Shown here: positions 1-64,000 of the stretch, in pieces
Numbering within the stretch: position 1 is the first letter of the stretch
How the letters are laid out: each line of letters starts with the position of its first letter
From: Thermodesulfobacteriota bacterium
GTDB lineage: Bacteria > Desulfobacterota > Desulfobaccia > Desulfobaccales > 0-14-0-80-60-11
Length of the DNA: 64,000 nt
Assembly: GCA_040757175.1 (NCBI GenBank)
Contig: JBFLXM010000004.1
Location: 15,023-79,022 of the forward strand
Reading direction: 5' to 3'
The notes under the pieces: generated by a model
What the model saw: only the letters and a program-made list of their open reading frames with translations
The model's database searches: none
What the model was told of the DNA's origin: nothing
Made by a program: the position numbers and the translations under genes

Positions 1-478
1 GAACTATAAGGTCGATGTGCACCGCCTGGTGCAACGGGCAGAAATAGAAACTGCTGAAAATGGTTGTTCTTGCAGTCAATGACTCATGGAACAACTGTAA
101 AGTTGATTTACTTAAGGCGCCGAGAAACTTGTCAGTAACCGAAAGAAGAACATCCCCTTTTTTATTCAATACCAAAATATTATCATAATCGTATAATGAT
201 AGTATTGTTTGCAGTCTGGATGCCAGGTTTTTTTTATCTGGTTCAGTAATATTTGCTTTAAGCATAAAAGACTTAATTATTGCCAATTGTGAAATTACAT
301 AAGCATCGTTCATGCGCTCCTTACGCCATTCGCTAATTTGGCTACTTTTAAGATCGGCGATGGAATCCAACGCATCTTCCCAATTTTTCTCCGTAAGCCT
401 TTTCTGATTGCCGTACCACCAGAATCCTCCGGCTATGATTAAGGCTGAAAATATTACAAATAAAACTAACACGAACAT
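1..478 (-). CDS. Membrane-anchored sensor-type protein, N-terminal part only (gene runs off the left edge)
   Basis: This gene is absent from the ORF track because no stop lies in the window. The reverse strand reads ATG(478) MFVLVLFVIFSALIIAGGFWWYGNQKRLTEKNWEDALDSI..., one hydrophobic helix followed by a soluble region typical of kinase or cyclase sensor N-termini. The segment is low in GC. Confidence 0.45.
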   Translation of the reverse strand, partial: MFVLVLFVIFSALIIAGGFWWYGNQKRLTEKNWEDALDSIADLKSSQISEWRKERMNDAYVISQLAIIKSFMLKANITEPDKKNLASRLQTILSLYDYDNILVLNKKGDVLLSVTDKFLGALSKSTLQLFHESLTARTTIFSSFYFCPLHQAVHIDLIV

Positions 479-1451
479 CGTATTGTTTGGTTTTTGATCA
501 ATGGCAACCATTAGTTCTTACCACCTCATTACTAAAAGGCAGACATATCGGCAGAAGCTCACCGGAGATTCCCGCCTGACTCTTAAGACTCACCCGCCTG
601 GCTCAACCATGTTAGGGGGAGAAGGCGAACTCCGGGACTGGAACCGGCCAAAACCAAACGGCACGCGGTGGTACACAATTGGTCTTATCTCCCGCAGGGG
701 AACCATATAAGATCCAAGTAAATAAATCTTTACTCATTAATCTTCTATCGGCCGGTGCAAGGTTTTCTTAAGGGCTTTCCCCAGAGGATGCCGGAAGTGT
801 GGAACCGACCTGTCCCTGGAGGAAGCAGCCGCAGGTTTGGCAGCGATGACCTTGGCGCTAAGGCCGCGTGGCGAATAGTGGCGGTTTGGCGCCGGGCCGG
901 GGGCCGGAGCAGGCCGGCGGGAGAACGCCGCAAACACCGCGGGGCAGATATCCGCTTTCCCGTAAGGGTCGGTCATCCCGGTCATGGACGAACCCAGCCT
1001 TTCTTGGAAAGGGCTTATTAGAGAAAGATTGCAGGGTTTGTCTAAATGGTGGGAAGCCCACAGTACCTCCCCGCCACTCAGAGAATAATTTCCTACAATA
1101 TTTTATTTAACCAAAATTTTAGGCATCGACTCCGGTCCAGTCAAGGGGACTGGGGCCGCAACCTTTTTTCCTGCCCGGTGATTCTTCCAAGAGTAATAAT
1201 TCCCGAGGCCCGGGGGGACCTCCCAGCCTGCCTGAGGGCCCCAAAGGTGGTGGCCAAAGCTGCCGCAAAATTTATGATTGAACAAACCACGAATTGTGTC
1301 GATGTAACAATTAATGGCAGGAATTCTTTGGCGCCAATCCCGGAAGCCGCCAATCCTCCAAATTTTGGGACATCTGTCTCCTCCGGCCTTATGGTGGCGG
1401 GGCAGAGGGAACTCTTCGGCAAAAAGGTTTGTTTGCCTTCTGTAGGTTTCC

Positions 1452-2678
1452 ATGAAAGCGATGGCCATGGACCGAAAGTCTCTGCATGTGCTGGTGATCG
1501 AAGACAATCCGGACGATATGCAGTTACTCCGTCGTTATTTTCAAAAAACCTCCTTTGCGCGGCTGGCACTCCAGCATTGTGAACGGCTCGCGGATGGCCT
1601 GAAACTCCTGGAAGAAAAAAATGGACAGATCGATGTCATTCTCCTTGATCTTGGATTACCCGATAGCTGCGGCCTCCACACCTTCATCAAGGTCCACCGG
1701 CATGCCCCCAAAATTCCCATTATTGTCCTCTCCGGCCAAAATGATGAAAATCTGGCAACTCAGGCCGTCCGGGAAGGGGCCCAGGATTATTTGGTGAAAG
1801 GAAAATTTGATGGGGACCTGTTGGTGCGGTCCATGCGTTATTCCCAAGAGCGGATGAGAACCGAAGAGGCGTTGCGCCTGGCCAGGGATGAACTGGAAAC
1901 CAGGGTGCTGGAACGCACTTCGGAACTTGCCCGGGCTAATACGGCTTTAAATGAGCTAATCGCCGAAGTCGTTCAAGCTGAAGAGAAGGTGCGCAACTCC
2001 CTGGAGGGGGTCATTCAAGTTCTCTCCATGATCGTCGAAATTCGGGATCCTTATACTGCCGGGCATCAGAAAAGCGTCGCGGACATCGCCCAAGCCATGG
2101 CCCGGTGTATGGGCCTGGCGGATGAGAGAATCGAAGCCGTCAGATTGGCCGCCACCGTGCATGATCTCGGAAAAATTTCGATACCCAGCGAAATCTTGAC
2201 CAAGCCGGCCAAACTTAATGAACTCGAGTTAAGCATGATCCGGCTTCATCCCCAGGCGGGTTATGAGATTTTGAGTAAAGTGGATTTCCCCTGGCCCCTG
2301 GCCCAAATCGTCCTGCAGCATCATGAAAGAATAAACGGCTCCGGGTACCCCCAAGGTCTCGCCGGAGCGGATATTCTCCTGGAAGCCAAAATTATCGGGG
2401 TGGCCGATGTGGTGGACGCCATGTGCTCCCACCGCCCTTACCGGCCGGCCCCTGGCATTGATCAAGCTTTGGCGGAAATCCGCCGGCATAAAGGCATCCT
2501 CTACGATACCCAAGTGGTGGATGCCTGCCTGCAACATCTTGGAGAAGAGAGTCAGGGTTTGCGGCAATCTCCAAAGGATTTTTCCATTGCACTTCCTGGG
2601 GCGCCTAAGAGGGGGGTTCTGCCAGGAAAAGAAACGGGTTATGGGAGAGAGCAGCGAAAAGGGGTCCTGACTGCCTAA
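1452..2678 (+). CDS. Response regulator with receiver domain fused to an HD-GYP domain (RpfG-type, likely c-di-GMP phosphodiesterase)
   Basis: The receiver signature is VLVIEDNPDD...ILLDLGLPD...K. The HD-GYP signature is HDLGKISIP ... HHERINGSGYPQGL. Alternative ATG starts lie at 1461 and 1467. Confidence 0.85.
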   Translation: MKAMAMDRKSLHVLVIEDNPDDMQLLRRYFQKTSFARLALQHCERLADGLKLLEEKNGQIDVILLDLGLPDSCGLHTFIKVHRHAPKIPIIVLSGQNDENLATQAVREGAQDYLVKGKFDGDLLVRSMRYSQERMRTEEALRLARDELETRVLERTSELARANTALNELIAEVVQAEEKVRNSLEGVIQVLSMIVEIRDPYTAGHQKSVADIAQAMARCMGLADERIEAVRLAATVHDLGKISIPSEILTKPAKLNELELSMIRLHPQAGYEILSKVDFPWPLAQIVLQHHERINGSGYPQGLAGADILLEAKIIGVADVVDAMCSHRPYRPAPGIDQALAEIRRHKGILYDTQVVDACLQHLGEESQGLRQSPKDFSIALPGAPKRGVLPGKETGYGREQRKGVLTA

Positions 2679-2916
2679 GCCAGCCTGGAGGCCTCCAGGG
2701 GCTGGGCTAAGACTCATTTCAACCTTATACCTGGCCGGCGCCTTTTATCCCCTTGGCTATCTCGGGTGCGACGGTCTCCAGGTCCTTCAAGCTTCACCAT
2801 ACCGCCGCAACAGACACCTATGCATAAACTGCGTTTTTGGAGACGTGGCCAAAGCAGCCGTATAATCGGAGATAATGAAGCAACCTGAGCGATCTGCTCT
2901 GCTCCGGAACTTATTA

Positions 2917-3016
2917 TACCATGTTCGCATTGTAGGGGCGGGTTTTAAACCCGCCCCTACAAGTGATATCAATATGTTAGCATGTTAGTTTGTTTCATTT
3001 CAAAGCGAACATGGTA
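2917..3016. mobile_element. MITE family C, copy 1 (100 bp; ends TACCATGTTCGC...GCGAACATGGTA; TSD TTA)
   Basis: It is near-identical to 35387-35486 and is flanked by TTA (2914-2916) and TTA (3017-3019). It contains the hairpin GTAGGGGCGGGTTTTAAACCCGCCCCTAC. Confidence 0.75.
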
Positions 3017-3030
3017 TTAAATCTGCATAA

Positions 3031-3064
3031 GAGGCCGGGGGCTATTCCCCAGGCCTCCTTTTTG
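3031..3064. terminator. GC-rich hairpin, possible bidirectional terminator between the HD-GYP gene and the end of the hdr/fdh operon
   Basis: The hairpin is GAGGCCGGGGG-CTAT-TCCCCAGGCCTC, followed by CTTTTTG on the + strand. On the - strand it lies 8 nt after the stop of 3072..4340. Confidence 0.45.
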
Positions 3065-3071
3065 ATTAAAT

Positions 3072-4340
3072 TTATTCTTCCAGGATCAGGGCATCCGCCA
3101 GCATCTCCCAGATGTACTTCACTTCGATGTCCAGGTTGAACTTGGGTTTCAGGTTCTTCATGATCTGGTCCCGGCAGTTGGAGCAGCCGGCGATGACCAG
3201 GTCCGCGCCGGTGTCCCGGATATCTTGGGCCTTGAAGCCGCCGTGCTCCGTCTTTTCCTTCTCGAAGGGCCCCGGCCAGTTGCCGGAACCCGCGCCGCAG
3301 CAGTAGCTCTCCAGGCGGTTGTGGGGCATCTCCCGGTAATTGTTCATGTCCATCAGGTAGGACAAAATCTTCCGGGGCTTCTCCAGGTTGGAGCCGTCCC
3401 CGAAGGTCAGGTAGACCGAGCGCATGTGTTTACAGGAGTCGTGCCAGGTGACGATGCGGCCCGCGTGCACGCCCTTGTCCACCTTGAGGCGGCCTTCCTC
3501 CAGCCACTTGAGCAGCACGTCGAAGAAATAGACGTAATTGTGGCCGGTCTCCGGGCCGAACTCGTGTTTGAAATGTTTTTCCAAATTGATCCGGGTGCCG
3601 TAGGAAGCGCCGCCGCAGTCCGGGAGGATCAGGGTTTTGGCCTGGAGGCGCTTCATGTTCTCCACCTTGCGCCGGGCGATTTCTTTAGATGCCTCCATGT
3701 TGGCGGTGAAGATGCCCCAGTCCACCGACTCCCAGTTCTTGGCGGAGGTGGTCCAGTTCACCTTGGCGGCATAGAAAATCTTCCACCACCACTTCATGTC
3801 GTCGGGTTCGGCGTAGGCCTCTTTGGAGTTCTGGAAATGGAGATAGTCCGCGCCCACCTTCTCCACCGGGGTGACGAAGCCGGGGCAGCACTCCTCGGCC
3901 AGCTCCTCCCCCAATTCCTCCAACAGAGTGACGTAGTCGTCCTCGGGGATGCCCATGTTGTTGCCGGTCTTCAGCACCATGTCCACGCCCTTGTGGAGGA
4001 TGCCGGGCACCTTCTCCCGGGGCCGGGCCGCCTTGGCCGCCATCCACACCTTCACCAGCTTCACCCCCATGGGGCAGCCGATTTCGCAGCGCTGGCAACC
4101 GGTGCAGAACCAGACGAAGCGGGAATCGATGACCTCCTGGTCCATGCCGAACGCGGCCATGCGGATGACCTTGCGGGCGTCATACCCTTCATCCTTGCTG
4201 CTTTCCATGCCGGTCAAGGGGCACCCCCCGGAACAAGTGCCGCAAGTGAAACAGGCCTGCATATGGGATTCGGAAAGAATGTCGCGAAAAATACTTTTCT
4301 GCCGCCTTGCGGCCAGATTGCTAAGATCCAGAGATTCCAT
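3072..4340 (-). CDS. HdrD-like iron-sulfur protein (HdrC-type 2x[4Fe-4S] fused to HdrB-type CCG domains)
   Basis: It carries CFTCGTCSGGCP and CTGCQRCEIGCP ferredoxin motifs, plus the CCG-type motifs CCGAGSG and GCSNC. The RBS AAGGAGGAAA lies 7 nt upstream of the ATG. Confidence 0.8.
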   Translation of the reverse strand: MESLDLSNLAARRQKSIFRDILSESHMQACFTCGTCSGGCPLTGMESSKDEGYDARKVIRMAAFGMDQEVIDSRFVWFCTGCQRCEIGCPMGVKLVKVWMAAKAARPREKVPGILHKGVDMVLKTGNNMGIPEDDYVTLLEELGEELAEECCPGFVTPVEKVGADYLHFQNSKEAYAEPDDMKWWWKIFYAAKVNWTTSAKNWESVDWGIFTANMEASKEIARRKVENMKRLQAKTLILPDCGGASYGTRINLEKHFKHEFGPETGHNYVYFFDVLLKWLEEGRLKVDKGVHAGRIVTWHDSCKHMRSVYLTFGDGSNLEKPRKILSYLMDMNNYREMPHNRLESYCCGAGSGNWPGPFEKEKTEHGGFKAQDIRDTGADLVIAGCSNCRDQIMKNLKPKFNLDIEVKYIWEMLADALILEE

Positions 4341-4403
4341 AAAGTATTTCCTCCTTGGGGTTTGCTGGTCGGATTGTCATTGGGATTAGTATCCACCGCG
4401 CAT

Positions 4404-6443
4404 TCATGCGGCCAACTTCTCCACTTTTACTGCGCAGACCTTGAATTCCGGGATTTTGGCCACCGGGTCGCAGGCCGGGTTGGTGAGAATGTTGGCCGCG
4501 GTTTCCGCAAAGTGGAAGGGGATAAAGACCACCCCCCGGTCCACCTTGCGGCTCACTTTCGCCTTGATTTTGATCTCGCCCCGGCGGGAACTGACCTGAA
4601 CCCGCTCTTCGTCCTCAATTCCCAAGGCCAGGGCGTCTTCAGGATTAACCTCCATATAACCCTCCGGCAATTCGTGATGCAGGGAGGGCGAGACCCGGGA
4701 CATGGTGCCGGAATGGAAATGGACAAAGGAGCGCCCGGTGCTGAGAAGCAAGGGGTAATCCGCGTCTTCCACTTCCGCCGGCGGCTGATAATCGATGGCC
4801 TGAAAAAGCCCCTGGCCCCGGGTAAAACGATCTTTGTGCAGATAAGGCGTCCCGGGATGCTCCGGGGTGGGGCAGGGCCACTGCAACCCCTCGGCCTGGA
4901 GCCGTTCGTAGGTCATCCCCGCATAGCTGGGGGTGAGTCGGCGGATTTCCTCAAAAATCTCTTCCGCCCCGGCATAATTCATGGGGTACCCCAAGCGGGT
5001 GGCCAGGTCTTGGGTTATTTGCCAATCCGGCCGGGATTCCCCCACCGGCGGGATGGCCTGGCGCACAGGCAGCACCCGCCGTTCCGTGTTGGTGAAAGTG
5101 CCGCTTTTCTCCGCAAAGGAAGCCCCCGGCAGAACCACCTGGGCCAACTGCGCGGTTTGGGAGGGGAAGATGTCCTGGACCACCAGGACTTCCAGCTTTT
5201 TCAAAGCCGCTTCCGCATGGCGAAGGTCCGGTTCGGTCACCATGGGATTCTCTCCGACGATATAGAGGGCCTTGATCTTACCGGCCTCGATAGCGGGAAA
5301 CATGTCCGTGAGGGTAAGCCCTGGTTGTTTGGGGAGCTCCCGGCCCCAGGCCTGGGAGAACTTGGCGTTGGCCGTTTCATCGGCCACCGGCTGGTAGCCG
5401 GAAAAGACGTTGGGCAAGGCCCCCATGTCGCAGGCACCCTGGACGTTGTTCTGGCCCCGGAGGGCGTTCACCCCGCCCCCGGATACGCCGATATTGCCGG
5501 TGAGCATGGCCAGGTTGGCCAGGGATTTGACGTTGTCCACCCCGGTGGTGTGCTGGGTGATGCCCATGGAATAGACGATGGCGGAGGGCTTATGAGTGGC
5601 GTAGATCTCCGCCAGACGCCGCAGCTTCTCGGGCGGAACCCCCGTGATAGCCGCCACTTTGTCGGGAAGGTATTCCTCCAGTTTGGCCGCCAGGGCTTCA
5701 AAGCCCTCGGTGCGTGCAGCGATATATTCGCTATCGTGCCAGCCTTCTTTGACAATGATATGCATCAAGCCATTGATCAGGGCCACGTCGCTCCCCAGCC
5801 GTTGCTGCACCGCCAAATCCGCCATGTGCGATAGTTGAATCCAACGAGGATCGGCCACGAGCAGCCTGGCGCCGTCGGCCATGGCCCGAAAGATCCACTT
5901 GGCGGCGATGGGGTGGGCCTCGGTGGTATTGGAGCCAATGACCAGGATCGTCTTGGCGTTTTTCAGGTCCACGATGGAGTTGGTCATGGCCCCGGAACCG
6001 AAGGCCGCAGCCAGGCCCACCACGGTGGAGGCGTGGCAGAGACGGGCGCAGTGATCAATGTTGTTGGTGCCAAGGACCGCCCGGGCGAACTTATTCAGGA
6101 CAAAGTTCTCTTCATTGGTTACCTTGGCGGAAGCCAGCACCTGCACCGCATCCGGTCCATGCCGGTCTATCACTTCCTTCAACCCCTGGGCCGCCGCGGT
6201 TAGGGCTTCATCCCAGCTTACGGGGGCCAATTGGCCATTTTTCCGGAGCAGCGGCTGCGTCAGGCGCTGTCCGCTTTCCACGAACTCATGGCTGCTCCAG
6301 CCTTTTAAACACAAGCTTCCCTGGCTGACCGGGTGCGATTTCACCGGCCAGGAGCCGACCAGGCTCTCGTCCAGGACCTCCAGCAAAATGCCGCAGCCGC
6401 AACCGCAATAGGGACACGTCGTATGAGTGGTACGTAAGTCCAT
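4404..6443 (-). CDS. fdhA: Formate dehydrogenase catalytic subunit (molybdo/tungstopterin), Cys-type, cytoplasmic, copy 1
   Basis: The N-terminal [4Fe-4S] motif is CPYCGCGCG. The active-site region is IDHCARLCHAST, with Cys rather than TGA. It has molybdopterin oxidoreductase length and C-terminal domain, and no Tat signal. The RBS is TAGGAGGAG. Confidence 0.85.
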   Translation of the reverse strand: MDLRTTHTTCPYCGCGCGILLEVLDESLVGSWPVKSHPVSQGSLCLKGWSSHEFVESGQRLTQPLLRKNGQLAPVSWDEALTAAAQGLKEVIDRHGPDAVQVLASAKVTNEENFVLNKFARAVLGTNNIDHCARLCHASTVVGLAAAFGSGAMTNSIVDLKNAKTILVIGSNTTEAHPIAAKWIFRAMADGARLLVADPRWIQLSHMADLAVQQRLGSDVALINGLMHIIVKEGWHDSEYIAARTEGFEALAAKLEEYLPDKVAAITGVPPEKLRRLAEIYATHKPSAIVYSMGITQHTTGVDNVKSLANLAMLTGNIGVSGGGVNALRGQNNVQGACDMGALPNVFSGYQPVADETANAKFSQAWGRELPKQPGLTLTDMFPAIEAGKIKALYIVGENPMVTEPDLRHAEAALKKLEVLVVQDIFPSQTAQLAQVVLPGASFAEKSGTFTNTERRVLPVRQAIPPVGESRPDWQITQDLATRLGYPMNYAGAEEIFEEIRRLTPSYAGMTYERLQAEGLQWPCPTPEHPGTPYLHKDRFTRGQGLFQAIDYQPPAEVEDADYPLLLSTGRSFVHFHSGTMSRVSPSLHHELPEGYMEVNPEDALALGIEDEERVQVSSRRGEIKIKAKVSRKVDRGVVFIPFHFAETAANILTNPACDPVAKIPEFKVCAVKVEKLAA

Positions 6444-6456
6444 AAAATCGCTCCTC

Positions 6457-6918
6457 CTAAACCGCCTCCGCCCTTGGTTGGGTTGCCAGCCAGGCGGCCC
6501 GGGCTTCCCGTTTCACCGGGTTGGGCCCCAGCTTGAGGGCCCGCTCGTGCATTTCCTTACAGACCTGGGCAAATTTGGGACCCTCCCCGGAACTGACATG
6601 GAACATCTCCAGGCGTTCCGGTTCGATACCTAAGGCCGCCAGGTCATTTTTCAATTTGTTGACCTTCTTCTTGGCCCGGATATTCCCGGCCAGGTAATGG
6701 CAGTCTCCTTCGTGGCAGCCGGAAAGGAAGATCGTGTCGAACCCCAACTCCAAGGCCTTGAGGACATGGAGAATGTCCACCCGCCCGGTGCAGGGCACCA
6801 TCATGATCCTGATTTCCGGGGGGTATTGGAGGCGCATGGCGCCTGCCAGGTCGGCCCCGGCATACGAACACCAACGGCAACATATACCCAGTATCCTGGG
6901 GAACTCCGGTTCTTTCAT
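6457..6918 (-). CDS. mvhD: MvhD/FlpD-like (methyl-viologen-reducing hydrogenase delta subunit family) [2Fe-2S] electron-transfer protein, copy 1
   Basis: It has the family motifs CCRWCSYAGADLAG...QYPP..R...VPCTGRVD...GCHEGDCHY. The RBS is GGAGGGAG. Confidence 0.85.
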   Translation of the reverse strand: MKEPEFPRILGICCRWCSYAGADLAGAMRLQYPPEIRIMMVPCTGRVDILHVLKALELGFDTIFLSGCHEGDCHYLAGNIRAKKKVNKLKNDLAALGIEPERLEMFHVSSGEGPKFAQVCKEMHERALKLGPNPVKREARAAWLATQPRAEAV

Positions 6919-6940
6919 TTTTTCTCCCTCCGTTTATTTT

Positions 6941-7405
6941 TCAGGCTGCGTTACCGGCAGCGGATTGCCGGGCCAGCCAGGCGGTTCTAACCGCCCGGCG
7001 CACCGGATTAGGCCCTAACCGGTAGACCCGCTCCGTCATTTCCTTAGCAATCGCCGCGAATTTGGGGCCTTCCGAAGCGGACACGTGGAACATTTCCACC
7101 CGCTCCGGCTCCAGGCCCACTTCCTTGAGAATTTCCTTCATCCTTTCAACCCGCTTGCGGGCGTAAAGGTTGCCGCTCACATAATGGCAATCCCCTTCAT
7201 GGCAGCCCGAAACAAAGACCGCATCCGCCCCGGCCTCGAAGGCTTGCAGCAGGTGGAGGATGTCCACCTTCCCGGTGCAAGGCTCCATGATAATCCTGAC
7301 TTCCGGCGGATATTGCAGGCGCATGGCCCCCGCCAGGTCCGCGCCGGTATAGGAACACCAGCGGCACAGGAAACCCACAACCTTGGCAGAATATTCAGTG
7401 TTCAT
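6941..7405 (-). CDS. mvhD: MvhD/FlpD-like protein, copy 2
   Basis: It has the same motifs as copy 1 (LCRWCSYTGADLAG, GCHEGDCHY). The track start at 7426 is a GTG; the ATG at 7405 (MNTEYS...) has GGAGGA 5 nt upstream and is preferred. Confidence 0.85.
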   Translation of the reverse strand: MNTEYSAKVVGFLCRWCSYTGADLAGAMRLQYPPEVRIIMEPCTGKVDILHLLQAFEAGADAVFVSGCHEGDCHYVSGNLYARKRVERMKEILKEVGLEPERVEMFHVSASEGPKFAAIAKEMTERVYRLGPNPVRRAVRTAWLARQSAAGNAA

Positions 7406-7446
7406 AGGTCCTCCAACGGTAACCACCGAGGGTTGAAATCAGCGGC

Positions 7447-9480
7447 TTATGCCGCTTTGCCCAAATTAACCGCACACACCTTGTATTCCGGGGTTTTCGT
7501 GACCGGGTCCAGGGCCGCGTTGGTCAGGCGGTTGGCGGCGTTCTCCAGGTAGTGCATGGGAATGAAGACCACGCCGGGCTTCACCGCTTCGCTGACCCGG
7601 GCTTTCACCTCAATGCTGCCCCGGCGGCTGCTGGCCCGGATTTTCTCTCCCGATTCGATCTGCAGACGCTCGGCGTCCAGGGGATTGATTTCTATGAAGA
7701 CCTCGGGGTTTTCATGGTGCAGGGTGGGGCAGCGCCGGGTCATGGTGCCCGTGAGATAATGCGAAAAAAGCTGCCCGGTGGTCAGCCAGAAGGGGTAATC
7801 CGGGTCCGGGGACTCCGCGGGCGGACGGTAATCGATGGCTTGAAAGAGTCCTAACCCCCGCGTGAACCTATCTTTGTGCAGATACTGAGTGCCGGGATGG
7901 TCCGGAGTGGGGCAGGGCCAGCAGAGTCCCGCCGCGTCCAGCCGGGGGTAGCTCATGCCCCCATAGGCCGGAGTCAGGCTGGCCATCTCATCAAAGATTT
8001 CCTCCGCGGAACGGTACTTCATTGGATAACCCAGGCGGGTGGAGAGTTCCGGGATGATCTCCCAGTTGTGCTTGCCGGGAATGGGAGGAATAGCCTCCCG
8101 CACCCGCTGCACCCGGCGTTCCGAACTGGCGAAGGTGCCGTCCGTCTCCGCAAAGGAGGCGCCGGGAAGCACCACGTGGGCCAGGGCCGTGGTGGAAGTG
8201 GGGAAAATATCCAAAACCAGCAGGAATTCCAGGGATTCCAGGGCCTCCTGCACCCGGTTGGCGTTGGGATAGCTCACCACCGGGTTGGCCCCAAAAACCA
8301 CCAGACCTTTCACCTTGCCTTGATGGATGGCCTCGATCTGCTCCACCATGGTGAGTCCCGGAGCGCCGGAGAGTTTGACATTCCAGGCTTTCTCGAACTT
8401 TTCCACACATTCCGGCGCGCTCACGTATTGATAGCCGGGGAAGGCATTGGGGAGAGCGCCCATGTCGCAGGCCCCCTGCACGTTGTTCTGGCCCCGGATG
8501 GGGTTGACCCCGGTGGAGGGCCGGCCGATCTGGCCGCAGAGCATGGCCAGGTTGGCCAGACTCTTGACGTTGTCCGTACCGGTGCTGTGCTGGGTGATGC
8601 CCAAGACGTAGACAATGGCGCTGGCCGGGGATTTGGCGTACCATTCGGCCATTTTGACGATATCCCCAGCGGCTACGCCGGTGATCTCCGAGACCCGTTC
8701 GGGGGGAAACTGTTCAATCATCTCCACCAGCGCAGGGAAATTTTCCGTGCGCTCCTCGATAAACGCCTGGTTGTGCCAGCCGTTCTGGTAGATGACGTGC
8801 ATCAGGCCATTGATCAGGGCCACGTCCGTCCCCAGGTTCTGCTGCACGTGGAGATCGGCCAACTGCGCGATCTGGGTCTTCCGGGGATCGGCCACTATCA
8901 GCTTGCCGCCGTTGGCCTGGGCCCGCATCAGGCGTTTGGCCGCGATGGGGTGGGAGACGGTGGTGTTGGAGCCGATCACCAGGAGGCACTTGGCCTGTTC
9001 CAGTTCCGCAAAGGAGTTGGTCATGGCCCCGCTCCCGAAGGAGACGGCCAGGCCGGCCACCGTGGGGGCGTGGCAGAGACGGGCGCAATGGTCCACGTGG
9101 TTGTGGCCGAACACGGCCCGGGCGAATTTCTGAAAGATATAGGTCTCTTCGTTGGGGCAGCGGGCCGAACCCACAAACACCACGCTCTCCGGCCCATAGG
9201 TATTTTTTAGCCTGGTCAATTCGGACGCGGCGTAATCATAGGCCTGGTCCCAGGTGGCTTCCCGCAAAGAGCCGCCTTGACGGATGAGAGGCTTGGTGAG
9301 GCGGTCGGGATGCTGAATGAATTCATGCACACTCCAGCCCTTGATGCAGAGACTCCCCTCGTTCGACGGCCCGCTCTTGGCAGCCAGGGTGTTGATGATC
9401 TTTCCGTCGAGCACCTCGAAGATAAAATTGCACCCCACCCCGCAATAGGGGCAGGTGGTGAGAACCGAGCGAAAATCCAT
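7447..9480 (-). CDS. fdhA: Formate dehydrogenase catalytic subunit, Cys-type, cytoplasmic, copy 2 (diverged paralog of 4404..6443)
   Basis: It has CPYCGVGCN and VDHCARLCHAPTV, and is colinear with copy 1 with many substitutions throughout. The RBS is GAGGAG. Confidence 0.85.
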   Translation of the reverse strand: MDFRSVLTTCPYCGVGCNFIFEVLDGKIINTLAAKSGPSNEGSLCIKGWSVHEFIQHPDRLTKPLIRQGGSLREATWDQAYDYAASELTRLKNTYGPESVVFVGSARCPNEETYIFQKFARAVFGHNHVDHCARLCHAPTVAGLAVSFGSGAMTNSFAELEQAKCLLVIGSNTTVSHPIAAKRLMRAQANGGKLIVADPRKTQIAQLADLHVQQNLGTDVALINGLMHVIYQNGWHNQAFIEERTENFPALVEMIEQFPPERVSEITGVAAGDIVKMAEWYAKSPASAIVYVLGITQHSTGTDNVKSLANLAMLCGQIGRPSTGVNPIRGQNNVQGACDMGALPNAFPGYQYVSAPECVEKFEKAWNVKLSGAPGLTMVEQIEAIHQGKVKGLVVFGANPVVSYPNANRVQEALESLEFLLVLDIFPTSTTALAHVVLPGASFAETDGTFASSERRVQRVREAIPPIPGKHNWEIIPELSTRLGYPMKYRSAEEIFDEMASLTPAYGGMSYPRLDAAGLCWPCPTPDHPGTQYLHKDRFTRGLGLFQAIDYRPPAESPDPDYPFWLTTGQLFSHYLTGTMTRRCPTLHHENPEVFIEINPLDAERLQIESGEKIRASSRRGSIEVKARVSEAVKPGVVFIPMHYLENAANRLTNAALDPVTKTPEYKVCAVNLGKAA

Positions 9481-9512
9481 ATATCAATCTCCTCATTTGC
9501 GGCCGTAAAGGC

Positions 9513-10322
9513 TTATAACGGCTTGGTCTCCAAGGTCGCTTCCTCTCCCAGCATTTTCCAGGGAGAGGGACCGGCTTCCGGGGAGCCGACATTATAATCG
9601 AACAAGTCCTTCACCAGGGCGTTGGCCTTCTTGTACAGGACCCGCAAGGGGATGTCCGCGGGGCAGTTTTCTTCACACAGGCCGCAGTCGATGCAGCGTC
9701 CGGCCATGTGGATGGCCCGCACCAGTTGAAAGATGCTATCCGGCGGCAATTGGCCGGTGCTCATCAGGTCCTCATGCTCCAGGGAGCATTCCTTGCAAAA
9801 GCACATGGGGCAGACATCCCGGCAGCCGTAGCATTTGATGCACTTTTTAAACGCGGCCAGCCATTCCTGAAACGCGTCCTGCTCCGCCAGGGCGTCGACG
9901 CGTTCCACCCGCCGGCTCTTGATTACCGGCTGACATTTTTCCCCGTAATCCACCACCGAGGTCCAGGGGCCGGAACACTCGCAGTAATCGGCCTGGCTCT
10001 GGGTGCAGGCGACGCCCACCGGCACCACCTTTTCCGGGTCCAGTTGGCCCCACTTGTATAGTTCGTTGAGCCCTCGTTCGTCGCAGCCCCTTACCTGGAT
10101 GGCAAACGCGGCCTCGGGATAGTGGCCCGCCAGGGCTATCAAGAGCTTATCCAGGGGATAGCGGCAATTATCGGGGGCGACAATGGCCCGGTCCACCTCC
10201 GCCAGGTTCTCCTTGGTGAAGAGATGCGGCAGGGGGTGGCCCTCCTTTATGAGGTAGCCGAGGTATCCGGCGACTTTGTCTTCGGTAAGAAGTTTTTTGA
10301 CTTTTGCGCGTAGTTTATCCAT
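9513..10322 (-). CDS. 4Fe-4S dicluster electron-transfer protein (AsrA / sulfhydrogenase-beta-like Cys pattern)
   Basis: It carries CIKCYGCRDVCPMCFCKEC and CIDCGLCEENCP. It sits between mvhD and fdhA in the operon. Confidence 0.65.
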   Translation of the reverse strand: MDKLRAKVKKLLTEDKVAGYLGYLIKEGHPLPHLFTKENLAEVDRAIVAPDNCRYPLDKLLIALAGHYPEAAFAIQVRGCDERGLNELYKWGQLDPEKVVPVGVACTQSQADYCECSGPWTSVVDYGEKCQPVIKSRRVERVDALAEQDAFQEWLAAFKKCIKCYGCRDVCPMCFCKECSLEHEDLMSTGQLPPDSIFQLVRAIHMAGRCIDCGLCEENCPADIPLRVLYKKANALVKDLFDYNVGSPEAGPSPWKMLGEEATLETKPL

Positions 10323-10354
10323 GAGAACTATCCTTATCAGCCCTAATCAGGCCG

Positions 10355-10786
10355 CTAAGCCGCCCTGGCCGCGGCCTTCAGGCGGGCCGGGCCCATTTTC
10401 TTGATCTTTTCCGTGAAATTCCGCACCGTCTCGGCGAACTTGGGGCCTTCCGCGGCGGAGATCCATTCCAGGTGCAACCGTCCAGGTTCAAATCCGGTGA
10501 ATTTCAGGAGGTCCTGGAGGAAACGCATGCGCTTGACGGTCATGTAATTGCCCCGGAGATAATGGCAGTCGCCAATGTGGCAGCCGCCGATGAGCACGCC
10601 GTCCGCGCCTTTCTGGAAGGCCTTGAGCACGTGGTGGGGCGACACCGTGCCGGAACACATGACCCGGATGACCCGGATATTAGGGGGATACTGAAGACGG
10701 CTCACCCCGGCCAGGTCGGCCCCGGCGTAGGTGCACCAATTACAGAAGAAACCGATGATCTTCGGTTCGAAATTGCTCTCGGACAT
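10355..10786 (-). CDS. mvhD: MvhD/FlpD-like protein, copy 3
   Basis: It has FCNWCTYAGADLAG...QYPP...GCHIGDCHY. Confidence 0.85.
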   Translation of the reverse strand: MSESNFEPKIIGFFCNWCTYAGADLAGVSRLQYPPNIRVIRVMCSGTVSPHHVLKAFQKGADGVLIGGCHIGDCHYLRGNYMTVKRMRFLQDLLKFTGFEPGRLHLEWISAAEGPKFAETVRNFTEKIKKMGPARLKAAARAA

Positions 10787-10838
10787 AATGTGACCTTCTC
10801 TCTTTATTTTGCGCCTTTGCGTCTTGGCGTGAGGTTTA

Positions 10839-13800
10839 TCAGCCCGCGGCCTCGTCCATTTTCAGTTCGGCCAGGGCCTCGTCTATCTGGGTATAGATCT
10901 GCTTGTGGCTGAAGCCCATGAGGGTGATGCACTCCGACGGGCAGTTGGCCGCGCAGGTGCCGCAGCCCTTGCACAGGGCCTGGTTCACTTCACAGACCTT
11001 TGCCGTTTCTTGGTAGTCGATGGCCACGAAGGGGCAGACCCCCACACAGGCCTGGCAGCCGGAACAGAGCGCGGGATCGATGCTGGCCACCACGCCCCCG
11101 GCCTTGATGGACTCCTGGCTCAAAACCACCGCGGCCCGGGCCGCGGCGGCCTTGGCCTGGGCGATGGCTTCATCCAGGGGCTTGGGATAGTGAGCCAGAC
11201 CCGCGACAAAGACGCCCTCGGTGGCAAAGTCCACCGGCCGCAGCTTCATGTGGGCCTCCAGGAAGAAGCCCTCGTGGTTCAGGGGCACCTTGAACATCTG
11301 GGCCAGCTTCTCCTGTTCCTTGACAATGATGGCGGAAGCCAGGGTGAGGACGTCGGGCCGGATGGTGACGGGCAAACCCAGGATGAGGTCTTGGACCGTG
11401 ACCTGGAGACCGCCGTCCGCGGTTTGCGCCACTTGGGGCTTGTCGTCCGCGTGGAAGCGGATGAAGATGACTCCCTTCTCCCGGGCCTCATGGTAGAGAT
11501 TTTCCCTCAGGCCGTAGGTGCGCAGGTCCCGGTAGAAGATGTACACGTCCATCTCCGGATTGAGCTCTTTGAGCCGGATGGCGCTCTCCACCGAATGGGT
11601 GCAGCAGACCCGGCTGCAGTAAGGCCGCTCCGGTTCCCGGGAGCCCACGCACTGGATGAAGGCCGCGCATCTGGCCTCGGTGACCAGGGGATTTTTCTCC
11701 CGGAGGGCCTGGTCCATCTCCAGGGACAGCAGCACCCGGGGGTTTTCTTTATATAGATACTCTTTAGGCTTATACGAATGGCCGCCGCTGGCGATGATGG
11801 CGGCCCCGTGTTCCACTTCCACTTCCCGTCCCCCGGCGCTGAGGAGGCTGTGAAAATTACCCACAAACCCTTGCACGTCGGTGACTTCCGCCTTGAGGTG
11901 GACTTCGATCTGCGGGTGTTTGGATACCCGCTGCACCAGTCCGTCCACATACGGCTTGACGGGCTCGCCTCTCCAGGTCTGGTTGAGCTTCAGGGCGTGG
12001 CCGCCCAGGAAGTCTTTTTTCTCCACCAGATGCACCTTAAAGCCCTGGTCCGCCAGGCCCAGGGCCGCTTCCATACCCGCGGCGCCGCCGCCGATGACCA
12101 GCCCGGCCTTGGTGATGGGCAGGGTGAACTCTTTTAAAGGCTGCTGCAAGGCCACCTTGGCCACGGCCATGCGCACCTGGTCCTTGGCCCGCCGGGTGGC
12201 CCGCTCGGGCTCGTGCATGTGCACCCAGGAACCTTGATCCCGGATATTGGCCAGCTCAAAGAGGTATTTATTGAGCCCGGCTTCCTTGATGGTTTCCTGG
12301 AACAGAGGCTCATGGGTCTTGGGGGTGCAGGAGGCAACCACGATGCGGTTGAGATTGTGCTCCTTGATGCGCTCTTTGATGATCTCCTGGGTGTCCTGGG
12401 AGCAGGTGAAGAGGTTGTTCTCCACGTACTCCACATAGGGAAGCGTCTTGGCGTAATCCCGCACCGCCTCCACGTCGATGACACTGGCGATATTGATGCC
12501 GCAATGGCAGACGAAGACGCCCACCTGGGGCGTTTCCTGGGAAATGTCCCGTTCCGGGAATTCCGGCTTTTTCCTGGCCAGGGAGAAGCGGGCCGGGGCC
12601 AGCAGTTCCCCGGCTGCGGACGCGGAAGCCGAGGCTTCCATGACCGACTGGGGGATGTCCTTGGGCCCCTGGAACGCGCCGCAGACATAGATGCCGGGCC
12701 GGGTGGTGGCCACCGGCGCCAAGGAGGAGGTTTCCGCAAACTTATTGACGTTCAAGTCGATCCCCAAAGTGCGGCCCATCTCCAGCACCGCGGGCGGCAC
12801 TTCCAGACCCACGGACAACACCAGCAGGTCGAAGGTCTCGGACCTCAAGGTCCCGTCTTCATCGAGATAACGGATACTGAGGTCGTCGGTGCCCGGCACC
12901 GGGTCCACGCTATGGATCCGGGAGCGGATGAACCGGACCCCGTGCTCATCCCGGGCCCGCCAGTAATACTTTTCAAAATCCTTCCCCATGGTGCGCATAT
13001 CCATGAAGAAGATGGCGGCTTCCAGGCCGTTTTTGCTGTGCTCCTTGGCAATGACCGCCTCCTTGATGGCGTACATGCAGCAGACCGCGGAGCAGTGGCT
13101 GTTGTCGCAATGGTTCAGGTCCCGGGAGCCGACGCACTGCAGCCAGGCTATTCTTTGGGGCTCCTTGTGGTCCGACGGCCGCACCAGGTGGCCTTCGTAA
13201 GGACCGGAAGCGCTCAAGATGCGCTCAAACTCCATGCTGGTGACCACATTGGGCAGCGAGGCGTAGTGATAGGCCTCGTACTTGGTGGGATCGTAGGCTT
13301 TGAAGCCCGGGGCCAGGATCACCGCGCCCACCTGGAGGTCCCGGGGTTGGTCGGTTTGGGAGAAATCCACCGCGCCGGTGGGGCAGAATTTCTCGCAAGC
13401 CTTGCACTTTCCCCCCTTCTTGAAGAAGAGGCAGTTGTCGGCATCAATGGCGAATTTCAGGGGCACCGCCTGAGGATAGAGGACGTACGCGGCTTTGCGC
13501 GACATCAGCCCCTGGTTGAATTCGTCCGGCACCTTCTTGGGGCACTTTTCAGCGCACAGGCCGCAGGCGATGCACTTGGTCATATCAATATAACGGGCCG
13601 GCTGGTTCACGGTGACGGTAAAATTGCCTGGCTCCCCCTTGATCCCCTGCACCCGGGCCGGGGCCAGGATTTCAATATTCAAATGCCTGCCACATTCCAC
13701 CAGCTTGGGGGAGAGAATGCACATGGAGCAGTCGTTGGTGGGGAAGGTCTTGTCCAACTGGGCCATGACCCCGCCGATGGCGGGTCTGGCTTCCACCACA

Positions 13801-13913
13801 TAGACGTAAAATCCGGCGTCCGCCAGGTCCAGGGCCGCTTGCACTCCGGCAATGCCCGCGCCCACCACCATCACCGCGCCCACCGGGTCGGTTCCGTGCT
13901 TTTGCGATTTCAT
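10839..13913 (-). CDS. hdrA: Large HdrA-like FAD/FeS oxidoreductase with two tandem HdrA modules
   Basis: Module 1 has VVGAGIAGVQAALDLADAG, DCSMCILSPK, CIACGLCAEKCP and CVGSRD..HCSAVCCMY. Module 2 has VIGGGAAGMEAALGLADQG and CVGSREPERPYCSRVCCTH, and the C-terminus has 2x[4Fe-4S] (CSGCQACVGVCP, CKGCGTCAANCP). The track start at 13949 is a GTG; the ATG at 13913 (MKSQKHG) has AGGTGA upstream and is preferred. Confidence 0.85.
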   Translation of the reverse strand: MKSQKHGTDPVGAVMVVGAGIAGVQAALDLADAGFYVYVVEARPAIGGVMAQLDKTFPTNDCSMCILSPKLVECGRHLNIEILAPARVQGIKGEPGNFTVTVNQPARYIDMTKCIACGLCAEKCPKKVPDEFNQGLMSRKAAYVLYPQAVPLKFAIDADNCLFFKKGGKCKACEKFCPTGAVDFSQTDQPRDLQVGAVILAPGFKAYDPTKYEAYHYASLPNVVTSMEFERILSASGPYEGHLVRPSDHKEPQRIAWLQCVGSRDLNHCDNSHCSAVCCMYAIKEAVIAKEHSKNGLEAAIFFMDMRTMGKDFEKYYWRARDEHGVRFIRSRIHSVDPVPGTDDLSIRYLDEDGTLRSETFDLLVLSVGLEVPPAVLEMGRTLGIDLNVNKFAETSSLAPVATTRPGIYVCGAFQGPKDIPQSVMEASASASAAGELLAPARFSLARKKPEFPERDISQETPQVGVFVCHCGINIASVIDVEAVRDYAKTLPYVEYVENNLFTCSQDTQEIIKERIKEHNLNRIVVASCTPKTHEPLFQETIKEAGLNKYLFELANIRDQGSWVHMHEPERATRRAKDQVRMAVAKVALQQPLKEFTLPITKAGLVIGGGAAGMEAALGLADQGFKVHLVEKKDFLGGHALKLNQTWRGEPVKPYVDGLVQRVSKHPQIEVHLKAEVTDVQGFVGNFHSLLSAGGREVEVEHGAAIIASGGHSYKPKEYLYKENPRVLLSLEMDQALREKNPLVTEARCAAFIQCVGSREPERPYCSRVCCTHSVESAIRLKELNPEMDVYIFYRDLRTYGLRENLYHEAREKGVIFIRFHADDKPQVAQTADGGLQVTVQDLILGLPVTIRPDVLTLASAIIVKEQEKLAQMFKVPLNHEGFFLEAHMKLRPVDFATEGVFVAGLAHYPKPLDEAIAQAKAAAARAAVVLSQESIKAGGVVASIDPALCSGCQACVGVCPFVAIDYQETAKVCEVNQALCKGCGTCAANCPSECITLMGFSHKQIYTQIDEALAELKMDEAAG

Positions 13914-14371
13914 AGGTTCACCTGTAAATGGATTCTTTGGGGAGAGCACGATGAGTTATGGCTTCTCCCTGCAGTCGAGCGAATCGGGTAAACAAATCCT
14001 CAGGCGCCCTGAGATGCGGTGCCAGATGGGAGATAAGAATCCCTCATCGTGGCCCAAAATCTTCCAGGCGCAGGAAAACGCAGAACTACCTGAAGATTCA
14101 GGCGATTATCGAATCCAGGTTTATCAGGCTGAAGCTACTGCAGGGAGGTGGAAACTTGGGGAGGTGCTACCTTGAAAGGAGGGAACGCACTTCTTGCAAA
14201 GCTAACTGCAATCAGACCCTGATCCCAGGTGATCCGCCCCGTCCCTTTCCAGCCTGATGGGCTTCGAGAGCCTTGCCAAGGCTCCGCGGTCGCCTGAGCT
14301 TCAGGATTTCACCATGATGGGAATCATCGGCCGATACACCCGGAATCACCTCCTTTATGAAAATTTGCGCA

Positions 14372-14399
14372 ATTATAAACCAAATGGCCAAGGAATCAA
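14372..14399 (-). promoter_or_regulatory. Sigma70-type promoter candidate for the hdrA-fdh operon leader
   Basis: The reverse strand reads TTGATT (14399-14394), a 16-nt spacer, then TATAAT (14377-14372). About 20 nt downstream there is a perfect SD, AAGGAGGTGA. Confidence 0.45.
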
Positions 14400-14780
14400 T
14401 TTATTTCTTAAATTGTCCACACCATAGACTGATACTGCTCTTTATCCGCAGTTCATATCAATGTAATTGGGTTTCGATATACTTATCGTAATCCGCTCCT
14501 TTGAGCGCCTCCCCTGCCCCTCTCCCCTTCTCTGCCCGTCAATCTGGAGCAAATTTTTCCCCTCATTCGGTGGTTTCTTCTGGCACCATTCAGCTAAGCC
14601 TATGTTTTACCTAGGAATGGGCGTATACCGAAAAAAATGGGCACGAATGTACGCCTATCTGACGGGGGAAATCCCCAGGGGAAGGGACAGAAAAAGATTA
14701 CAAATAAGAAAACCTACTCACCAACCTATTTTCCTGCCAAAAAGGGGGCACCATAATTGACCTTAAGTCCTTGAAATCAT

Positions 14781-14836
14781 TGGTGCCTGGGGCCGGACTC
14801 GAACCGGCACGGGGCGAACCCCGAGGGTTTTTAAGA
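14781..14836 (-). pseudogene. 3-prime half of a tRNA-Leu(UAA) gene (anticodon loop to CCA); att-like island boundary
   Basis: The first 30 nt (14781-14810) are identical to 19095-19124 of the intact tRNA. The remainder is a related variable arm and anticodon stem-loop. The reverse strand reads CTTAAAAACCCTCGGGGTTCGCCCCGTGCCGGTTCGAGTCCGGCCCCAGGCACCA. Confidence 0.8.
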
Positions 14837-15147
14837 ACCAAAATCGCCAAAAAGCTTCCTTAGTCCTTCTCATAACTTACTGATTGTATTGGATTATACA
14901 GACATACTAATCAATGTTGGGGAGCTTTTGTAAAACAGCTTTATTTCCTTAATTTTCGCTGAGAAAGCAGTGCCTCGCCGGTAAGAATCCCCGGTATTTC
15001 CAGGGTTGCCGAGAACTCTCGTAGTATTGCACCCTTGTTTGTCGTTCTCAGGTAACCTCTTGTCTTTTGTAGGAAAATCAAATAAGATCAAAGCTCAATA
15101 TTCCCATGGCAGTAACTTCCGGACTTTAGCGTCTCTTAATAGGCACC

Positions 15148-18048
15148 TTGCCGAATCGTGCCATGATGGATTTCAAAACTCTGCTTCAAAAGCATCAGGC
15201 CTTGCTTGCCGAAAACCAGGCTTTGAAGGAAGAGAACCTATCCTTAAAGGTCCGGCTGGGCCTTGTCGAGCCACCTGAGAGACGATTTTCTCAGGAAGTG
15301 TTTAAGCGAGATCTCTCCCCATCGGCACCGTCAGTCACACTCAAGGCGACTACTCCGGCAGAGAAGGTCCAGCTCTTCATGTCCTTGTTCAAGGGGCGGG
15401 ACGATGTGTATGCCAAAAGATGGGAAAGCAAAGAAGGCAAGTCCGGATACGCACCTGTTTGCTTAAATGAATGGGCAGCCGGCTTCTGCCGAAAGCCCGA
15501 AGTCAAGTGCATTTCCTGTGAGCATAGATCATATGCCGCTCTGGATGGAAAGGTCATAGAAGCACACTTGCGTGGAAACCTTGTTGTCGGCATCTATCCC
15601 TTGCGCCAAGACGAAAAGTGCCACTTTCTGGCCATAGACTTCGATAAAGATGGCTGGCAACAGGATGTCTCCATTCTAAGAGGTGTTTGTCTGGCTTTTG
15701 CGGTGCCGGTGGGGATTGAACGTTCGCGCTCTGGTCATGGTGCCCATGCCTGGTTTTTCTTCACTGACCCGGTTGGGGCGAGTCTGGCTCGAAAATTTGG
15801 CTCTGCATTGCTGACCTGCGCCATGACCCGGTGTCATCAAATCAAGTTTAAATCTTACGACCAGTTATTCCCCAATCAGGACACCATACCCAAGGGTGGA
15901 TTCGGCAACCTGATTGCCCTGCCGTTACAAAAGACAGCGCGTCAAGAAGGCAACAGCGTCTTCATTGATGAGCGTTTCCAGCCCTATGAGGACCAGTGGG
16001 GATTTCTGGCCCAGATCGGGAGGCTTTCTGAAGACGAAATTAGTGCTTTGATCGCTAAACTTTGCGATGGGAGCGAACTCGGTGAGCTGAGACAAGATGA
16101 GGAAGAGGAGACCAAATCCTGGGAGCCGAGGCGGAGTAAGCTTTCACGGCATGAATTTCCGAAGGAAATTCAGGTAGTCAAAGCCAATATGCTTTACCTA
16201 AACAAATCAGGTGTTTCCCCGAGGGGGTTGAACACCTTAAAAAGGTTGGCCGCATTCAAGAATCCCGAGTTTTACCGGGCGCAGGCCATGCGCATGTCCA
16301 CTTACGGAAAACCTCGCATCATCTCCTGTTCAGAGGAAACCTCCGAGTACCTTTGTCTCCCGAGAGGATGTGAGGCAGATCTGTCTTCTCGTTTTGGAGA
16401 AGCTGGCGTCGAGGTCGAATGGCTAGACAGGACCGACCCGGGGAGACCCATCGAGGTTGCTTTTACAGGCATGTTGCGGGGGGACCAGGAACTCGCGGCA
16501 GAGGCAATGTTAAATCATGATTGCGGGGTTCTGGCGGCCGCCACAGCCTTCGGGAAAACTGTCATTGCTGCCAAGCTGATTGCCGAGCGCAAGACCAACA
16601 CACTCATCTTGACTCACCGCCAACAACTTCTTGCGCAGTGGCTGGCGAAGCTGGCTCAGTTTCTGGAAATCGCAGCGGAACTTCCTATGGTGACGACAAA
16701 GCTCGGGCGAAAACCGCAACAGAGCCTCATCGGGCAGATCGGTGCGGGAAGAGCGAATCCGAACGGTATTATCGATGTGGCGATCATGCAGTCCTTGACA
16801 AGAGGCGGGGAAGTGAAGGAGTTTATCAGAGATTATGGCATGGTGATTGTTGATGAGTGTCACCACGTACCTGCCTTCACATTCGAGCAGATACTTAAGC
16901 AGGTTCATGCCAAATACATTTATGGTTTGACGGCCACACCGGTCAGGCGTGACGGGCATCATCCTATTATTTTCATGCACTGCGGCCCCGTAAGGTACCG
17001 GGGGGATGCCAAAAAGGAGGCTTCGAGACGGCCGTTTGAGCACTATGTCATTCCCCGGTTCACCAGCTTCAGGGTGCCTTTTGACCAAGAAGAAAAGGAT
17101 ATTTCAATTCAGGAGTTCTATTCTGAAATCTCCACGGACGAATGGCGCAATCAGCTGATTATCGATGATGTCCTCAGGTCCCATGAAGAAGGCAGAAATG
17201 CGCTTATTCTCACCGAAAGGACCACCCATGTGGAACTGCTGGCTGGGAAGCTGAGCGAGCAAATCCCCGAAGTGATTACCCTAACTGGCGGGAAGGGAAG
17301 AAAGGAGAGCAGAAATGTCTTGGCCAGAATCTCCGAAACGCCCGCTGACGGGCAGTTGACCTTGGTTGCCACCGGCAGGTATATCGGGGAGGGCTTTGAT
17401 GAACCCCGGCTGGATACACTATTTCTGGCAATGCCCATATCATGGAGAGGTACATTGCAGCAATACGCTGGTAGGCTGCACCGCTTGTTCCAGAACAAGA
17501 AAGAGGTGCAGATCTATGACTATGTCGATATTTATGTAAAAATATTGGAGAAAATGTATCAGAAAAGGCTGGCTGGATATGCCGCCATCGGCTATCGGGC
17601 CAAAGCGGAAAGTCTCCCAACGGAACCCGCTAATAGTATTTTTGATAGCACCAATTTCCTCCCCGTTTACAATAATGACCTGATAAACGCCAGGCGCGAG
17701 GCGGTGATTGTCAGCCCGTTCGTGACAAGAAGGCGAGCCATGCAAATGCTGCCGCACCTGAAAGCGGCCATGGCAAAGAAGGTTTCCGTGGTTGTGGTCA
17801 CCAGGCCGATAAATTCTTACAAAGACCAGGTCCGGTCGACCTTGGAGGAAACTCTATACTCGGTGCAAAATACCGGCATACGCCTACTGTTTCAAGCTAA
17901 TATCCATCAAAAATTCGCGGTTATCGATCAGAAAATAGTATGGTACGGCAGCATCAACCTCCTCAGTTATGGGAGCGCCCAAGAAAGCTTTATGCGGCTG
18001 GAAAGCCCTAATATCGCCCAGGAACTGTTGAAAAACCTTTTAAATTGA
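15148..18048 (+). CDS. Fused archaeo-eukaryotic primase-polymerase (AEP) / SF2 DEAH helicase / HKD (PLD-family) nuclease protein
   Basis: AEP motifs are FLAIDFDKD, SRSGHGAHAWFFF and GFGNLIALPLQ. Helicase motifs are AFGKTV, VIVDECHH, GLTATP and QYAGRLHR. The HKD motif is HQKFAVIDQKIVWYGSIN. The N-terminus is a coiled coil. The track start at 15148 is a TTG; the first ATG is at 15163. Confidence 0.8.
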   Translation: MPNRAMMDFKTLLQKHQALLAENQALKEENLSLKVRLGLVEPPERRFSQEVFKRDLSPSAPSVTLKATTPAEKVQLFMSLFKGRDDVYAKRWESKEGKSGYAPVCLNEWAAGFCRKPEVKCISCEHRSYAALDGKVIEAHLRGNLVVGIYPLRQDEKCHFLAIDFDKDGWQQDVSILRGVCLAFAVPVGIERSRSGHGAHAWFFFTDPVGASLARKFGSALLTCAMTRCHQIKFKSYDQLFPNQDTIPKGGFGNLIALPLQKTARQEGNSVFIDERFQPYEDQWGFLAQIGRLSEDEISALIAKLCDGSELGELRQDEEEETKSWEPRRSKLSRHEFPKEIQVVKANMLYLNKSGVSPRGLNTLKRLAAFKNPEFYRAQAMRMSTYGKPRIISCSEETSEYLCLPRGCEADLSSRFGEAGVEVEWLDRTDPGRPIEVAFTGMLRGDQELAAEAMLNHDCGVLAAATAFGKTVIAAKLIAERKTNTLILTHRQQLLAQWLAKLAQFLEIAAELPMVTTKLGRKPQQSLIGQIGAGRANPNGIIDVAIMQSLTRGGEVKEFIRDYGMVIVDECHHVPAFTFEQILKQVHAKYIYGLTATPVRRDGHHPIIFMHCGPVRYRGDAKKEASRRPFEHYVIPRFTSFRVPFDQEEKDISIQEFYSEISTDEWRNQLIIDDVLRSHEEGRNALILTERTTHVELLAGKLSEQIPEVITLTGGKGRKESRNVLARISETPADGQLTLVATGRYIGEGFDEPRLDTLFLAMPISWRGTLQQYAGRLHRLFQNKKEVQIYDYVDIYVKILEKMYQKRLAGYAAIGYRAKAESLPTEPANSIFDSTNFLPVYNNDLINARREAVIVSPFVTRRRAMQMLPHLKAAMAKKVSVVVVTRPINSYKDQVRSTLEETLYSVQNTGIRLLFQANIHQKFAVIDQKIVWYGSINLLSYGSAQESFMRLESPNIAQELLKNLLN

Positions 18049-18074
18049 TCTCTAACAGACCAGGAGAGTCAACT

Positions 18075-18536
18075 ATGGAAGACCAGGACGAAATCTTGTC
18101 TCAAATAGTAACCGCCCTTCAGGAAGGTTTGGGAGAGCGCCTGGTAGCTGTTGTCTTGTATGGCTCTCGAGCCCGGGGTCAGGCGCGTGAGGTCAGTGAT
18201 TGGGATCTATTTATCATTGCCTCGGATTTACCGGCGCGACTTTGGGAGCGGCATGTCCTTTTAAAGCGTTTTCTTCCGGCTGCATATCGCAGTGCAATAT
18301 CTCTTTTGGCCAAGACCCCCCACGAATTTGAAGAAAGAATTTCCTCCATATATCTGGATATCGCCCAGGATGGTCAAATTCTATATGACCCCCAAGGATA
18401 TGCCAGTCGGCGTTTGGCTGATTTGCAGCGGCTGATGGCGGAGACGGGTCTTTATCGTAAGCAATCTTCGGGTGGTGAGGTCTGGAGATGGCGACAAAAG
18501 CCCCGGCGACCCTGGGCACTTGAGTGGAAGGAATGA
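18075..18536 (+). CDS. Minimal nucleotidyltransferase (MNT / MntA-like antitoxin)
   Basis: It has the GS...DxD signature YGSRARGQAREVSDWDLF. The ATG at 18075 is preceded by AGGAGAG. The track start at 18045 is a TTG overlapping the upstream stop. Confidence 0.8.
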   Translation: MEDQDEILSQIVTALQEGLGERLVAVVLYGSRARGQAREVSDWDLFIIASDLPARLWERHVLLKRFLPAAYRSAISLLAKTPHEFEERISSIYLDIAQDGQILYDPQGYASRRLADLQRLMAETGLYRKQSSGGEVWRWRQKPRRPWALEWKE

Positions 18537-18539
18537 TCG

Positions 18540-18962
18540 ATGCTGGCTCCCGAGGAAGTCTCTTACCGCCTTCGCCTAGTCTTGGGATTTCTTGAAGAAG
18601 CCCGCCAGGATTTCACCTTGGAGCGGTGGCGCTCATGTGTCGATAATAGCCAGTTGGCCACGGAAAACGCAGCGAAGGCTGTGTTGGCGCTTTTGGGGCC
18701 AGTGGGGCGCACGCACAATCCCTCTTTATTATTACGAGAAGCATTGGCAGGAGGAGAATTCCCGGCGGAAATTTCTTCACAAGTGGAACGCCTGGCAGAA
18801 TGTGCTGAGCTTTTGGGGCCAGATATCCATGTGCAAAGCGATTATGGTGATGAGGCTGGCGGACGTACTCCGTGGGAATTGTTCGACCAGGACACAGCCC
18901 GCCAAGCTCTTGACCTCGCAGAGGAGGTTGCTGAATTATCTCAGAAGGTTTTGACCACATGA
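18540..18962 (+). CDS. HEPN-domain protein (HepT-like toxin partner of the MNT)
   Basis: It is about 140 aa and all-helical, starts 3 nt after the MNT stop, and has the segment AENAAKAVLALLGPVGRTHNPSLLL typical of PF05168-type HEPN proteins. The pairing with the MNT supports the call. Confidence 0.7.
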   Translation: MLAPEEVSYRLRLVLGFLEEARQDFTLERWRSCVDNSQLATENAAKAVLALLGPVGRTHNPSLLLREALAGGEFPAEISSQVERLAECAELLGPDIHVQSDYGDEAGGRTPWELFDQDTARQALDLAEEVAELSQKVLTT

Positions 18963-19094
18963 TATAGGCCTGGTAGCCGTTGATTCAAGGCCAGGAAACC
19001 GACATGTCTGGCAGATTTTTAAAAACCTACTAACGATACCTCCTAACCGTTGATTGTCTGTAAATTTTATTAAAGCGTAAGCGTTTGGTTTTAC

Positions 19095-19182
19095 TGGTGC
19101 CTGGGGCCGGACTCGAACCGGCACAGGCGCGAGGCCCGAGGGATTTTAAGTCCCTTGCGTCTACCCGTTCCGCCACCCAGGC
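19095..19182 (-). tRNA. tRNA-Leu (anticodon UAA), intact, with encoded CCA
   Basis: The reverse strand reads GCCTGGGTGGCGGAACGGGTAGACGCAAGGGACTTAAAATCCCTCGGGCCTCGCGCCTGTGCCGGTTCGAGTCCGGCCCCAGGCACCA. It has a 7-bp acceptor stem, anticodon loop CTTAAAA, a long variable arm and T-loop TTCGAGT. Confidence 0.9.
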
Positions 19183-19253
19183 TCTTTAGTAATTTCAATA
19201 AGTGGTCAATTTGTGGTAAGGGCAAAAAAAAGCTTTGGTGTCCATATCGGTGT

Positions 19254-19543
19254 CTATCTTGCCCCTGCCAAGGCTTTAAGCTCTTCTTCGCTTACCTTGT
19301 TATCGCGTTGGAACACCTGCATGGTTTTAGGCCCACTCGCCGCCATTATACGGAAGTAGTCATGCCCCTGCAACCGCCAGTTGTTAATAGCCATATCCAG
19401 AAGTTGTGAAAAGTGAAATTTTCTATCCCGGGCTGTTTGCAAGCCCTATCGAATATTACGCGGCAGGAAGTTATCGGTTGGCCGCCCCGGGTGAATACTT
19501 TCACCCCTGGCAGGGCCCGGGGCCTGGCGCTGGACTCTGCCAC
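19254..19543 (-). pseudogene. Decayed tyrosine-recombinase (integrase) C-terminal remnant
   Basis: Two frames carry box-II-like fragments: ENFTFHNFWIWLLTTGG (compare FTFHDLRHTFAS.L...G) and GHDYFRIMAASGPKTMQVFQRDNKVSEEELKAL (compare GVDL..IQ.LLGH.SI.MT.RY.HL..E.L). It is frameshifted, catalytic residues are lost and the N-terminal domain is missing. Confidence 0.45.
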
Positions 19544-19708
19544 CAGTTTAGGAGACCAGGTCGAAGACAGACTTCCAGGTCTAAATTTTCAGGTTATGCC
19601 GCTTTTTGCACTCGGGACACCCTGTTAAGACCACTACATCCTGCTTTCCCCAAGGGTTCTCTGGGCCCTGAAACTTTTGTTTACCGTTATGCCCAGGAAG
19701 GCCTCTGG

Positions 19709-20023
19709 TTAGCGTTCAATTTCAATTCGAAGAGTAGGGCCGCCTTTACGCGAAGTTAAATAACACGTGCCCAAGCCTCTCACCCTTCCGTCATAGGTAT
19801 CATCGTTTTTCTCGTCGGAAATCTCTATCACACCCATCTTATTGACATAACCAGACATTATTGCTTTACCATAATTGTTATAGATTACCACATGGCCTTT
19901 ATCATCAACCCAACCTTGATAGACTTTTCCTCCTTGATAAACAGTCACACTTCCTGAAATCCCTTGCTGAACAGTAAATAATCCAATAATAACCACCATT
20001 AATAGAATAGCTAATGTTCTCAT
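19709..20023 (-). CDS. Small secreted or membrane-anchored hypothetical protein (low GC)
   Basis: The N-terminal hydrophobic signal is MRTLAILLMVVIIGLFTV. I recognise no family for it. It lies inside the island. Confidence 0.45.
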   Translation of the reverse strand: MRTLAILLMVVIIGLFTVQQGISGSVTVYQGGKVYQGWVDDKGHVVIYNNYGKAIMSGYVNKMGVIEISDEKNDDTYDGRVRGLGTCYLTSRKGGPTLRIEIER

Positions 20024-20200
20024 GTTGCCGCATCCTTATTGGGTTATGGGGCCACAAGAGGCCACTGTGTGTCTATCTTTCCTTTTATTCCTGTTAAATC
20101 CTGCTTTCTTATGCACACTAGCACAAGTGCCAATTAATTGCAACCGCTAAATATTGTTTAATACTGCCAAGTCCTGCCAACCCCCTTTTTTTGCTTTTTC

Positions 20201-20234
20201 AGTCCCTTGCGTCTATCCGTTCCAACACCCAGGC
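20201..20234 (-). pseudogene. 5-prime half of a tRNA-Leu gene (5-prime end to anticodon loop), decayed; att-like island boundary
   Basis: The reverse strand reads GCCTGGGTGTTGGAACGGATAGACGCAAGGGACT, matching nt 1-34 of the intact tRNA with 3 mismatches that break the D-stem. Confidence 0.7.
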
Positions 20235-20314
20235 AGAATATACAATTTTTGACATTTTTTTGGTCTGGTACCCGCCATCATTCGCAAGCAGCCGCGGCCC
20301 CGCAACCGCCAGTT

Positions 20315-20413
20315 ATACTGTTTTCGGTTTTCGGTTTTCAGTTTTCGGTTAAAAGATTGTCAATTATCAATAAGTTAGTGGTTTGGTTTGTTGCGGCAGA
20401 ATCCGAACTTGGT
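20315..20413. mobile_element. MITE family B, copy 1 (99 bp; TACTG(TTTTCGG)n...CGAACTTGGTA; TSD TTA)
   Basis: It is homologous to 48244-48342 and 59022-59113 and is flanked by TTA/TTA. Confidence 0.7.
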
Positions 20414-20515
20414 ATTAGTTATGGGAGGCGAAAAAGGGCGCGCCCGGGCAGGTCACCAAAATTTCAGGCGGACATGCAGTCCGCCCCGTAAAAACTAGAT
20501 TCACTGCAAAGACCC

Positions 20516-22843
20516 TCATTCCTCTCCGGAATCCAGGACCCGGCGGATGGCCTTGGCAAAATCCGCGATTTTCGCAGGTTTCATGAGGAATTCCCGGATG
20601 TTCAGTTCCCGGGCGGTTTCCGGGGAAACGGTTTCATTGAAGCCGGAGCAGAGGATGATGGGCAGGTCCGGGCGGATCTTGACAAAGTCGGCTGCCAGTT
20701 CCACCCCCGTCATCTGGGGCATGGTCAGGTCGGTAATCACCAGATCGAAATCCTGGGGGCGGCTGTGGAACAACTCCTGGGCCTCCACGCTACTGTTCAG
20801 GGCCGTAACCTGATAGCCCAGATGGGACAGGAGCCTGCGCCCCACCTCCGCCACCTGGCGTTCGTCTTCCACATACAGAATCCGCTCCCTTCCCAGGCAA
20901 AGAGGCTCCGCCTTTTCGGCGGTGCGGGTGATGCGGGTTTTCAGCCGGGGCAGATAGACTTGAAAGCTGGAGCCTTGGCCCGGATTGCTCTCCACCATGA
21001 TGGCTCCCCCTAGCCGGGAGACGATACCGTGGACCACCGCCAGCCCCAGGCCCGTGCCTTCGCCCTGTTCTTTGGTGGTGAAATACGGCTCAAAGATGCG
21101 CTCCCGGACCTGGGGTTCCATGCCCGGGCCGGTGTCGCTGACCACCAGCCGCAGGTACGATCCGGCAGGGAGCTGGAGGGAAGCCCCGGCCTCGTAGTCG
21201 CCCAAAAGGGTGTTGTCCAGGGTCACTTCCAGGACGCCCCCCCGTTCCTGCATGGCCTGGCAGGCATTGGTGCACAGGTTCATGATTACCTGATGGATCT
21301 GTGTGGGATCGGCCAGAACTGCGCCGCTCCGGTCATCGATCCGGGTGCGGATCTTAATGGTGGTGGGCAAGGTGGGCCGGATCAGGGTCAGCACCTCCTT
21401 CAAGATGAGGTGGACCTGCACCCGCTCCTCCTTTTGATCGATGCTGCGGGTGAAGGTGAGGATTTGGCGCACCGCGTCCTGGGCCCGTTTCCCGGCCTGC
21501 AAGATCTCCTGGAGATTGGCTTTGATCTTATCCGGATCAGGGTCCTTTGCCAGGAAAAGCAGGGTCAACTCCACATTCCCCTGGATGGCCGCCAGGATAT
21601 TGTTGAAATCGTGGGCAATGCCTCCAGCCAGGGTGCCGATGGCCTCCAACTTTTGGGACTGGCGCAGTTGTTCTTCCAGTTTGGCCTTTTCCAGGTCCGC
21701 CACCTTTTTGTCGTGGATGTCCAAGGCATGCCCCAGGATGACGTCCCGCCCCCGGTAATTGATGGGCAGCGCCAGCATTTCCAGCCACCTGCTCTCCCCG
21801 TTCTTGGTCAGCCATCGCAATTCCTGGTAAGCCATGGGCGATTCTCCCCGGGCCAATGAACCCAGCAAGTCTTGAAAATGTTCCCGGTCCTCCGGAGAGA
21901 TGATTTCATGAAGTTTGACTCCCAGCAAATCCTGGGGAGTGTAGCCGTAATTGCCAATGGCCTTTTTGTTGACATAAATGATATAGCCGTTCTCGACGAT
22001 CAAAATGATGGCCAGGGAATATTCCGTGAGCAGCCGGTAGCGCTCCTCCGAATCCTTCAGGGCCGCCAGGGTGGAGTGGAGCCGGTGCTGGTCATCTTCC
22101 AGACTGTCCACCATGGTGTCGAAGGCCAGGGCCACCTGGCCGATCTCGTCCCGGCGGTCCATCTGCAGTTTCTGGAAATCGCCCTTGGCCAGGACCTCGG
22201 TGGCGTTAATGATCTGCTTCAAGGGAAGGGTCACCCGCCAGTGAAAGACCAGGAAGACCGCCAGCACCAGGAAGGTGAAAACTCCCAAGGTGCCCAGATA
22301 GAGGATGGTCCTGGTCAGAGCGATGGGCTTCAGGTAGTCCTTCTCATAAATAAAGCTGACGATTTGCCACTTCCAAGAAGGGAAGTAGCGGTGATGCAAT
22401 TTCACCCACTGCCCGGCCACCAGGTCATCCGCCAGGGCCTCCCGGGTGGATCTTGGCAACTGGGGCAGCAGGGATTCCCCGGGGGGGAGTTTCAGGGAGG
22501 CTCCCAATACCGTCTCTTTTTCATCGAACACCAGTATGTGAAGATTGTGCAGTCTGGAGCTGATCTGCATAATCTCGGCAATGGCTTCCTTCTTCAAAGC
22601 AGCCATCGTTTCCTGATCGTCTTCCAACTGTAACTCTTGGACTTCTTTTAACTTTTTCTCGCAGATGCCGATTCCCAGGTAGGTGGCCAGGTGCAATTCG
22701 GCCTCCATCCTCTTTTCCAACGGGGAAATCAGGGGGGGCGTCAAATAGTAGATCAGAATCGTGGAAAAGATAATGCCCGCCAGTAATACCGGCCACAGGA
22801 TGGACCAGGCGATCCTTTTGGTGGGGGACACGATGATTTTCAT
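20516..22843 (-). CDS. Hybrid sensor histidine kinase (TM sensor, HAMP, PAS, HisKA, HATPase, C-terminal receiver)
   Basis: The H-box is GGIAHDFNNILAAIQG. The ATPase motifs are DTGPGM and GTGLGLAVV. The receiver reads ILYVEDE...DLVITDLTMPQMTG. TTG(22846) and ATG(22843) are adjacent candidate starts. Confidence 0.85.
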   Translation of the reverse strand: MKIIVSPTKRIAWSILWPVLLAGIIFSTILIYYLTPPLISPLEKRMEAELHLATYLGIGICEKKLKEVQELQLEDDQETMAALKKEAIAEIMQISSRLHNLHILVFDEKETVLGASLKLPPGESLLPQLPRSTREALADDLVAGQWVKLHHRYFPSWKWQIVSFIYEKDYLKPIALTRTILYLGTLGVFTFLVLAVFLVFHWRVTLPLKQIINATEVLAKGDFQKLQMDRRDEIGQVALAFDTMVDSLEDDQHRLHSTLAALKDSEERYRLLTEYSLAIILIVENGYIIYVNKKAIGNYGYTPQDLLGVKLHEIISPEDREHFQDLLGSLARGESPMAYQELRWLTKNGESRWLEMLALPINYRGRDVILGHALDIHDKKVADLEKAKLEEQLRQSQKLEAIGTLAGGIAHDFNNILAAIQGNVELTLLFLAKDPDPDKIKANLQEILQAGKRAQDAVRQILTFTRSIDQKEERVQVHLILKEVLTLIRPTLPTTIKIRTRIDDRSGAVLADPTQIHQVIMNLCTNACQAMQERGGVLEVTLDNTLLGDYEAGASLQLPAGSYLRLVVSDTGPGMEPQVRERIFEPYFTTKEQGEGTGLGLAVVHGIVSRLGGAIMVESNPGQGSSFQVYLPRLKTRITRTAEKAEPLCLGRERILYVEDERQVAEVGRRLLSHLGYQVTALNSSVEAQELFHSRPQDFDLVITDLTMPQMTGVELAADFVKIRPDLPIILCSGFNETVSPETARELNIREFLMKPAKIADFAKAIRRVLDSGEE

Positions 22844-23161
22844 CAATTGGCCTGCCGCGGCTCCTTAAAACCGGAGGCTCGCGGTTGGCATGGAGTCGGG
22901 GGCAACAAATCTCCCGGGCAGTCGCGCATGAGCCGTGGGATCATCAGTAAATTATGATAACTTCATCGGCGGATTGTCGTAATTATTTAAATTATTTCCT
23001 GACCCTCGTTAAGGCCCGTGGACAGGCGCATTTCTGCCAATAAGGCAGGGGATCGTGGTAAGGGGCATTTTCCGGAGGAGCGGGTATCGTGCCTTAATCC
23101 AGAGAAATTGGGGGGCCGTGCCCACCCTGCATTACCTGCCTTAACTTTGAACCTGGAACCA

Positions 23162-23291
23162 GAGACCTCTGCGAAAGTCTCAGGCGGAACAGCCGCCCTC
23201 GGCTGTCCACCCTTCTTTAAGTAGCAGGCGAGGGCGCCTGCTCCACATTTTGGTTAAAAAGAAGATCAATTGAGACTTTCGCAGAGGTCTC
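23162..23291. mobile_element. MITE family A, copy 1
   Basis: It has GAGACCTCTGCGAAAGTCTCA ... TGAGACTTTCGCAGAGGTCTC TIRs. The flanking 5-mers are AACCA / AACTA. Confidence 0.8.
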
Positions 23292-23360
23292 AACTAGCAA
23301 CTTTTCAGGACCGGGAGGCAGGGTCCCCAGAACCCATGTCCCTCCCCTGCCCTCCCCCGC

Positions 23361-23389
23361 TTGACAAAGCCCGGCCCATAGGATTAAAT
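23361..23389 (+). promoter_or_regulatory. Sigma70-type promoter candidate upstream of accC
   Basis: It reads TTGACA (23361-23366), a 17-nt spacer, then TTAAAT (23384-23389). Confidence 0.4.
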
Positions 23390-23428
23390 ATGGATAAAAT
23401 CCCGCATATTTAAAGGGTTTCCTTCAAT

Positions 23429-24862
23429 ATGGGCCTTTTTCAAAAAGTCATGGTGGCCAACCGGGGCGAGATCGCGGTGCGCATCATCCGGGCCTGCAAA
23501 GAGCTGGGTATCCCCACGGTCACCGTTTTCACCGAACAGGACGCCAACGCCATTCACATCACCAAGGCCGACCAGGCCCTCCTGGTAAGCCCCGGGCCGG
23601 TGGCCGGTTATCTGGACTATGCCCAGATCATCAACGTGGCCAAATGGGCCGGGGCCGACGCCATTCACCCGGGCTACGGCTTCGGCGCGGAGAACTGGCA
23701 ATTCGCCCAGGCCGCGGCGGACGCGGGCCTCACCTTCATCGGCCCGCCCCCTGAGGCCATGCGCCAGATGGGGGACAAGGTCCTGGCCCGGAAACTCGCG
23801 GACGCCGCGGGCTTGCCCACGGTGCCCGGCTCCCCGGTAATCGAGTCCGAAGACCAGGCCAAAGAATGGGCCGCCAGGATCGGCTTCCCCATGCTCATTA
23901 AGGCCAAGGGCGGCGGCGGCGGCCGGGGCATGCGCCGGGTGGATACCCTGGAGCAACTCCTGAACAGCCTCCAGGGCGCGTCCCGGGAGGCAGCCCGCAA
24001 CTTCGGAGACCCCGCGGTTTATCTCGAAAAACTGATTCTGGAGCCCAAGCACATCGAGATCCAGATCCTGGGGGACAAGCACGGCAACCTCATCCACCTG
24101 GGGGAGCGGGATTGTTCCATCCAGCGGCGCCATCAAAAGATCATCGAGATCGCGCCGTCGCTAGTCCTCACTCCTGAGAAGCGCGTGGAGATGGGGGAGC
24201 TGGCCAAAAAAGCGGCCGCGCTTCTCAGCTACCACTCCGTGGGCACCATGGAATTCCTGGTGGACCCGGACCTCAATTACTATTTCCTGGAGATGAACAC
24301 CCGCATCCAGGTGGAGCATCCCATCACCGAACTCATCACCGGCATCGACCTGGTGGCCGAGCAGATCAAGGCCGCGGCCGGGGAGCGCCTAACTATCAAA
24401 CAGGAAGACGTGCGTCTCAACGGCTATGCCATTGAGTGCCGCATCAACGCCGAGGACCCCCGCAACAACTTCTTCCCCTCCCCGGGGCGCATCACCCGCT
24501 ACCAGTCCCCCGGGGGCATCGGCATCCGCCTGGACGGCTGCGTCTTCGGGGGCTACGAAGTGCCCCCTTATTTCGACCCCCTGCTGGCCAAGCTCTGCGC
24601 CTGGGGCAACACCTGGGAAGAGGTCCTGAACCGCATGGACCGGGCCCTGGAGGAATACATCATCCGGGGCATCAAGACCACCATCCCCTTTTACCGCCAG
24701 GTCCTGAAACACGAGGACTTTAGGTCGGGCCTCTTCACCACCAACTTCCTGGCGGAAAAGATGCCCTCCCTGACCTACAAGGACACCCGGGAACCCTGGG
24801 ACCTCTTCTACGTGGCCGGGGCCACCCTGTTTTGTGAATTGAATCAGATTGCCAAAAAGTAG
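23429..24862 (+). CDS. accC: Biotin carboxylase (acetyl-CoA / pyruvate carboxylase subunit A type)
   Basis: The N-terminus is KVMVANRGEIAVRIIRACKELGI, followed by an ATP-grasp region (KAKGGGGGRGMR, EMNTRIQVEHPITE). Confidence 0.9.
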   Translation: MGLFQKVMVANRGEIAVRIIRACKELGIPTVTVFTEQDANAIHITKADQALLVSPGPVAGYLDYAQIINVAKWAGADAIHPGYGFGAENWQFAQAAADAGLTFIGPPPEAMRQMGDKVLARKLADAAGLPTVPGSPVIESEDQAKEWAARIGFPMLIKAKGGGGGRGMRRVDTLEQLLNSLQGASREAARNFGDPAVYLEKLILEPKHIEIQILGDKHGNLIHLGERDCSIQRRHQKIIEIAPSLVLTPEKRVEMGELAKKAAALLSYHSVGTMEFLVDPDLNYYFLEMNTRIQVEHPITELITGIDLVAEQIKAAAGERLTIKQEDVRLNGYAIECRINAEDPRNNFFPSPGRITRYQSPGGIGIRLDGCVFGGYEVPPYFDPLLAKLCAWGNTWEEVLNRMDRALEEYIIRGIKTTIPFYRQVLKHEDFRSGLFTTNFLAEKMPSLTYKDTREPWDLFYVAGATLFCELNQIAKK

Positions 24863-24904
24863 AAGAAGTTGGTTCATAGTTAGATATGGGTAAAAAAATC
24901 CGCC

Positions 24905-27652
24905 ATGAGCCGGATGGAATCAAAAAATGATTGCTGGTGGTGCTTACTGGGGGCCGCGCTGGGGTTGACGGCCGTCCTGGCGGCAGCCTCATCCCGGGCG
25001 GCTGATCTTCATGTTGACGGGGGCGCCACCTATACGGTCACCGGCAATGTCTCCTTCAATAACGCCTATATCGGCGACTTATCCACCGGCACCTTAAACC
25101 AGGGAAATTTCACCAACAGCCTTACAGGCAGCCTCTTCCTGGGCTATAACCCCGGCAGCACCGGCATCTATAACTTGAGCGGCGGCAGCCTGGCGGTGGC
25201 TGGCGGGGAGATAGTCGGCAACTACGGCAGCGGTGTCTTCAACCAAAGCGGCGGCGCCAATGCTTGCGGCAATCTCACCCTGGGATATAGAGCCGGCAGC
25301 CATGGCACCTATAATCAGAGCGACGGCACTAATACCGTATCCGGCATCCTGTTCCTAGGTTACCACTCGGGCGGCGGCGGCGTTTACACTCTGAATGGCG
25401 GCAGTCTCTCTGCCGGGTTTGAATATATCGGCAGTCACGGGTTTGGCCTTTTTACTCAAAACGGCGGCGCCAATACCATTAGCAATAACCTTCTTTTGGG
25501 CGAAAGTTCCGGCAGCAGCGGCACCTATAACCTCAACAGTGGTAGCCTGCAGGCCCCTAACCAATTGGTAGGAAGCCACGGAAACGGCATTTTTAATCAG
25601 AACGGCGGCAGTAATACCATCAACAAAGGTCCCGGCCTTATCGGTCTCGTCTTAGGTTTTTGGAATGACGGCAACGGCACTTATAACCTCAACAATGGCA
25701 GCCTCTCCGCGTGGTCCGAGACCATCGGCAGGTTGGGAGCCGGCACCTTCAATCAGAGCAACGGCACGAACCAGGTTTCAGAGGACCTCATTGTGGGCCT
25801 GGGGAACGGCCTGACTGGCAGCGGCACCTATAATTTGGGCGGCGGTAAATTGTCTGCGGACAACGTCTGTGTAGGCTACGCTGGCACCGGCGCCTTCAAC
25901 CAAAGCGGCGGTAGCAATACGGTGGCCCATGACCTGGTTCTTGGCTGCAATACCACCGGTGTCGGCGTCTATAACCTGAGCGGCGGCACTCTCTCAGTCC
26001 TCAACGAGGTTATCGGTTACTCCGGCCAAGGTTCCTTCCTCCAAACGGGCGGCGTCCACTCCATAGCCGGGAACCTGACCCTGGGCGCCAATTCCGGGGG
26101 CCGCGGCAGTCTGAGCTTATTGGGGGGCAGCCTCGCGGTGGGCGGTAACTACGCCCAGAATGCCAACAGCAGCCTGGCCTTGGGCATCGTTTCCCCGTCC
26201 AACTATCAAAGGATTAATATCGGCGGCACCGCCTCCCTGGGCGGCACGCTGACCCCGGTGCTCCTGGGCGACCGCCCCCGGGGAAACCAGGTCTACACTG
26301 TCCTGACGGCTGCGGGCGGCCTTTCCGGGACCTTCACCCTCACCAACCCCTGGATCAACCCTACTCTGTACTGGCAACAACGCTATAACGCCGACAGCCT
26401 CGACCTCCGGGTGAACCGGGACTACGACCACCCGGGGCTCGGCTTGAACTCGAACCAGGCGGCCGTGGGCTTCATGCTCAATAACCTGGCGGAGACCGCG
26501 TCCGGCGATCTGGACACGGTGTTGAACGCCATTGATAATCTGCCCACCAGCGGTGGCGTGCAAGACGCGTTCAAGCAAATCTCCCCGGACAAGGCCGCAG
26601 CCCTGACCACGTTGGGCTTCGCGGGGGCCACCTTCCAGATGCGGAATCTCGCCACCCGCATCACCAACCTGCGCTTCCGCGGGGATAATTTCGGCCAGAG
26701 AGGCGGCCTGGGGAGCCTGGACCTGAATGCCTCCCGGGAAAGCGGGGTCATGCTGGCCTATAACGGTACCAGACTCCCGGGCTTGCTCCGCGTCAAGAAG
26801 AAACCCCCGGCGCCGGAGAGCCGTTGGGGCTTTTTCGGGGACGGCGGCGCCGCGTTCGGGGCCCAGGAGAACACGGTGAACCAGACGGGCTTTGATTTTA
26901 CCCTGGCCGGCTTCACCGCGGGCGGCGATTACCGGGTAACCGACCATCTCCTCCTGGGCCTGGCCACCGGCTACAGCCATGCGGCCGCGGGTTTCCGGGG
27001 CTCCGGGGGCGCCCTCAACGCCAATACCTGGCCCCTGAACGCCTATGCCGCCTATCTCCCCGGCTCCTTTTACGCCTACGGCTCCCTGGGCTACGCCCTC
27101 AACCTCTTCGACCTGGAGCGGGGCCTCAACTTCGGGGGTTTGTCACGCACCGCCAAAAGCTCCACCACCGGGCACCAGTTCAATGCCTACGGCGAGACGG
27201 GCTACGATCTTAAGGTCTGGCGCTATATCCTTACCCCCGCGGCCACCCTGGCCTACTCCCACATCTGGGTGGACGCGTTCACGGAAGATGATGCCGGGGC
27301 CTTGAACCTCCAGGTCGGCCCCCAAAACGCGGATTCCCTGCAAACGGGAGTGGGGGGGCGCCTGACCCTGCCCCTTAAGGTGGCCCGGGTCAATCTGGCG
27401 CCCCAGGCCTATGCCTTCTATCAACACGAGTTCGCCAATGGCAGCCGGGGCCTCAACGCCGGCCTCAGCCAGGCCGGCAGCACCTTCAGCTTCAGGACCG
27501 ACGCGCCCCAAAGGGACTTTGCGGTGCTGGGCGCGGCGGTGGCCGCGGAATTAACACCAAACCTCTGGGCCCGGGTCAATTACAGCGCGGAGGTGGGGCG
27601 CTCCACCTACACCGCCCATTACCTCCAGGCCGGCCTGCGTTATGAATTTTAG
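24905..27652 (+). CDS. Autotransporter outer-membrane protein with repetitive passenger domain
   Basis: The signal peptide ends ...AAASSRAADL. About 8 modules of roughly 43 aa repeat G.YNL.GGSL....IG..G.G.FNQ.GG.N. The C-terminal beta-barrel ends in LRYEF. Confidence 0.85.
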   Translation: MSRMESKNDCWWCLLGAALGLTAVLAAASSRAADLHVDGGATYTVTGNVSFNNAYIGDLSTGTLNQGNFTNSLTGSLFLGYNPGSTGIYNLSGGSLAVAGGEIVGNYGSGVFNQSGGANACGNLTLGYRAGSHGTYNQSDGTNTVSGILFLGYHSGGGGVYTLNGGSLSAGFEYIGSHGFGLFTQNGGANTISNNLLLGESSGSSGTYNLNSGSLQAPNQLVGSHGNGIFNQNGGSNTINKGPGLIGLVLGFWNDGNGTYNLNNGSLSAWSETIGRLGAGTFNQSNGTNQVSEDLIVGLGNGLTGSGTYNLGGGKLSADNVCVGYAGTGAFNQSGGSNTVAHDLVLGCNTTGVGVYNLSGGTLSVLNEVIGYSGQGSFLQTGGVHSIAGNLTLGANSGGRGSLSLLGGSLAVGGNYAQNANSSLALGIVSPSNYQRINIGGTASLGGTLTPVLLGDRPRGNQVYTVLTAAGGLSGTFTLTNPWINPTLYWQQRYNADSLDLRVNRDYDHPGLGLNSNQAAVGFMLNNLAETASGDLDTVLNAIDNLPTSGGVQDAFKQISPDKAAALTTLGFAGATFQMRNLATRITNLRFRGDNFGQRGGLGSLDLNASRESGVMLAYNGTRLPGLLRVKKKPPAPESRWGFFGDGGAAFGAQENTVNQTGFDFTLAGFTAGGDYRVTDHLLLGLATGYSHAAAGFRGSGGALNANTWPLNAYAAYLPGSFYAYGSLGYALNLFDLERGLNFGGLSRTAKSSTTGHQFNAYGETGYDLKVWRYILTPAATLAYSHIWVDAFTEDDAGALNLQVGPQNADSLQTGVGGRLTLPLKVARVNLAPQAYAFYQHEFANGSRGLNAGLSQAGSTFSFRTDAPQRDFAVLGAAVAAELTPNLWARVNYSAEVGRSTYTAHYLQAGLRYEF

Positions 27653-27778
27653 ACCTCTGCGAAAGTCTCATGTGGAACAGCCGCCCTCGGCTGTTCACAC
27701 CTCATCTAGCAGCAGGCAAGGGCGCCTGCTCCACATTTTGATTAAGAAGGAAAGTATTGAGACTTTCGCAGAGGTCTC
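27650..27778. mobile_element. MITE family A, copy 2 (left terminus overlaps the autotransporter stop codon)
   Basis: The TIRs match the family, with the first base G>T so that TAG (27650-27652) forms the stop. The flanks are AATTT / AACTT. Confidence 0.8.
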
Positions 27779-27910
27779 AACTTTGAGATAATGGGCAACT
27801 ATCTCCCATTTAAAAGCAATATTCTGCTATGATTAAATTTGCCAGGATTGTCACTATTTCCTCCCGGCCCCGGGTTGCCCCCGGGAACGGCAAGAGTGAA
27901 AATGTCTCTC

Positions 27911-28106
27911 GTAGGGCGCGTCTCACGCGCCAAGAATGGTGCGTGAGACGCACCCTACAACCGTCTCGTTCCCAAGTTGTACTTGGGAACGGGATTGATT
28001 GCCAAGCTTAGCTTGGCGGACAAGGCGTTCCCAAGCACAGCTTGGGAACGAGAAAAAACAAATTGAAATCGCCGAAGACGGGATGCGCTGCGCTTTCCCG
28101 CCCTAC
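27911..28106. repeat. Cluster of GTAG-headed / palindromic REP-like hairpins
   Basis: At 27911-27958 the sequence is GTAGGGCGCGTCTCACGCGCC..GGTGCGTGAGACGCACCCTAC. At 27967-27991 and 28026-28050 it is CGTTCCCAAG-N5-CTTGGGAACG. At 28001-28017 it is GCCAAGCTTAGCTTGGC. At 28076-28106 it is GACGGGATGCGCTGCGCTTTCCCGCCCTAC. Confidence 0.7.
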
Positions 28107-28107
28107 T

Positions 28108-28135
28108 AAAAACTGAAAACTGGAAACTGAAAACT
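28108..28135. repeat. Heptanucleotide tandem array (AAAACTG-type, 4 units)
   Basis: The units are AAAACTG AAAACTG GAAACTG AAAACTA. The array ends 8 nt before the ATG at 28143. Confidence 0.8.
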
Positions 28136-28142
28136 ATAACTT

Positions 28143-29840
28143 ATGTTCAATCCCGTAAAAGTCACTGATGTCACCCTCCGGGACGGGCTCGAAGATTTCG
28201 TCCTCAGGCACCTGCGCCTTGATGATTTGGGACGCTTAGTCGGCCTCCTGGACCGGGCCGGGTTCTATTCCCTGGACTGCTGGGGCGGCTCCACCTTCTA
28301 CGCCGCGCTCATGGACCTCAAGGAAGACCCCTGGGAGCGCTTGCGAAAAATGCGCCGGGCGCTCTCCCGCACCCCCATCCAGATGATCCTCCGGGGCCGT
28401 ATGCTGGTGGGCTTCAAGCCCTACCAGGACGAGGTCATCCGCAAATTCATCACCCGGGCCGCACACCTGGGGGTGGATATCTTCCGCATCTACGACAATT
28501 TGAACGACCTGGAGAACATGGCCGCCGCCATCAATGCGGCCAAGGAACTGCGGAAAGAGGTGGAAGCCACCATGCTCTTTTCCCTCAACCCCCACGTCAC
28601 CGTGGACGATTACCTGCAACTGGCCGGGGGCCTGGTCAACCTGGGCGCGGACGTCATCTGCCTCAACGACTCCTTCGGGGTCATGACCCCCCACCAGGTG
28701 GAGACCCTGATCACCGCCTACCGCCGCTATTTCCACCAGCCCCTGCGGCTGCACCTCCACAACAACCATCAGGCCGCCCTGACTTCTTACCAGGAAGGGG
28801 TGCGCCAGGGCGCGGCCCTGGTGGACACCACCCTGGCCGCGCTCTCCTGGTCCTACGGCCCGCCCCCGGTGGAATCCCTGATGTTCTCCCTGGGGGGCTC
28901 CAGCTTTGATCCCCATCTCGACCTGAACGTCCTAGGGGAAGCCACCGAATACCTGGACCACCTGAAAGACAAATATAGCTACCGGGAACCCCCGCCCCGG
29001 AAGATGGACGACCGCCTGGGCCCGGACTACCTCCCCGGCCCCTTGAAGGAATTCATCCGGGAGGAACTGCAGCGCCAAAACGCCCGGGACCGGCAACAAG
29101 TGGTTTGCAAAGAGGCCCAGCAGGTCTGGAGCGACCTGGGGTATCCCATCCTCAAGGGCAGAATCCTGGAGATCGTGGGCCTCCAGGCCGTGCAAAATGT
29201 CCTGTCCGGCCAGCGCTACGGCACCATCATCCCCATCATGCAGAACCTTATCCGGGGCAAATACGGGCGGCTCCACTCCCCCATCCTCCTGGAACTGCAG
29301 AGCCGGGCCCTGGCCCTGGAAGACGAGCCCCCGGCCACCCTGGAAAAGGAAGGGGCTTTACAATCCCTCCCCGGCCTGGAAGCGGAGGAGGACATCCTCA
29401 CTTACAGCCTCTTCCCGGAGGAAGCCGAGGCCTTCTTCTACGTACGGGCCGACACCTCCCGGGCCCCGGCCGCGGCCCCGGCCCCCCAGGCGGCCCCCGG
29501 CCCTTACCCCTTTTTGGCCGCCCTCACCGCCTCCCGCCTCACCCTCAGCCATAAAGGCGACGAGGTGCAGACCTGCCTGGAGGGGGTGGGGTCCGTGCGC
29601 AAGGGCAAACAGGTGCTGTTTATCAATATCCAGGGGCATATTGAAGAGATCGGGGTGCAACTGGTCTCCGGCGAAGGCGAGGCCCGGGAATACCTGGTGA
29701 CTTTCCACGGGGACGCCTACCGCATCCGGGTGGCCAAGACCTTCCCCAAGGAACAGGAATTCACCCCGGTCTTTCTGGAAATCAACGGCCAGATGGAAGA
29801 ATTCCTCATCAAAGAACCGTCTGATAAGGGAAAAAGTTGA
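28143..29840 (+). CDS. Divergent carboxyltransferase-like (DRE-TIM / HMGL-like fold, PycB/OadA-like) protein without a biotinyl domain
   Basis: It has VTDVTLRDGLEDF (compare DTTLRD.HQS), ICLNDSFGVMTP (compare KDMAG) and LHLHNNHQ (HxH retained). Its length is PycB-like, but there is no AMKM biotinylation motif at the C-terminus. Confidence 0.6.
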   Translation: MFNPVKVTDVTLRDGLEDFVLRHLRLDDLGRLVGLLDRAGFYSLDCWGGSTFYAALMDLKEDPWERLRKMRRALSRTPIQMILRGRMLVGFKPYQDEVIRKFITRAAHLGVDIFRIYDNLNDLENMAAAINAAKELRKEVEATMLFSLNPHVTVDDYLQLAGGLVNLGADVICLNDSFGVMTPHQVETLITAYRRYFHQPLRLHLHNNHQAALTSYQEGVRQGAALVDTTLAALSWSYGPPPVESLMFSLGGSSFDPHLDLNVLGEATEYLDHLKDKYSYREPPPRKMDDRLGPDYLPGPLKEFIREELQRQNARDRQQVVCKEAQQVWSDLGYPILKGRILEIVGLQAVQNVLSGQRYGTIIPIMQNLIRGKYGRLHSPILLELQSRALALEDEPPATLEKEGALQSLPGLEAEEDILTYSLFPEEAEAFFYVRADTSRAPAAAPAPQAAPGPYPFLAALTASRLTLSHKGDEVQTCLEGVGSVRKGKQVLFINIQGHIEEIGVQLVSGEGEAREYLVTFHGDAYRIRVAKTFPKEQEFTPVFLEINGQMEEFLIKEPSDKGKS

Positions 29841-29852
29841 AAGAGAAAAGAC

Positions 29853-29986
29853 TCACCACAGAGACACAGAGGACACAGAGATTCACAGAGAATTAAGAAA
29901 AAGAGGGTGGACCTCTGGTCCACCCTCTTTTTTTGTTATTATTTTCTCTGTGTAACTCTGTGCTCTTTGTGTCTCTGTGGTGAATC
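29853..29986. repeat. 134-bp imperfect palindromic element built of CACAGAG-type short repeats
   Basis: The left arm is TCACCACAGAGACACAGAGGACACAGAGATTCACAGAGAA. The reverse complement of the right arm is TTCACCACAGAGACACAAAGAGCACAGAGTTACACAGAGAA. Confidence 0.7.
29902..29935 (+). terminator. Rho-independent terminator downstream of 28143..29840
   Basis: The hairpin is AGAGGGTGGACC-TCT-GGTCCACCCTCT, followed by TTTTTTT. Confidence 0.75.
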
Positions 29987-30004
29987 ACTTTCCAGGAGGT
30001 CACC

Positions 30005-30847
30005 ATGCGTACCCGCTCCCGGATGTTGCCCCCCGGTTGGTATCCCGGCAGTAAAAGTGCTTGTATCGCCGAAATTGAACAGATGGTGGCCGGGGTTAAA
30101 CCGCTGCCCTCCGGCACCAAGGTCTTCGGGGGCATAGTCCCCCACGCGGGCTGGTATTTCTCCGGTAAACTCGCGGCCCGGGTTTTTTGTCTGGCCGCCA
30201 AGGTGACCCAACCCCAGGTGGTGGCCGTTTTCGGCGGCCATTTGGGGGGCGATTCCCCGCCCTTGCTGGTCACGGACGCGGCCTGGGAGACGCCTTTGGG
30301 CGACATCCACCTGGCCACGGAATTTTACGAGCCTCTGCGGCAGCGCCTGCCCCTCAGGGAGGAACACCCCGGGGACAACACCATCGAGGTGCAGTTGCCC
30401 CTGGTCAAACACTTCTTTCCCAACGCCAAGGTCCTGGCGGTGCGGGGGCCCCACTCCCAGCAGGCCGTGGCCCTGGGGGAAGCGGTGGCGGCCATCGCCA
30501 AGGAACTGAAACTTAGCCTCCTGGCCTTCGGCTCCACGGACCTGACCCACTACGGCCCCAACTACGGCTGGGCCCCCAAAGGCTACGGCCCGGAGGCGGT
30601 GAAATGGGTCAAGGAAGTGAATGACAAAAGATTCGTGGACCTGGCCCTGAAACTGGACGGGGAAGGCATGCTCAAAGCCGCGGCCCGGGACCAGAGCGCG
30701 TGCAGCGCCGGGGGCGCGGTGGCCGCCCTGGCCGCGGCCAAAAAGATGGGGGCATCCAAAACCCACCTGGTGGACTACTACACCTCCTACGACATCATGC
30801 CCGGCGACAGCTTCGTGGGATATATGGGCGCGCTGCTGGAGGGGTGA
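30005..30847 (+). CDS. Memo-like protein (AmmeMemoRadiSam system protein B family)
   Basis: The length and motif PHAGWYFSG fit the family. The RBS AGGAGG is at 29994-29999. Confidence 0.75.
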   Translation: MRTRSRMLPPGWYPGSKSACIAEIEQMVAGVKPLPSGTKVFGGIVPHAGWYFSGKLAARVFCLAAKVTQPQVVAVFGGHLGGDSPPLLVTDAAWETPLGDIHLATEFYEPLRQRLPLREEHPGDNTIEVQLPLVKHFFPNAKVLAVRGPHSQQAVALGEAVAAIAKELKLSLLAFGSTDLTHYGPNYGWAPKGYGPEAVKWVKEVNDKRFVDLALKLDGEGMLKAAARDQSACSAGGAVAALAAAKKMGASKTHLVDYYTSYDIMPGDSFVGYMGALLEG

Positions 30848-31063
30848 GATAATTTTAAGAAAAAGCCGGAGACCCGGTAGCACAGGCTTTCCAGCCTGTG
30901 CGGATTACCGAGGCGGGGGGGACGCCCGCCCTACGATTTTTCATCGTTTCGGGTGAGCCAAGGGCTCATGAATTACTGTTTGGCAGGATGAAACCATCCC
31001 CGCGGACTCTCCACCCCGCCCAAATTTCCAAACCTTTTCTTTCGTTCATGCTATTGTGCATTT

Positions 31064-31300
31064 GTAAAACTAACTTACGACCTCCGTTACAATATTGCCT
31101 ATATCCGGCTGCAAGAAAAAGGCGCGGAGGTGGAAACCATCCACATCAGCGACGAACTGAATGTGGACGTTGCTCCCAACGGCACGGTTTACGGCATTGA
31201 ACTGCTGAACGCCAACCGCCAGCTTTTCACCGAGGATCAGGACAAGCTCATCATCGAAAACGAAGCCCAGGGAGGCCGCCAGGAAATAGAACTGGGTTGA
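31064..31300 (+). CDS. DUF2283-like small protein with no canonical start codon (possible pseudogene)
   Basis: The frame reads VKLTYDLRYNIAYIRLQEKGAEVETIHISDELNVDVAPNGTVYGIELLNANRQL...; the KLTYD..(D).YI.L...GIE.LNA pattern is typical of DUF2283. No ATG, GTG or TTG precedes KLTYD, so it is not in the ORF track. Confidence 0.4.
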   Translation, partial: VKLTYDLRYNIAYIRLQEKGAEVETIHISDELNVDVAPNGTVYGIELLNANRQLFTEDQDKLIIENEAQGGRQEIELG

Positions 31301-31480
31301 ATCAAAAGAGATGTGGGGGCGGGATCGGGGACTAAAGGCACCCGAGGACGCCCGCCCTACAGGTCTCTGCCCTCCCCCCACAGCCCCATCCCAACCCGCA
31401 TAAAGTTATAGTGGCTTAGGCTCAATCTTGTGCGGGAAATCCTCTCTTTGTAGGGTGCGCACTTTGCAATTCACAAGAAT

Positions 31481-32125
31481 TTAAGGATTTGTTAAAGCGA
31501 TTAAATCATTAATATCGAATATACTGATTATAACTTTTCTTAGTTCTTCTGTTTTTTCTTTCAATTCGGAAATGATCTGCTTTTGTTCATCAATTCGTTC
31601 CAACAACTTGACATCAGGCGCCATAGTATACTCATACCAACTTTTTATATCATCTATATCTTCCAAAGTAATAACTTGATTGATTATAAGCGTATCTTCT
31701 TCCATTTTGATTCGTATATCTCTAAGGTACATGAACGCTTCGCCTAGAGCCGATCCTTTAGACCACAAAAGACCATGTAACCTATCCCTTAATTCAGGCA
31801 TTAATATTTTGAATAGTTCATCCAATTGCCTATAACCTCCTAGTGAATTCAAAGATAATATTTTATCGCTTTGATCCATAATTTTTCTCTGTAAGACACC
31901 TATATACCCTTTCTGACCAATTTGAGATATTTCCTGTTTTGAATTAGCAATTAAATCAAATAGTTCTTCTGCATCTGATATTACATCTTGCAATTGCATT
32001 AAAAGTTTTATTAATTCTCTCCCTAAAAGTTTCTTCTTTCTTGAAGGCCCCATTTTTCTTATTTTCTTATAGCATTTCTCCAATATATCGAAGATAAATT
32101 TTATTGGTACTAAATATTCGAACAT
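31481..32125 (-). CDS. Hypothetical protein, strongly low-GC orphan
   Basis: It is a clean ORF in an AT-rich block. The ATG at 32125 (MFEYLV...) is preceded by GGGGGAAA, and the track TTG start is at 32140. I recognise no family for it. Confidence 0.5.
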   Translation of the reverse strand: MFEYLVPIKFIFDILEKCYKKIRKMGPSRKKKLLGRELIKLLMQLQDVISDAEELFDLIANSKQEISQIGQKGYIGVLQRKIMDQSDKILSLNSLGGYRQLDELFKILMPELRDRLHGLLWSKGSALGEAFMYLRDIRIKMEEDTLIINQVITLEDIDDIKSWYEYTMAPDVKLLERIDEQKQIISELKEKTEELRKVIISIFDINDLIALTNP

Positions 32126-32323
32126 CAAGATTTCCCCCAAAAAAGTAAATTATTTTACATAATACGTCTAAATCAATTTTTCATCAACTCCAAATAAGTT
32201 GTTTGAAGGGTCCGCCCCTTTGTTTATATATGGGATTGGGGGTGGGGGATTGGGGGAGGGCAGGCTAAGATCCACAGGCGAGACGCCTGTGCTACCGCCC
32301 CTTAGCCCCCTCCCCCAAATCTT

Positions 32324-33022
32324 TTACCCCTCCCCGCCGCTCGACCAGAACTCCCGGGCCAGGCGGGCCAGGAGGTCCGGGGGGGCCAGGGGTTGGGTGA
32401 TGGCGCTCATGGTCTCGGGGTTGACCTTGCCCTGGCGCACCACTTCCTCCCCGGCCTGGGTCAGGGCGTCCAGGACCGGCTGCACGGTTACCTGGAATTC
32501 AGGAATGGTGAGAAATTCCGAGGCGTTCCGGTAGATTTCGGCGATGAGGTCACCGGCCAGGCACAGGCGCCAGGTGAGGGACAAAGCATCAAACATGGTC
32601 TGCTCCCAAAAACCGCAGACGCTCAGGGTCACCACTTTGGGCATCTTCTCGAAGCGGTGGGGGACGGCTCCCTCCGGGACTTCTTTTAGTGGGTCCACCA
32701 TGGGCATGGTGCGCTCCACGAAGAGCTTCATGCGGGCGTTCATGGTGGCGTGGTAGATGGGGGAGGCCAGGACCACCACATCGGCCTGGAGGTAGCGGTC
32801 AAAGAGGGCGTCGGTCATGGCGTCCTTCTGGACGCATTTGCCCGGGGTCTGAAGCCAGCAACCGTAACAGCCCAGGCAATGGTTGATTCTGTAATTCCGC
32901 AGATAGAGGGTCTCGGCCACGGCCCCGGCCCGCCTGGCCCCGGTCAGGAAGGCCTGCAACACCAATTCGGTCTTGCTGGTCTCATTATCCCGGGGACTGC
33001 TGTTGAAAGCCAAGATATGCAT
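32324..33022 (-). CDS. Flavodoxin-like fold FMN reductase / iron-sulfur flavoprotein family protein
   Basis: The N-terminus is MHILAFNSSPR..., with CLGCYGCW...GKC, and the length is about 230 aa. Confidence 0.65.
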   Translation of the reverse strand: MHILAFNSSPRDNETSKTELVLQAFLTGARRAGAVAETLYLRNYRINHCLGCYGCWLQTPGKCVQKDAMTDALFDRYLQADVVVLASPIYHATMNARMKLFVERTMPMVDPLKEVPEGAVPHRFEKMPKVVTLSVCGFWEQTMFDALSLTWRLCLAGDLIAEIYRNASEFLTIPEFQVTVQPVLDALTQAGEEVVRQGKVNPETMSAITQPLAPPDLLARLAREFWSSGGEG

Positions 33023-33099
33023 ACGGTCCTCCCGTTAAAAAGGAATTGGGGGAAAAGGGAAGGGAACAAGACGCGCAGTGGCGGTGCGTCAAACGCACC

Positions 33100-33318
33100 C
33101 TACTCAAATTTGCTCCGGGGAATGCCCGATTGCCGGATGATTGACTTTAAGGTGCCGATTTTCAAGGTCGCATGGTCGGGGACGGGAACGGTAATCGTGC
33201 TGTTTGCCACCTTTTTCTGCATGACGATATGGCTGCCGCGGCGTCGAACCTCGGCAAATCCAAATTGGGTTAAAATTCGACAGACCTCCTGGCCGGAAAA
33301 AACCCGCAGCTTACCCAA
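33100..33318 (-). CDS. hicA: HicA toxin (mRNA interferase)
   Basis: It is 72 aa and has SGQEVCRILTQFGF..VRRRGSHIVM....VPVPDH..LKIGTLKSIIRQSGI. Confidence 0.85.
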   Translation of the reverse strand: MGKLRVFSGQEVCRILTQFGFAEVRRRGSHIVMQKKVANSTITVPVPDHATLKIGTLKSIIRQSGIPRSKFE

Positions 33319-33532
33319 CCGCTACCTCTACCTGGGTAACGTAAACCTCTTCCCGGAGGCGTTCCTGGATTTCTCGTGGAGAGGCGGACTCAAAAAACAG
33401 CTCCAGGGCTTCCCGAAGATTCTCCCTTGCTTCCTGAACGGTGTCCCCCTGGCTGGCGATATCCAGTTCCGGACAGAGAGCGACAAAGCCATCTCCTTCC
33501 CGTTCAATGATGGCGGTAAGCTGCCGTTTCAT
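33311..33532 (-). CDS. hicB: HicB-family antitoxin
   Basis: It is 73 aa and has AIIEREGDGFVALCPELDIASQGDTVQEARENLREALELF. It overlaps hicA by 8 nt. Confidence 0.8.
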   Translation of the reverse strand: MKRQLTAIIEREGDGFVALCPELDIASQGDTVQEARENLREALELFFESASPREIQERLREEVYVTQVEVAVG

Positions 33533-33664
33533 AAGCTGCTCCCTTATTATGCTAAGATACCCTAATGATTTTTTATACCTGAATTTCCAATTATTTTATA
33601 TCAAAAACAAGTCCCACAGGCTCGACGCCTGTGCTACCGGCCTTTACCCCCCCAAAACATCCCC

Positions 33665-34111
33665 TCAGTTCATCCTGATGGTCAGACCCTGGGGACCGAG
33701 GTTGAGTTTGAGGCCCTGTTGGGTGGCGCCGAGGTCGATGACCACGCCCCGTTCATTTTGCATGGCCAGGCCGGCCACGCCCCCGGCCAGGGCCACGCCC
33801 GCGCCCAGCGCGCCGTAGGTGCCGCTGAGGTCCCGGGGTTTTTTCAGGTTATAGACCTTGCCCCGGGCGCTGATTTTGGCGAAGCCCACGTCCCCCACGC
33901 TCAAGCCTTCCACGTGGAAGGGGTATTTTTTACCTTTAAACCAGAGGACCCCGTGGCCCCAACTGACGCCCACAATCGCGCCCACGCCTTTGAGGTCGAT
34001 GGTCACGTGCCCCACCTGGGGCAGGGGCTTTTTAGCCCCCAGGGAGGACACCCCAAGGATCAGAAAGATTGCCGTCAAGAAAAGAAAAATATTGCGAAGA
34101 GAACGTCCCAT
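33665..34111 (-). CDS. Secreted glycine-rich protein (possibly DUF1134/EipA-like)
   Basis: It has a signal peptide (LFLTAIFLILGVSSLGA) and Gly-rich beta segments. The family assignment is from memory only. Confidence 0.45.
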   Translation of the reverse strand: MGRSLRNIFLFLTAIFLILGVSSLGAKKPLPQVGHVTIDLKGVGAIVGVSWGHGVLWFKGKKYPFHVEGLSVGDVGFAKISARGKVYNLKKPRDLSGTYGALGAGVALAGGVAGLAMQNERGVVIDLGATQQGLKLNLGPQGLTIRMN

Positions 34112-34476
34112 TTATCTATCCCCTTTTTAAAACAGATCCCTGGAAGCGGTCATTTTCAGTTTAAGGACAAGAGATGGAAAGTCAAGGGCCAATCGTGAGG
34201 AAGGCATAGAACTACCGGCTGCAAGCCAGGGCGGCAGTTTGATCTAAATTGACTCCGCTTATACGGTCATGATAATTTATTGATTACCAGATGCGGCCAT
34301 CCCGGTTTTACGAATCAGACAGAGACACCAGCAGCCACCCGGATAATTCCTTTCCTGTCGCTGCTTACCAGGGCCCGGCGCTCTTCTTCTCCGGCAAACT
34401 CTAGTGCCGCCCCCAGCCCTTGCCGGACTGATATCCACCCCAAGGATTAACCGTTAAGAAATGAAGGAGATTTCCC

Positions 34477-35205
34477 ATGAAGAGATTTGTTACTTTAGCC
34501 ATGGTCTTGGCTGTGGTGTTGTGCGGCACTGCGGCCCGGGCAGATTTTTACGTGGTCGCCGGCGGCGGGGGCGTGGGCACCAAGATCACCAGCGTGCCTT
34601 ACACCATTACCCAGCCCGGCTTCTATTACTTCGGTAAAAACCTGACCTACAGCGGCAGCGGCACTGCCATCACCGTCAATGCCGATAATGTCACCCTCGA
34701 CCTTATGGGGTTTGGTCTGACTAGTGCCGGGTCAGGTCAGTTCGGTATTTATATGAATGGGCGCGCTAATGTGGAAATCAGAAACGGCACGATGCGCGGC
34801 TTTTATATTGGCGTCCATGAAGAAAATGTTAATTCTGGCAATAAACATCGCATTATTAATATCCGGGCCGATAACAACTATCACGGGATCTTTATGAATG
34901 GCACTAACCACTTGATTAAACACTGTAATGCCTCTAATAATACTAATTTCGGTCTCGTTTTAATGTCCGGTCTTATTACCGAATGCATTGCCTCTAACAA
35001 CGAATATGGCATTATTATCTCCGGCCCAGGCAATGTCCTGGGCAATACTGTTGTCGATAATGGTTCCCGTAATTTCTATCTTGGCAACGGCGTGGCTACC
35101 GCCATCATGGCGGACCGGAACAGCGCCTTCGGCCGGAACCCCAACTATTATGTCCACCCGGGAACCACGGGCGTCCAATGGGGGATTAACGCCGGCAGCC
35201 CGTAA
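34477..35205 (+). CDS. Secreted right-handed parallel beta-helix repeat protein
   Basis: The signal peptide ends ...GTAARADF. It has repeated ~22-aa N/G-rich turns (IRNGTMRGFYIGV, IRADNNYHGIFMNG, CNASNNTNFGLVL, CIASNNEYGIIIS). Confidence 0.6.
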   Translation: MKRFVTLAMVLAVVLCGTAARADFYVVAGGGGVGTKITSVPYTITQPGFYYFGKNLTYSGSGTAITVNADNVTLDLMGFGLTSAGSGQFGIYMNGRANVEIRNGTMRGFYIGVHEENVNSGNKHRIINIRADNNYHGIFMNGTNHLIKHCNASNNTNFGLVLMSGLITECIASNNEYGIIISGPGNVLGNTVVDNGSRNFYLGNGVATAIMADRNSAFGRNPNYYVHPGTTGVQWGINAGSP

Positions 35206-35331
35206 GACGGTTTCCGGTTTTCGGTTTCTCCCGGAGCTGCCACTTCTTGGAAACCTGCGCCGCCGGTTCTCCTAGCAAGTTTCAGTCATAGCTAGCCCAG
35301 GCTTTCCTGGCTGGCCGTTCGCGTGCAACTT

Positions 35332-35563
35332 GGGACCTCTGCGAAAGTCTCATGTGGAACAGCCGCCCCCGGCTGTCCACCCCTTATACCATGTTCGCAT
35401 TGTAGGGGCGGGTTTTAAACCCGCCCCTACAAGTGATATCAATATGTTAGCATGTTATTTTGTTTCATTTCAAAGCGAACATGGTATTATTTAGTAGCAG
35501 GCTAGGGCGCCTGCTCCACATTTTGATAAAAAAACCAGTAAATGAGACTTTCGCAGAGGTCTC
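35332..35563. mobile_element. MITE family A, copy 3, interrupted by a nested MITE-C
   Basis: The TIRs are GGGACCTCTGCGAAAGTCTCA ... TGAGACTTTCGCAGAGGTCTC, with a perfect 5-bp TSD AACTT (35327-35331 and 35564-35568). Confidence 0.85.
35387..35486. mobile_element. MITE family C, copy 2, inserted inside MITE-A copy 3
   Basis: It is near-identical to 2917-3016, with TSD TTA at 35384-35386 and 35487-35489. Removing the element plus one TTA restores the family-A internal sequence. Confidence 0.85.
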
Positions 35564-35676
35564 AACTTGGTATCAGTCCCTTTCCCCAAAACATTTTTCC
35601 ACACTAAAAAAGGCGGGCCAGGCCCGCCTTTCATTTTCAAGGTATGAAGCGTGGGCTCAGGTATCATTAACTGACA

Positions 35677-35702
35677 CCTGGCCCCTGCCCCCTGACCCCT
35701 GC
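35677..35702. repeat. Heptanucleotide array (CCCCTGR-type) abutting the groEL stop
   Basis: The array reads CCTGGCCCCTGCCCCCTGACCCCTGC. Confidence 0.65.
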
Positions 35703-35705
35703 TTT

Positions 35706-37361
<1,656 letters not shown>

Positions 37362-37421
37362 CTAAAAAAATTATCTGGAATAAAAAGGACTTAGATTGGT
37401 AAAACAACTTGATGCGGGCGC

Positions 37422-37709
37422 TTATTCGATGATGGCCAGGATATCTTCTTCCCGCATCATTAAGTACTCTTCGCCCTCAACCTTGATTTCGGTGCCGGAG
37501 TATTTGCCGAAGAGGACCTTGTCCCCGGCCTTGACCTGCAGGGCCATGCGCTGGCCTTGCTCACTCATTTTGCCGGGGCCCACGGCCACGACTTTGCCCT
37601 CAATGGGCTTTTCCTTGGCGGTGTCGGGAATGACGATGCCGCCTTTGGTGACCGTCAATTCTTCAGTCCGTTTGACCAAGACGCGATCATTCAAAGGTTT
37701 GACTTGCAT
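37422..37709 (-). CDS. groS: Co-chaperonin GroES (10 kDa)
   Basis: It reads [35 protein letters not shown]. Confidence 0.95.
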
Positions 37710-37751
37710 GGAAAACCTCCTGATTGAAAAGATAAAAACCGATTGCCGGTA

Positions 37752-37778
37752 TTAGCACTCATTGATGGTTAGTGCTAA
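37752..37778. promoter_or_regulatory. CIRCE element (HrcA operator) upstream of groES
   Basis: It reads TTAGCACTC-N9-TAGTGCTAA, against the consensus TTAGCACTC-N9-GAGTGCTAA. Confidence 0.8.
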
Positions 37779-37784
37779 CAGTAG

Positions 37785-37813
37785 TCTATAACCATAAGAT
37801 TCGGGAAAATCAA
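37785..37813 (-). promoter_or_regulatory. Sigma70-type promoter candidate for groES-groEL
   Basis: The reverse strand reads TTGATT, a 17-nt spacer, then TATAGA, located immediately upstream of CIRCE. Confidence 0.5.
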
Positions 37814-37864
37814 GGGGGGAGGAAGAAAAAAATGCCTTCCAAAGCCTCGGCAGAGTTCAAAGTT

Positions 37865-37994
37865 GAGACCTCTGCGAAAGTCTCAGGTGGAACAGCCGCC
37901 CCCGGCTATCCACCCTTCAGCTAGTAGCAGGCGAGGGCGCCTGCTCCACATTTTGATTAACGAGGAATTTAATTGAGACTTTCGCAGAGGTCTC
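37865..37994. mobile_element. MITE family A, copy 4
   Basis: The TIRs are perfect. The flanks are AAGTT / AGGTT. Confidence 0.8.
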
Positions 37995-38096
37995 AGGTTA
38001 AATCATTTTCTGGCCGGAGCGCACCTCGGGGTGCCGCATAAAAGGGCGGACCCCGGGTCCGCCCTTATTGTGTGACATTTCGGAGGGGAAAAGGTA

Positions 38097-39647
38097 CTAC
38101 AGGGTTTTGGCGAGCACCGGACGGGGTGGGGCTTTGGAGACCTTCTCCTTGTCTTTGGAACGCTTGGTGGAGGAATTGCCCTTGCCCGGGTTCTTGGGAC
38201 TCCTGGCGGCAATATCGCTTTTCTTGACAAGCTGCACGCCGCTCTTTTTGCCACTGGCCCCTTCTCTGGTCAGGACTTTGCCTTTGCCCTTGCCCTCGCG
38301 GCTGACCACCTGGTTCTTGCCCTTGTCCTTGTAGCCGGACTTGGAAGGTTCTGGCAGAGGCAGCAGAGAAGCGGTATGGACGGCCGCGGCCTTTTCCCCG
38401 GGTCTGTGGTGGGACTTCCCTTTTTTGGCTGCCACCACGCTGGCCCGGCCCTTTTTCCTGCTCTTACTGGCCGCGACTTTACTTTTCTTGTCAACCTTGT
38501 GGACCTGGCCCTTTTTCCCCTGATGAACCGGGTGATGAGCCGGAGCCGCTGCGGCCGTGCGGTGGGTGGAGGCCCGCTTGGCCACCCGGGTCGGTCTGGA
38601 GGCCACCGCCGGGTGCTCCAGGCTGGCTATCATGATGTTTTTGGCAAAGGCCTCTTTGCTCTTGGCGGGGAGGTTCAGGGTATACTTGCCGTCAGGGGGA
38701 GTTATGCCCCGGAGCAGTTCCGGGTTAAGGGACTGTACTTCCTCCACCGGCACATTGACGGCCACGGCCGCGGCTTTCAAAGAAGTGGGCTCATTGACCT
38801 GCACCTTGTCAACGGCCAGGGCCGGCAGATAAGGGACACCTTTGAACCCGAATTTCTCCGGGTTTTTGGCAATGATGGTGGCGGCGATCAACTGCGGCAC
38901 GTAGTTCTTGGTTTCAGTGGGCAGGCACTGGTTGGCGGAGAGTTCCCAAAAGTTCCTATGGCTGCTCTGGTTCAGCTCCCTTTGCACCCGGCCCTCGCCG
39001 CAGTTGTAGCTGGCCGCGGCCAGGTACCAGGAACCGAATTGTTTATACAGGTCCAGGAGGTATTTGGCGGCCGCGCGGGTGGACTTTTCCGGGTCCCGGC
39101 GCTCATCCACGTAGCCGTCCATGGCCAGCCCGTAACGGGCCCCCGTGCCTCTGATGAACTGCCACATGCCGCAGGCATGGGCATGGGAATAGGCATTGGC
39201 ATTGAAGCCGCTTTCAATCATGGCCAGATAGGCCAGATCTTCCGGCAGGCCGTATTCCTGGAAGACCTCTTTGATCATGGGCAGATAGCGGGTGGAGCGG
39301 GAGAGATAACGGCGGATGGTGCCCTTGCGTTCGGTGGAGAAATAGACCAGGTAGGCCCTGACCTGCTTGTTCATCTGAATGGGCGCATCAAATTTGACCT
39401 GATGGTCCCATTTCTTCAATTCCTCTTCCAGGCTGGGGTCCCAACCGGGGATGCCGCTCTTGGCGTAGAGCTCCTCCAAGCGCTTGGCGCTCAGCTCCTC
39501 GGTCAGGGATGATTCATCATTATTGTCGTCGGGAACGGAAACGGCGGGAACTTGCGGAATCGGCTCCTCTTTTACCATTTGGCGGCCGCCGCCACAACCC
39601 GTCAACAGGACAAAACAGAGAACTACCCCCATCCCCCAAGAAAACAT
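38097..39647 (-). CDS. Lipoprotein lytic transglycosylase (MltD-like SLT domain) with long Lys-rich C-terminal tail
   Basis: The lipobox is LLTGC. The SLT motif is AMIESGFNANAYSHAHACGMWQF. The last ~170 aa are K/G/S-rich low-complexity sequence. Confidence 0.8.
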   Translation of the reverse strand: MFSWGMGVVLCFVLLTGCGGGRQMVKEEPIPQVPAVSVPDDNNDESSLTEELSAKRLEELYAKSGIPGWDPSLEEELKKWDHQVKFDAPIQMNKQVRAYLVYFSTERKGTIRRYLSRSTRYLPMIKEVFQEYGLPEDLAYLAMIESGFNANAYSHAHACGMWQFIRGTGARYGLAMDGYVDERRDPEKSTRAAAKYLLDLYKQFGSWYLAAASYNCGEGRVQRELNQSSHRNFWELSANQCLPTETKNYVPQLIAATIIAKNPEKFGFKGVPYLPALAVDKVQVNEPTSLKAAAVAVNVPVEEVQSLNPELLRGITPPDGKYTLNLPAKSKEAFAKNIMIASLEHPAVASRPTRVAKRASTHRTAAAAPAHHPVHQGKKGQVHKVDKKSKVAASKSRKKGRASVVAAKKGKSHHRPGEKAAAVHTASLLPLPEPSKSGYKDKGKNQVVSREGKGKGKVLTREGASGKKSGVQLVKKSDIAARSPKNPGKGNSSTKRSKDKEKVSKAPPRPVLAKTL

Positions 39648-39953
39648 ATAAGTTCCTCATACGAGGGGTATGAACCGGCTTGGCAGGAATTCAGGCCTTC
39701 TCGCACCGCCTCCCCCATTGAGACGGCCCTGCGCATAGGTCTTTAGGTTCTTCCCCTATACCAGAGAATACCCGCTAAAATCAAGGGAAAAATGATATTG
39801 CTAACTTTTTTCAACAGTTATTGATCTTTATTGCTATAAAGATTTATTAATATTCCAGTGAACCTTCAAGATGTTATAGGTTGTTATAAGAAAATAATAA
39901 TTGATAATGAAACCGGGGTAAAACCTGCGGCGCTGCCGGAATAAGGAGAAGTC

Positions 39954-40871
39954 TTGCAGAAGTTTTTGGCCATATTCTTCCTGGCTGCGGCCCCCCTCAT
40001 CTGGACCGCGGCCCTGGGGGGCGCTCTTTACGGCCTGGAACCCTTCATCTCCTGGCTCTATTTCTTCGCCTGGTGGCCCCTGATACTATTCCTGGAAGGG
40101 CTGTTCTTCCTGAAGCAGGGTGAATTTTGGCTCCTCTCCCGGCCCCGGGATTTCCTGAAAATGGGCTTCTGGTCGGTCACGGTGTGGCTGGTTTTCGAAG
40201 CCGCCAATCTGGTTCTGAAGAATTGGGCCTATGTGAACCTGCTGCCCTATTGGTGGCGGCGCTGGCCCGGCTACGTGCTGGCCTTTGCCACCGTGCTCCC
40301 CGGCATGCTCCTCACCGCCCGGGTCCTGGCCGCTTGGGGGGCCTGGCAGGGAGCATCGGGCCGCGGCCGCGGCTGGGCCTCCTGGCAGCCCCTGTTCCTC
40401 CTCCTGGGCGCAGCCTGCCTCATCCTCCCCCTGATTTTTCCCCTTTATTCCTTTCCCCTGGTGTGGGGGGCTTTATTCTTCCTCTTGGACCCCATAAACG
40501 ACCTGCTGGGGGGAAAATCCCTGACCCGGCGCTGGCTGGCGGGGGAGCGCCGGGACATCTACTGCCTGCTTACCGCGGGCCTCATCTGCGGCCTCTGGTG
40601 GGAGATGTGGAACTATCCCGCCGCCACCAAATGGGTCTATACCCTGCCGGTCCTGAACTGCGGCAAAATCTTCGAGATGCCCGTCCTGGGCTACCTGGGC
40701 TTCCTGCCCTTTGCCCTGGAAGGCGCGGTGATGTATAATTTCTTTAAGGTATTGGAGGAAAAAGTGCTGGTCACTTCCGGGCAGCGGCGCTGGTTTTGGG
40801 TGGGGCAATTGGCCTTTTGGGTAGTCATGTTCGCGGCTATGGACGCCTGGACGGCGATTTCTTTTCAGTGA
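39954..40871 (+). CDS. Polytopic integral membrane protein, function unknown
   Basis: It has multiple hydrophobic helices rich in W/F/L. The TTG start is preceded by AAGGAGAA. Confidence 0.55.
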   Translation: MQKFLAIFFLAAAPLIWTAALGGALYGLEPFISWLYFFAWWPLILFLEGLFFLKQGEFWLLSRPRDFLKMGFWSVTVWLVFEAANLVLKNWAYVNLLPYWWRRWPGYVLAFATVLPGMLLTARVLAAWGAWQGASGRGRGWASWQPLFLLLGAACLILPLIFPLYSFPLVWGALFFLLDPINDLLGGKSLTRRWLAGERRDIYCLLTAGLICGLWWEMWNYPAATKWVYTLPVLNCGKIFEMPVLGYLGFLPFALEGAVMYNFFKVLEEKVLVTSGQRRWFWVGQLAFWVVMFAAMDAWTAISFQ

Positions 40872-40896
40872 GCAGTGAGCAGTAAGCAGTGAGCAG
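40866..40896. repeat. Heptanucleotide array (CAGTGAG/CAGTAAG, ~4.4 units) starting on the stop codon of 39954..40871
   Basis: The units are CAGTGAG CAGTGAG CAGTAAG CAGTGAG CAG. The reverse complement recurs at 50144-50172. Confidence 0.8.
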
Positions 40897-40954
40897 ATTA
40901 GAGTGCGGGCCGCGCCCTGCGGTCTATAGTTGAATATAAATAGGGAGTCTGAAC

Positions 40955-41548
40955 GTGACTGCTCGAAAACCCCAAAAAGCTAAGGTTTCAAAGAAACGAC
41001 CCGTCCATACATATTCCGAGCTTTGGCACGGTTCAAAGATATTATTGGAACGGGCGCAAGCCGAGATAAAGGGCTCAAAGTGGCTTTGGATGGGTAGCCT
41101 TATCCTCACGGCATTTTCGTTCGAGGCATATATGAATCATATTGGCCCTAAAGTCTTTTCATCTTGGGAAACTGCTCTTGAAAAAACTCTCCCTCCTGAG
41201 TCCAAACTCGAAGTCATTTGGGAAAGACTTGAGATAGACCTTCCCAAAAACGAACGCCCAAGGCAAACTGTGCGGGATCTAATCAAGTTCCGCAATAACG
41301 TGGCTCATGGCAAAACTGTCCCCATCGAAGAAAATACAACCCCTGATGCCGATCAGTATCTTGATGAGTTCCTTGGTAAACGTCCTTTAGCAATTTGGGA
41401 AGAGTATTGTACCCAAGAGAACGCCTTGAGAGCACGCGAGGATATCGAGAAAATATTGCAGATGATTCATAATAGGATAAACCCAAAAAATGACTATTTG
41501 TTCTCATTCGGAATAGGGGAACATTCAGCTTCGATAAAAGATTCTTAA
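40955..41548 (+). CDS. Stand-alone HEPN-like protein (RNxxAH motif), lower GC
   Basis: LIKFRNNVAHGK matches the HEPN Rx4H (RN..AH) catalytic motif. The GTG start has AGGGAG upstream. The gene is flanked on both sides by heptamer arrays. Confidence 0.5.
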   Translation: MTARKPQKAKVSKKRPVHTYSELWHGSKILLERAQAEIKGSKWLWMGSLILTAFSFEAYMNHIGPKVFSSWETALEKTLPPESKLEVIWERLEIDLPKNERPRQTVRDLIKFRNNVAHGKTVPIEENTTPDADQYLDEFLGKRPLAIWEEYCTQENALRAREDIEKILQMIHNRINPKNDYLFSFGIGEHSASIKDS

Positions 41549-41581
41549 TATGTCGTTTTAAAATAACACTCCGAGTAAGCA

Positions 41582-42955
41582 ATTCTGAAAACCGAAAACC
41601 GAAAACCGAAAACCGTCTCTAAAACCGTCTTCCCCATCTCCCTGGGCTGTCCCAAAAACCTGGTGGACACGGAAATCATGCTGGGCCATCTCGCCCGGGA
41701 AGGCTGGGAAGTGGTGTCTTCTCCCGAAGCTGCGTCCCTGCTCCTGGTGAATACCTGCGCCTTCATTTCTTCGGCCTCCCAGGAGGCGGTGGACACCATC
41801 CTGGAAATGGCCCGCCATAAAGAGAATGATCCCGGCAAGCGTCTGGCGATCGCGGGCTGCCTGGTGCAGCGTTTCGGCCCGGAGTTGCCCGCCCAACTCC
41901 CGGAAGTGGATTTCTTCATCGGGGTTAATGACTTTCCCCGGCTGCCCCGGATTTTGCAGGGACTAGCGGGGCCGGAAGAAACCTGCTTATTTCACGGCGC
42001 GCCGCTTTTTGACTACGCCCGCCCCCAGCCCCGTTATCCCGCCACGCCCCGGCCTTACGCCTATATGAAGATCGCCGAGGGGTGCAGCCACCGCTGCACC
42101 TATTGCACCATCCCGGGGATCAGGGGGCCTTTGCGCAGCCGGCCCCCGGCCACCCTGCTGGCCGAGGCGGAAGCCCTGGCCGCGTCCGGGGTCAAGGAGC
42201 TGAACCTGGTGGCCCAGGACACCACCGCCTACGGCCGGGACCGGAAAAACAGCCCGGGGTTGCCGGAACTCCTTCGGGAACTCTGCGGAGTTCCGGGCCT
42301 GGAGTGGATTCGCCTCCTTTACGGCCACCCGGCCCGGATTACTCCGGAACTGCTGGAGACCATGGCCGCCCACCCCCAAATCTGCCCTTACCTGGACCTG
42401 CCCATACAGCACGGCCATGACCAGATGCTCCGGCGCATGGGCCGGGGTTACTCCCGCAGCTCAATCCTGAAAACCTGGCGCCTGATCCGGGATTTTCTGC
42501 CCCACGGGGCCCTGCGCACCACAGTGATGGTGGGCTTCCCCGGGGAGACGGAGGAGCACTTTGCGGCCCTCACCGACCTGATCCAGGAGGTGCGCTTCGA
42601 GCACCTGGGGGTTTTTCTCTATTCCCCAGAGGAGGGTACGCCCGCGGCCAAGTTTACCCCCCGGGTGCCCCGGCGGCTGGCCCGGCAGCGGGCCCGCCTT
42701 ATCAAAAAACTCCAGGCCCGGATCGTCAAAGAACGGCTGAAATACCTGAAAGGCACTATCCAACCGGTGCTGGTGGAGGGGGTGAGCGCCGAGAGCGACT
42801 ATCTCCTCTCCGGCCGCCTCATCACCCAGGCCCCGGAGATCGACGGCCAGGTTTATCTTACCGGAGGCCCGGCCCGCCGCGGCGAAATCCAACCGGTGCG
42901 GATCAAGAGGGTTTTGCCTTATGATCTGGTGGGGGAAGTGGTTGAGGCAAAGTGA
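41582..42955 (+). CDS. rimO: Ribosomal protein S12 methylthiotransferase RimO (start codon unresolved)
   Basis: It has ISLGCPKNLVDTE, NTCAF, the radical-SAM motif CSHRCTYC and a TRAM-like C-terminus. The frame is open only from 41579. The only in-frame canonical start (GTG 41663) lies after the essential SLGC cysteine; ATT 41582 and CTG 41585 are the only upstream options. Confidence 0.85.
   Translation: MLKTENRKPKTVSKTVFPISLGCPKNLVDTEIMLGHLAREGWEVVSSPEAASLLLVNTCAFISSASQEAVDTILEMARHKENDPGKRLAIAGCLVQRFGPELPAQLPEVDFFIGVNDFPRLPRILQGLAGPEETCLFHGAPLFDYARPQPRYPATPRPYAYMKIAEGCSHRCTYCTIPGIRGPLRSRPPATLLAEAEALAASGVKELNLVAQDTTAYGRDRKNSPGLPELLRELCGVPGLEWIRLLYGHPARITPELLETMAAHPQICPYLDLPIQHGHDQMLRRMGRGYSRSSILKTWRLIRDFLPHGALRTTVMVGFPGETEEHFAALTDLIQEVRFEHLGVFLYSPEEGTPAAKFTPRVPRRLARQRARLIKKLQARIVKERLKYLKGTIQPVLVEGVSAESDYLLSGRLITQAPEIDGQVYLTGGPARRGEIQPVRIKRVLPYDLVGEVVEAK
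41587..41614. repeat. Heptanucleotide array (GAAAACC x4) inside the 5-prime end of rimO
   Basis: It reads GAAAACC x4, followed by GTCTCTAAAACCG. Confidence 0.8.
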
Positions 42956-42985
42956 TCGGTAATCAGTGATCACTGATCACTATCC
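42951..42985. repeat. Heptanucleotide array (AGTGATC-type, 5 units) starting on the rimO stop codon
   Basis: The units are AGTGATC GGTAATC AGTGATC ACTGATC ACTATCC. Confidence 0.75.
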
Positions 42986-43055
42986 TTCCCCTGCCCCCCG
43001 GGAAAAGTTTGACATCCGGGGGGGAGTAAGTTATTTTATTCACAATAAAAGATCT

Positions 43056-44024
43056 ATGGGCGCGAAAGGTATTCTCAAGGAACTGGAGGGGGAGGTGGCG
43101 GCCATCAACCAGGCGTTGGTGGACAATCTCCAATCCCATGTTCCTTTGATTTCCCAGGTGGGACGGCATATCCTCCTCAGCGGCGGCAAACGCATCCGTC
43201 CCCTCCTCTTCCTCCTGTCGGCCCGCATGTGCGGCTGCCAGGGGCCGGGCCTCGCGGATTTTTCCACGATCTTTGAGTATCTGCACGCGGCCACCCTCCT
43301 CCATGATGATGTGGTGGACGCCGCGGACGTGCGCCGGGGCCAGTCCACCGCCAACACCATCTGGGGCAACCAGGCCGTGATCCTGGTGGGGGATTTTCTG
43401 CTTTCCAAGGCCCTGTCCCTGGCGGTGACCACCAACCAACTGCGGGTCCTCAAGGTTCTGGCCCACACCACCACCATGATGGCGGAAGGGGAGATTCTGC
43501 AACTGCTGCACACCAGCAACCTGAAGATCAATGAACAGGACTACTTTGAGGTCGTCAACCGCAAGACCGCGATCCTCATGTCCGCGGCCTGTCAAATCGG
43601 GGCGATTTTGGGAGACGCCCCCCCGGAGCAGGAAGAGGCCCTGGCCCAATTCGGGTTGAACCTGGGGATTACCTTCCAGGTGGTGGACGATATCCTGGAT
43701 TTTACCGGCAATGAGCTGGAAATGGGCAAACCCATCGGCAACGACTTGAAGGAAGGCCGCATCACCCTGCCGCTGATCCACGCCCTGACCCGGGCCAATC
43801 CCGGGGACCGGCAGAGATTGTCAGAAATCGCCCAAAACTTGAAGCCGGAAATGATCCCGGAACTGGGGCATCTTCTGGATAAGTACGATTCCCTGGACCA
43901 CGCCCGCAGCCTGGCCCGGGAATTCACCTTGAAGGCCCAGGCCAATCTGGAAGCCTTTCCCCCGGTGCCCGAGAAGGCGTACTTCCGGGCCTTTACGGAA
44001 GAGCTGCTGGACCGCACGCATTGA
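43056..44024 (+). CDS. Polyprenyl diphosphate synthase (IspB-like, long-chain)
   Basis: The two Asp-rich motifs are LLHDDVVDAADVRRG and FQVVDDILD. The ATG at 43056 gives a typical ~322-aa length, whereas the track start at 42966 adds 30 atypical residues. Confidence 0.85.
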   Translation: MGAKGILKELEGEVAAINQALVDNLQSHVPLISQVGRHILLSGGKRIRPLLFLLSARMCGCQGPGLADFSTIFEYLHAATLLHDDVVDAADVRRGQSTANTIWGNQAVILVGDFLLSKALSLAVTTNQLRVLKVLAHTTTMMAEGEILQLLHTSNLKINEQDYFEVVNRKTAILMSAACQIGAILGDAPPEQEEALAQFGLNLGITFQVVDDILDFTGNELEMGKPIGNDLKEGRITLPLIHALTRANPGDRQRLSEIAQNLKPEMIPELGHLLDKYDSLDHARSLAREFTLKAQANLEAFPPVPEKAYFRAFTEELLDRTH

Positions 44025-44027
44025 TAC

Positions 44028-44056
44028 AGTTTTCAGTTTTTAGTTTTTAGTTTTAG
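44028..44056. repeat. Heptanucleotide array (TTTTCAG/TTTTTAG)
   Basis: It reads CAGTTTTCAGTTTTTAGTTTTTAGTTTTAG and runs directly into a GTAG-type hairpin (44054-44082). Confidence 0.75.
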
Positions 44057-44138
44057 GGCGGGAAAGCGAAGCGCATCCCGCCTTCAATAACAAATTCCCT
44101 GCCGGACTTCCGCCTTATCTATCTTGAAAAGTTACGAG

Positions 44139-44200
44139 CGGTAGCACAGGCTTTCCAGCCTGTGCGAATTGCCAGGGCGGGCGAGACGCCCGTCCCTAAG
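44139..44200. repeat. Two-hairpin REP-like composite repeat
   Basis: CGGTAGCACAGGCTTTCCAGCCTGTGCGAATTGCCAGGGCGGGCGAGACGCCCGTCCCTAAG matches 30875-30935. Confidence 0.7.
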
Positions 44201-44366
44201 GACTTTTCGTGATTAATGGGTGAGGCCAACGTTCATGAATGGCTGGTTCCCTGAGGCAGGAAAAACCGGTTGAGAATTATTGAAAAAACTGATAGTTAAA
44301 AGGGTGCTTCGGGCCCGGCCCCGGGAGATGCGGCCGGGCGGGCAACCTTGAGGAAGGGAGAATTTG

Positions 44367-46442
44367 ATGTCTGGCAAAACGGCACAGATCCGCAATCTGG
44401 CCCTCATCGGCCACGGCGGCTGCGGCAAGACCTCCCTGGCCGAGGCCCTCCTCTTTGGGGCGGGGGCCACCTCCCGGCTGGGAAAGGTGGATGACGGCAG
44501 TTCCATCCTGGATTACGAGCCGGAGGAAATCAAACGCAAGATTACCATTTCCACGGCTTTTCATCATTATCAGTGGAAGAAGCACACGGTCTACCTGGCC
44601 GACACCCCCGGGGACGATAACTTCCTGGCCGACACCCGGGCCGCCTTGCACGTGGCCGACGCCGCGGTGGTGGTGGTGGACGCGGTGGACAGCGTCAAAG
44701 TGGGCACCGAAAAGGTATGGCAAACCTCCAACCACTACGCCCTCCCCCGTCTCATCTTCATCAATAAAATGGACCGGGAACGCGCGGACTTCGAAAAGAC
44801 GCTCAAGGAAATCAAAGACATTCTGGAAGCCCCGGTAGTGCCCTTGCAGATTCCCATCGGCAAAGAGGCCGCTTTCAAAGGCGTGGTGGACCTGGTGGCC
44901 ATGAAGGCCATGGTGGCTGCGGGTGGCAAGCTGGATGCGGGCCCCATTCCCGACGACCTGAAAGATGAAGTGGAACAGTACCGCAGCGACCTCCTCAATT
45001 TCGCCGCGGAAAGCGACGACGCGCTCATCGAGAAATTCCTGGAAGAAGGGGAACTCACGGCGGAGGAGATCTATCGGGGCCTGAGGATCGGCACCCTTAA
45101 AGGGGCCATCGTCCCGGTGCTCTGCGGCGCGGCCTTAAGCAACCTGGGGCCCGGGCTCCTCCTGGACGCCATCAACCATTTCCTGCCCGCGCCCGAGGAC
45201 CGGGGTCCGGTAAAAGGACAAAAACCCGGTTCCGGCGAAGAAGTGGTGCTGGAGGTGGACCCTGACGGGCCCCTGGCGGCTCAGGTCTTCAAGACCGTGG
45301 CCGACCCCTATGCCGGCCGGCTCTCCATCTTCCGCATCTATAGCGGCACCATTGCCTCCGATGCCTCCTTCTTCAATGTCACCCGGTCCGCGGCCGAGAG
45401 ATACGGGCAATTATTCCTGCCGGAAGGTAAAGGCCAGAAAGCCGTGGCCAACGCCGGACCCGGGGCCTTCGCGGCTGTGGCCAAACTGAAGGAGACAGTC
45501 ACCGGCGACACCCTGGCCACGGAAGCCCAGCCCATTCTTCTGCCCCCCCTCATGGCCTCCAAACCCATGGTCACCCTGGCGGTGGAATCCAAGGTGCGGG
45601 GCGAAGAAGACAAGGTCTTCTCTTCCATCTCCAAACTCATCGAAGAAGACCCTTCCCTGCAGTTGCACCGCAACACCGACACCAAAGAGATCCTTCTCTC
45701 CGGGGTGGGCTCGGTCCATATCGAAGCCACCACGGAAAAGTTGAAACGCAAGTTCGGGGTGGAGGCGGTGCTTAAACCTCCTAAGGTCCCCTACCGGGAG
45801 ACCATCAAAGGCACCACCAGGGTCCAGGGCAAATACAAGCGCCAGTCCGGGGGCCGGGGCCAATACGGCGACACCTGGATAGAAATGGAGCCCCTGCCCA
45901 AGGGCGGCGGCTTCGAATTCGTGGACAAGATCGTGGGCGGCGTCATCCCCAAACAATATATTCCCTCCGTGGAAAAGGGCATCGTCGAGGCCAAGAATAC
46001 CGGTATCCTGGCCGGCTTCCCGGTGGTGGATTTCCGGGTCACCCTCTATGACGGCTCCTTCCATGACGTGGACTCCTCGGACATGGCCTTCAAGATCGCG
46101 GGCTCCATGGGCTTCAAGAAGGGCATGGAGCAGGCCCAACCCACCCTTTTGGAACCTATTATGAAAATGACCGTGACCGTGCCCGAAGACAACATGGGGG
46201 ACATCATCGGCGACCTCAACGGCCGCCGGGGCCGGGTCCTGGGCGTGGAGGCCGAAGGCAAATACCAGGTGATCACCGCCCACGTGCCCATGGTGGAGGT
46301 CCTGCTCTACGCGCCGGACCTCATCTCCAAGACCGGGGGCCGGGGCACCTACGAAATGGAATTCGACCACTACGAAGAAGTGCCTGCGCACTTGGCGGAA
46401 AAGATCATCGCCGAAGCCAGGGCGGCTATGGAGAAGGAGTAA
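44367..46442 (+). CDS. Elongation factor G family GTPase (EF-G paralog, not in the str operon context)
   Basis: The G-domain is IRNLALIGHGGCGKTSLAEALL, DTPGDDNF, NKMD. It has full five-domain length. The ATG at 44367 is preceded by GGGAG, and a TTG lies at 44364. Confidence 0.9.
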   Translation: MSGKTAQIRNLALIGHGGCGKTSLAEALLFGAGATSRLGKVDDGSSILDYEPEEIKRKITISTAFHHYQWKKHTVYLADTPGDDNFLADTRAALHVADAAVVVVDAVDSVKVGTEKVWQTSNHYALPRLIFINKMDRERADFEKTLKEIKDILEAPVVPLQIPIGKEAAFKGVVDLVAMKAMVAAGGKLDAGPIPDDLKDEVEQYRSDLLNFAAESDDALIEKFLEEGELTAEEIYRGLRIGTLKGAIVPVLCGAALSNLGPGLLLDAINHFLPAPEDRGPVKGQKPGSGEEVVLEVDPDGPLAAQVFKTVADPYAGRLSIFRIYSGTIASDASFFNVTRSAAERYGQLFLPEGKGQKAVANAGPGAFAAVAKLKETVTGDTLATEAQPILLPPLMASKPMVTLAVESKVRGEEDKVFSSISKLIEEDPSLQLHRNTDTKEILLSGVGSVHIEATTEKLKRKFGVEAVLKPPKVPYRETIKGTTRVQGKYKRQSGGRGQYGDTWIEMEPLPKGGGFEFVDKIVGGVIPKQYIPSVEKGIVEAKNTGILAGFPVVDFRVTLYDGSFHDVDSSDMAFKIAGSMGFKKGMEQAQPTLLEPIMKMTVTVPEDNMGDIIGDLNGRRGRVLGVEAEGKYQVITAHVPMVEVLLYAPDLISKTGGRGTYEMEFDHYEEVPAHLAEKIIAEARAAMEKE

Positions 46443-46476
46443 GGCAGGGGGCAGGGGGCAGGGGCCAGGGGCCAGG
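46443..46476. repeat. Heptanucleotide array (CAGGGGG/CAGGGGC) starting right after the EF-G stop
   Basis: It reads GGCAGGGGGCAGGGGGCAGGGGCCAGGGGCCAGGG. The reverse-complement type recurs at 49031-49090 and 35677-35702. Confidence 0.75.
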
Positions 46477-46792
46477 GAACTGTGGTCAGTGGTAGGGCGG
46501 GAAAGCGCAGCGCATCCCGCCTTCAGCGATGGTGTTGGATTTGGCTTCTGACGTCGGGAGGTGCATCGCTTTCTCTCCATATTGCTTATTCCCTCTTTTC
46601 CCGGGGTCACCCCTGAAAAGATAATTGCCCTCTCTTTCTCCCTCTCTCCCCGGCGGGGGGGTGGGGTGAGGGGGGGAGATTTTCCTGGCTTCCCGGGGTG
46701 TCATGGCATTATAGCTTGCAAGAGGCGGGATGCGCTGCGCTTTCCCGCCCTACCCCGCTTAGCCGCTCCAACGCTTGATAATATTATGATTT

Positions 46793-46835
46793 CCCCTGGT
46801 TTCCGGGCTCTTTCTGGGAACCAGGGGAATTTTTT
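46793..46835 (+). terminator. Hairpin plus T-run (terminator-like) in the EF-G / cupin intergenic region
   Basis: It reads CCCCTGGTTTCC...GGGAACCAGGGG, followed by AATTTTTT. Confidence 0.4.
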
Positions 46836-46958
46836 GAGCTCTGGAAACTGTACATAAAAAGGGGGAAAACTTCGCCCTCCTCTTAAACTCCCAATCCAAC
46901 CCCCTGGTGGCACAGGCGTCTCGACTGTGCTATAAGATATTAGCTTGAGAGGTCGGGT

Positions 46959-47318
46959 ATGGATGATTTTCCGGATTTCATGAAAAATCCGCTTAATAGA
47001 ATTGCCAGCAAGTCCCAATATACTGAAAATATTGAGGGATATGTCTTCGATGGTGCGGACAGCAGTCAAGTCGCTTTCTGGAAATGCCCGAAAGATAGGC
47101 TTTCGCAACCGCATACCCATGAATATGATGAATACTTGATAGTGGTGCAGGGAAATTTCACCTTGATCATCGACAACCAGAGAATTTCCCTTTGTGCCGG
47201 GCAGGAATATCATATTCTCAAAGGAGTAACTCACGCCGGTGAGGTCACCGCGGGGACCAGGACCATTCATTTTTTTGGCGGCAAGAGGGTAACAAGGGAG
47301 AACTTCATTAAAATATGA
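46959..47318 (+). CDS. Cupin-domain protein
   Basis: It is ~119 aa with HTHEYDEYLIVVQG...GVTHAG (cupin motifs 1 and 2). Confidence 0.6.
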   Translation: MDDFPDFMKNPLNRIASKSQYTENIEGYVFDGADSSQVAFWKCPKDRLSQPHTHEYDEYLIVVQGNFTLIIDNQRISLCAGQEYHILKGVTHAGEVTAGTRTIHFFGGKRVTRENFIKI

Positions 47319-47779
47319 CCCAGCAGTCTTCCAAACTCAGTCACCAAGCCCGTATCGTCGCGGTCTCCGTCAGCGACCGCAAAGGCGTGGTCAAACACAA
47401 TGTGGACCAGGCCCGGCTGGTGGTGGACCACGGCCTGGAAGGGGACGCCCACGCCGAGGGCGGCCACCGCCAGGTGAGCCTCCTGGCCCGGGAAAGCATC
47501 GACAAGATGCGGGCTGCCGGGGCCCAGGTCAATCCCGGGGATTTCGCGGAAAACCTCACCACCCTAGGGCTGGACGTCTGTGGCCTGCCCGTGGGCACCC
47601 GCCTCAAAGTGGGGCCGGAAGTGGAACTGGAGATCACCCAGGTCGGCAAGGCCTGCCATAAAGGATGCGCCATCCGGGAGCTGGTGGGGGACTGCATCAT
47701 GCCCCGGGAGGGGGTCTTTGCCCGGGTGCTGCAGGCAGGCATGGTTAAGCCCGGAGATGCGATTGAAGTTGTGGGCTGA
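47315..47779 (+). CDS. MOSC-domain protein
   Basis: It has GLEGDAHAEGGHRQVSLL, and its ATGA overlaps the cupin gene. Confidence 0.75.
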   Translation: MTQQSSKLSHQARIVAVSVSDRKGVVKHNVDQARLVVDHGLEGDAHAEGGHRQVSLLARESIDKMRAAGAQVNPGDFAENLTTLGLDVCGLPVGTRLKVGPEVELEITQVGKACHKGCAIRELVGDCIMPREGVFARVLQAGMVKPGDAIEVVG

Positions 47780-47784
47780 CCTTT

Positions 47785-47816
47785 AAAAAATAAAAAAAAG
47801 CGGCCCGGAGGCCGCT
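47785..47816 (-). terminator. Rho-independent terminator of the GYD gene
   Basis: The reverse strand reads GCGGCC-TCCG-GGCCGC followed by TTTTTTTTATTTTTT. Confidence 0.65.
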
Positions 47817-47856
47817 GCAGCAAAGACTAATTTAATCAGATTCGCAACCTATTTAT

Positions 47857-48141
47857 TTAGGTGAAGATTTTCATGGCCTCAGCTTCGCTGAAGGCCTGGA
47901 GAGTTTCTGTCTTGCCGCCGTATTTGGCACTTAAAGTGATCACGATTTTGGCTATAGTTTCCGGATTCGGGGCCTCCAGGATGCACATTTCATCGTATTG
48001 CCCCATCAACATATACCAGCCTTTGATTTCCGCGCCCAGGTCCTTAATAGTTTTTTTAACTTCCGCGGTTACCGCGGCCACATCCTTCATGGCTGCAAAA
48101 CTTTTATCAGTCCATTTCGCCAATACCACAAAAGTCGCCAT
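47857..48141 (-). CDS. GYD-domain protein
   Basis: It is 94 aa and has MGQYDEMCILEAPN. The RBS is GGGAGG. Confidence 0.7.
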   Translation of the reverse strand: MATFVVLAKWTDKSFAAMKDVAAVTAEVKKTIKDLGAEIKGWYMLMGQYDEMCILEAPNPETIAKIVITLSAKYGGKTETLQAFSEAEAMKIFT

Positions 48142-48243
48142 GTTTCTACCTCCCTTTCCCTAAGATTTTGGCCCTCAAGCACGATAAGGGCTCAATAATT
48201 GGGTTGGTTTGATGAAAATGCGGCACCTTTGCCAGACTACTTA

Positions 48244-48342
48244 TACCGTTTTCGGTTTTCGGTTTTCAGTTTTCGGTTAAAAGATTGCTAATTATCAATA
48301 AGTTATCCATATGATTTGTTGCAGTAGAAAACGAACTTGGTA
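48244..48342. mobile_element. MITE family B, copy 2 (TSD TTA), 60 nt upstream of mog
   Basis: It reads TACCG(TTTTCGG)n TTAAAAGATTGCTAATTATCAATAAGTTATCCATATGATTTGTTGCAGTAGAAAACGAACTTGGTA. The TTA flanks are at 48241-48243 and 48343-48345. Confidence 0.75.
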
Positions 48343-48401
48343 TTAATTATATTAATAATAAATTGACCTTTCAGCAAGTGCCTCTGAAGGCAGGTGAGAC
48401 C

Positions 48402-48896
48402 ATGAACATCCGGGTGGGCATTCTCACGGTGAGCGACAAGGGCCACGCGGGGGAGCGGGCGGACACTGCGGGCCCGGAACTGGGCCAACTGCTGGACCAG
48501 CAGATATTTCAAGTGGCGGCCACCGGGATGGTCCCGGATGAACACGAGGCCATCGTCGCCCGACTGGTGGAGTGGAGCGACGCGGACCGCCTGGACCTGA
48601 TCCTCACCACCGGGGGCACCGGCCTCACCCCCCGGGATATTACCCCCGAAGCCACGCTCGCGGTGGCCCACCGCCTGGTGCCCGGCATCCCCGAAGCCAT
48701 GCGGGCCGCAGGGCTGCAAAAAACTCCCCACGCCATGCTCTCCCGGGGTGTGGCGGTAACCCGGGGCTGCACCCTGATCATCAACCTCCCCGGCAGCCCC
48801 AAAGGCGCCCGGGAAAGCCTGGAGGCCATCCTCCCCGCCCTGCCCCATGCGTTGGAGAAACTGGGGGGCAGCTCGTCGGAGTGCGCCGTCACTTGA
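48402..48896 (+). CDS. mog: Molybdopterin adenylyltransferase MogA/MoaB family
   Basis: It reads MNIRVGILTVSDKG...LILTTGGTGLTPRDITPEAT. The ATG at 48402 is preceded by AGGTGAG, and the track TTG start is at 48363. Confidence 0.85.
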   Translation: MNIRVGILTVSDKGHAGERADTAGPELGQLLDQQIFQVAATGMVPDEHEAIVARLVEWSDADRLDLILTTGGTGLTPRDITPEATLAVAHRLVPGIPEAMRAAGLQKTPHAMLSRGVAVTRGCTLIINLPGSPKGARESLEAILPALPHALEKLGGSSSECAVT

Positions 48897-48910
48897 GGGG
48901 AGAAACAACT

Positions 48911-49090
48911 CGTTCCCAAGCTGTGCTTGGGAACGCCTCTTTTGGTGGCCAAGCTGAGCTTGGCTTCTAGTTTCGTTCCCAAGTGCAACTTGGGAACGAG
49001 TAAAAATCAGTAATCAGTGATCGGTTTTTTCCCTGGCCCCTGGCCCCTGACCCCTGACCCCTGGCCCCTGACCCCTATCCCCTATCCCCC
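48911..49090. repeat. Cluster of REP-like hairpins followed by heptamer arrays
   Basis: At 48911-48935 and 48974-48998 the sequence is CGTTCCCAAG-N5-CTTGGGAACG. At 48948-48964 it is GCCAAGCTGAGCTTGGC. At 49004-49024 the array is AATCAGT-type. At 49031-49090 the array is CCCCTGG/CCCCTGA/CCCCTAT. Confidence 0.75.
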
Positions 49091-49099
49091 CGCTTCCCT

Positions 49100-49471
49100 T
49101 CAGCCTCCCTCAGGGGGCGGCTCCGCATTCTTGGGTGGAGACTCGCACGCGCCCGCACTGCGGATTCTTTCCCGGATGGCGGCGATGGCCTGGTAGTGTT
49201 TGTCTTTCCCGGCCTTGATGGCCTTGGCCTTTTCCAGGGCGTCCTTCACCCCTTCCGCCAGCATGGGGTTGACTTCCCCCTGTTCCAGGGCCTGGAGCAC
49301 CGCGCCTCCCAGGCGCCGTTGGGCCCGGCGCAGCCTTTGCTGTTGCGCACAAATCAGGATGTACCTCCCCAGGATCAGGACCCGGCGCATAGTGTTTAGC
49401 GCGCATATCTTGGTGCAGCCCCAAACGGTTCTCAAGCTGCCCGCGGCCTTCTTTGTTAAGTCTGAATTCAT
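49100..49471 (-). CDS. Hypothetical protein
   Basis: The ATG at 49471 (MNSDLTKK...) is preceded by AAGAGAGGA, whereas the longer track ORF starts inside a REP hairpin. I recognise no family for it. Confidence 0.35.
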   Translation of the reverse strand: MNSDLTKKAAGSLRTVWGCTKICALNTMRRVLILGRYILICAQQQRLRRAQRRLGGAVLQALEQGEVNPMLAEGVKDALEKAKAIKAGKDKHYQAIAAIRERIRSAGACESPPKNAEPPPEGG

Positions 49472-49547
49472 GGGGTGTCCTCTCTTAACCTCCGAAGGCG
49501 GGATGCGCTTCGCTTTCCCGCCCTGCACCACCGTGCTTCTCAGCATA

Positions 49548-49578
49548 CTAAAAACTAAAAACTGAAAACTAAAAACTG
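49548..49578. repeat. Heptanucleotide array (AAAACTA/AAAACTG)
   Basis: It reads CTAAAAACTAAAAACTGAAAACTAAAAACTG and ends 4 nt before the stop of 49582..50022. Confidence 0.75.
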
Positions 49579-49581
49579 CCT

Positions 49582-50022
49582 TTAAGCCAGCTTAGCCAGC
49601 ACCCTGGCCATGATCCCCGGCAGGTGGCTGCCGGGCCAAAAGATCTGGCGGCACTGGGGGCATTGGTGAAACTGCTCCTGGGTATGAAAGACATGTTCGG
49701 GCACCAGCCCCAGGACCTGGTCCCTGGGGAGGGAAACCAATTTTTCGTTGCATTGGCCGCAGCGGCTGAGAAACCTGAGGTGGCCCCGGGTAATCCCCAG
49801 GCGGCGTATTACTTCCTGCAGCTGGGTCTCGGGGTGGGAAGCGGTGAGAATCAGAAGATCGCGCCGGGGCCCCCGGGCCAGGGACTGTTGCCGGGTCAGG
49901 AGATGGACGCCGGGAACCGCGGCCGGCAAATTTGGGGAGAAACGCTGCACCGTAGTGTCGAAGCCGCAGAATCGCAGCCATTTGGCCAAGCCCGCCAGGG
50001 GCAGGTCCACGATAAACTTCAT
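49582..50022 (-). CDS. Mut7-C (DUF82) PIN-like RNase domain protein with C-terminal zinc ribbon
   Basis: It reads MKFIVDLPLAGLAKWLRFCGFDT ... CGQCN...CPQC. Confidence 0.75.
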   Translation of the reverse strand: MKFIVDLPLAGLAKWLRFCGFDTTVQRFSPNLPAAVPGVHLLTRQQSLARGPRRDLLILTASHPETQLQEVIRRLGITRGHLRFLSRCGQCNEKLVSLPRDQVLGLVPEHVFHTQEQFHQCPQCRQIFWPGSHLPGIMARVLAKLA

Positions 50023-50043
50023 GGCCTTGCCTTAATTTGAAAA

Positions 50044-50079
50044 GTTCAAGGTTCAAAGTTCAAAGTTCAAAGTTCAAAG
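50044..50079. repeat. Heptanucleotide array (GTTCAAA x5)
   Basis: The units are GTTCAAG GTTCAAA GTTCAAA GTTCAAA GTTCAAA. A short relative lies at 60312-60330. Confidence 0.8.
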
Positions 50080-50143
50080 CTGAGACCATGATTTCTGATA
50101 AACTTTTCGTAACTTATGGGGAAGCCGAAGTCTCAGGTGCAAC

Positions 50144-50172
50144 TGCTCACTGCTTACTGCTCACTGCTTACT
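50144..50172. repeat. Heptanucleotide array (CTCACTG/CTTACTG) overlapping the stop of 50168..50950
   Basis: It reads CTGCTCACTGCTTACTGCTCACTGCTTAC, the reverse complement of the 40866 array. Confidence 0.8.
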
Positions 50173-50950
50173 TCAAGGGCTCTTCCACCACTGCCGGAGA
50201 CTTGGGCAGGGCCAGATCCCCATCCAGGAGGAGGGGGTTGACCAGCATTTCTCTATAGGCCAGGCGCAGTTCCCCCTTCGGCTGCAAGGTCTTCACCGTC
50301 ACCTGGCCGGGAAGGCCGGGGGCTGTCTGCCCGTAGTTGGTGAACTCCGCGGCGAAGCGGAGCTGGCCGTCGGGCCCGAACCATTCATCTTTAACCGGCC
50401 GCAGCTCCTGGGCCGCCACCCAGAGGCGCTCTTTGACTGCCCCGTCAGGGTAGCGCCATTCCAACAGATAACCTCCCTGGTCCTCTTCATAGGCCCACCG
50501 GGAGGGTTGGCCCGAACTCAAAGGCAGGTCTCCCACCATCAGGCGCAGCGCCTGTTGGAGGGTCATGGCCGGGGGAATGAAGGCCGCCAGATTGGCGGGG
50601 GTGGCTGCGCCCCGGTAGAGTTTGCCCTCTTTGGGGGAAAGGACCTGGACTTCCCGGCCATTGCTGTAGAAGTAAAGAAGGGAGCGGCCCAGGAAATCCA
50701 GGACGTCCGCCCTGATGGTATCGGGCAGGCGGCCCTTAATCAGGCTGGTGCCGGAATAATTCCGCTGGGGGGAAAGAAAGGTGAGGCGTCCTTTGGCCTC
50801 AAAGGATTGCACCTGGATCTTCCCGGCCTGGAGCCTGGAAACCAGCTCCGCCGCGGAAGAAACGGTTACCGGCGGAGCCGGGGGCGGCAGAGAGCGGCAC
50901 CCCCAGAGGCAGAGAGCCAGCAGCAGCCAGGCCAGGCGCCGTTGCTTCAA
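50168..50950 (-). CDS. Outer-membrane lipoprotein, LolB-like (DUF4292-type)
   Basis: The lipobox is LALCLWGC. The TTG start overlaps the TGA of the upstream TPR gene. The family call is from memory of the TPR + LolB-like pairing. Confidence 0.5.
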   Translation of the reverse strand: MKQRRLAWLLLALCLWGCRSLPPPAPPVTVSSAAELVSRLQAGKIQVQSFEAKGRLTFLSPQRNYSGTSLIKGRLPDTIRADVLDFLGRSLLYFYSNGREVQVLSPKEGKLYRGAATPANLAAFIPPAMTLQQALRLMVGDLPLSSGQPSRWAYEEDQGGYLLEWRYPDGAVKERLWVAAQELRPVKDEWFGPDGQLRFAAEFTNYGQTAPGLPGQVTVKTLQPKGELRLAYREMLVNPLLLDGDLALPKSPAVVEEPLK

Positions 50951-52698
50951 GGGTTTTCCCCTTTGGTCACGGCTTCCAGGTTTTTGATCTTTTTCCGCAA
51001 TTCCTGGATATTGGCGTTTTCCAGGGTCAGGGCGCGGCGGTAGGTGCGCAGGGCATCGGCGCGGCGTTTCTGTTTAAGGTAGGCGTCCCCCAGGTGTTCG
51101 GCCACGGTCCCGTCATGGGGCATGATCTTGGCGGCCCGCTCCAGTTCTTCCACCGCCCGCTCAAACTGGCCCTTCTTATAAAAAACCCACCCCAGGCTGT
51201 CGACGATATGGCCGCTGTCGGGCTTGGCCCGCAGGGCCGACCGGATCAACCTCTCGGCCTCATCCAGATGAATGCCAGCTTCGGCATAGGAATATCCCAG
51301 AAAATTTTGGGCGTCGGCGTTATCCGGGTCCAGTTCCAAAACGACCTTAATATACTTGATACTATTCTCTACATCCTTCTTCTTTTCATAAATCACTGCC
51401 AGGCGGAAATTGATCTCTTCCGAGCGGGGCAGTTTTTCCAATCCTTCCTTGAGCACGCCGATGCCCCGGTCCCAGCGGCGTTCATCTTCAAAAAAATAAG
51501 CCCAGGTTAGATAAATATCCTCCCTATGGGGCGCCGCCTCCTTGAGTTCGGCCAACAGCCGGTAGGCCTGATCTTTTTCCCCCTGCTGGAAATAGAGATA
51601 AGCCAACCGCAGACGCGCGGAGATGAAATTTTCACAGTCCCGGGCCACTAGTTGATATTCCCGGGCTGCGGCCCGCAGATCTCCTTTCTCTTCCAGGGCC
51701 AGGCCCACGTAATAACGGGCCCGTTCCCGGTAGCGGGGATGTTCCATCACCTGGCGGAATTCCCGAATAGCGGCGTCAGCCTGTTTCTGTTCCAGATAAA
51801 TGAGGCCGATATTAAAGACCAAGGCGACCTCGTTTTTGTCCAATTCCTTGGCCTTCTGGAAGGCCTTATGCGCCTCCCCCCGGCGGCCCAGAATCAAGTC
51901 CAGACGGCCGATACTGGTCCAGGCCCGGGCGTTCTTGGGCTGCCGCTTGAGGATGCGGCGGTAAAGGCCCATGGCCCGGGAATATTGCTTTTCCCTTTCC
52001 AGGGCCGTGGCCAGATCGAACATGGCCGGGACAAAATTGGGGTCCATGGTGAGGACCCGGAGCAGTTCTTTTTTGGCTTCCGCCAGTTGATCCATCTCCA
52101 GATAAATGCGCCCCAGGTAATAATAACCCACCAACAAACTGGGCTCCTGGCGCAGCAGTTCCTGAATGGAGCGGACGGCCTTGGAATAGCGCCGCTGCTG
52201 GGCATAAAGGGTAGCCAGAAAGAGGCGGGCCTCCTTGTTCTCGGGGTCCAGCACCAGGATGCGTTCGTATTCCGCGGTGGCCTCCCGGAGCTGATTCAGA
52301 CCCACATGGAGCCCGGCCAGAATGAAATGGGCCTCCTGCTGCTTGGGGTCCAGCTTTAAGGCCTTGTTCACATGCTCCAGGGCCTTCTTCACCTCCCCCA
52401 TACGCTGGAAAAGAGCCGCCAGTTCCGTCTCCATCTGCGCGGATTCGGAGTCGTATTTCAAGGCCTCTTCGTATTCCTTGACCGCACCCGAGGCATCCTC
52501 CGCCAGCAAAAAATGTTGGGCCCGGAGGTAATGGTAGTATGCCTCGCTCCTGGAAGGCTCCACTCCTCCCTCCCCAGGTATTACCCCGGTGCGGAGTCCC
52601 ACCCATTGACACCCCCCTGAGCCCAAGACCACCAATAAGAGCAGGCCCCAAATAATGATGATCCTGGGAGTGAGCCAGGGCCGAAAAATTATCCCCAT
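50947..52698 (-). CDS. Tetratricopeptide-repeat lipoprotein
   Basis: The lipobox is VLGSGGC. There are more than 10 TPR-like 34-aa repeats (A..Y...L..DP....A...LG..Y). Confidence 0.8.
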   Translation of the reverse strand: MGIIFRPWLTPRIIIIWGLLLLVVLGSGGCQWVGLRTGVIPGEGGVEPSRSEAYYHYLRAQHFLLAEDASGAVKEYEEALKYDSESAQMETELAALFQRMGEVKKALEHVNKALKLDPKQQEAHFILAGLHVGLNQLREATAEYERILVLDPENKEARLFLATLYAQQRRYSKAVRSIQELLRQEPSLLVGYYYLGRIYLEMDQLAEAKKELLRVLTMDPNFVPAMFDLATALEREKQYSRAMGLYRRILKRQPKNARAWTSIGRLDLILGRRGEAHKAFQKAKELDKNEVALVFNIGLIYLEQKQADAAIREFRQVMEHPRYRERARYYVGLALEEKGDLRAAAREYQLVARDCENFISARLRLAYLYFQQGEKDQAYRLLAELKEAAPHREDIYLTWAYFFEDERRWDRGIGVLKEGLEKLPRSEEINFRLAVIYEKKKDVENSIKYIKVVLELDPDNADAQNFLGYSYAEAGIHLDEAERLIRSALRAKPDSGHIVDSLGWVFYKKGQFERAVEELERAAKIMPHDGTVAEHLGDAYLKQKRRADALRTYRRALTLENANIQELRKKIKNLEAVTKGENP

Positions 52699-52804
52699 CA
52701 GCTAATGCTTCCTCTCGTTTCTACGCCCCACTAAATAATAATGGTTCATTAATTTGGATATAAATTGGGTATCAATACCGGCCCCGGCGCCGGTTTTCTC
52801 CGGG

Positions 52805-53800
52805 CTAATCACTCATGGGGGTCTGATAATCCTCCCAATCCGGGATTTCGCTCTTCAGAAAGTGTCGCAATTTTTTGATCATCCGGTCCTCGATCTGGCG
52901 CACCCTTTCCCTGGAGATCTGATGTCGGGCCCCGATTTCCTGCAAGGTCAGGGGATGTTCCGCCAGCAGCCGCAGGTTTAAAATGTCCAGCTCCTTCTCA
53001 TTCAGATCTTTTTTAAACTCTTCCAGTTTGCGGCGGAAGAGATCCTTTAATTCCCTTTCGGCCAGGGCCTCTTCCACCTGGGGCTCCGTGGCCGGCAGGA
53101 AATTCTTATGGTACTCGTCCGACCCCTCTTTTAAAGGCGCGTCCAGAGATAGTTCCCAACCGCCCAGGCGTTGGTCCATCTCAATGACTTCCTCTTCCCG
53201 CACCTGCAGATTCTCCGCCAACAGCTTGGGGCCCGGCTCGAAGCCCAGAGCCCGGAGTTTCTCCTTCTCCCTTCTCAAGTTGTAGAAAAGTTTTCGCTGG
53301 GACTGGGTGGTGCCGATCTTCACCAGCTTCCAGTTGTCCATGATGAACTTGAGAATATAGGCTTTAATCCAAAACGAGGCGTAATAAGAGAGCTTAATGC
53401 CCCGGTACGGATCGAACTTCTTGATGGCGTGCATCAGGCCGATATTGCCCTCCTGGATCAGGTCCAAGAGGTTTTTCATCCAGAACTTTTGAAATTCCAG
53501 GGCGATTTTGATGACCAGTCGCAGGTTGCTGGTAATCAGCTTATAGCCCGTCTCCCGGTCCTTGGTTTCATGGTAATGGAGGGTCAGTTCTTTCTCTTGT
53601 TCCGGGGTAAGCAGGGCGTAGCGGTTGGCCTCCCGGATGTAGCGTTGCAGGAGGTCCAGTTCCACCGGCACCGGCAGGGCGGCTTTTTCCGGGGCCTCCT
53701 CCAGGGCTTCCTCGTGGACCTCTGCCAACTCCGGCTCCAGGATTTCCGGCAATTCCCTGTTGTAGTCGTCTTTTTGGTCCACCTCAAACTGGTCGTTCAC
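52805..53800 (-). CDS. rpoH: RNA polymerase sigma-70 family factor, RpoH-like (sigma-32) with acidic N-terminal extension
   Basis: Region 2 is LIQEGNIGLMHAIKKFDPYRGIKLSYYASFWIKAYI. The RpoH-box-like segment is QSQRKLFYNLRREK. Region 4 is ISRERVRQIEDR. Confidence 0.75.
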   Translation of the reverse strand: MNDQFEVDQKDDYNRELPEILEPELAEVHEEALEEAPEKAALPVPVELDLLQRYIREANRYALLTPEQEKELTLHYHETKDRETGYKLITSNLRLVIKIALEFQKFWMKNLLDLIQEGNIGLMHAIKKFDPYRGIKLSYYASFWIKAYILKFIMDNWKLVKIGTTQSQRKLFYNLRREKEKLRALGFEPGPKLLAENLQVREEEVIEMDQRLGGWELSLDAPLKEGSDEYHKNFLPATEPQVEEALAERELKDLFRRKLEEFKKDLNEKELDILNLRLLAEHPLTLQEIGARHQISRERVRQIEDRMIKKLRHFLKSEIPDWEDYQTPMSD

Positions 53801-53829
53801 TGAGACCTTCCTGGTTGCAGGTTGCCGGT

Positions 53830-54609
53830 TTACCAGAGGAGGCGCACGGGAATGCCCCGCTGGTGCAGATAGTCCTTGATCTCCTGGATGCTATAGGTGC
53901 CGTAGTGGACCATGGAGGCGATGAGCGCGGCGTCGGCCCGGCCTCCGGTCAGCACCTCCGCCAGATGCTCCGGCGTGCCCGCGCCCCCGGAGGCGATGAC
54001 CGGGATGGAGACTGCTTCGGAAATCATCCGGGTCAGGGTCAATTCGTAGCCTGCCTGGGTGCCGTCCGCGTCAATGGAATTGAGGCAGATCTCCCCTGCC
54101 CCCAGCCGTTCCGCTTCCCTTGCCCACCAGAGCGCGTCGATGCCCATAGGGGTGCGGCCCCCGTGGATCACCATCTCGTAGCCCGAAGGGATGGCCTCCG
54201 AGGACTCCACTTTCTTTACGTCCATCCCCAAGACGATGCACTGGCTGCCGAAATCTTTGGCCCCCGCGGCGATGAGATTGGGCTCCAACACCGCCGCGGT
54301 ATTGACGCTGACCTTTTCCGCGCCGGCCAGGAGCACGGCCCGCATATCCTGAAGATTGCGGATGCCGCCGCCCACGGAGAAAGGAATGAGAATGGCTGCG
54401 GCCACCCGCCGCACCACCTCGATCATGATGTCCCGGCGGTCGCTGGACGCGGTGATGTCGTAAAACACCAGTTCATCGGCTCCGGCTTCGTAGTAATGCC
54501 GGGCCATGGCCACCGGGTCCCCAATATCCACATTATTTTGAAATTTGATACCCTTGGTGGTGCGGCCGTCCCTGACGTCCAGGCAGGGGATGATGCGCTT
54601 ACTCAGCAT
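53830..54609 (-). CDS. hisF: Imidazole glycerol phosphate synthase cyclase subunit HisF
   Basis: It reads [20 protein letters not shown]... The ATG at 54609 is preferred over 54618. Confidence 0.95.
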
Positions 54610-55222
54610 AAGAACCATCCCAGGCCAGGAAATTTTCCAGGAGCTGCAACCCGAAACGGCCGCTTTTTTCCGGGTGAAACTGGGTGGCCACCAGGTTCCG
54701 CCACCCCATGACGCTGGGAAAAGTGACGCCGTGCTCCGTGACCCCCAGGATCATGTTTTCCTGGGCCGGAGAAGGATAATAACTATGCACAAAATAATAT
54801 TCGGCGCTCTCCGGCAGCCCCTTAAATATGGGGTGGCCCCGGAGAAACCGCACCTGGTTCCAGCCCATGTGGGGAATCTTCAAACCCGGTCGGCGGGGCA
54901 GGGCCCGGGTGCGCCCGGGAAGCAGCCCCAGGCAGCGGGTGTTATCATTTTCGTCGCTGTATTCCAGGACCACCTGGGCCCCCAGGCAGATCCCCAAGAT
55001 GGGTACTCCCTTGTCAAAGACCGTTTTGAGAGCCTGGTCCAGCTTCAATTCCTTAAGGATGGCCATGGCTTTGCCCGCCGCGCCCACCCCGGGGAAGACG
55101 ACGCGCGCGGCCCGGGCCACCACCGCCGGGTCCTGAGTCACCTCTCCGGCCGCGCCCAATACCTTCAAAGAGCGCACCACGCTGGTGAGGTTCCCGGCCC
55201 GATAATCTATGATCACCACCAT
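54599..55222 (-). CDS. hisH: Imidazole glycerol phosphate synthase glutamine amidotransferase subunit HisH
   Basis: It reads [15 protein letters not shown]...GICLGAQ...HSY...FHPEKS. Confidence 0.95.
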
Positions 55223-55432
55223 GAAGGGTCTTACTTTCCCAATAAATTCCTAACCTAGTGAATCTATCAATCCCACGGCCTTACGTCAATATAATCCCTG
55301 GAAAAATGGGGGAGGGGAAGGGGAGTTATAAGGACTGATATTTTTTACTTATTTCCGACACGCGATAATAGTTGCCATATCTGCCGCGTCTCCTTATTTT
55401 TAGATCATTCCGGTTGCTCAAAGGAACCCGCC

Positions 55433-55636
55433 ATGTCCGCGCCTTTTCAAAATGAGCCCTTAAGGGATTTCGCCGACCCGAAGCGGACCACAGCCTGCAT
55501 CCCGGAGGGGGTGATCAATTTCCTGCCGGGAACCTGTACCTCCACCGCAAAATCACCGGCGCCCGGGGTGGGGGCCCAGCCTGGCGGAGGCTTCAAGATG
55601 CCGGGGGCCAACCCCCAGGCCGGGGGTCCGGACTAG
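55433..55636 (+). pseudogene. Possible internally deleted aldehyde-dehydrogenase-family remnant
   Basis: FQNEPLRDFADP resembles the N-terminus of P5C-dehydrogenase-type ALDHs and is fused directly to IPEGVINFLPG, the ALDH P.GV.N...G motif. The remainder is unrelated. Confidence 0.3.
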
Positions 55637-55709
55637 GCGCGGCGGTTTATGAAGATGGAGATGGCGGCGGAGAAGATCTGATATTTCCCCATAACGAGAG
55701 GAAGTCAAG

Positions 55710-57128
55710 ATGATCAAAGATTGTTTCATCAACAATAACTGGGTGGAAACCGGGCACAAGCTCCCGGTCCTCTCCCCCTGGTCCGGGGAGGCGGTGGGAG
55801 AGGTCTCCCTGGCGGGCGACCGGGAATGGGAAGAAGCCATAGTTGCAGCCGAAAAGGCAGCTATCATTTTTAAAGCCTTCTCCAGCCTGGAGCGTAAGCA
55901 AATGCTGGAAAAGCTGGCCGCGGGGGTGAAGAATCGCCAGGAGGAGCTGGCCCAGATGATTGTGGCGGAGGGGGGCAAGCCCATCACTTACGCCCGGGGG
56001 GAGATGGGCCGGGGCGTGCTCACCCTGAGCCTGGCCGGGGAAGAGGCCGCCAGAATCGGCGGCGAGGTTATGCCCCTGGATTTGACCACGGCCACCCGGG
56101 GCCGCTGGGGCCTGACCCGGCGTTTCCCCCTGGGCCCGGTCCTGGGCATCAGCCCCTTTAATTTCCCCTTCAATCTGGTGGCCCACAAGGTGGGGCCGGC
56201 CCTGGCCGCGGGCAACCCCATCATCATCAAGCCCGCCTCGGCCACTCCCCTGACCGCGCTCCTGCTGGCGGAAATCTATGGTGAGGCCGGCCTCACCCCC
56301 GGGGGTTTGCAGGTCTTGCCCAGCCCCTCCCAGGTAGCGGAAAAGTATGTGGGGGATGATCGCCTCAAGGCATTGTCCTTTACCGGCAGCGCCGCGGTGG
56401 GCTGGCGGCTGAAGGGTCTGGCGGGGCGCAAAAAGGTCATCCTGGAATTAGGGGGGAACGCCGCCTGCATCGTGGACCGGGACGCCGACCTGGAGAAGGC
56501 CGCAGCCCGGGCGGCCACCGGCGCGTTTTACCAGGCGGGCCAGGTGTGTATCGCGGTCAAGCGTCTCCTGGTGCACCAGGATATCTATGAGACCTTTAAA
56601 GAAAGTTTCCTCCGGGTCCTGGGCAAAAAGGTGGCGGCGGGAGACCCCCGCCGGGAAGAAACCGTGGTGGGACCGATGATTGACCGGGAGGCCGCGGCCA
56701 AGGTCAGGGAGCGGGTCCAGGAAGCCTTGGACCAGGGGGCCCGCCTCGCGGCCGGCGGCCTGGGGGAGGGGAACCTCATGCCCCCCCTGGTGCTGGAGGA
56801 GGTGACCCGGGAGATGGCGGTCTGGCGGGAAGAAGTCTTCGGGCCGGTGGTGGTCCTGGCTCCCTTCCCCGATTTCCCCCAGGCTTTGGAGATGGCCAAC
56901 GACACGGTTTACGGGCTTCAGGCCGGGGTCTTTACGAAAAACCTGGCCCACGCCTGGCAGGCCTTCGAGACCCTGGAAGTGGGGGGAGTGATCATCAACG
57001 ATTCACCGGCCTTCCGGGTGGATAATATGCCTTACGGCGGCGTCAAGGCCTCGGGTCTGGGCCGGGAGGGCCTGCGTTACGCGGTGGAAGAACTCACGGA
57101 GATGCGCCTGATGGCCTTGAATGTGTAA
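55710..57128 (+). CDS. NAD(P)-dependent aldehyde dehydrogenase
   Basis: It has ISPFNFP, FTGS, LELGGNAACIV and AGQVCIAVKRLLV (catalytic Cys), and is 472 aa long. Confidence 0.9.
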   Translation: MIKDCFINNNWVETGHKLPVLSPWSGEAVGEVSLAGDREWEEAIVAAEKAAIIFKAFSSLERKQMLEKLAAGVKNRQEELAQMIVAEGGKPITYARGEMGRGVLTLSLAGEEAARIGGEVMPLDLTTATRGRWGLTRRFPLGPVLGISPFNFPFNLVAHKVGPALAAGNPIIIKPASATPLTALLLAEIYGEAGLTPGGLQVLPSPSQVAEKYVGDDRLKALSFTGSAAVGWRLKGLAGRKKVILELGGNAACIVDRDADLEKAAARAATGAFYQAGQVCIAVKRLLVHQDIYETFKESFLRVLGKKVAAGDPRREETVVGPMIDREAAAKVRERVQEALDQGARLAAGGLGEGNLMPPLVLEEVTREMAVWREEVFGPVVVLAPFPDFPQALEMANDTVYGLQAGVFTKNLAHAWQAFETLEVGGVIINDSPAFRVDNMPYGGVKASGLGREGLRYAVEELTEMRLMALNV

Positions 57129-57210
57129 AGCAGGGGTGAACGTTAGGTTCGCCCCTAGAGGAAAATTTTCTTTTGCTAGCAATAAGGGGCGAGGGATTGA
57201 TCTCCAAGGA

Positions 57211-57338
57211 GAGACCTCTGCGAAAGTCTCATGTGGAACAGCCGCCCTCGGCTGTCCACCCTTCATCTAGTAGCAGGCGAGGGCGCCTGCTCCACATTTT
57301 GATTAAAGGAAAGTAATTGAGACTTTCGCAGAGGTCTC
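57211..57338. mobile_element. MITE family A, copy 5 (ends 2 nt before the GGAGG RBS of the decarboxylase gene)
   Basis: It has a perfect 5-bp TSD, AAGGA (57206-57210 and 57339-57343). Confidence 0.85.
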
Positions 57339-57353
57339 AAGGAGGATCACCGC

Positions 57354-59021
57354 ATGAGGGAAACCGTGGTAGAACATGTTCTGAGGCGTTTAAAACAACT
57401 GGGCATCAGGCACGTCTTCGGGGTGCCCGGCGACTTTTCCTTCGGCATCAGCGACCCCATCTGCCATGACCCGGAACTCCGCTGGATCGGCACCAGCAAT
57501 GAGCTGAACGCAGCCTACGCCGCGGACGGCTATGCCCGGATCAAGGGGTTTGCGGCCCTGTCCACGGCCTTCGGCGTGGGCGAACTGAGCGCCATCAACG
57601 GCCTGGCCGGCTCTTACACCGAACATCTGCCCGTGTTCCACCTGGTGGGCATGCCTAATACCAAAACCCAACTTGAACGCCGGCTGGTGCACCATACCCT
57701 GGGTAAAGGCGAGTTTGACGTTTTCCTGAAGATGGCCCAGCCCGCGGTCTGCGCCAGTTCCATCCTGACGCCGGAGAACACGGTCTCCGAGATGGAGCGC
57801 CTGGTGACGGCCGCGGTCAGCCACCGCCGCCCCGTATATCTGGGTATCCCGGCCGACTATGCCACCGCCCCGCTGTCTAAAGGAACGGCAGCCGTAAGCC
57901 AGGTTCCTGCTCCCGCCACTGACCGGGAAGCGCTCACGGAAGCGGTGGAGATCATCGCCGCCAAGCTCGCCGGTGCGAAGACCGCGGCCATCCTGGCGGG
58001 TTATCTGATTCCCCGCCTGGGGTGCACGGCAGAGGCCCAGGCCCTGGTGGAGGCCAGCAACCTCCCCTTCGCCACCATGTTCATGGATAAAACGGCCCTG
58101 GACGAAACCCACCCCCAATATATCGGCATGTACGACGGACGCATCATGAACCCCGAAATCCGGGAGTTCATCGAAGACTGCGACTGCGTTCTGAACTTAG
58201 GCGCCCTGTGGAGCGATCTCAACACCGGCGCGTTTACCGCCCGCATCGACCCGGCCAGGATGATCAGCGTGATGCATCACCATGTGCGGGTGGGCCGGGC
58301 CGTTTTCCCTAACATCGAATTCGGCGACGCCCTGTTAGAGCTGACCCGGAAAGTAGTGAAGAAGGAGGTGCCGGCCCCGAAGGCCCACGGGTTGGGCGAG
58401 CCCCAGGGTGCCCCGGGCGATAAGATCACCCCGGCCTACCTCTATCCCCGCTGGGAGAAGTTCTTCCGGCCGGGTGACCTGGTCATGGCCGAGACGGGCA
58501 CGGTGGCCATGGGCCTGGCCTTCGCCCTGATGCCCCCAGGATCGGCCTTTCAGAACCAGCTCCTCTGGTGTTCCATCGGCTGGGCCACCCCCGCGGCCCT
58601 GGGCGCGGCGTTGGCCGAACCTGCGCGGCGCACCATCCTCATCACCGGTGAAGGCGCGCTGCAGATGACCGTCCAGGAGATCGGCCAGTTCTGCCGGTAC
58701 GGCCTGAAGCCCATTATTTTTTGCCTGAATAACCAGGGCTACCTGATCGAACGCCTGCTCTGCAAAAACCCCATGGAATGTTACAACGACGTGGCGCCCT
58801 GGAACTACCAGCACTTGCCCGCGTCTCTGGGGTGCCACGACTGGTTTACAGCCAGGGTGGCCACCAATGCCGAACTGGACGCAGCCATGGAGCAGGCTGC
58901 GGCCTGCGGCACGGGCGCTTTCATTGAGGTGGTGACGGATAAAATGGCGGCCCCGCCCATGGCTATAAAACTGCACGAATCCATCCAGACCCTTTATGGC
59001 CTGAAGCGCCTGGGCGAGTAA
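57354..59021 (+). CDS. Thiamine-diphosphate-dependent 2-keto-acid decarboxylase (indolepyruvate/pyruvate decarboxylase family)
   Basis: The N-terminus is VVEHVLRRLKQLGIRHVFGVPGDFSF. The TPP motif region is GEGALQMTVQEIG...NNQGY. It is 555 aa long. Confidence 0.85.
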   Translation: MRETVVEHVLRRLKQLGIRHVFGVPGDFSFGISDPICHDPELRWIGTSNELNAAYAADGYARIKGFAALSTAFGVGELSAINGLAGSYTEHLPVFHLVGMPNTKTQLERRLVHHTLGKGEFDVFLKMAQPAVCASSILTPENTVSEMERLVTAAVSHRRPVYLGIPADYATAPLSKGTAAVSQVPAPATDREALTEAVEIIAAKLAGAKTAAILAGYLIPRLGCTAEAQALVEASNLPFATMFMDKTALDETHPQYIGMYDGRIMNPEIREFIEDCDCVLNLGALWSDLNTGAFTARIDPARMISVMHHHVRVGRAVFPNIEFGDALLELTRKVVKKEVPAPKAHGLGEPQGAPGDKITPAYLYPRWEKFFRPGDLVMAETGTVAMGLAFALMPPGSAFQNQLLWCSIGWATPAALGAALAEPARRTILITGEGALQMTVQEIGQFCRYGLKPIIFCLNNQGYLIERLLCKNPMECYNDVAPWNYQHLPASLGCHDWFTARVATNAELDAAMEQAAACGTGAFIEVVTDKMAAPPMAIKLHESIQTLYGLKRLGE

Positions 59022-59113
59022 TACCGTTTTCGGTTTTCGGTTTTCGGTTAAAAGATTGGTAATTATCAATAAGTTATCCATATGATTTGTTGCAGCAGAA
59101 AACGAACTTGGTA
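59022..59113. mobile_element. MITE family B, copy 3 (92 bp, one fewer heptamer; TSD TAA, where the left TAA is the decarboxylase stop codon)
   Basis: The TAA flanks are at 59019-59021 and 59114-59116. Confidence 0.75.
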
Positions 59114-59292
59114 TAAGGCCCCGAGGCCGGCTCCGGAGCTGGTTAAGCCCCGGTAAGGGGTTTCGTGGGTTTAGCCCAAGATCAATGGAGTTATTTTCAG
59201 GGCAAACTGCCTCTTTCCCGAAATTTTACTTGCATTTCCGCACATTTTTAGGCAATATAGGGACTTAGAGTACTTCTGGGAGGGGGATCCTA

Positions 59293-59682
59293 ATGGCCGG
59301 AGCAGGTGCTGCGGAAGGGACCCAGAAGGGCAAAAAGAAGCACCATTTCCTGGCGGGCGTGGCGCTCTCCGTGGGATTGGTGTTGGCCTTCCTGGCTATT
59401 TTCTGCCACCAGGGTCTGTACCGGATATATTGTCTGCGCCAGGAGCGCCAGTCTCTGGAGCAGGAAACTAACCGCTTGGCCGCGGAAAACAGCCGGCTGG
59501 CCCGCACCATCGACCGTCTGCGACACGACCCGGAGATGATTCAGGACCTCATCCGCCGGGAACTGAATTTCATCAGGAAAAACGACATTATCATCCAGTT
59601 CCCTCAACCAGCCGGGAAAAATCAAGCCCTTCCCCCCCGGGCCCAAGCCGCCCCCCACCGCGCCCCACCCGGAGGGAGGTAA
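59293..59682 (+). CDS. ftsB: Septum formation initiator FtsB/DivIC family protein
   Basis: It has a single TM (VALSVGLVLAFLAIF) followed by a coiled coil (LRQERQSLEQETNRLAAENSRLARTIDRL) and DPEMIQDLIRRELNFI. Confidence 0.75.
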   Translation: MAGAGAAEGTQKGKKKHHFLAGVALSVGLVLAFLAIFCHQGLYRIYCLRQERQSLEQETNRLAAENSRLARTIDRLRHDPEMIQDLIRRELNFIRKNDIIIQFPQPAGKNQALPPRAQAAPHRAPPGGR

Positions 59683-59684
59683 AG

Positions 59685-60176
59685 ATGCCCGAGCAAGGAG
59701 TGTCTCTGGAGCGCCTCAAGGAGCGCCTGGAGCGGGAGCCCTGCGCCGGGGCCATGTATCTGCTGGCGGAGACCTATTATCAACAGGGCCAGTATCCCCA
59801 GGCCGCGGCTGCCAGCCGCCAGGCTCTGTCCCTCTACCCTGAGAATCTGGAACTCCGCTTGATTCTGGGACAGTCCCTGGTCTCCCTGGGAGAGTATACC
59901 GAGGCCGAGGAGGTCCTGGAGCCCCTGATCACTGCCATCGGCCGCCTGGGAGAGGTCTTTAACACCCTGCACCATCTCTATCAAGGGCAGGGCCGCCCGG
60001 CGGCTGCGGATCGGGCCGCAGAGCTTTACCGCCTCCTGAAAGAGGGCCTGGAGGCCCTGCTTAAAGAAGAAGAGAGCCTCGCCCCTCCCCTGGCTGCGGG
60101 TTCCACTAAACGGGGCTACCTGCTCCGGACCCTGGAGGCCCTGGAGAAGTGGCAACGGGCCTTGCAATCTCACTGA
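59685..60176 (+). CDS. TPR-like helical repeat protein
   Basis: It has YLLAETYYQQGQYPQAAAASRQALSLYPEN and starts 2 nt after the ftsB stop. Confidence 0.5.
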   Translation: MPEQGVSLERLKERLEREPCAGAMYLLAETYYQQGQYPQAAAASRQALSLYPENLELRLILGQSLVSLGEYTEAEEVLEPLITAIGRLGEVFNTLHHLYQGQGRPAAADRAAELYRLLKEGLEALLKEEESLAPPLAAGSTKRGYLLRTLEALEKWQRALQSH

Positions 60177-60182
60177 CAAGTT

Positions 60183-60311
60183 GAGACCTCTGCGAAAGTC
60201 TCGATTACTCTTTTGTTAATCTAAATGTGGAGCAGGCGCCCCCGCCTGCTACCAAATGAAGCGTGAACAGCCGAGGGCGGCTGTTCCGCATGAGACTTTC
60301 GCAGAGGTCTC
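60183..60311. mobile_element. MITE family A, copy 6 (inverted orientation)
   Basis: It has a perfect 5-bp TSD, AAGTT (60178-60182 and 60312-60316). The internal sequence is the reverse complement of the other copies. Confidence 0.85.
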
Positions 60312-60450
60312 AAGTTCAAGGTTCAACGTCCAGGATTGTTAACGGCGGCGGTGGCCCTGCCGGCCGTGAAAGGCCCTCAGAACCATTGTCCCTGGTTTCA
60401 AGGACCGCCTGAAGGTCAATGCCAACTGCCGAAGAAAGGTTTATTTCCTT

Positions 60451-61011
60451 ATGTACAGCACTGCTGAATTCAAGAAAGGCTTAAAAATCGAGCTGGATGG
60501 CTCGCCCTTGATGATCGTCGATTTTCAGCACGTCAAACCCGGGAAAGGCGGCGCGTTCGTGCGCACCAAATTGAAGAACCTGCTCACCGGCCGGGTGCTG
60601 GACCAGACCTTCCGCTCCGGGGAGAAAGTGAAAAAGCCGGACCTGATGGAAAAGGAGATGCAGTATCTCTACAAGGATGGGGACAGGTACTGTCTCATGG
60701 ACAACGAGACTTATGAGCAGATTATGCTCTCCGCCGAGCAAGTGGGCGACGCGGTTCTGTACCTGACCGAAAATATGAACCTTAAGGTCCTCATTTTCAA
60801 CCAGCAGCCGGTGGCCGTGGATCTGCCCAATTTTGTGGAATTGACGGTGGCCCAGGCAGAGCCGGGGGTGCGGGGCGACACCGCCACCGGCGGCACCAAG
60901 CCCGCCACCCTGGAGTCCGGGGCGGTGATCCAGGTCCCTTTGTTTATTAATGAGGGAGACCGGTTGAAAGTGGACACCCGCACCGGCACTTATATCGAAC
61001 GTCTCAAATGA
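60451..61011 (+). CDS. efp: Elongation factor P
   Basis: It reads [41 protein letters not shown]. Confidence 0.95.
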
Positions 61012-61012
61012 C

Positions 61013-61396
61013 CTAAGCCACCTTTACCAAGACCACGTAGCGGCGCACCCCGAATTTTACCGCATTTTTCTTCGATCTCATGAAGACGTCCGCCTTCTTT
61101 TTGATGCGGGGGTGCATGCGGTCCTGAAAATCAAACACCCCCATGCCGTGGAGCAATAGCCGGTCACCAAAATTAAGGTTCAAGCTCCGCTCCACGTCGC
61201 GGCTGACCGCCATCATCCCTTCGCTCACCTTCTGGCCGGAAGCGGTGTACCCCTGGCGGGAGCCTTTGCCCCCATAAACCCCGGGATGATAAGCGGTAAC
61301 CGTAACCACTGACATAGTGACACTCATGGTCGGCTGCGGCCAACCTAGAAAACCTACCACCAACCCTAGCAGACAATAGAGCGCTATCTTTCGCAT
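61013..61396 (-). CDS. 3D-domain (MltA-like barrel) secreted protein
   Basis: It has a signal peptide and then TAYHPG...TASGQKV..GMMAVSRD...FGDRLLL.GMG.F.FQDRM...KKADVF. The ATG at 61396 is preceded by AGAGAGGGA. Confidence 0.7.
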   Translation of the reverse strand: MRKIALYCLLGLVVGFLGWPQPTMSVTMSVVTVTAYHPGVYGGKGSRQGYTASGQKVSEGMMAVSRDVERSLNLNFGDRLLLHGMGVFDFQDRMHPRIKKKADVFMRSKKNAVKFGVRRYVVLVKVA

Positions 61397-62278
61397 ACGT
61401 CCCTCTCTTTCCAAGAGGTTTATGGATATTGATTAATTTTTGGTTAGGAAAGTTGAGAAAAGGAAAGCCTGGAAAAGCTTTGGACCTGAGCCGGGTGTTG
61501 CCTGTGCCGGTAGATTGCGCCGGTCAGCTCCGGGGCCGTCCTTCCAGGAAGCGTCCTGTCTGCTTCCTGGGGCTTTGGCCAGTTTCAGATCCCTCCGTTT
61601 TTTACCGGAGCTGAAGCGTACCAGCTGGGGCCATCCACGCGGGCTCGAAAATTTATGTGCCTTATAGCACGAGCTAGCGAGGCTGTCAAGAAATAAAATT
61701 TCGACAATATAGATAACTATCTTATATAATTATATAAATAACCCAAAAAAAGAGTGGTATTCCTCTTACAGGGTGGGCTATCCTACTTCTATGCTTTTAT
61801 TAATGGAAAAGTGGGGGTTTTTCCCTTAAAAAATCATTATTTAATGAAAAAGTGGGAGAAAATATTTTGAAAAGTTCTTTAATCTGAGAATATGTTGATT
61901 ATCTTTATAATAAATAATAATTTCATATAGTTATCTGATAAATTAATTAATGTTTCCCACCCACCTCTGCCTCGCGGCCAAACTTTAATTTTTTTCGATA
62001 AAAAAAAACCCGGGCCAGCCCCTCCAGGGAGGGAAGTATCAGGGTTAAGGCTTAATGGGGGTAGTGGCGGAAAAAACTGAAGCAAAAATGACGGTTAACG
62101 ATTTAAATGGAATTGCCCGGGGAGGAGGCGGAGACCGGGAACCTTGCCCCTCGACCCGCCTTACTCTCTAATTTTCACAGCAATAAGGGACTGGAGTTGC
62201 GGGCGGAGGTCCACGCCCCTGGCCCCTTCCCCCAAATTCCCCATTCTTTAACCCGCGGACCGCAGGTTGTCAAACCCC

Positions 62279-62494
62279 TCAGGAGCCCCCGAAACCTATG
62301 CTTACCTGCCCGGCCTGCACCAGGACCGGCACTTTGCGGATACCCTTGGTGAGCCGCAGCATCTCTTCCAGGGCCTGGGGGTCTTCCCGCACGTCCCGGT
62401 AATTGACCTGCACTCCTTCTTTGCCTTTGGCCTCCCGGGCCTTTAACGTAAATGGTCAACTCTTTTTACCGAAAATGGTCACTTCTGGAGCCAT
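62279..62494 (-). CDS. Glutaredoxin-like (YruB/NrdH-like) small protein with in-frame TGA at the redox-active position: candidate selenoprotein
   Basis: It reads MAPEVTIFGKKS-TGA(62458-62456)-PFTLKAREAKGKEGVQVNYRDVREDPQALEEMLRLTKGIRKVPVLVQAGQVSIGFGGS. This is colinear with the glutaredoxin-like pattern V.IY....CP.C..AK..L...G..Y...D...D......M.......VP...(I)G....GF. The RBS GAGAGG lies upstream, and the gene starts 10 nt after the stop of the upstream gene. It is not in the ORF track. Confidence 0.55.
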
Positions 62495-62504
62495 ACCTAC
62501 CTCT

Positions 62505-63686
62505 CTAACCGGTCTGCAGAAAAAAGACCTTCAAGTAGAGAAAATCCACCAGGTTGAGAATCACCAGGGGGTTTTCGGACAGGGTGTATTGCACCCCTTC
62601 AAACCGGGGGCTGACCTTCTTCTTGACATTTTCCATAAACTTCTGATACAGATGCGGATTTTCCGGGCAGGCCTGCTGCAGAAAGGTTTGGAAGACCTTG
62701 GAGTGCCGCAGGGCCAAGTTTTGGGTCTCCTGGCGGAGCTTCACCCTCAGGGGCTTTAAGGCATCATCAAAGAAATCGCCGATGTCCTCGTATTTTTGCC
62801 TGATCTGGGAGAAAGTCCACTGCCGCAGGCCCCGGTATTGGTTGGCGGTTTCTCCTCCCAGGTTGTCGGTGGTCAAGGTGACGATATTGATGCTGGGCAC
62901 CGTGGGATTATTCGCCGGTAGATTGACGATCTTGACCGCCATTTCCGGATATTGCCGGTTGGTGATGGTGTAGTCCCGGCTGAAGCGCTGTCCCGGGCGG
63001 TCATAGGTGTGGGACTCGGACACCACCCAGCCCTCCCTTTCCAGCCCCTGGAGCAAGGGGCGCGCCCTGGGGATGAGGCGCTGCAACTCCGCAAAACTGC
63101 CGGTGGCCGCCATGCCCCGTTCTTCTTTAAAGCCGTAATCTTCCGGCGCGGGAGGGGGGGGCTCCGGCTCCCTATAACCCGAGGTCTCCGGCGTCTCTTG
63201 GGGTTCAGGGGCAGGCGGCTGCCTCACCTGGGCCGCGGTGGGGTCCGGCGTCAGCCCCAAAATAAACAGGGCCTGCCCGGCCGCGCCCTTGCGGGCTTGA
63301 CGCCAAAATTTGTAAGGCTGCTCCGGGAAGAGTTCCAGAACGATCTTCACCCCGGCAGGGGAAGACTCGGTGACTACCTGTTCCACCAGGAGGTCATCCC
63401 CGGCCATGCTGGCGGGGAGCCGGCCGGCCCGGGCCTGGGGGAACTCCACCACCAGTTGCGGTTTCCCGCCCTCGGTCCTGGTGGAAACCCTGGGTTCGGC
63501 AGCCCGGCTCAAGACCACGGTGAGCATGGTGTTGTCCTCCACCCGGCTTATGCCCACCCGGCGCACTTCCACCCCCGCGCTGCCTCCCCAGGCGGCAGCC
63601 ACCGCCCCCCCCAGAAGCCCCAGGCAAAGGCAGATTATCCCGGCCCCGCGGCTCTTCCCTGACAAAATCTTGCTTTGATGGGACAT
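62505..63686 (-). CDS. Membrane-anchored protein with N-terminal AMIN-like domain and unknown C-terminal domain
   Basis: It has a TM (GIICLCLGLLGGAVAAAW) followed by VRRVGISRVEDNTMLTVVLSRAAEP....GKPQLVVEFPQA (AMIN-like pattern). I do not recognise the C-terminal ~200 aa. Confidence 0.55.
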   Translation of the reverse strand: MSHQSKILSGKSRGAGIICLCLGLLGGAVAAAWGGSAGVEVRRVGISRVEDNTMLTVVLSRAAEPRVSTRTEGGKPQLVVEFPQARAGRLPASMAGDDLLVEQVVTESSPAGVKIVLELFPEQPYKFWRQARKGAAGQALFILGLTPDPTAAQVRQPPAPEPQETPETSGYREPEPPPPAPEDYGFKEERGMAATGSFAELQRLIPRARPLLQGLEREGWVVSESHTYDRPGQRFSRDYTITNRQYPEMAVKIVNLPANNPTVPSINIVTLTTDNLGGETANQYRGLRQWTFSQIRQKYEDIGDFFDDALKPLRVKLRQETQNLALRHSKVFQTFLQQACPENPHLYQKFMENVKKKVSPRFEGVQYTLSENPLVILNLVDFLYLKVFFLQTG

Positions 63687-63698
63687 AGGCCGGATGCT

Positions 63699-64000
63699 TC
63701 AGCCTCCTTCCGGGACCCGTCGAAAGACCACGCAGGAACTGGGAGGACAGCCAGGGTGCCAATCCGCGGTCATGTCCGCGGACAACAGGTTACCGCCGTT
63801 GCCGGGAGAGACAATGACGATGGCGCCGGTTTTGGTGTAAATCCAGATCCTGCCTTCATTTACCATCCAGGTGAAATCCGTGGATTTCCCGGCATGGGTC
63901 CAGGTCCCTTTGCCATCCGCTTTGAGGTCCAGATCAACGTGACTCTTGCCGGCAAAGGGCTCCACGGAGCGATATTTGCCCGCGAAGGGGGAGCGGGACT
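63699..64000 (-). CDS. Hypothetical protein, partial (frame stays open to the right edge)
   Basis: The frame continues upstream of the track GTG (63965) as ...SPLPFAGKYRSVEPFAGKSHVDL... It ends at 63699, 13 nt before the next gene. Confidence 0.4.
   Translation of the reverse strand, partial: SRSPFAGKYRSVEPFAGKSHVDLDLKADGKGTWTHAGKSTDFTWMVNEGRIWIYTKTGAIVIVSPGNGGNLLSADMTADWHPGCPPSSCVVFRRVPEGG

Follow-up and report, generated by a model that had tools for sequence, protein, structure and literature searches.

The only tRNA gene that ARAGORN identifies in the window (the whole 64-kb stretch of DNA that was analysed) is a tRNA-Leu(taa) gene, 19095–19182(-), which scores 58.3 bits (E=6e-11) against the Rfam tRNA model. 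A BLAST search of the window with this gene yields two partial copies, a 5' fragment located upstream and a 3' fragment located downstream, both in the same orientation as the intact gene (Table 1); the remaining matches are 12-mers with E ~0.4. The intact tRNA-Leu(UAA) gene and the two displaced pieces reported in a first-pass annotation are thus real, with ARAGORN, Rfam and BLAST in agreement, and the similarity of the fragments is significant in a formal alignment. The intact gene is separated by repeat spacings of 1052 nt from the 5' fragment (repeat family D5) and of 4314–4315 from the 3' fragment. It divides the interval between them into a downstream islet, here denoted F, and an upstream element, E' (19183–20195). 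As noted previously, this interval is lower in GC than its surroundings (flanks, 0.58–0.61; islet F, 0.505; E', 0.454; the small ORF of E', 0.387).

Table 1. Features of the tRNA-Leu(UAA) locus (positions in the window)
Feature	Position	Strand	Basis and remarks
Displaced 3' fragment, tRNA nt 33-88 (anticodon loop to CCA)	14781..14835	-	BLAST 91%/56 nt, E=5e-13
Islet F, 4.26 kb, predicted defence module	14837..19094		Between the 3' end of the intact tRNA and the cognate 3' fragment; GC 0.505
AEP (TOTE-type primase-polymerase)-SF2 helicase-PLD nuclease fusion, 960 aa	15166..18048	+	Pfam, PADLOC
MNT (minimal nucleotidyltransferase)	18075..18536	+	Pfam Polbeta 1.3e-7, NTP_transf_2 6.8e-6
HEPN-domain protein, partner of MNT	18540..18962	+	Pfam HEPN 6e-12
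Repeat A[GA]CCGTTGATT, two exact copies 70 nt apart	18975..19055	+	Repeat family D6; between HEPN stop and tRNA 3' end
tRNA-Leu(UAA), intact, putatively chimeric	19095..19182	-	ARAGORN; Rfam 58.3 bits
Integrase-tRNA spacer, GATAGACACC..ATGGACACC..TTATTGAAAT	19183..19253	-	Aligned with L081, L082, L084, L095, L157; conserved
E' integrase pseudogene (remnant 1)	19254..19643	-	tblastn, blastn, translation; frameshift, catalytic residues gone
ORF, 104 aa, hydrophobic N-terminus, GC 0.39	19709..20023	-	ORF list
GATAGACAC, second exact copy	20069..20077	-	Partner at 19250-19258, integrase-tRNA spacer
Displaced 5' fragment, tRNA nt 1-39, loop CTGAAAA	20196..20234	-	BLAST 90%/39 nt, E=1e-7
Older integrase scrap (remnant 2), translated NWRLRGRGCLRMMAGTRPK	20256..20316	-	Lies 22 nt upstream of the 5' fragment

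As described before, the 3' piece matches the intact gene exactly in its final 30 nt and has a different variable arm. This arm, CGGGGTTCGCCCCG, is exactly that of the intact tRNA-Leu(UAA) in L081, L084 and L157 (loci from other metagenomic genomes), and the fragment as a whole is 98% identical to the intact L081 tRNA over 55 nt (BLAST). Given that the same arm is found in intact tRNAs, it is, judging from these matches, a genuine functional allele and more than a foldable sequence. The 5' piece shows the three mismatches previously counted in nt 1–34 (G10T, C11T and G19A, in the D-stem and the D-loop) and a further change, T35G, within the anticodon loop. The claim that the pieces meet at the anticodon loop holds, but they do not merely abut: each contains the whole 7-nt loop (CTTAAAA in the 3' piece, CTGAAAA in the 5' piece), so that they overlap by nt 33–39 and have nothing else in common.

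Element E' and the integrase remnants

The spacer that separates the intact tRNA from the integrase pseudogene, together with the 3' end of the latter, is 74% identical to L084 over 325 nt (blastn). From its position, it must contain, or lie downstream of, the present putative promoter of the tRNA, and a simple sigma-70 scan finds no promoter within it. The pseudogene consists of ~25 N-terminal codons including a Zn-ribbon motif (19643–19570) fused to ~95 C-terminal codons (19549–19257), which implies an internal deletion of ~240 codons; the earlier description of a frameshifted integrase remnant was therefore correct except that more than the C-terminus is retained. In tblastn searches with full-length family integrases, it matches residues 313–362 and 269–318 of the L084 integrase (74% and 60% identity, respectively). 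The N-terminal matches are weak (L084 residues 8–59, E 0.07; L095 residues 4–37, E 0.03), and in blastn 19556–19623 is 75–78% identical to the 5' ends of the integrase genes of L103, L111 and L093. In the translation, the GH and RY motifs are replaced by GP and RD, respectively. With the internal deletion, the frameshift and the loss of catalytic residues, the integrase is dead, as had been supposed, and the island, the entire array included, would be fixed.

The sole surviving cargo of E' is the 104-aa ORF, which has no match in Pfam, PADLOC or NCBIfam and no homologue among the fetched loci. The two copies of GATAGACAC are its only exact matches in the 64 kb, both within the 1.05 kb of E', and could represent arm-type sites beside the attP core of circularised E'.

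Remnant 2 is 72% identical over 58 nt to remnant 1, which lies upstream of the intact tRNA (repeat family D1). Its Smith-Waterman score is 41 compared to 18.1±2.3 for shuffled sequences, none of 1000 shuffles scoring that high, and blastn shows 77–84% identity to the integrase genes of L108, L157, L086 and L081. The identity of remnant 2 to the L095 integrase (82%, blastn) exceeds that to remnant 1 (about 72–79%), pointing to separate elements and not to local duplication; this scrap would be what remains of a previous 5'-donating element. Given that a sequence homologous to remnant 1 precedes the 5' piece, the latter would most simply be a 5' half that came with a previous member of this family rather than the original half of the host, and the proposal that the two pieces are halves of one second tRNA copy is probably wrong.

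Islet F and its cargo

The cargo named in the first-pass annotation, an AEP-helicase-PLD protein, MNT and HEPN, is confirmed by profile searches. For the 960-aa fusion, these detect AEP-TOTE (1.6e-100), ResIII (4.5e-20; ResIII/DEAD) and PLDc_2 (5.4e-11) in Pfam and PrimPol (6e-94) in PADLOC, and we predict that this protein is an anti-MGE effector. It is 100% identical to NCBI MEW6657110.1 (Thermodesulfobacteriota MAG), and its relatives, with ~82% protein and 81–82% DNA identity, are located in other islands. The MNT protein scores 31.5 bits against the NCBIfam MntA model, under the cut-off of 60, and the gene more likely starts at the ATG at 18075, which is preceded by an RBS, than at the listed TTG at 18045. 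The TOTE gene of L164 and that of L165 are also followed by an NTP_transf_2 gene, and in L165 a HEPN gene occupies the equivalent position. In L164, the TOTE-MNT-HEPN genes belong to a 14.4-kb tRNA-Pro island, and in L165 to a transposase-rich region; this is a portable, independently mobile module present in unrelated islands. In islet F, the operon is apparently intact and is predicted to function in defence.

MNT-HEPN genes are known as type VII toxin-antitoxin pairs. Islet F resembles these pairs as well as the TOTE conflict systems (TPR, OB, TBP, Effector; Aravind et al., 2022, as cited in PMC12458937) in that an AEP-TOTE protein is followed by MNT and HEPN, the same three-gene order as in L164 and L165. 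Unlike TOTE systems, the islet has no TPR-OB or TBP partner genes, and an SF2 helicase and a PLD nuclease are part of the same polypeptide as its AEP.

The direct repeat CCGTTGATT, previously noticed between HEPN and the tRNA, is present there in two exact copies (18975–18985 and 19045–19055), with no others in the window; with one mismatch allowed, the window contains 6 matches against 2.85 expected. This pair could represent arm-type sites of islet F.

Integrase relatives and their tRNA targets

The integrase family was sampled as 80 metagenomic loci with genes for integrase relatives. In most of these, a tRNA gene lies ~15–110 nt from the integrase stop codon, and most integrase genes are convergent with the adjoining tRNA. 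Displaced 3' fragments are present in four loci of the convergent type (L149, nt 32–77, 100%; L152, nt 30–77, 100%; L127, nt 33–75; L094, nt 34–85), and their starts at nt 30–34 imply that crossover in this family occurs in the anticodon loop. The co-oriented members, whose orientation implies donation of a 5' half, adjoin Leu(taa) in L081, L082, L084, L095 and L157, and elsewhere Arg(cct/tct/acg/ccg) and SeC. The co-oriented Leu(taa) integrases form one clade and are the nearest relatives of the remnant in the window (70–74% identity). A crude NJ tree suggests several switches of orientation in the wider family. In all relatives, the integrase gene occupies the tRNA-proximal edge of the element. 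The tRNAs of the co-oriented loci have an invariant 5' part and a variable arm that changes from genome to genome. In particular, nt 1–46 of the intact tRNA in the window are identical to the counterparts in L082, L084, L095 and L157, and its variable arm is found at this locus alone among those fetched.

The module consisting of the integrase, ~80 nt and tRNA-Leu(UAA) recurs in other genomes without TOTE cargo, and no 3' fragment was found downstream of it in L081, L082 or L095. L095 has an intact 368-aa integrase and, immediately beyond it and the tRNA, host-like DNA (GC 0.6); the region upstream of the integrase is island-like, of patchy GC, with cargo that includes a Type ISP R-M enzyme. 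L084 has the same kind of composite layout as the present locus: an intact integrase, tRNA-Leu, ~1 kb without an integrase, and a decayed 3' fragment. In L167, no integrase is found upstream of tRNA-Leu(UAA), and the linkage is therefore not ancestral. A second displaced 5' fragment was not detected in the other co-oriented loci, where upstream flanks are short (L095 is clear within 9.3 kb). An empty site in a close relative was not found, the one scan of genome contigs, with the neighbouring histidine kinase as query, retrieving only paralogues (37–52%).

History of the locus and related islands

We consider it fairly probable that this locus is an integration hotspot, with at least three separate integrations at one tRNA-Leu(UAA), and not one split gene. 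This agrees with the first of two histories suggested earlier, a composite island resulting from successive insertions by a classical 3'-half donor and a rarer 5'-half donor. Under this scenario, tyrosine-integrase elements would have reused a single tRNA-Leu(UAA) by crossover in the 7-nt anticodon loop. The upstream type would represent one integrase clade that carries the integrase, the ~80-nt spacer and tRNA nt 1–39 at its right edge. Upon integration, such an element would shift the resident 5' half upstream and substitute its own copy both for this half and for all that precedes it, promoter included. Two of these elements would have arrived one after another. From the older one, there would remain the 60-nt integrase scrap and a 5' half, later displaced and now mutated (20196–20316); the younger, E', would have been reduced to the small ORF and the internally deleted integrase.

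In the best reading, then, E' is a decayed 1.05-kb element that donated the 5' half of the tRNA, the 5' fragment being its attL-side scar, and islet F is a classical island without an integrase that donated the 3' half, the 3' fragment being its attR-side scar. F would have replaced the 3' half of the tRNA, displacing the resident one, and would have lost its integrase by deletion. Accordingly, nt 1–32 of the intact tRNA would come from E' and nt 40–88 from islet F, with the loop as the crossover region, making the expressed tRNA a chimera of two mobile-element halves. Against this explanation speak the negative searches, described above, for an empty site in a close relative and for a second displaced 5' fragment, and the fact that the initial 5' half of the host's own tRNA-Leu is missing. 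Furthermore, tblastn with eight family integrases as queries finds no integrase trace within islet F; given that neither an integrase nor recognisable debris is present, it is topology alone that supports classical integration.

The lack of debris also fits the possibility that islet F never had an integrase but is a non-autonomous mini-island, with an attP mimicking the tRNA-Leu loop and 3' half, mobilised in trans by a tRNA-Leu anticodon-loop enzyme such as the once-active upstream integrase or a convergent one of the L141 type. The clean att-like ends and intact cargo operon of F fit this idea, as does the ~1-kb segment without an integrase between the tRNA and the 3' fragment of L084, beside an intact integrase; moreover, the site, the anticodon stem-loop, is symmetric, and the family uses it in both orientations. 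We nevertheless find it doubtful because a plain deletion of an adjacent integrase gives the same picture, the repeat near the tRNA-proximal end of F (CCGTTGATT) is unlike that of E' (GATAGACAC), and further copies of the ends of F were not found in the fetched loci or viral contigs. The second of the earlier histories, to which we assign a low probability, invokes a single ~5.4-kb element that inserted in the host tRNA-Leu at the anticodon loop, did not regenerate the gene and brought with it the small ORF, the integrase, a complete replacement tRNA-Leu and TOTE-MNT-HEPN. It would explain why the fragments overlap exactly by the loop and can be joined into one gene and why the GC of the entire interval is below that of the flanks, and in L084, too, the tRNA lies between an integrase on its upstream side and a 3' fragment on its downstream side. 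However, the second integrase scrap directly upstream of the 5' fragment indicates that this fragment was already part of a module of integrase and 5' half. In addition, L081, L082 and L095 (integrase intact) have the integrase-tRNA module without downstream cargo or 3' fragment, the integrase of the relatives is never in mid-element, the TOTE module is mobile on its own, and the hypothetical attP junctions beside the loop, as read from the sequence, have little anticodon-stem-like symmetry.

The scrap and the 5' half could also have been generated if the integrase-tRNA region was duplicated in tandem or recombined unequally, the two modules being direct repeats ~1 kb apart. This is very improbable given the divergence of the two integrase parts, with remnant 2 nearer to sequences from other metagenomes, and the repeat boundary located exactly at the anticodon loop, as site-specific recombination predicts. 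Accidental similarity of the pieces to tRNA, for which nothing speaks but their shortness, has a negligible probability: it is already refuted by the E-values of 5e-13 and 1e-7, far from the 12-mer background, and by the near-identity of the 3' piece to a real allele in another genome.

The preferred history, with successive integrations by elements of two types, makes the locus a well-documented case of a known kind of genomic island; the mechanism is not new. Of the 3919 islands in Islander, 3760 have 3' fragments and 159 have 5' fragments (Hudson, Lau and Williams, 2015, PMC4383910), and 2083 attP sites are anticodon-centred; 5'-fragment islands and tandem arrays, the latter numbering 125, are thus already catalogued (PMC4383910). 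Islet F is similar to the 'A'-type 3'-fragment islands in lying between an intact tRNA and a cognate fragment of the same orientation that starts in the anticodon loop, in its GC below that of the flanks and in its cargo of predicted defence genes, but is very small (4.3 kb) and, lacking an integrase gene, would fail the integrase filter of Islander. E' shares with the 5'-fragment islands its location between an upstream 5' fragment (nt 1–39) and the regenerated tRNA, as well as a tRNA-proximal, co-oriented integrase, which here is an internally deleted pseudogene in an element down to 1.05 kb. What is added to these islands is a specific tRNA-Leu(UAA) integrase clade in Thermodesulfobacteriota-type metagenomes. 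As in tandem arrays, integration at one tDNA is repeated, each time with a fragment, and the upstream elements retain integrase remnants; unlike in those arrays, both sides of the tRNA are occupied (relics of the 5' type upstream, an islet of the 3' type downstream), so that both halves of the working tRNA would be element-derived.

In SSV-type archaeal integration, attP is inside the int gene and integration splits the gene. Truncated integrase pieces adjoin tRNA genes in both cases, but the truncation described here is an internal deletion, with end-points that vary among relatives, and the att core is the anticodon loop of the tRNA, outside the integrase gene and ~115 nt downstream of its stop codon.

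Displaced tRNA pieces and integrase remnants

The sole tRNA gene of the window, an intact tRNA-Leu(UAA), is accompanied by two displaced pieces of such a gene, all three in one orientation. The first-pass annotation had located and described these pieces correctly, and their significance is borne out by BLAST (see the table); all remaining matches to the intact tRNA across the whole window are 12-mer noise (E about 0.4). The same pieces were also recovered as repeat families D2, D5 and D11 in the repeat analysis of the window. Thus, the locus displays the fragment pattern of Islander-type mapping, namely, an intact tDNA with a cognate, co-directional 3' fragment downstream and a 5' fragment upstream. 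The halves are indeed split in the anticodon loop, as originally noted, and identity between the tDNA and each fragment ceases in this loop, which corresponds to the 'A' sublocation. However, they do not abut but overlap by nt 33-39, the full 7-nt anticodon loop (CTTAAAA and CTGAAAA). The variable arm of the 3' piece, CGGGGTTCGCCCCG, folds, as had been pointed out, but is more than foldable: it equals the arm of intact tRNA-Leu(UAA) genes in three comparison loci, L081, L084 and L157, and the piece is 98% identical to the L081 tRNA over 55 nt. The GC content is 0.58-0.61 in the flanks, 0.505 in the downstream stretch between the tRNA and the 3' piece (14837-19094, hereafter islet F) and 0.454 in the upstream one (19183-20195, the decayed element E').

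Features of the tRNA-Leu(UAA) locus and of its surroundings (window coordinates)
Feature	Position	Strand	Evidence or remark
HdrA-like gene	10839-13949	minus	
Displaced 3' piece, tRNA nt 33-88	14781-14835	minus	BLAST vs window, 91%, E=5e-13
960-aa fusion: AEP-TOTE primase-polymerase, ResIII/DEAD helicase, PLD nuclease	15166-18048		Pfam AEP-TOTE, 1.6e-100
MNT	18075-18536		Pfam NTP_transf_2/Polbeta
HEPN protein	18540-18962		Pfam HEPN
Intact tRNA-Leu(taa)	19095-19182	minus	ARAGORN; Rfam tRNA model, 58.3 bits
Remnant 1, C-terminal part, last ~95 residues of tyrosine integrase, two frames	19257-19549	minus (tRNA strand)	translation
Remnant 1, N-terminal part, first ~25 residues, Zn-ribbon motif	19570-19643		tblastn with full-length relatives, weak, E 0.03-0.07
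Displaced 5' piece, tRNA nt 1-39	20196-20234	minus	BLAST vs window, 90%, E=1e-7
Second integrase scrap	20256-20316		22 nt upstream of displaced 5' half
Interspersed repeat, three copies in one orientation	20313-20422, 48241-48350, 59026-59117	minus	82% identical by column, n=3
Further heptamer run	41587-41616	plus	

The integrase pseudogene just upstream of the tRNA (remnant 1) had been recognized as a frameshifted C-terminal remnant. The remnant is real, but it is not merely frameshifted. The N-terminal part is supported by 75-78% identity of positions 19556-19623 to integrase 5' ends (blastn) and, given that both termini are retained, about 240 central codons must have been deleted. The catalytic residues are decayed (GH to GP, RY to RD, and FSQLLD in the HxxR region), and the complete R..K..HxxR..H/W..Y domain (PF00589) of an active tyrosine recombinase is absent; neither ORF fragment yields a Pfam match at E<=0.01.

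The second integrase scrap, which escaped the first-pass annotation, forms repeat family D1 together with remnant 1 and is homologous to the same part of the integrase (local alignment score 41, against 18.1±2.3 for shuffled sequences, with 0 of 1000 shuffles reaching 41). It is 82% identical to the integrase of locus L095 (blastn). Hence a unit consisting of the integrase 3' end and the tRNA 5' part is present twice in tandem. The two copies diverge from each other as much as from the integrases of other genomes, and the older scrap stops precisely at the edge of a 95-nt interspersed repeat.

A conserved GATAGACACC-N5-GGACACC motif (19236-19258, minus strand) is located at or just past the integrase stop codon and is also found in the equivalent spacers of L081, L082 and L084. 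Several relatives (P0010, P0011, P0072, P0073, L149) translate it as a C-terminal '...MDTxMDT' tail. This motif could be an arm-type or core-proximal integrase-binding site inside the gene end.

An integrase family in two orientations

The first homologue search, with the reconstructed remnant as the query, returned only short proteins (50-154 aa), 78 integrase C-termini in all; on two 70-kb contigs (L081, L082), such a C-terminus and a tRNA-Leu(UAA) ~80 nt downstream of it share a strand. With an alignment of these fragments as the query, a scan of metagenomes then yielded 80 loci, many of which encode full-length integrases of 365-390 aa, and in most of which a tRNA is found ~15-110 nt from the integrase stop codon. 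A conserved mini-protein, or a split integrase gene like that of SSV, was considered and rejected since full-length proteins of 365-390 aa occur in the same clade (L084, L095); the varying truncation points and the location of many short forms on short contigs also oppose this idea. The search of viral contigs with the integrase gave one partial match, without a tRNA, and those with the unusual variable arm of the intact tRNA and with the TOTE protein gave none.

Most loci of the family have the classical, convergent integrase-tRNA layout. In four of these (L149, L152, L127 and L094), displaced 3' fragments begin at tRNA nt 30-34, indicating that this integrase family crosses over in the anticodon loop. 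In a co-oriented minority, with the integrase on the tRNA strand and upstream of the tRNA, the targets are Leu(taa) (L081, L082, L084, L095, L157), Arg(cct/tct/acg/ccg) and SeC. Both arrangements exist within the family for Arg(acg), Arg(cct), Arg(ccg) and Leu(taa) (L084-L163). A co-oriented integrase can lie inside its element only if the element reaches upstream of the tRNA and supplies the tRNA 5' part. In a rough NJ tree, the co-oriented Leu(taa) integrases form one clade, the most similar to the window remnant, and close relatives differ in integrase orientation for several tRNA species, which suggests that donation at the symmetric anticodon stem-loop has repeatedly switched between the 3' and the 5' half.

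The co-oriented Leu loci all share one tRNA sequence at nt 1-46, the 5' part, and have variable arms that differ by genome, consistent with resident 3' halves to which a mobile 5' half has been joined. In L095, an intact integrase and the tRNA are followed by host-like DNA (GC 0.6) encoding a methyltransferase and a chromate transporter, and the upstream side carries patchy-GC cargo including a Type ISP restriction enzyme. The linkage between the integrase and tRNA-Leu(UAA) is not ancestral, given that L167 contains this tRNA without an integrase upstream. A comparable composite tRNA-Leu(UAA) locus is present in a JGI metagenome (L084, 1267-2404). Its intact integrase, of 367 aa, precedes the tRNA by 79 nt; ~1 kb past the tRNA comes a decayed 3' fragment that retains the variable arm, T arm and acceptor (94% over 32 nt), and no convincing gene was found in the intervening ~1 kb. 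None of the other co-oriented loci inspected for a displaced 5' fragment (L095, L172-L175 and short loci) contained one. In L173-L176, an IS21-family insertion (Mu-transposase C-terminal domain and IstB) truncates the 5' side of an integrase remnant that is co-oriented with, and overlaps, a tRNA-Arg(acg); the same arrangement recurs in several samples.

Islet F and its cargo

The largest gene of islet F encodes a fusion in which the AEP-TOTE domain (PF22548) is covered at profile positions 1-229 of 230; the protein matches MEW6657110.1, encoded on an 84.9-kb contig of a Thermodesulfobacteriota MAG, at 100% identity. The MNT and HEPN Pfam matches fall on overlapping adjacent ORFs, the gene-pair arrangement by which we predict a type VII toxin-antitoxin pair; the NCBIfam MntA score, 31.5 bits, is below the cut-off of 60. 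TOTE stands for TPR-OB-TBP-Effector conflict systems (PMC12458937). Compared with the components described for these systems (PMC12458937), the AEP-TOTE domain protein is present in islet F, whereas the TPR-OB(CSD) and TBP neighbor genes are absent, the islet otherwise encoding only MNT and HEPN.

Homologues of the TOTE protein (~82% protein identity, 81-82% DNA identity) with the same MNT-HEPN partners are found in L164 and L165. The former (291-14800) is a 14.4-kb tRNA-Pro(GGG) island with a displaced 3' fragment (nt 31-77, 100%) that encodes an integrase, PglZ/BrxL (partial BREX), Fic, an MqsA-like antitoxin, TOTE-MNT-HEPN and an HTH_17 protein adjoining the tRNA; its 82% DNA identity to the window TOTE gene begins ~75-100 nt upstream of the start codon. 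The latter is a transposase-rich region. The occurrence of the same partners in such different settings indicates that TOTE-MNT-HEPN is a portable cargo module.

The ends of islet F are clean and att-like, and two exact AxCCGTTGATT repeats lie beside the tRNA. Neither island has the integrase that Islander expects in each: E' retains only a pseudogene, and tblastn with the family integrases detected no integrase gene or trace inside islet F. Islet F could have entered either with its own integrase, since deleted, or by mobilization in trans; its repeats differ from the GATAGACAC pair in E', which lends no support to mobilization by the E' integrase.

History of the array and neighboring features

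The simplest history of the locus comprises three integrations at one tRNA-Leu(UAA). Upstream, an older 5'-donating element, now reduced to 20196-20316, would have been followed by a second such element, E', which pushed out the 5' half of its predecessor and later lost most of its integrase. Downstream, the classical 3'-donating islet F, which may have arrived before, between or after these two, would have moved the resident 3' half to its present position. The working tRNA would then be a chimera, with the 5' half from E' and the 3' half from islet F, and the expected circle junctions would be GGGACTTAAAA joined to AGCAAAAA for E' and GGTTCTTAAAATCCC for islet F. The upstream array has the order of a 5'-half-donating layout, running along the tRNA strand from the 5' fragment through the small ORF and the integrase remnant to the tRNA, and the original host 5' half is no longer present. 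One genome-contig scan for an empty-site or orthologous locus, with the adjacent, poorly conserved histidine kinase as the query, returned distant paralogues only.

The first-pass annotation had offered, as the alternative to two successive insertions, a single ~5.4-kb element carrying its own complete tRNA-Leu. Three observations are left unexplained by such an element: the second integrase scrap, the presence of the integrase-tRNA module without downstream cargo in other genomes, and the constant position of the family integrase at the element edge. A bolder elaboration of the three-integration history, which we consider unlikely, has two parts. In the first, elements of the co-oriented clade would take over both the promoter and the 5' half of a tRNA-Leu(UAA) gene that is possibly the sole copy in the cell; the integrase-proximal element end would then be undeletable, which would be the reason that short C-terminal integrase relics have survived ahead of this tRNA in the genomes where they are seen. 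In the second, islet F would be a non-autonomous hitch-hiker that relies on such an integrase in trans and enters the same symmetric anticodon-loop site in reverse orientation. No sigma-70 promoter, which would support promoter capture, was predicted in the integrase-tRNA spacer (19183-19253).

The Islander catalogue counts 159 islands with a 5' fragment, 3760 with a 3' fragment, 2083 attP sites centred on the anticodon and 125 tandem arrays (PMC4383910). Given that such islands and arrays are already listed, the locus is a well-resolved case of known kinds and gives no new mechanism. Modestly new are a two-sided array with a tRNA whose halves would both be element-derived, the use of a symmetric anticodon-loop site in both orientations by one integrase family, and a TOTE-type islet, with a predicted role in defence, that lacks an integrase. 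The locus is a clean worked example of a two-sided array with both halves of the working tRNA apparently from mobile elements. It also brings to light a tyrosine-integrase family of Thermodesulfobacteriota-type metagenomes that targets the anticodon loop of at least four tRNA species in either orientation, which is useful for software that maps islands, since such programs mainly look for 3' fragments and an integrase inside the island. In addition, it places the AEP(TOTE)-helicase-PLD/MNT/HEPN module on small portable islets.

Two further features adjoin the array. The stretch 13950-14780, 830 nt of low GC (0.486) that separate the HdrA-like gene start from the displaced 3' fragment, gave no Rfam match and no Pfam match for the two ORFs tested, and is presumably the promoter and leader region of the hdr operon. 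On the other side, the exact junction of the older integrase scrap with an interspersed intergenic repeat copy (20313-20422) may mark the deletion or insertion that truncated the scrap. This ~95-110-nt repeat has the form TAATACCAAGTTCG...AACTTATTGATAATT...CAATCTTTTAA(CCGAAAA)n GTATAA and may be either MITE-like or a regulatory cassette, its TTATTGATAATT core being operator-like in appearance. Similar (GAAAACC)n runs are found in L108 and L112, in the latter ~50 nt from a tRNA gene.

Follow-up and report, generated by a model that had tools for sequence, protein, structure and literature searches.

A PLD-bearing primase-polymerase–helicase protein of the AEP-TOTE family as a candidate stand-alone conflict gene in a tRNA-Leu island

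Several described systems resemble parts of a locus in which an AEP primase-polymerase, an SF2 helicase and a PLD-family nuclease are encoded as one protein upstream of an MNT-HEPN pair. TOTE systems are defined by their TPR, OB and TBP partners. AEP-helicase fusions are classic replication proteins (replicases) of mobile elements, and AEP domains also act in bacterial end joining. PDB entry 7CLG, listed as 'Putative helicase', is presumably SauUSI, a type IV restriction enzyme; SauUSI has its PLD domain at the N terminus and, at the C terminus, a domain that reads modified bases. A single HKD motif implies a dimeric nuclease site in the PLD family, and MNT-HEPN pairs elsewhere are self-contained modules. 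Entries 7NQD and 7NQF we take to be the Prim-Pol domain of Marinitoga CAPP of Zabrady 2021. A CAPP-helicase type exists, and the non-CRISPR homologues of CAPP are mostly Prim-Pol plus helicase proteins in mobile and transposable elements (Zabrady 2021, PMC8211822). A mobile-element-derived Prim-Pol carries out translesion synthesis and microhomology-mediated end joining (PMC11724360).

Here, such a locus was analysed in a 64-kb stretch of DNA, hereafter the window. With a probability of about 55%, its 966-aa protein is the product of a stand-alone, horizontally transferred single-protein conflict (anti-invader) gene from a PLD-bearing branch of the AEP-TOTE/CAPP_A-like primase-polymerase-helicase family, for which we infer a mechanism below.

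Domains and motifs of the large protein

Three ORFs, all on the + strand, lie where the original prediction placed them, at 15148-18048 (966 aa), 18045-18536 and 18540-18962. The first, the large gene, has the following features.

15047..15147, + strand: conserved leader preceding the large gene; promoter-like hexamers (DNA homology to relatives)
15148..18048, + strand: leucine zipper/AEP primase-polymerase/XPB-like SF2 helicase/PLD nuclease gene, 966 aa from TTG
15172..15255, + strand: N-terminal leucine zipper (aa 9-36), predicted dimerisation element (AlphaFold helix; conservation; weak HALZ match)
15361..16047, + strand: AEP-TOTE primase-polymerase domain (aa 72-300; PF22548; PADLOC PrimPol; PDB 7nqd/7nqf; conservation)
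15460..15519, + strand: four-cysteine knuckle C105, C114, C121, C124, inside the AEP domain (conservation; 7nqd alignment)
16474..17547, + strand: SF2 helicase/translocase core (aa 443-800), XPB/Rad25-like (ResIII, DEAD, Helicase_C; PDB; Foldseek)
17680..18036, + strand: C-terminal PLD-family nuclease domain with one HKD motif (PLDc_2; MkoC, MkoB and DrmC PLD regions)

The true start is probably one of two conserved ATGs at 15163 and 15166 (960-961 aa), because a 100% identical NCBI copy of the protein has 960 aa. DNA homology to the closest relatives extends from about 100 nt upstream of the large gene (from 15047 against L004, L005 and L035, and from 15075 against L001) to its stop codon and ends there; judged from these alignments, the unit of inheritance is the large gene with its ~100-nt leader. 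By our own reading, TTGTCT and TAAGAT, spaced by 17 nt, are promoter-like hexamers of this leader; a generic promoter scan, whose output was not above that from shuffled sequences, did not call them.

The AEP, SF2 helicase and PLD domains proposed from motifs alone are all borne out by strong Pfam matches, including those to the AEP and HKD profiles on which the proposal was staked. AEP-TOTE (PF22548) is covered end to end at aa 72-300 (E=1.6e-100, 335.9 bits against a cut-off of 27), ResIII matches at aa 443-600 (4.5e-20) together with DEAD (1.7e-10) and Helicase_C (1.2e-4), and PLDc_2 matches at aa 845-963 (5.4e-11). Every motif originally quoted is present, and most are conserved when scored in 78 distant and 113 close homologues. 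The predicted coiled coil is more precisely a leucine zipper of four heptads (L12, L19, L26, L33, with N30), invariant or near-invariant in 58 homologues, on an AlphaFold helix spanning 9-36 (pLDDT ~80). The Cys-rich stretch corresponds to the four knuckle cysteines, each kept in 74-75 of the 78 distant and all 113 close homologues. From the alignment, the knuckle appears to be inserted with respect to the 7nqd chain, as its segment falls between matched stretches; the AlphaFold model is unreliable there (pLDDT <50).

The AEP catalytic residues D164, D166, H200 and D238 are conserved in both homologue sets. Beside D238 the window protein has Q239, a position occupied by R in 74/78 distant and 112/113 close homologues; since Q239 replaces a near-invariant R, the primase of the window protein may be impaired. 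The nearest solved AEP relative by sequence is 7nqd/7nqf (E=9e-11), with motifs I-III and flanking blocks aligned. The domain also matches the PADLOC profile 'PrimPol, CAS-associated' (PDLC01465, 6e-94) and the NCBIfam CRISPR-associated Prim-Pol model (4.6e-27), which, like the existence of the CAPP-helicase type, would suit a CRISPR-associated primase-polymerase serving spacer acquisition. However, the NCBIfam score is 94.7 against a cut-off of 200, nothing array-like was found by a tandem-repeat scan of the 64-kb window, and no Cas family occurs in the top-25 Pfam or PADLOC lists of the scanned neighbours. Such a role is effectively refuted for the window locus.

The helicase motifs GKT (469-471), DECH (569-572), TAT (595-597) and QxxGRxxR (772-779) are conserved; the PDB matches include XPBII (4e-15) and 7clg (4e-9), and the top Foldseek matches are XPB and XPB-Bax1. 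In the PLD domain, modelled with pLDDT mostly 77-88 over ~840-930, the HKD residues are H920, K922, D927, G934-S935 and N937, and HQKFAVIDQKIVWYGSIN fits HxK(x4)D(x6)GSxN exactly, as predicted. The HKD motif is intact in 112-113 of the 113 close homologues, whereas of 43 distant sequences scored at the PLD columns only 7 have it intact. The large protein also matches PADLOC mREase_IV (1e-9). All three enzymes retain their catalytic residues in the window protein, and its enzymatic activity is plausible. The AlphaFold model of the full-length protein is weak (mean pLDDT 61, pTM 0.35).

Distribution of the family and its genomic neighbourhoods

The large protein is not new as a kind: its family is widespread and already named AEP-TOTE. 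The database label mentioned in the original prediction is confirmed by the PF22548 match and by the NCBI name 'TOTE conflict system AEP domain-containing protein' carried by some homologues. 'Conflict system' is a computational label, and, in line with the prediction, no experiments on any AEP-TOTE/PLD family member were found in the literature searched. At least 120 homologues of ≥63% identity were present among the matches listed, nearly all with the same architecture, and a search with the N-terminal 420 aa returned 1,338 clusters (50% identity) at E<=1e-30. Members of ~800 aa have the AEP domain fused to the same SF2 helicase, and the operon of one of them (P0138) also encodes a TPR protein and a STAND-like NTPase. 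In a quick tree, the PLD-bearing proteins group as a single clade. Primase and helicase motifs are near-invariant, and the HKD His/Lys are kept only in close relatives of the window protein. Because most distant PLD-bearing relatives have lost these two residues, a simple 'nuclease effector' model, judged by the alignment, cannot hold for the whole family.

The gene neighbourhoods were compared at 80 retained loci, which lie on 80 different contigs from many phyla and encode proteins of 54-82% identity. The neighbours are hypervariable, with 155 Pfam families among the 149 nearest ORFs; most frequent among them are HTH antitoxins, MNT, Fic, DUF4143/AAA_14, ParE, AbiEi/AbiEii, HEPN, Phd and RES. 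PADLOC matches of the nearest ORFs, as raw counts without a matched control, include PDC-S09, PDC-S01, SoFic, AbiEi and DpdE/ZorD-like helicases. Individual homologues adjoin the BREX genes PglZ and BrxL (L001), lie between AbiE pairs (L003) or follow Abi_2 (L119), and tRNA or tmRNA genes occur within a few kb at 7 of 17 close loci. No TPR, OB/CSD or TBP gene is present in the window island or in the top-25 neighbour Pfam lists of the 80 PLD-bearing loci. The PLD-bearing proteins thus stand alone, without TOTE partners, in variable, toxin-antitoxin- and defence-rich spots, an observation new here; these are the variable settings that the prediction expected, as opposed to core or replication modules.

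This distribution also bears on a possible role in DNA repair or damage tolerance, as an enzyme spread by horizontal transfer and comparable to Pol theta or LigD plus XPB-Bax1, with the helicase processing ends or bubbles, the nuclease trimming and the AEP domain filling in or joining. XPB, which partners the nuclease Bax1 in archaea, is the nearest match of the helicase, and the end-joining role of bacterial AEP domains and the activities of the mobile-element-derived Prim-Pol cited above would fit. We nevertheless consider this very improbable: the distribution is patchy and island-borne (251 related stretches among 185,579 species genomes scanned), the neighbours are mostly toxin-antitoxin and defence rather than repair genes, and no ligase or Ku was found among them.

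The tRNA-Leu island and the MNT-HEPN pair

The large gene is cargo at a tRNA-Leu gene, in a small island with the following further features.

14782..14843, - strand: displaced tRNA-Leu 3' part (anticodon loop to CCA-proximal end), island left boundary (repeat and alignment)
18075..18536, + strand: minimal nucleotidyltransferase (MNT), 153 aa from ATG, motif GSRARGQAREVSDWD (Polbeta; NTP_transf_2; PADLOC PDC-S09)
18540..18962, + strand: HEPN-domain protein (PF05168), 140 aa (HEPN 6e-12)
19095..19182, - strand: intact tRNA-Leu(taa), island right boundary (ARAGORN; Rfam tRNA, 58.3 bits)
20196..20234, - strand: extra tRNA-Leu 5' part (repeat D5, 90%; alignment)

GC content drops from ~0.60 to 0.44-0.53 between ~14000 and 20500, and the large gene, MNT and HEPN all lie within this stretch. 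The proposed low-GC segment bounded by tRNA-Leu fragments holds for the low GC and for the left 3' fragment, which aligns to the complete tRNA and to tRNA-Leu from L177 and L008 and lies in a direct repeat (14764-14813 versus 19078-19127 on the intact tRNA side, 82%); the right border, however, is the intact tRNA-Leu, and the 5' fragment lies further out. That extra 5' copy, followed at 20257-20314 by a copy of the tRNA-Leu upstream region (repeat D1, 72%), points to this tRNA having been the site of a second rearrangement or insertion. The low-GC stretch also extends beyond the three genes, taking in ~0.8 kb without coding sequence at its left end and, at its right end, ~1.3 kb that includes a small ORF.

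The tRNA-Leu repeats flanking an island with only the large gene and a toxin-antitoxin-type pair would also fit a protein that replicates or maintains a small integrative mobile element, in which the helicase would open the origin, the AEP domain prime and the PLD domain nick, possibly via a covalent intermediate; MNT-HEPN would be an addiction module, and the window island a decayed, integrase-less remnant mobilisable in trans. AEP-helicase fusions are typical replicases, the published statement on non-CRISPR CAPP homologues points the same way, PLD-less relatives adjoin integrases, a recombinase trio or TniQ (these on plasmids) or resolvases, one of ~25 IMG/VR contigs with full-length relatives (L100) adjoins two integrases, and there are weak PHROGs matches to primase and helicase families. 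Even so, we regard this reading as doubtful. The motor is of the XPB/restriction SF2 type rather than a hexameric SF3, SF4 or MCM replicative helicase; integrases, partition and transfer genes are absent from the top-25 lists for the two nearest ORFs on each side at the 80 loci; homology with close relatives stops at the gene borders, and no origin-like or terminal sequence is common to them; no second gene copy was seen in any of the 80 contigs; and the primase part has no copy in 50,697 GenBank phage records.

ATG 18075 is the most likely start of the MNT, whose ORF opens at 18045; this ATG lies ~26-27 nt past the large-gene stop and after an AGGAG at ~18062, and the HEPN ATG follows 3 nt past the MNT stop, in agreement with the predicted layout. 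The MNT matches Polbeta (1.3e-7), NTP_transf_2 (6.8e-6) and PDC-S09 (1e-14), and scores 31.5 bits against the MntA cut-off of 60. Pfam matches thus uphold both assignments, except that the window HEPN has R57-T-H59 (by regular expression) and not the canonical Rx4-6H, unlike the HEPN of relatives, which carries RIFRKTH.

The original prediction treated the three genes as one system, in which the pair might, for example, regulate or back up the large protein. They share a strand with short gaps, and no + strand terminator was called between them; the pair and the large gene probably share a transcript. An MNT lies directly downstream in five relatives among the closest (L001, L004, L007, L008 and L035; 78-82% identity), with a PF05168 HEPN confirmed after it in L004 and L008, and also in L053 and L056. 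The 0.94 Mb surrounding homologues contain 15 MNT genes, whereas 1.07 Mb surrounding a core gene of related organisms contain 0. The window MNT is 28-38% identical to the relatives' MNT, and no pairwise similarity was detected between the window and L004 HEPN, so by sequence comparison the window pair is not orthologous to theirs, although it is the same kind of cassette in the same place. Since five closest relatives have a downstream MNT and the window pair is of the same kind, a lineage-specific link may exist. A single three-gene system is nonetheless improbable, and the claim is not supported: homology ends at the large-gene stop, 66/80 loci have no MNT anywhere (14/80 have one), VapBC, HigBA, ParDE, Phd, AbiE, Fic and MqsA occupy the same positions, MNT is found at 0/25 IMG/VR loci with full-length relatives, the window HEPN departs from Rx4-6H, and such pairs are self-contained elsewhere. 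Nor is the coupling supported as a new family feature, with only 7/80 loci having MNT directly downstream, 5/7 from one related group. The adjacency of MNT-HEPN characterises the closest relatives rather than the family, which is new here, and the pair is best viewed as a neighbour rather than a fixed partner, a putative separate toxin-antitoxin or abortive-infection-type module.

Proposed mechanism and comparison with known systems

As a single-protein conflict gene, the large protein would form a parallel homodimer through its N-terminal leucine zipper, a step supported by the conserved N30, and the homodimer would pair two single-HKD PLD domains to build one shared nuclease site, an arrangement known from Nuc, BfiI and SauUSI. 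The XPB-like SF2 motor would translocate on duplex DNA, driven by ATP, and open it, and the primase-polymerase with its Cys4 knuckle would engage the exposed single strand or 3' end and synthesise on it. In members with an intact HKD motif, the window protein included, the outcome would be ATP-dependent cleavage or blocked replication of incoming DNA. The near-invariant primase and helicase motifs and the often-lost nuclease residues suggest that synthesis and translocation are the core activity and that cleavage is an optional output. MNT-HEPN would be a separate module sharing the island, not an obligatory partner.

Some features count against a conflict role, namely the primase-helicase fusions, the PLD-less relatives beside integrases, the lost HKD residues, Q239 and the weak structural model.

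Compared with TOTE systems, the protein matches PF22548 end to end and has the helicase fusion of the ~800-aa members, whereas the window branch has a PLD domain added at the C terminus and stands alone, with no TPR, OB/CSD or TBP gene in the window island or in the top-25 neighbour lists. The CAPP_A Prim-Pol is the nearest solved AEP relative, but the window family differs in the Cys4 insertion, the PLD domain and the partner helicase context, and the window locus in having no cas genes or array nearby and a score below the NCBIfam equivalog cut-off. The pair resembles MntA-HepT (type VII) in an MNT with GSx(n)DxD closely followed by a HEPN-fold protein; it differs in the sub-cut-off MntA score and in a HEPN of PF05168 type with a divergent motif, and its toxin-antitoxin role is putative. 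The predicted comparison with DISARM holds for the PLD domain, through the DrmC PLD region, and is confined to it; the window PLD domain also matches the PLD regions of MkoC and MkoB. XPB/Rad25, including archaeal XPB-Bax1 (PDB 6P4F, 6P4O, 5TNU), is the best sequence and fold match over aa ~440-800, and XPB-Bax1 likewise pairs a DNA-opening motor with a nuclease; XPB, however, is a core repair/transcription factor that has no primase and whose nuclease is a separate protein of another fold. SauUSI resembles the window protein in uniting a PLD nuclease and an SF2 motor in one polypeptide (7clg, 3.6e-9; mREase_IV, 1e-9), whereas the window protein has its PLD domain at the C terminus and, instead of a modified-base reader, a primase-polymerase.

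Domain architecture and conserved sites of the large protein

ORF calling recovered all three genes of the original prediction as described, and each of the domains it had proposed from motifs (AEP primase-polymerase, SF2 helicase, HKD nuclease, minimal nucleotidyltransferase (MNT) and HEPN) was confirmed by profile search.

Genes of the island and domains of the large protein
15148-18048, + strand: large-protein ORF, 966 aa counted from TTG
aa 72-300 of the large protein: primase-polymerase (Pfam AEP-TOTE PF22548, E=1.6e-100)
aa 443-600: helicase N-lobe (ResIII, 4.5e-20)
aa 446-599: helicase N-lobe (DEAD, 1.7e-10)
aa 672-780: helicase C-lobe (Helicase_C, 1.2e-4)
aa 845-963: nuclease (PLDc_2, 5.4e-11)
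ending at 18536, + strand: MNT ORF, likeliest start ATG 18075, 27 nt after the large-gene stop, with AGGAG at ~18062
18540-18962, + strand: HEPN ORF, its ATG 3 nt 3' of the MNT stop (PF05168, 6e-12)

Because the NCBI copy of the large protein (100% identical) is 960 aa long and the ATGs at 15163 and 15166 are both kept among relatives in the alignment, the true start of the large gene probably lies at ATG 15163/15166. The protein matches PF22548 with 335.9 bits against a cut-off of 27, covering profile positions 1-229 of 230, and contains AEP motif I DxD (D164, D166), the motif II His (H200) and the motif III Asp (D238). The SF2 motifs GKT, DECH, TAT and QxxGRxxR are all conserved, and the helicase is XPB/Rad25-like. 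Within the PLDc_2 domain, the HKD motif (H920-Q-K922...D927...G934-S935-I-N937) fits HxK(x4)D(x6)GSxN and occurs as a single copy per chain. The N-terminus forms a four-heptad leucine zipper (L12, L19, L26, L33) with a conserved N30 at a core position. A conserved Asn at the zipper core is a hallmark of parallel dimers, as in GCN4, and the conserved N-terminal zipper suggests that the large protein is a dimer. An AlphaFold model of the whole protein, built from a 58-sequence alignment, was weak (mean pLDDT 61, pTM 0.35). It served solely for the helicase and PLD domains and the zipper helix, and is uninformative on the Cys4 region and domain packing.

Conservation was scored in an alignment of the large protein with homologues of two kinds, 78 distant representatives and 113 close ones. 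Among the distant homologues, D164 and D166 are retained in 75/78, H200 in 75/78 and D238 in all 78, the four Cys of the AEP knuckle are kept in 74-75, and the helicase motifs GKT, DECH, TAT and QxxGRxxR are near-invariant in the alignment. The HKD His and Lys are intact in 112-113 of the 113 close homologues; H, K and D are retained together in just 7 of the 43 distant sequences scored at the PLD columns, in which an 'IDxxxVWYGS' block around the motif persists. When the AEP-plus-helicase region alone was used for a neighbour-joining tree, PLD-bearing proteins formed essentially one clade, with intact-HKD members interspersed among degenerate ones. Our reading of this quick distance tree is that the PLD domain would have been gained once and its catalytic residues lost repeatedly. 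In addition, codon 239 of the large gene (15862-15864) encodes Gln next to the catalytic D238, a position occupied by Arg in 74/78 distant and 112/113 close homologues. The sole other Gln at this position is that of the identical NCBI copy, and Q239 may reflect an assembly error or mark an allele whose primase is impaired.

The tRNA-Leu island and its MNT-HEPN pair

The GC content falls from ~0.60 to 0.44-0.53 between ~14000 and ~20500, in a region flanked by ordinary core genes.

Landmarks of the island
left flank: HdrA-like flavin/iron-sulfur oxidoreductase and molybdopterin oxidoreductase
~14782-14843, oriented as the intact tRNA-Leu: copy of the tRNA-Leu 3' part, anticodon loop to 3' end
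19095-19182, - strand: tRNA-Leu(taa), the sole intact tRNA in the window
20196-20314: third piece, the tRNA-Leu 5' part with its upstream region copied alongside (90% and 72% identical repeats)
right flank: hybrid sensor kinase and biotin carboxylase

Site-specific integration into a tRNA gene usually leaves such a displaced 3' part as its footprint. The two tRNA-Leu copies enclose 4.25 kb that contain a leader, the large gene, MNT and HEPN and nothing else, with no integrase in this interval. Beyond the intact tRNA-Leu, a ~1-kb stretch of GC 0.40-0.46 (19183-20314) extends to the second copy of the tRNA 5' half. It encodes a 104-aa protein (19709-20023, - strand) that looks secreted by eye and matches no Pfam family, and may be a second small insertion or duplication at tRNA-Leu. 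The extra 5' piece therefore indicates that the tRNA was hit or rearranged more than once. A search for an empty site using the flanking HdrA-like gene gave an ambiguous outcome. For L176 and L178 (~85% DNA identity), the metagenomic loci most closely related in the HdrA-like region, synteny stops at ~14408, ~370 nt before the tRNA-Leu fragment, so that the variable region exceeds the att-bounded island. In one relative, L177, a tRNA-Leu lies ~600 nt from the HdrA-like gene in the opposite orientation, and the contig ends just after. At L008, whose large protein is 78% identical, the gene order is again large gene, MNT, HEPN, and next comes a 3' fragment of tRNA-Leu whose relative orientation is reversed.

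The window also contains numerous short tandem arrays, each made up of 4-6 copies of a 7-nt unit and with various unit sequences, at 20320-20350, 40866-40896, 41587-41615, 46443-46477, 48248-48278, 49031-49083, 49547-49577 and 50041-50079. Those placed against the ORFs are apparently intergenic, and a GTTTTCG x4.4 array occurs at two distant sites.

The window MNT matches Polbeta (1.3e-7) and NTP_transf_2 (6.8e-6) and shows the hG[GS]...Dx[DE] nucleotidyltransferase motif (GSRARGQAREVSDWD); against the MntA equivalog model it scores 31.5, under the cut-off of 60. The Rx4-6H RNase motif is absent from the window HEPN, which has just R57-T-H59, and the HEPN proteins of relatives carry RIFRKTH (Rx5H).

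The original prediction had joined this pair to the large gene as one system. At the DNA level, the window is homologous to its closest relatives from 15047, ~100 nt 5' of the large gene, to the stop codon (18039-18051), over a conserved leader that holds a promoter-like hexamer pair by eye in the alignment. A promoter and terminator scan gave counts no higher than in shuffled sequences and has no bearing either way on co-transcription. In five relatives with large proteins 78-82% identical (L001, L004, L007, L008, L035), mutual DNA homology extends beyond the stop codon into the MNT gene. The window MNT is only weakly similar (28-38% identity) to the genes immediately 3' of the large gene in four of them (L001, L004, L008, L035), and a PF05168 HEPN follows the MNT in both loci tested (L004, L008). 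With the window HEPN as query, jackhmmer found no match in the 80 genome loci retained for the family, though Pfam finds HEPN genes of the same family there, and no pairwise similarity was detected between the window HEPN and those of relatives.

A profile of these MNTs gave 15 matches in 14 of the 80 loci (0.94 Mb) but no match in either 25 IMG/VR loci or the 1.07 Mb surrounding the HdrA-like core gene in related organisms. Like other toxin-antitoxin families, MNT genes are therefore enriched in the vicinity of the large gene. Seven matches lie directly downstream on the same strand, five of them in one related group. The same kind of cassette occupies the same place in the closest relatives, but most of the family is without it, and the proposed MNT-HEPN coupling does not extend to the family. 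That the three genes form one system is accordingly an unlikely reading. We read MNT-HEPN as a co-resident of toxin-antitoxin-rich islands rather than part of a defining three-gene system; a lineage-specific link to the large gene is possible.

Distribution of the family and its genomic neighbours

A word-indexed search with the large protein returned 8,000 scored candidates, all at E<=1e-10, the best 120 of which are at least 63% identical and nearly all share the same Pfam architecture. Several homologues bear the NCBI title 'TOTE conflict system archaeo-eukaryotic primase domain-containing protein'. An exhaustive search of 1.84 billion representatives with the N-terminal 420 aa found 1,338 clusters at E<=1e-30 and 4,974 at E<=1e-10, in two length classes of ~800 aa and ~960 aa, the shorter having the AEP and helicase domains without the PLD domain. 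In a scan of one genome per species (185,579 species), 251 related stretches were found, 80 of which were retained as full length (54-82% identical). They come from Thermodesulfobacteriota, Bacteroidota, Bacillota, Planctomycetota, Omnitrophota, Nitrospirota, Actinomycetota, Ignavibacteria and others, a pattern over many phyla that indicates horizontal spread of the family.

What lies next to the large gene is hypervariable across the 80 loci, in family as well as in size and strand, and the 149 nearest ORFs match 155 Pfam families.

Pfam families among the 149 nearest ORFs
HTH_3: 9
HTH_37: 6
MNT (Polbeta / NTP_transf_2): 6
DUF4143: 5
Fic: 5
AAA_14: 4
ParE: 4
AbiEi_4: 3
AbiEii: 2
HepT-like: 2

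The second-nearest ORFs contribute AbiEii (4), HEPN (4), Phd (3), RES (2), Gp49 (2) and PIF1 (2). Integrase, TPR, cold-shock and TBP families appear in neither of the two top-25 Pfam lists (nearest and second-nearest ORFs, 80 loci). PADLOC hits among the nearest ORFs, a descriptive set without a matched control, include PDC-S09, PDC-S01, SoFic, PDC-S24, PDC-S04, AbiEi and DpdE/ZorD-like helicases. Among individual loci, the large gene follows the BREX genes PglZ and BrxL, Fic and MqsA (L001), HigB-like and HTH genes (L002), or VapBC in a position between AbiE pairs (L003), and in 7 of 17 close loci a tRNA or tmRNA gene is only a few kb away. At L007 (284-2176) and L008 (586-2478), a 631-aa protein with a marginal SWIM zinc-finger match is encoded on the same strand 60-95 nt 5' of the large gene; SWIM matches occur in 3 of the 149 nearest neighbours.

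Among six PLD-less relatives examined, one (P0138) shares its operon with genes for a TPR protein and a STAND-like NTPase, an arrangement that looks like a canonical TOTE, and the others have resolvases, integrases or toxin-antitoxin genes in their vicinity. There are 36 plasmid records that cover 80% or more of the query, and among the matches listed all 15 are of the PLD-less form; the plasmid copies inspected adjoin TniQ, a three-recombinase set or integrases. The alphaproteobacterial plasmids L088 (S. meliloti pMl1, 4832-8469) and L090 (Yoonia, 2176-12370) carry PLD-less homologues, one of which comes directly after a TniQ-family gene. Another plasmid homologue and three tyrosine recombinases are flanked by the N-terminal part of a strawberry-notch gene on one side and its C-terminal part on the other, so that the homologue resembles cargo of a recombinase-trio element.

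The primase part of the large protein was absent from GenBank phages in a search of phage records, and ~25 IMG/VR contigs carry full-length relatives (42-49% identity), one beside two integrases, one after Abi_2 and one after RhuM. In the IMG/VR locus L100 (6580-10880), a 966-aa homologue (42-43% identity) has overlapping HTH-like and DUF3307 genes 5' and two integrases 3', and the same match coordinates recur in ~15 UViGs labelled viral (L100-L110, L116, L118, L120). The PLD-bearing form may have a different set of partners here (HTH-like, DUF3307, integrases).

A single-gene transposon (a PLD 'Rep' plus helicase, Helitron-like) was considered and rejected. Upstream homology fades gradually with divergence and has no shared terminus, downstream homology runs on into the MNT gene in some relatives, and the 80 retained loci are on 80 different contigs.

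The large gene stands alone, in variable, defence-like contexts. We favour, at a probability of roughly 0.55, its being a conflict gene whose mechanism is inferred, and in this respect the original interpretation remains plausible. That the large protein serves instead to replicate a mobile element appears rather improbable to us.

Proposed function and comparison with known systems

As a conflict protein, the large protein might act as follows. The leucine zipper would hold a parallel dimer, pairing two single HKD domains into one nuclease site; other single-HKD nucleases build one site from two HKD domains. The XPB-like motor would translocate along duplex DNA and open it, and the AEP domain with its Cys4 knuckle would bind the exposed strand or 3' end and synthesise there. 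In HKD-intact members, the outcome would be ATP-dependent cleavage or replication blockage of incoming DNA. Since the nuclease site is often lost, synthesis and translocation are probably the common core of the family. More tentatively, and with the odds against it, this core may be a synthesis-based immunity, in which a dimer opens invader DNA with its XPB-like motor and a CAPP-like primase-polymerase primes or extends on it, the nuclease being optional and repeatedly disabled, and the PLD-bearing, partner-less clade being a self-sufficient single-protein TOTE.

The invariant primase and helicase sites, set against the often disabled nuclease, argue against presuming that the nuclease is the effector, and the same pattern shows which activities deserve mutation first. 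The family is large (~1,300 clusters at 50% identity), spans many phyla and is testable as a single gene. To our knowledge, a primase-polymerase has yet to be demonstrated as the effector of any bacterial defence that stands alone. Closest to this come the CAPP proteins, which are implicated in CRISPR adaptation (PMC8211822), and a Thermus Prim-Pol, which has a genetic link to resistance against environmental DNA (PMC7693054).

The helicase is nearest by sequence to XPBII, XPB and Rad25 (E=4e-15), followed by PDB 7clg (3.6e-9), which we take to be the restriction enzyme SauUSI. Foldseek with the weak AlphaFold model likewise placed XPB and archaeal XPB-Bax1 complexes first. A repair enzyme could carry such a motor, a reading to which we give little credence beside the defence-like contexts of the gene. 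The large protein has the PLD nuclease and SF2 motor in common with SauUSI-like type IV restriction, whereas a modified-DNA recognition domain was not detected with Pfam; PADLOC mREase_IV aligns solely over aa 459-796. Compared with DISARM, it has weak DrmC-like PLD similarity (1.3e-6) and marginal DrmD matches, but the remaining DrmA/DrmB/DrmC genes (plus DrmD/E or a methyltransferase) are missing from the island. No PADLOC candidate system fits the large protein as a whole.

The AEP domain is nearest by sequence to PDB 7nqd/7nqf (E=9e-11), presumably the Marinitoga CAPP Prim-Pol domain, with alignable blocks flanking all three catalytic motifs. The Cys4 segment sits between stretches matched to 7nqd, which suggests that it is an insertion relative to 7nqd/7nqf. 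PADLOC labels the AEP region 'PrimPol, CAS-associated' (6e-94), and NCBIfam PrimPol_Msp gives 94.7 bits against a cut-off of 200. The CRISPR-cas operon setting of CAPP is absent here, as no array-like repeat occurs in the window and no Cas families appear in the top-25 neighbour lists. A CRISPR link of the large gene is rejected on these grounds, and a role as a CRISPR accessory is scarcely credible.

TOTE membership was judged solely by the definition (TPR, OB, TBP, Effector) of Aravind, Iyer and Burroughs (2022) in the form quoted in bioRxiv 10.1101/2025.09.15.676423. By this quoted definition, the effector with enzymatic domains is present as the AEP-helicase-PLD protein. The TPR partner, found beside the PLD-less P0138, is absent from the proteins and small ORFs of the window island (Pfam) and from the top-25 neighbour lists of the 80 homologues. 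The OB-fold/cold-shock and TATA-binding-protein-like components are likewise absent from the island (Pfam) and these lists, although remote TBP folds may escape Pfam.

Zabrady et al. 2021 (PMC8211822) split CAPP_A proteins into TPR, RT and helicase types and note that most CAPP homologues outside CRISPR are Prim-Pol+helicase proteins carried by mobile elements. The large protein falls in this non-CRISPR Prim-Pol+helicase majority, an unexplored group. For the window, the outcome is mostly a correct annotation. The small tRNA-Leu island carries what is plausibly a candidate defence gene, of a kind already catalogued and computationally defined, with a toxin-antitoxin-type pair next to it. New here are the stand-alone nature of the PLD clade, the apparently repeated decay of its nuclease site and the conservation of the primase and helicase sites.
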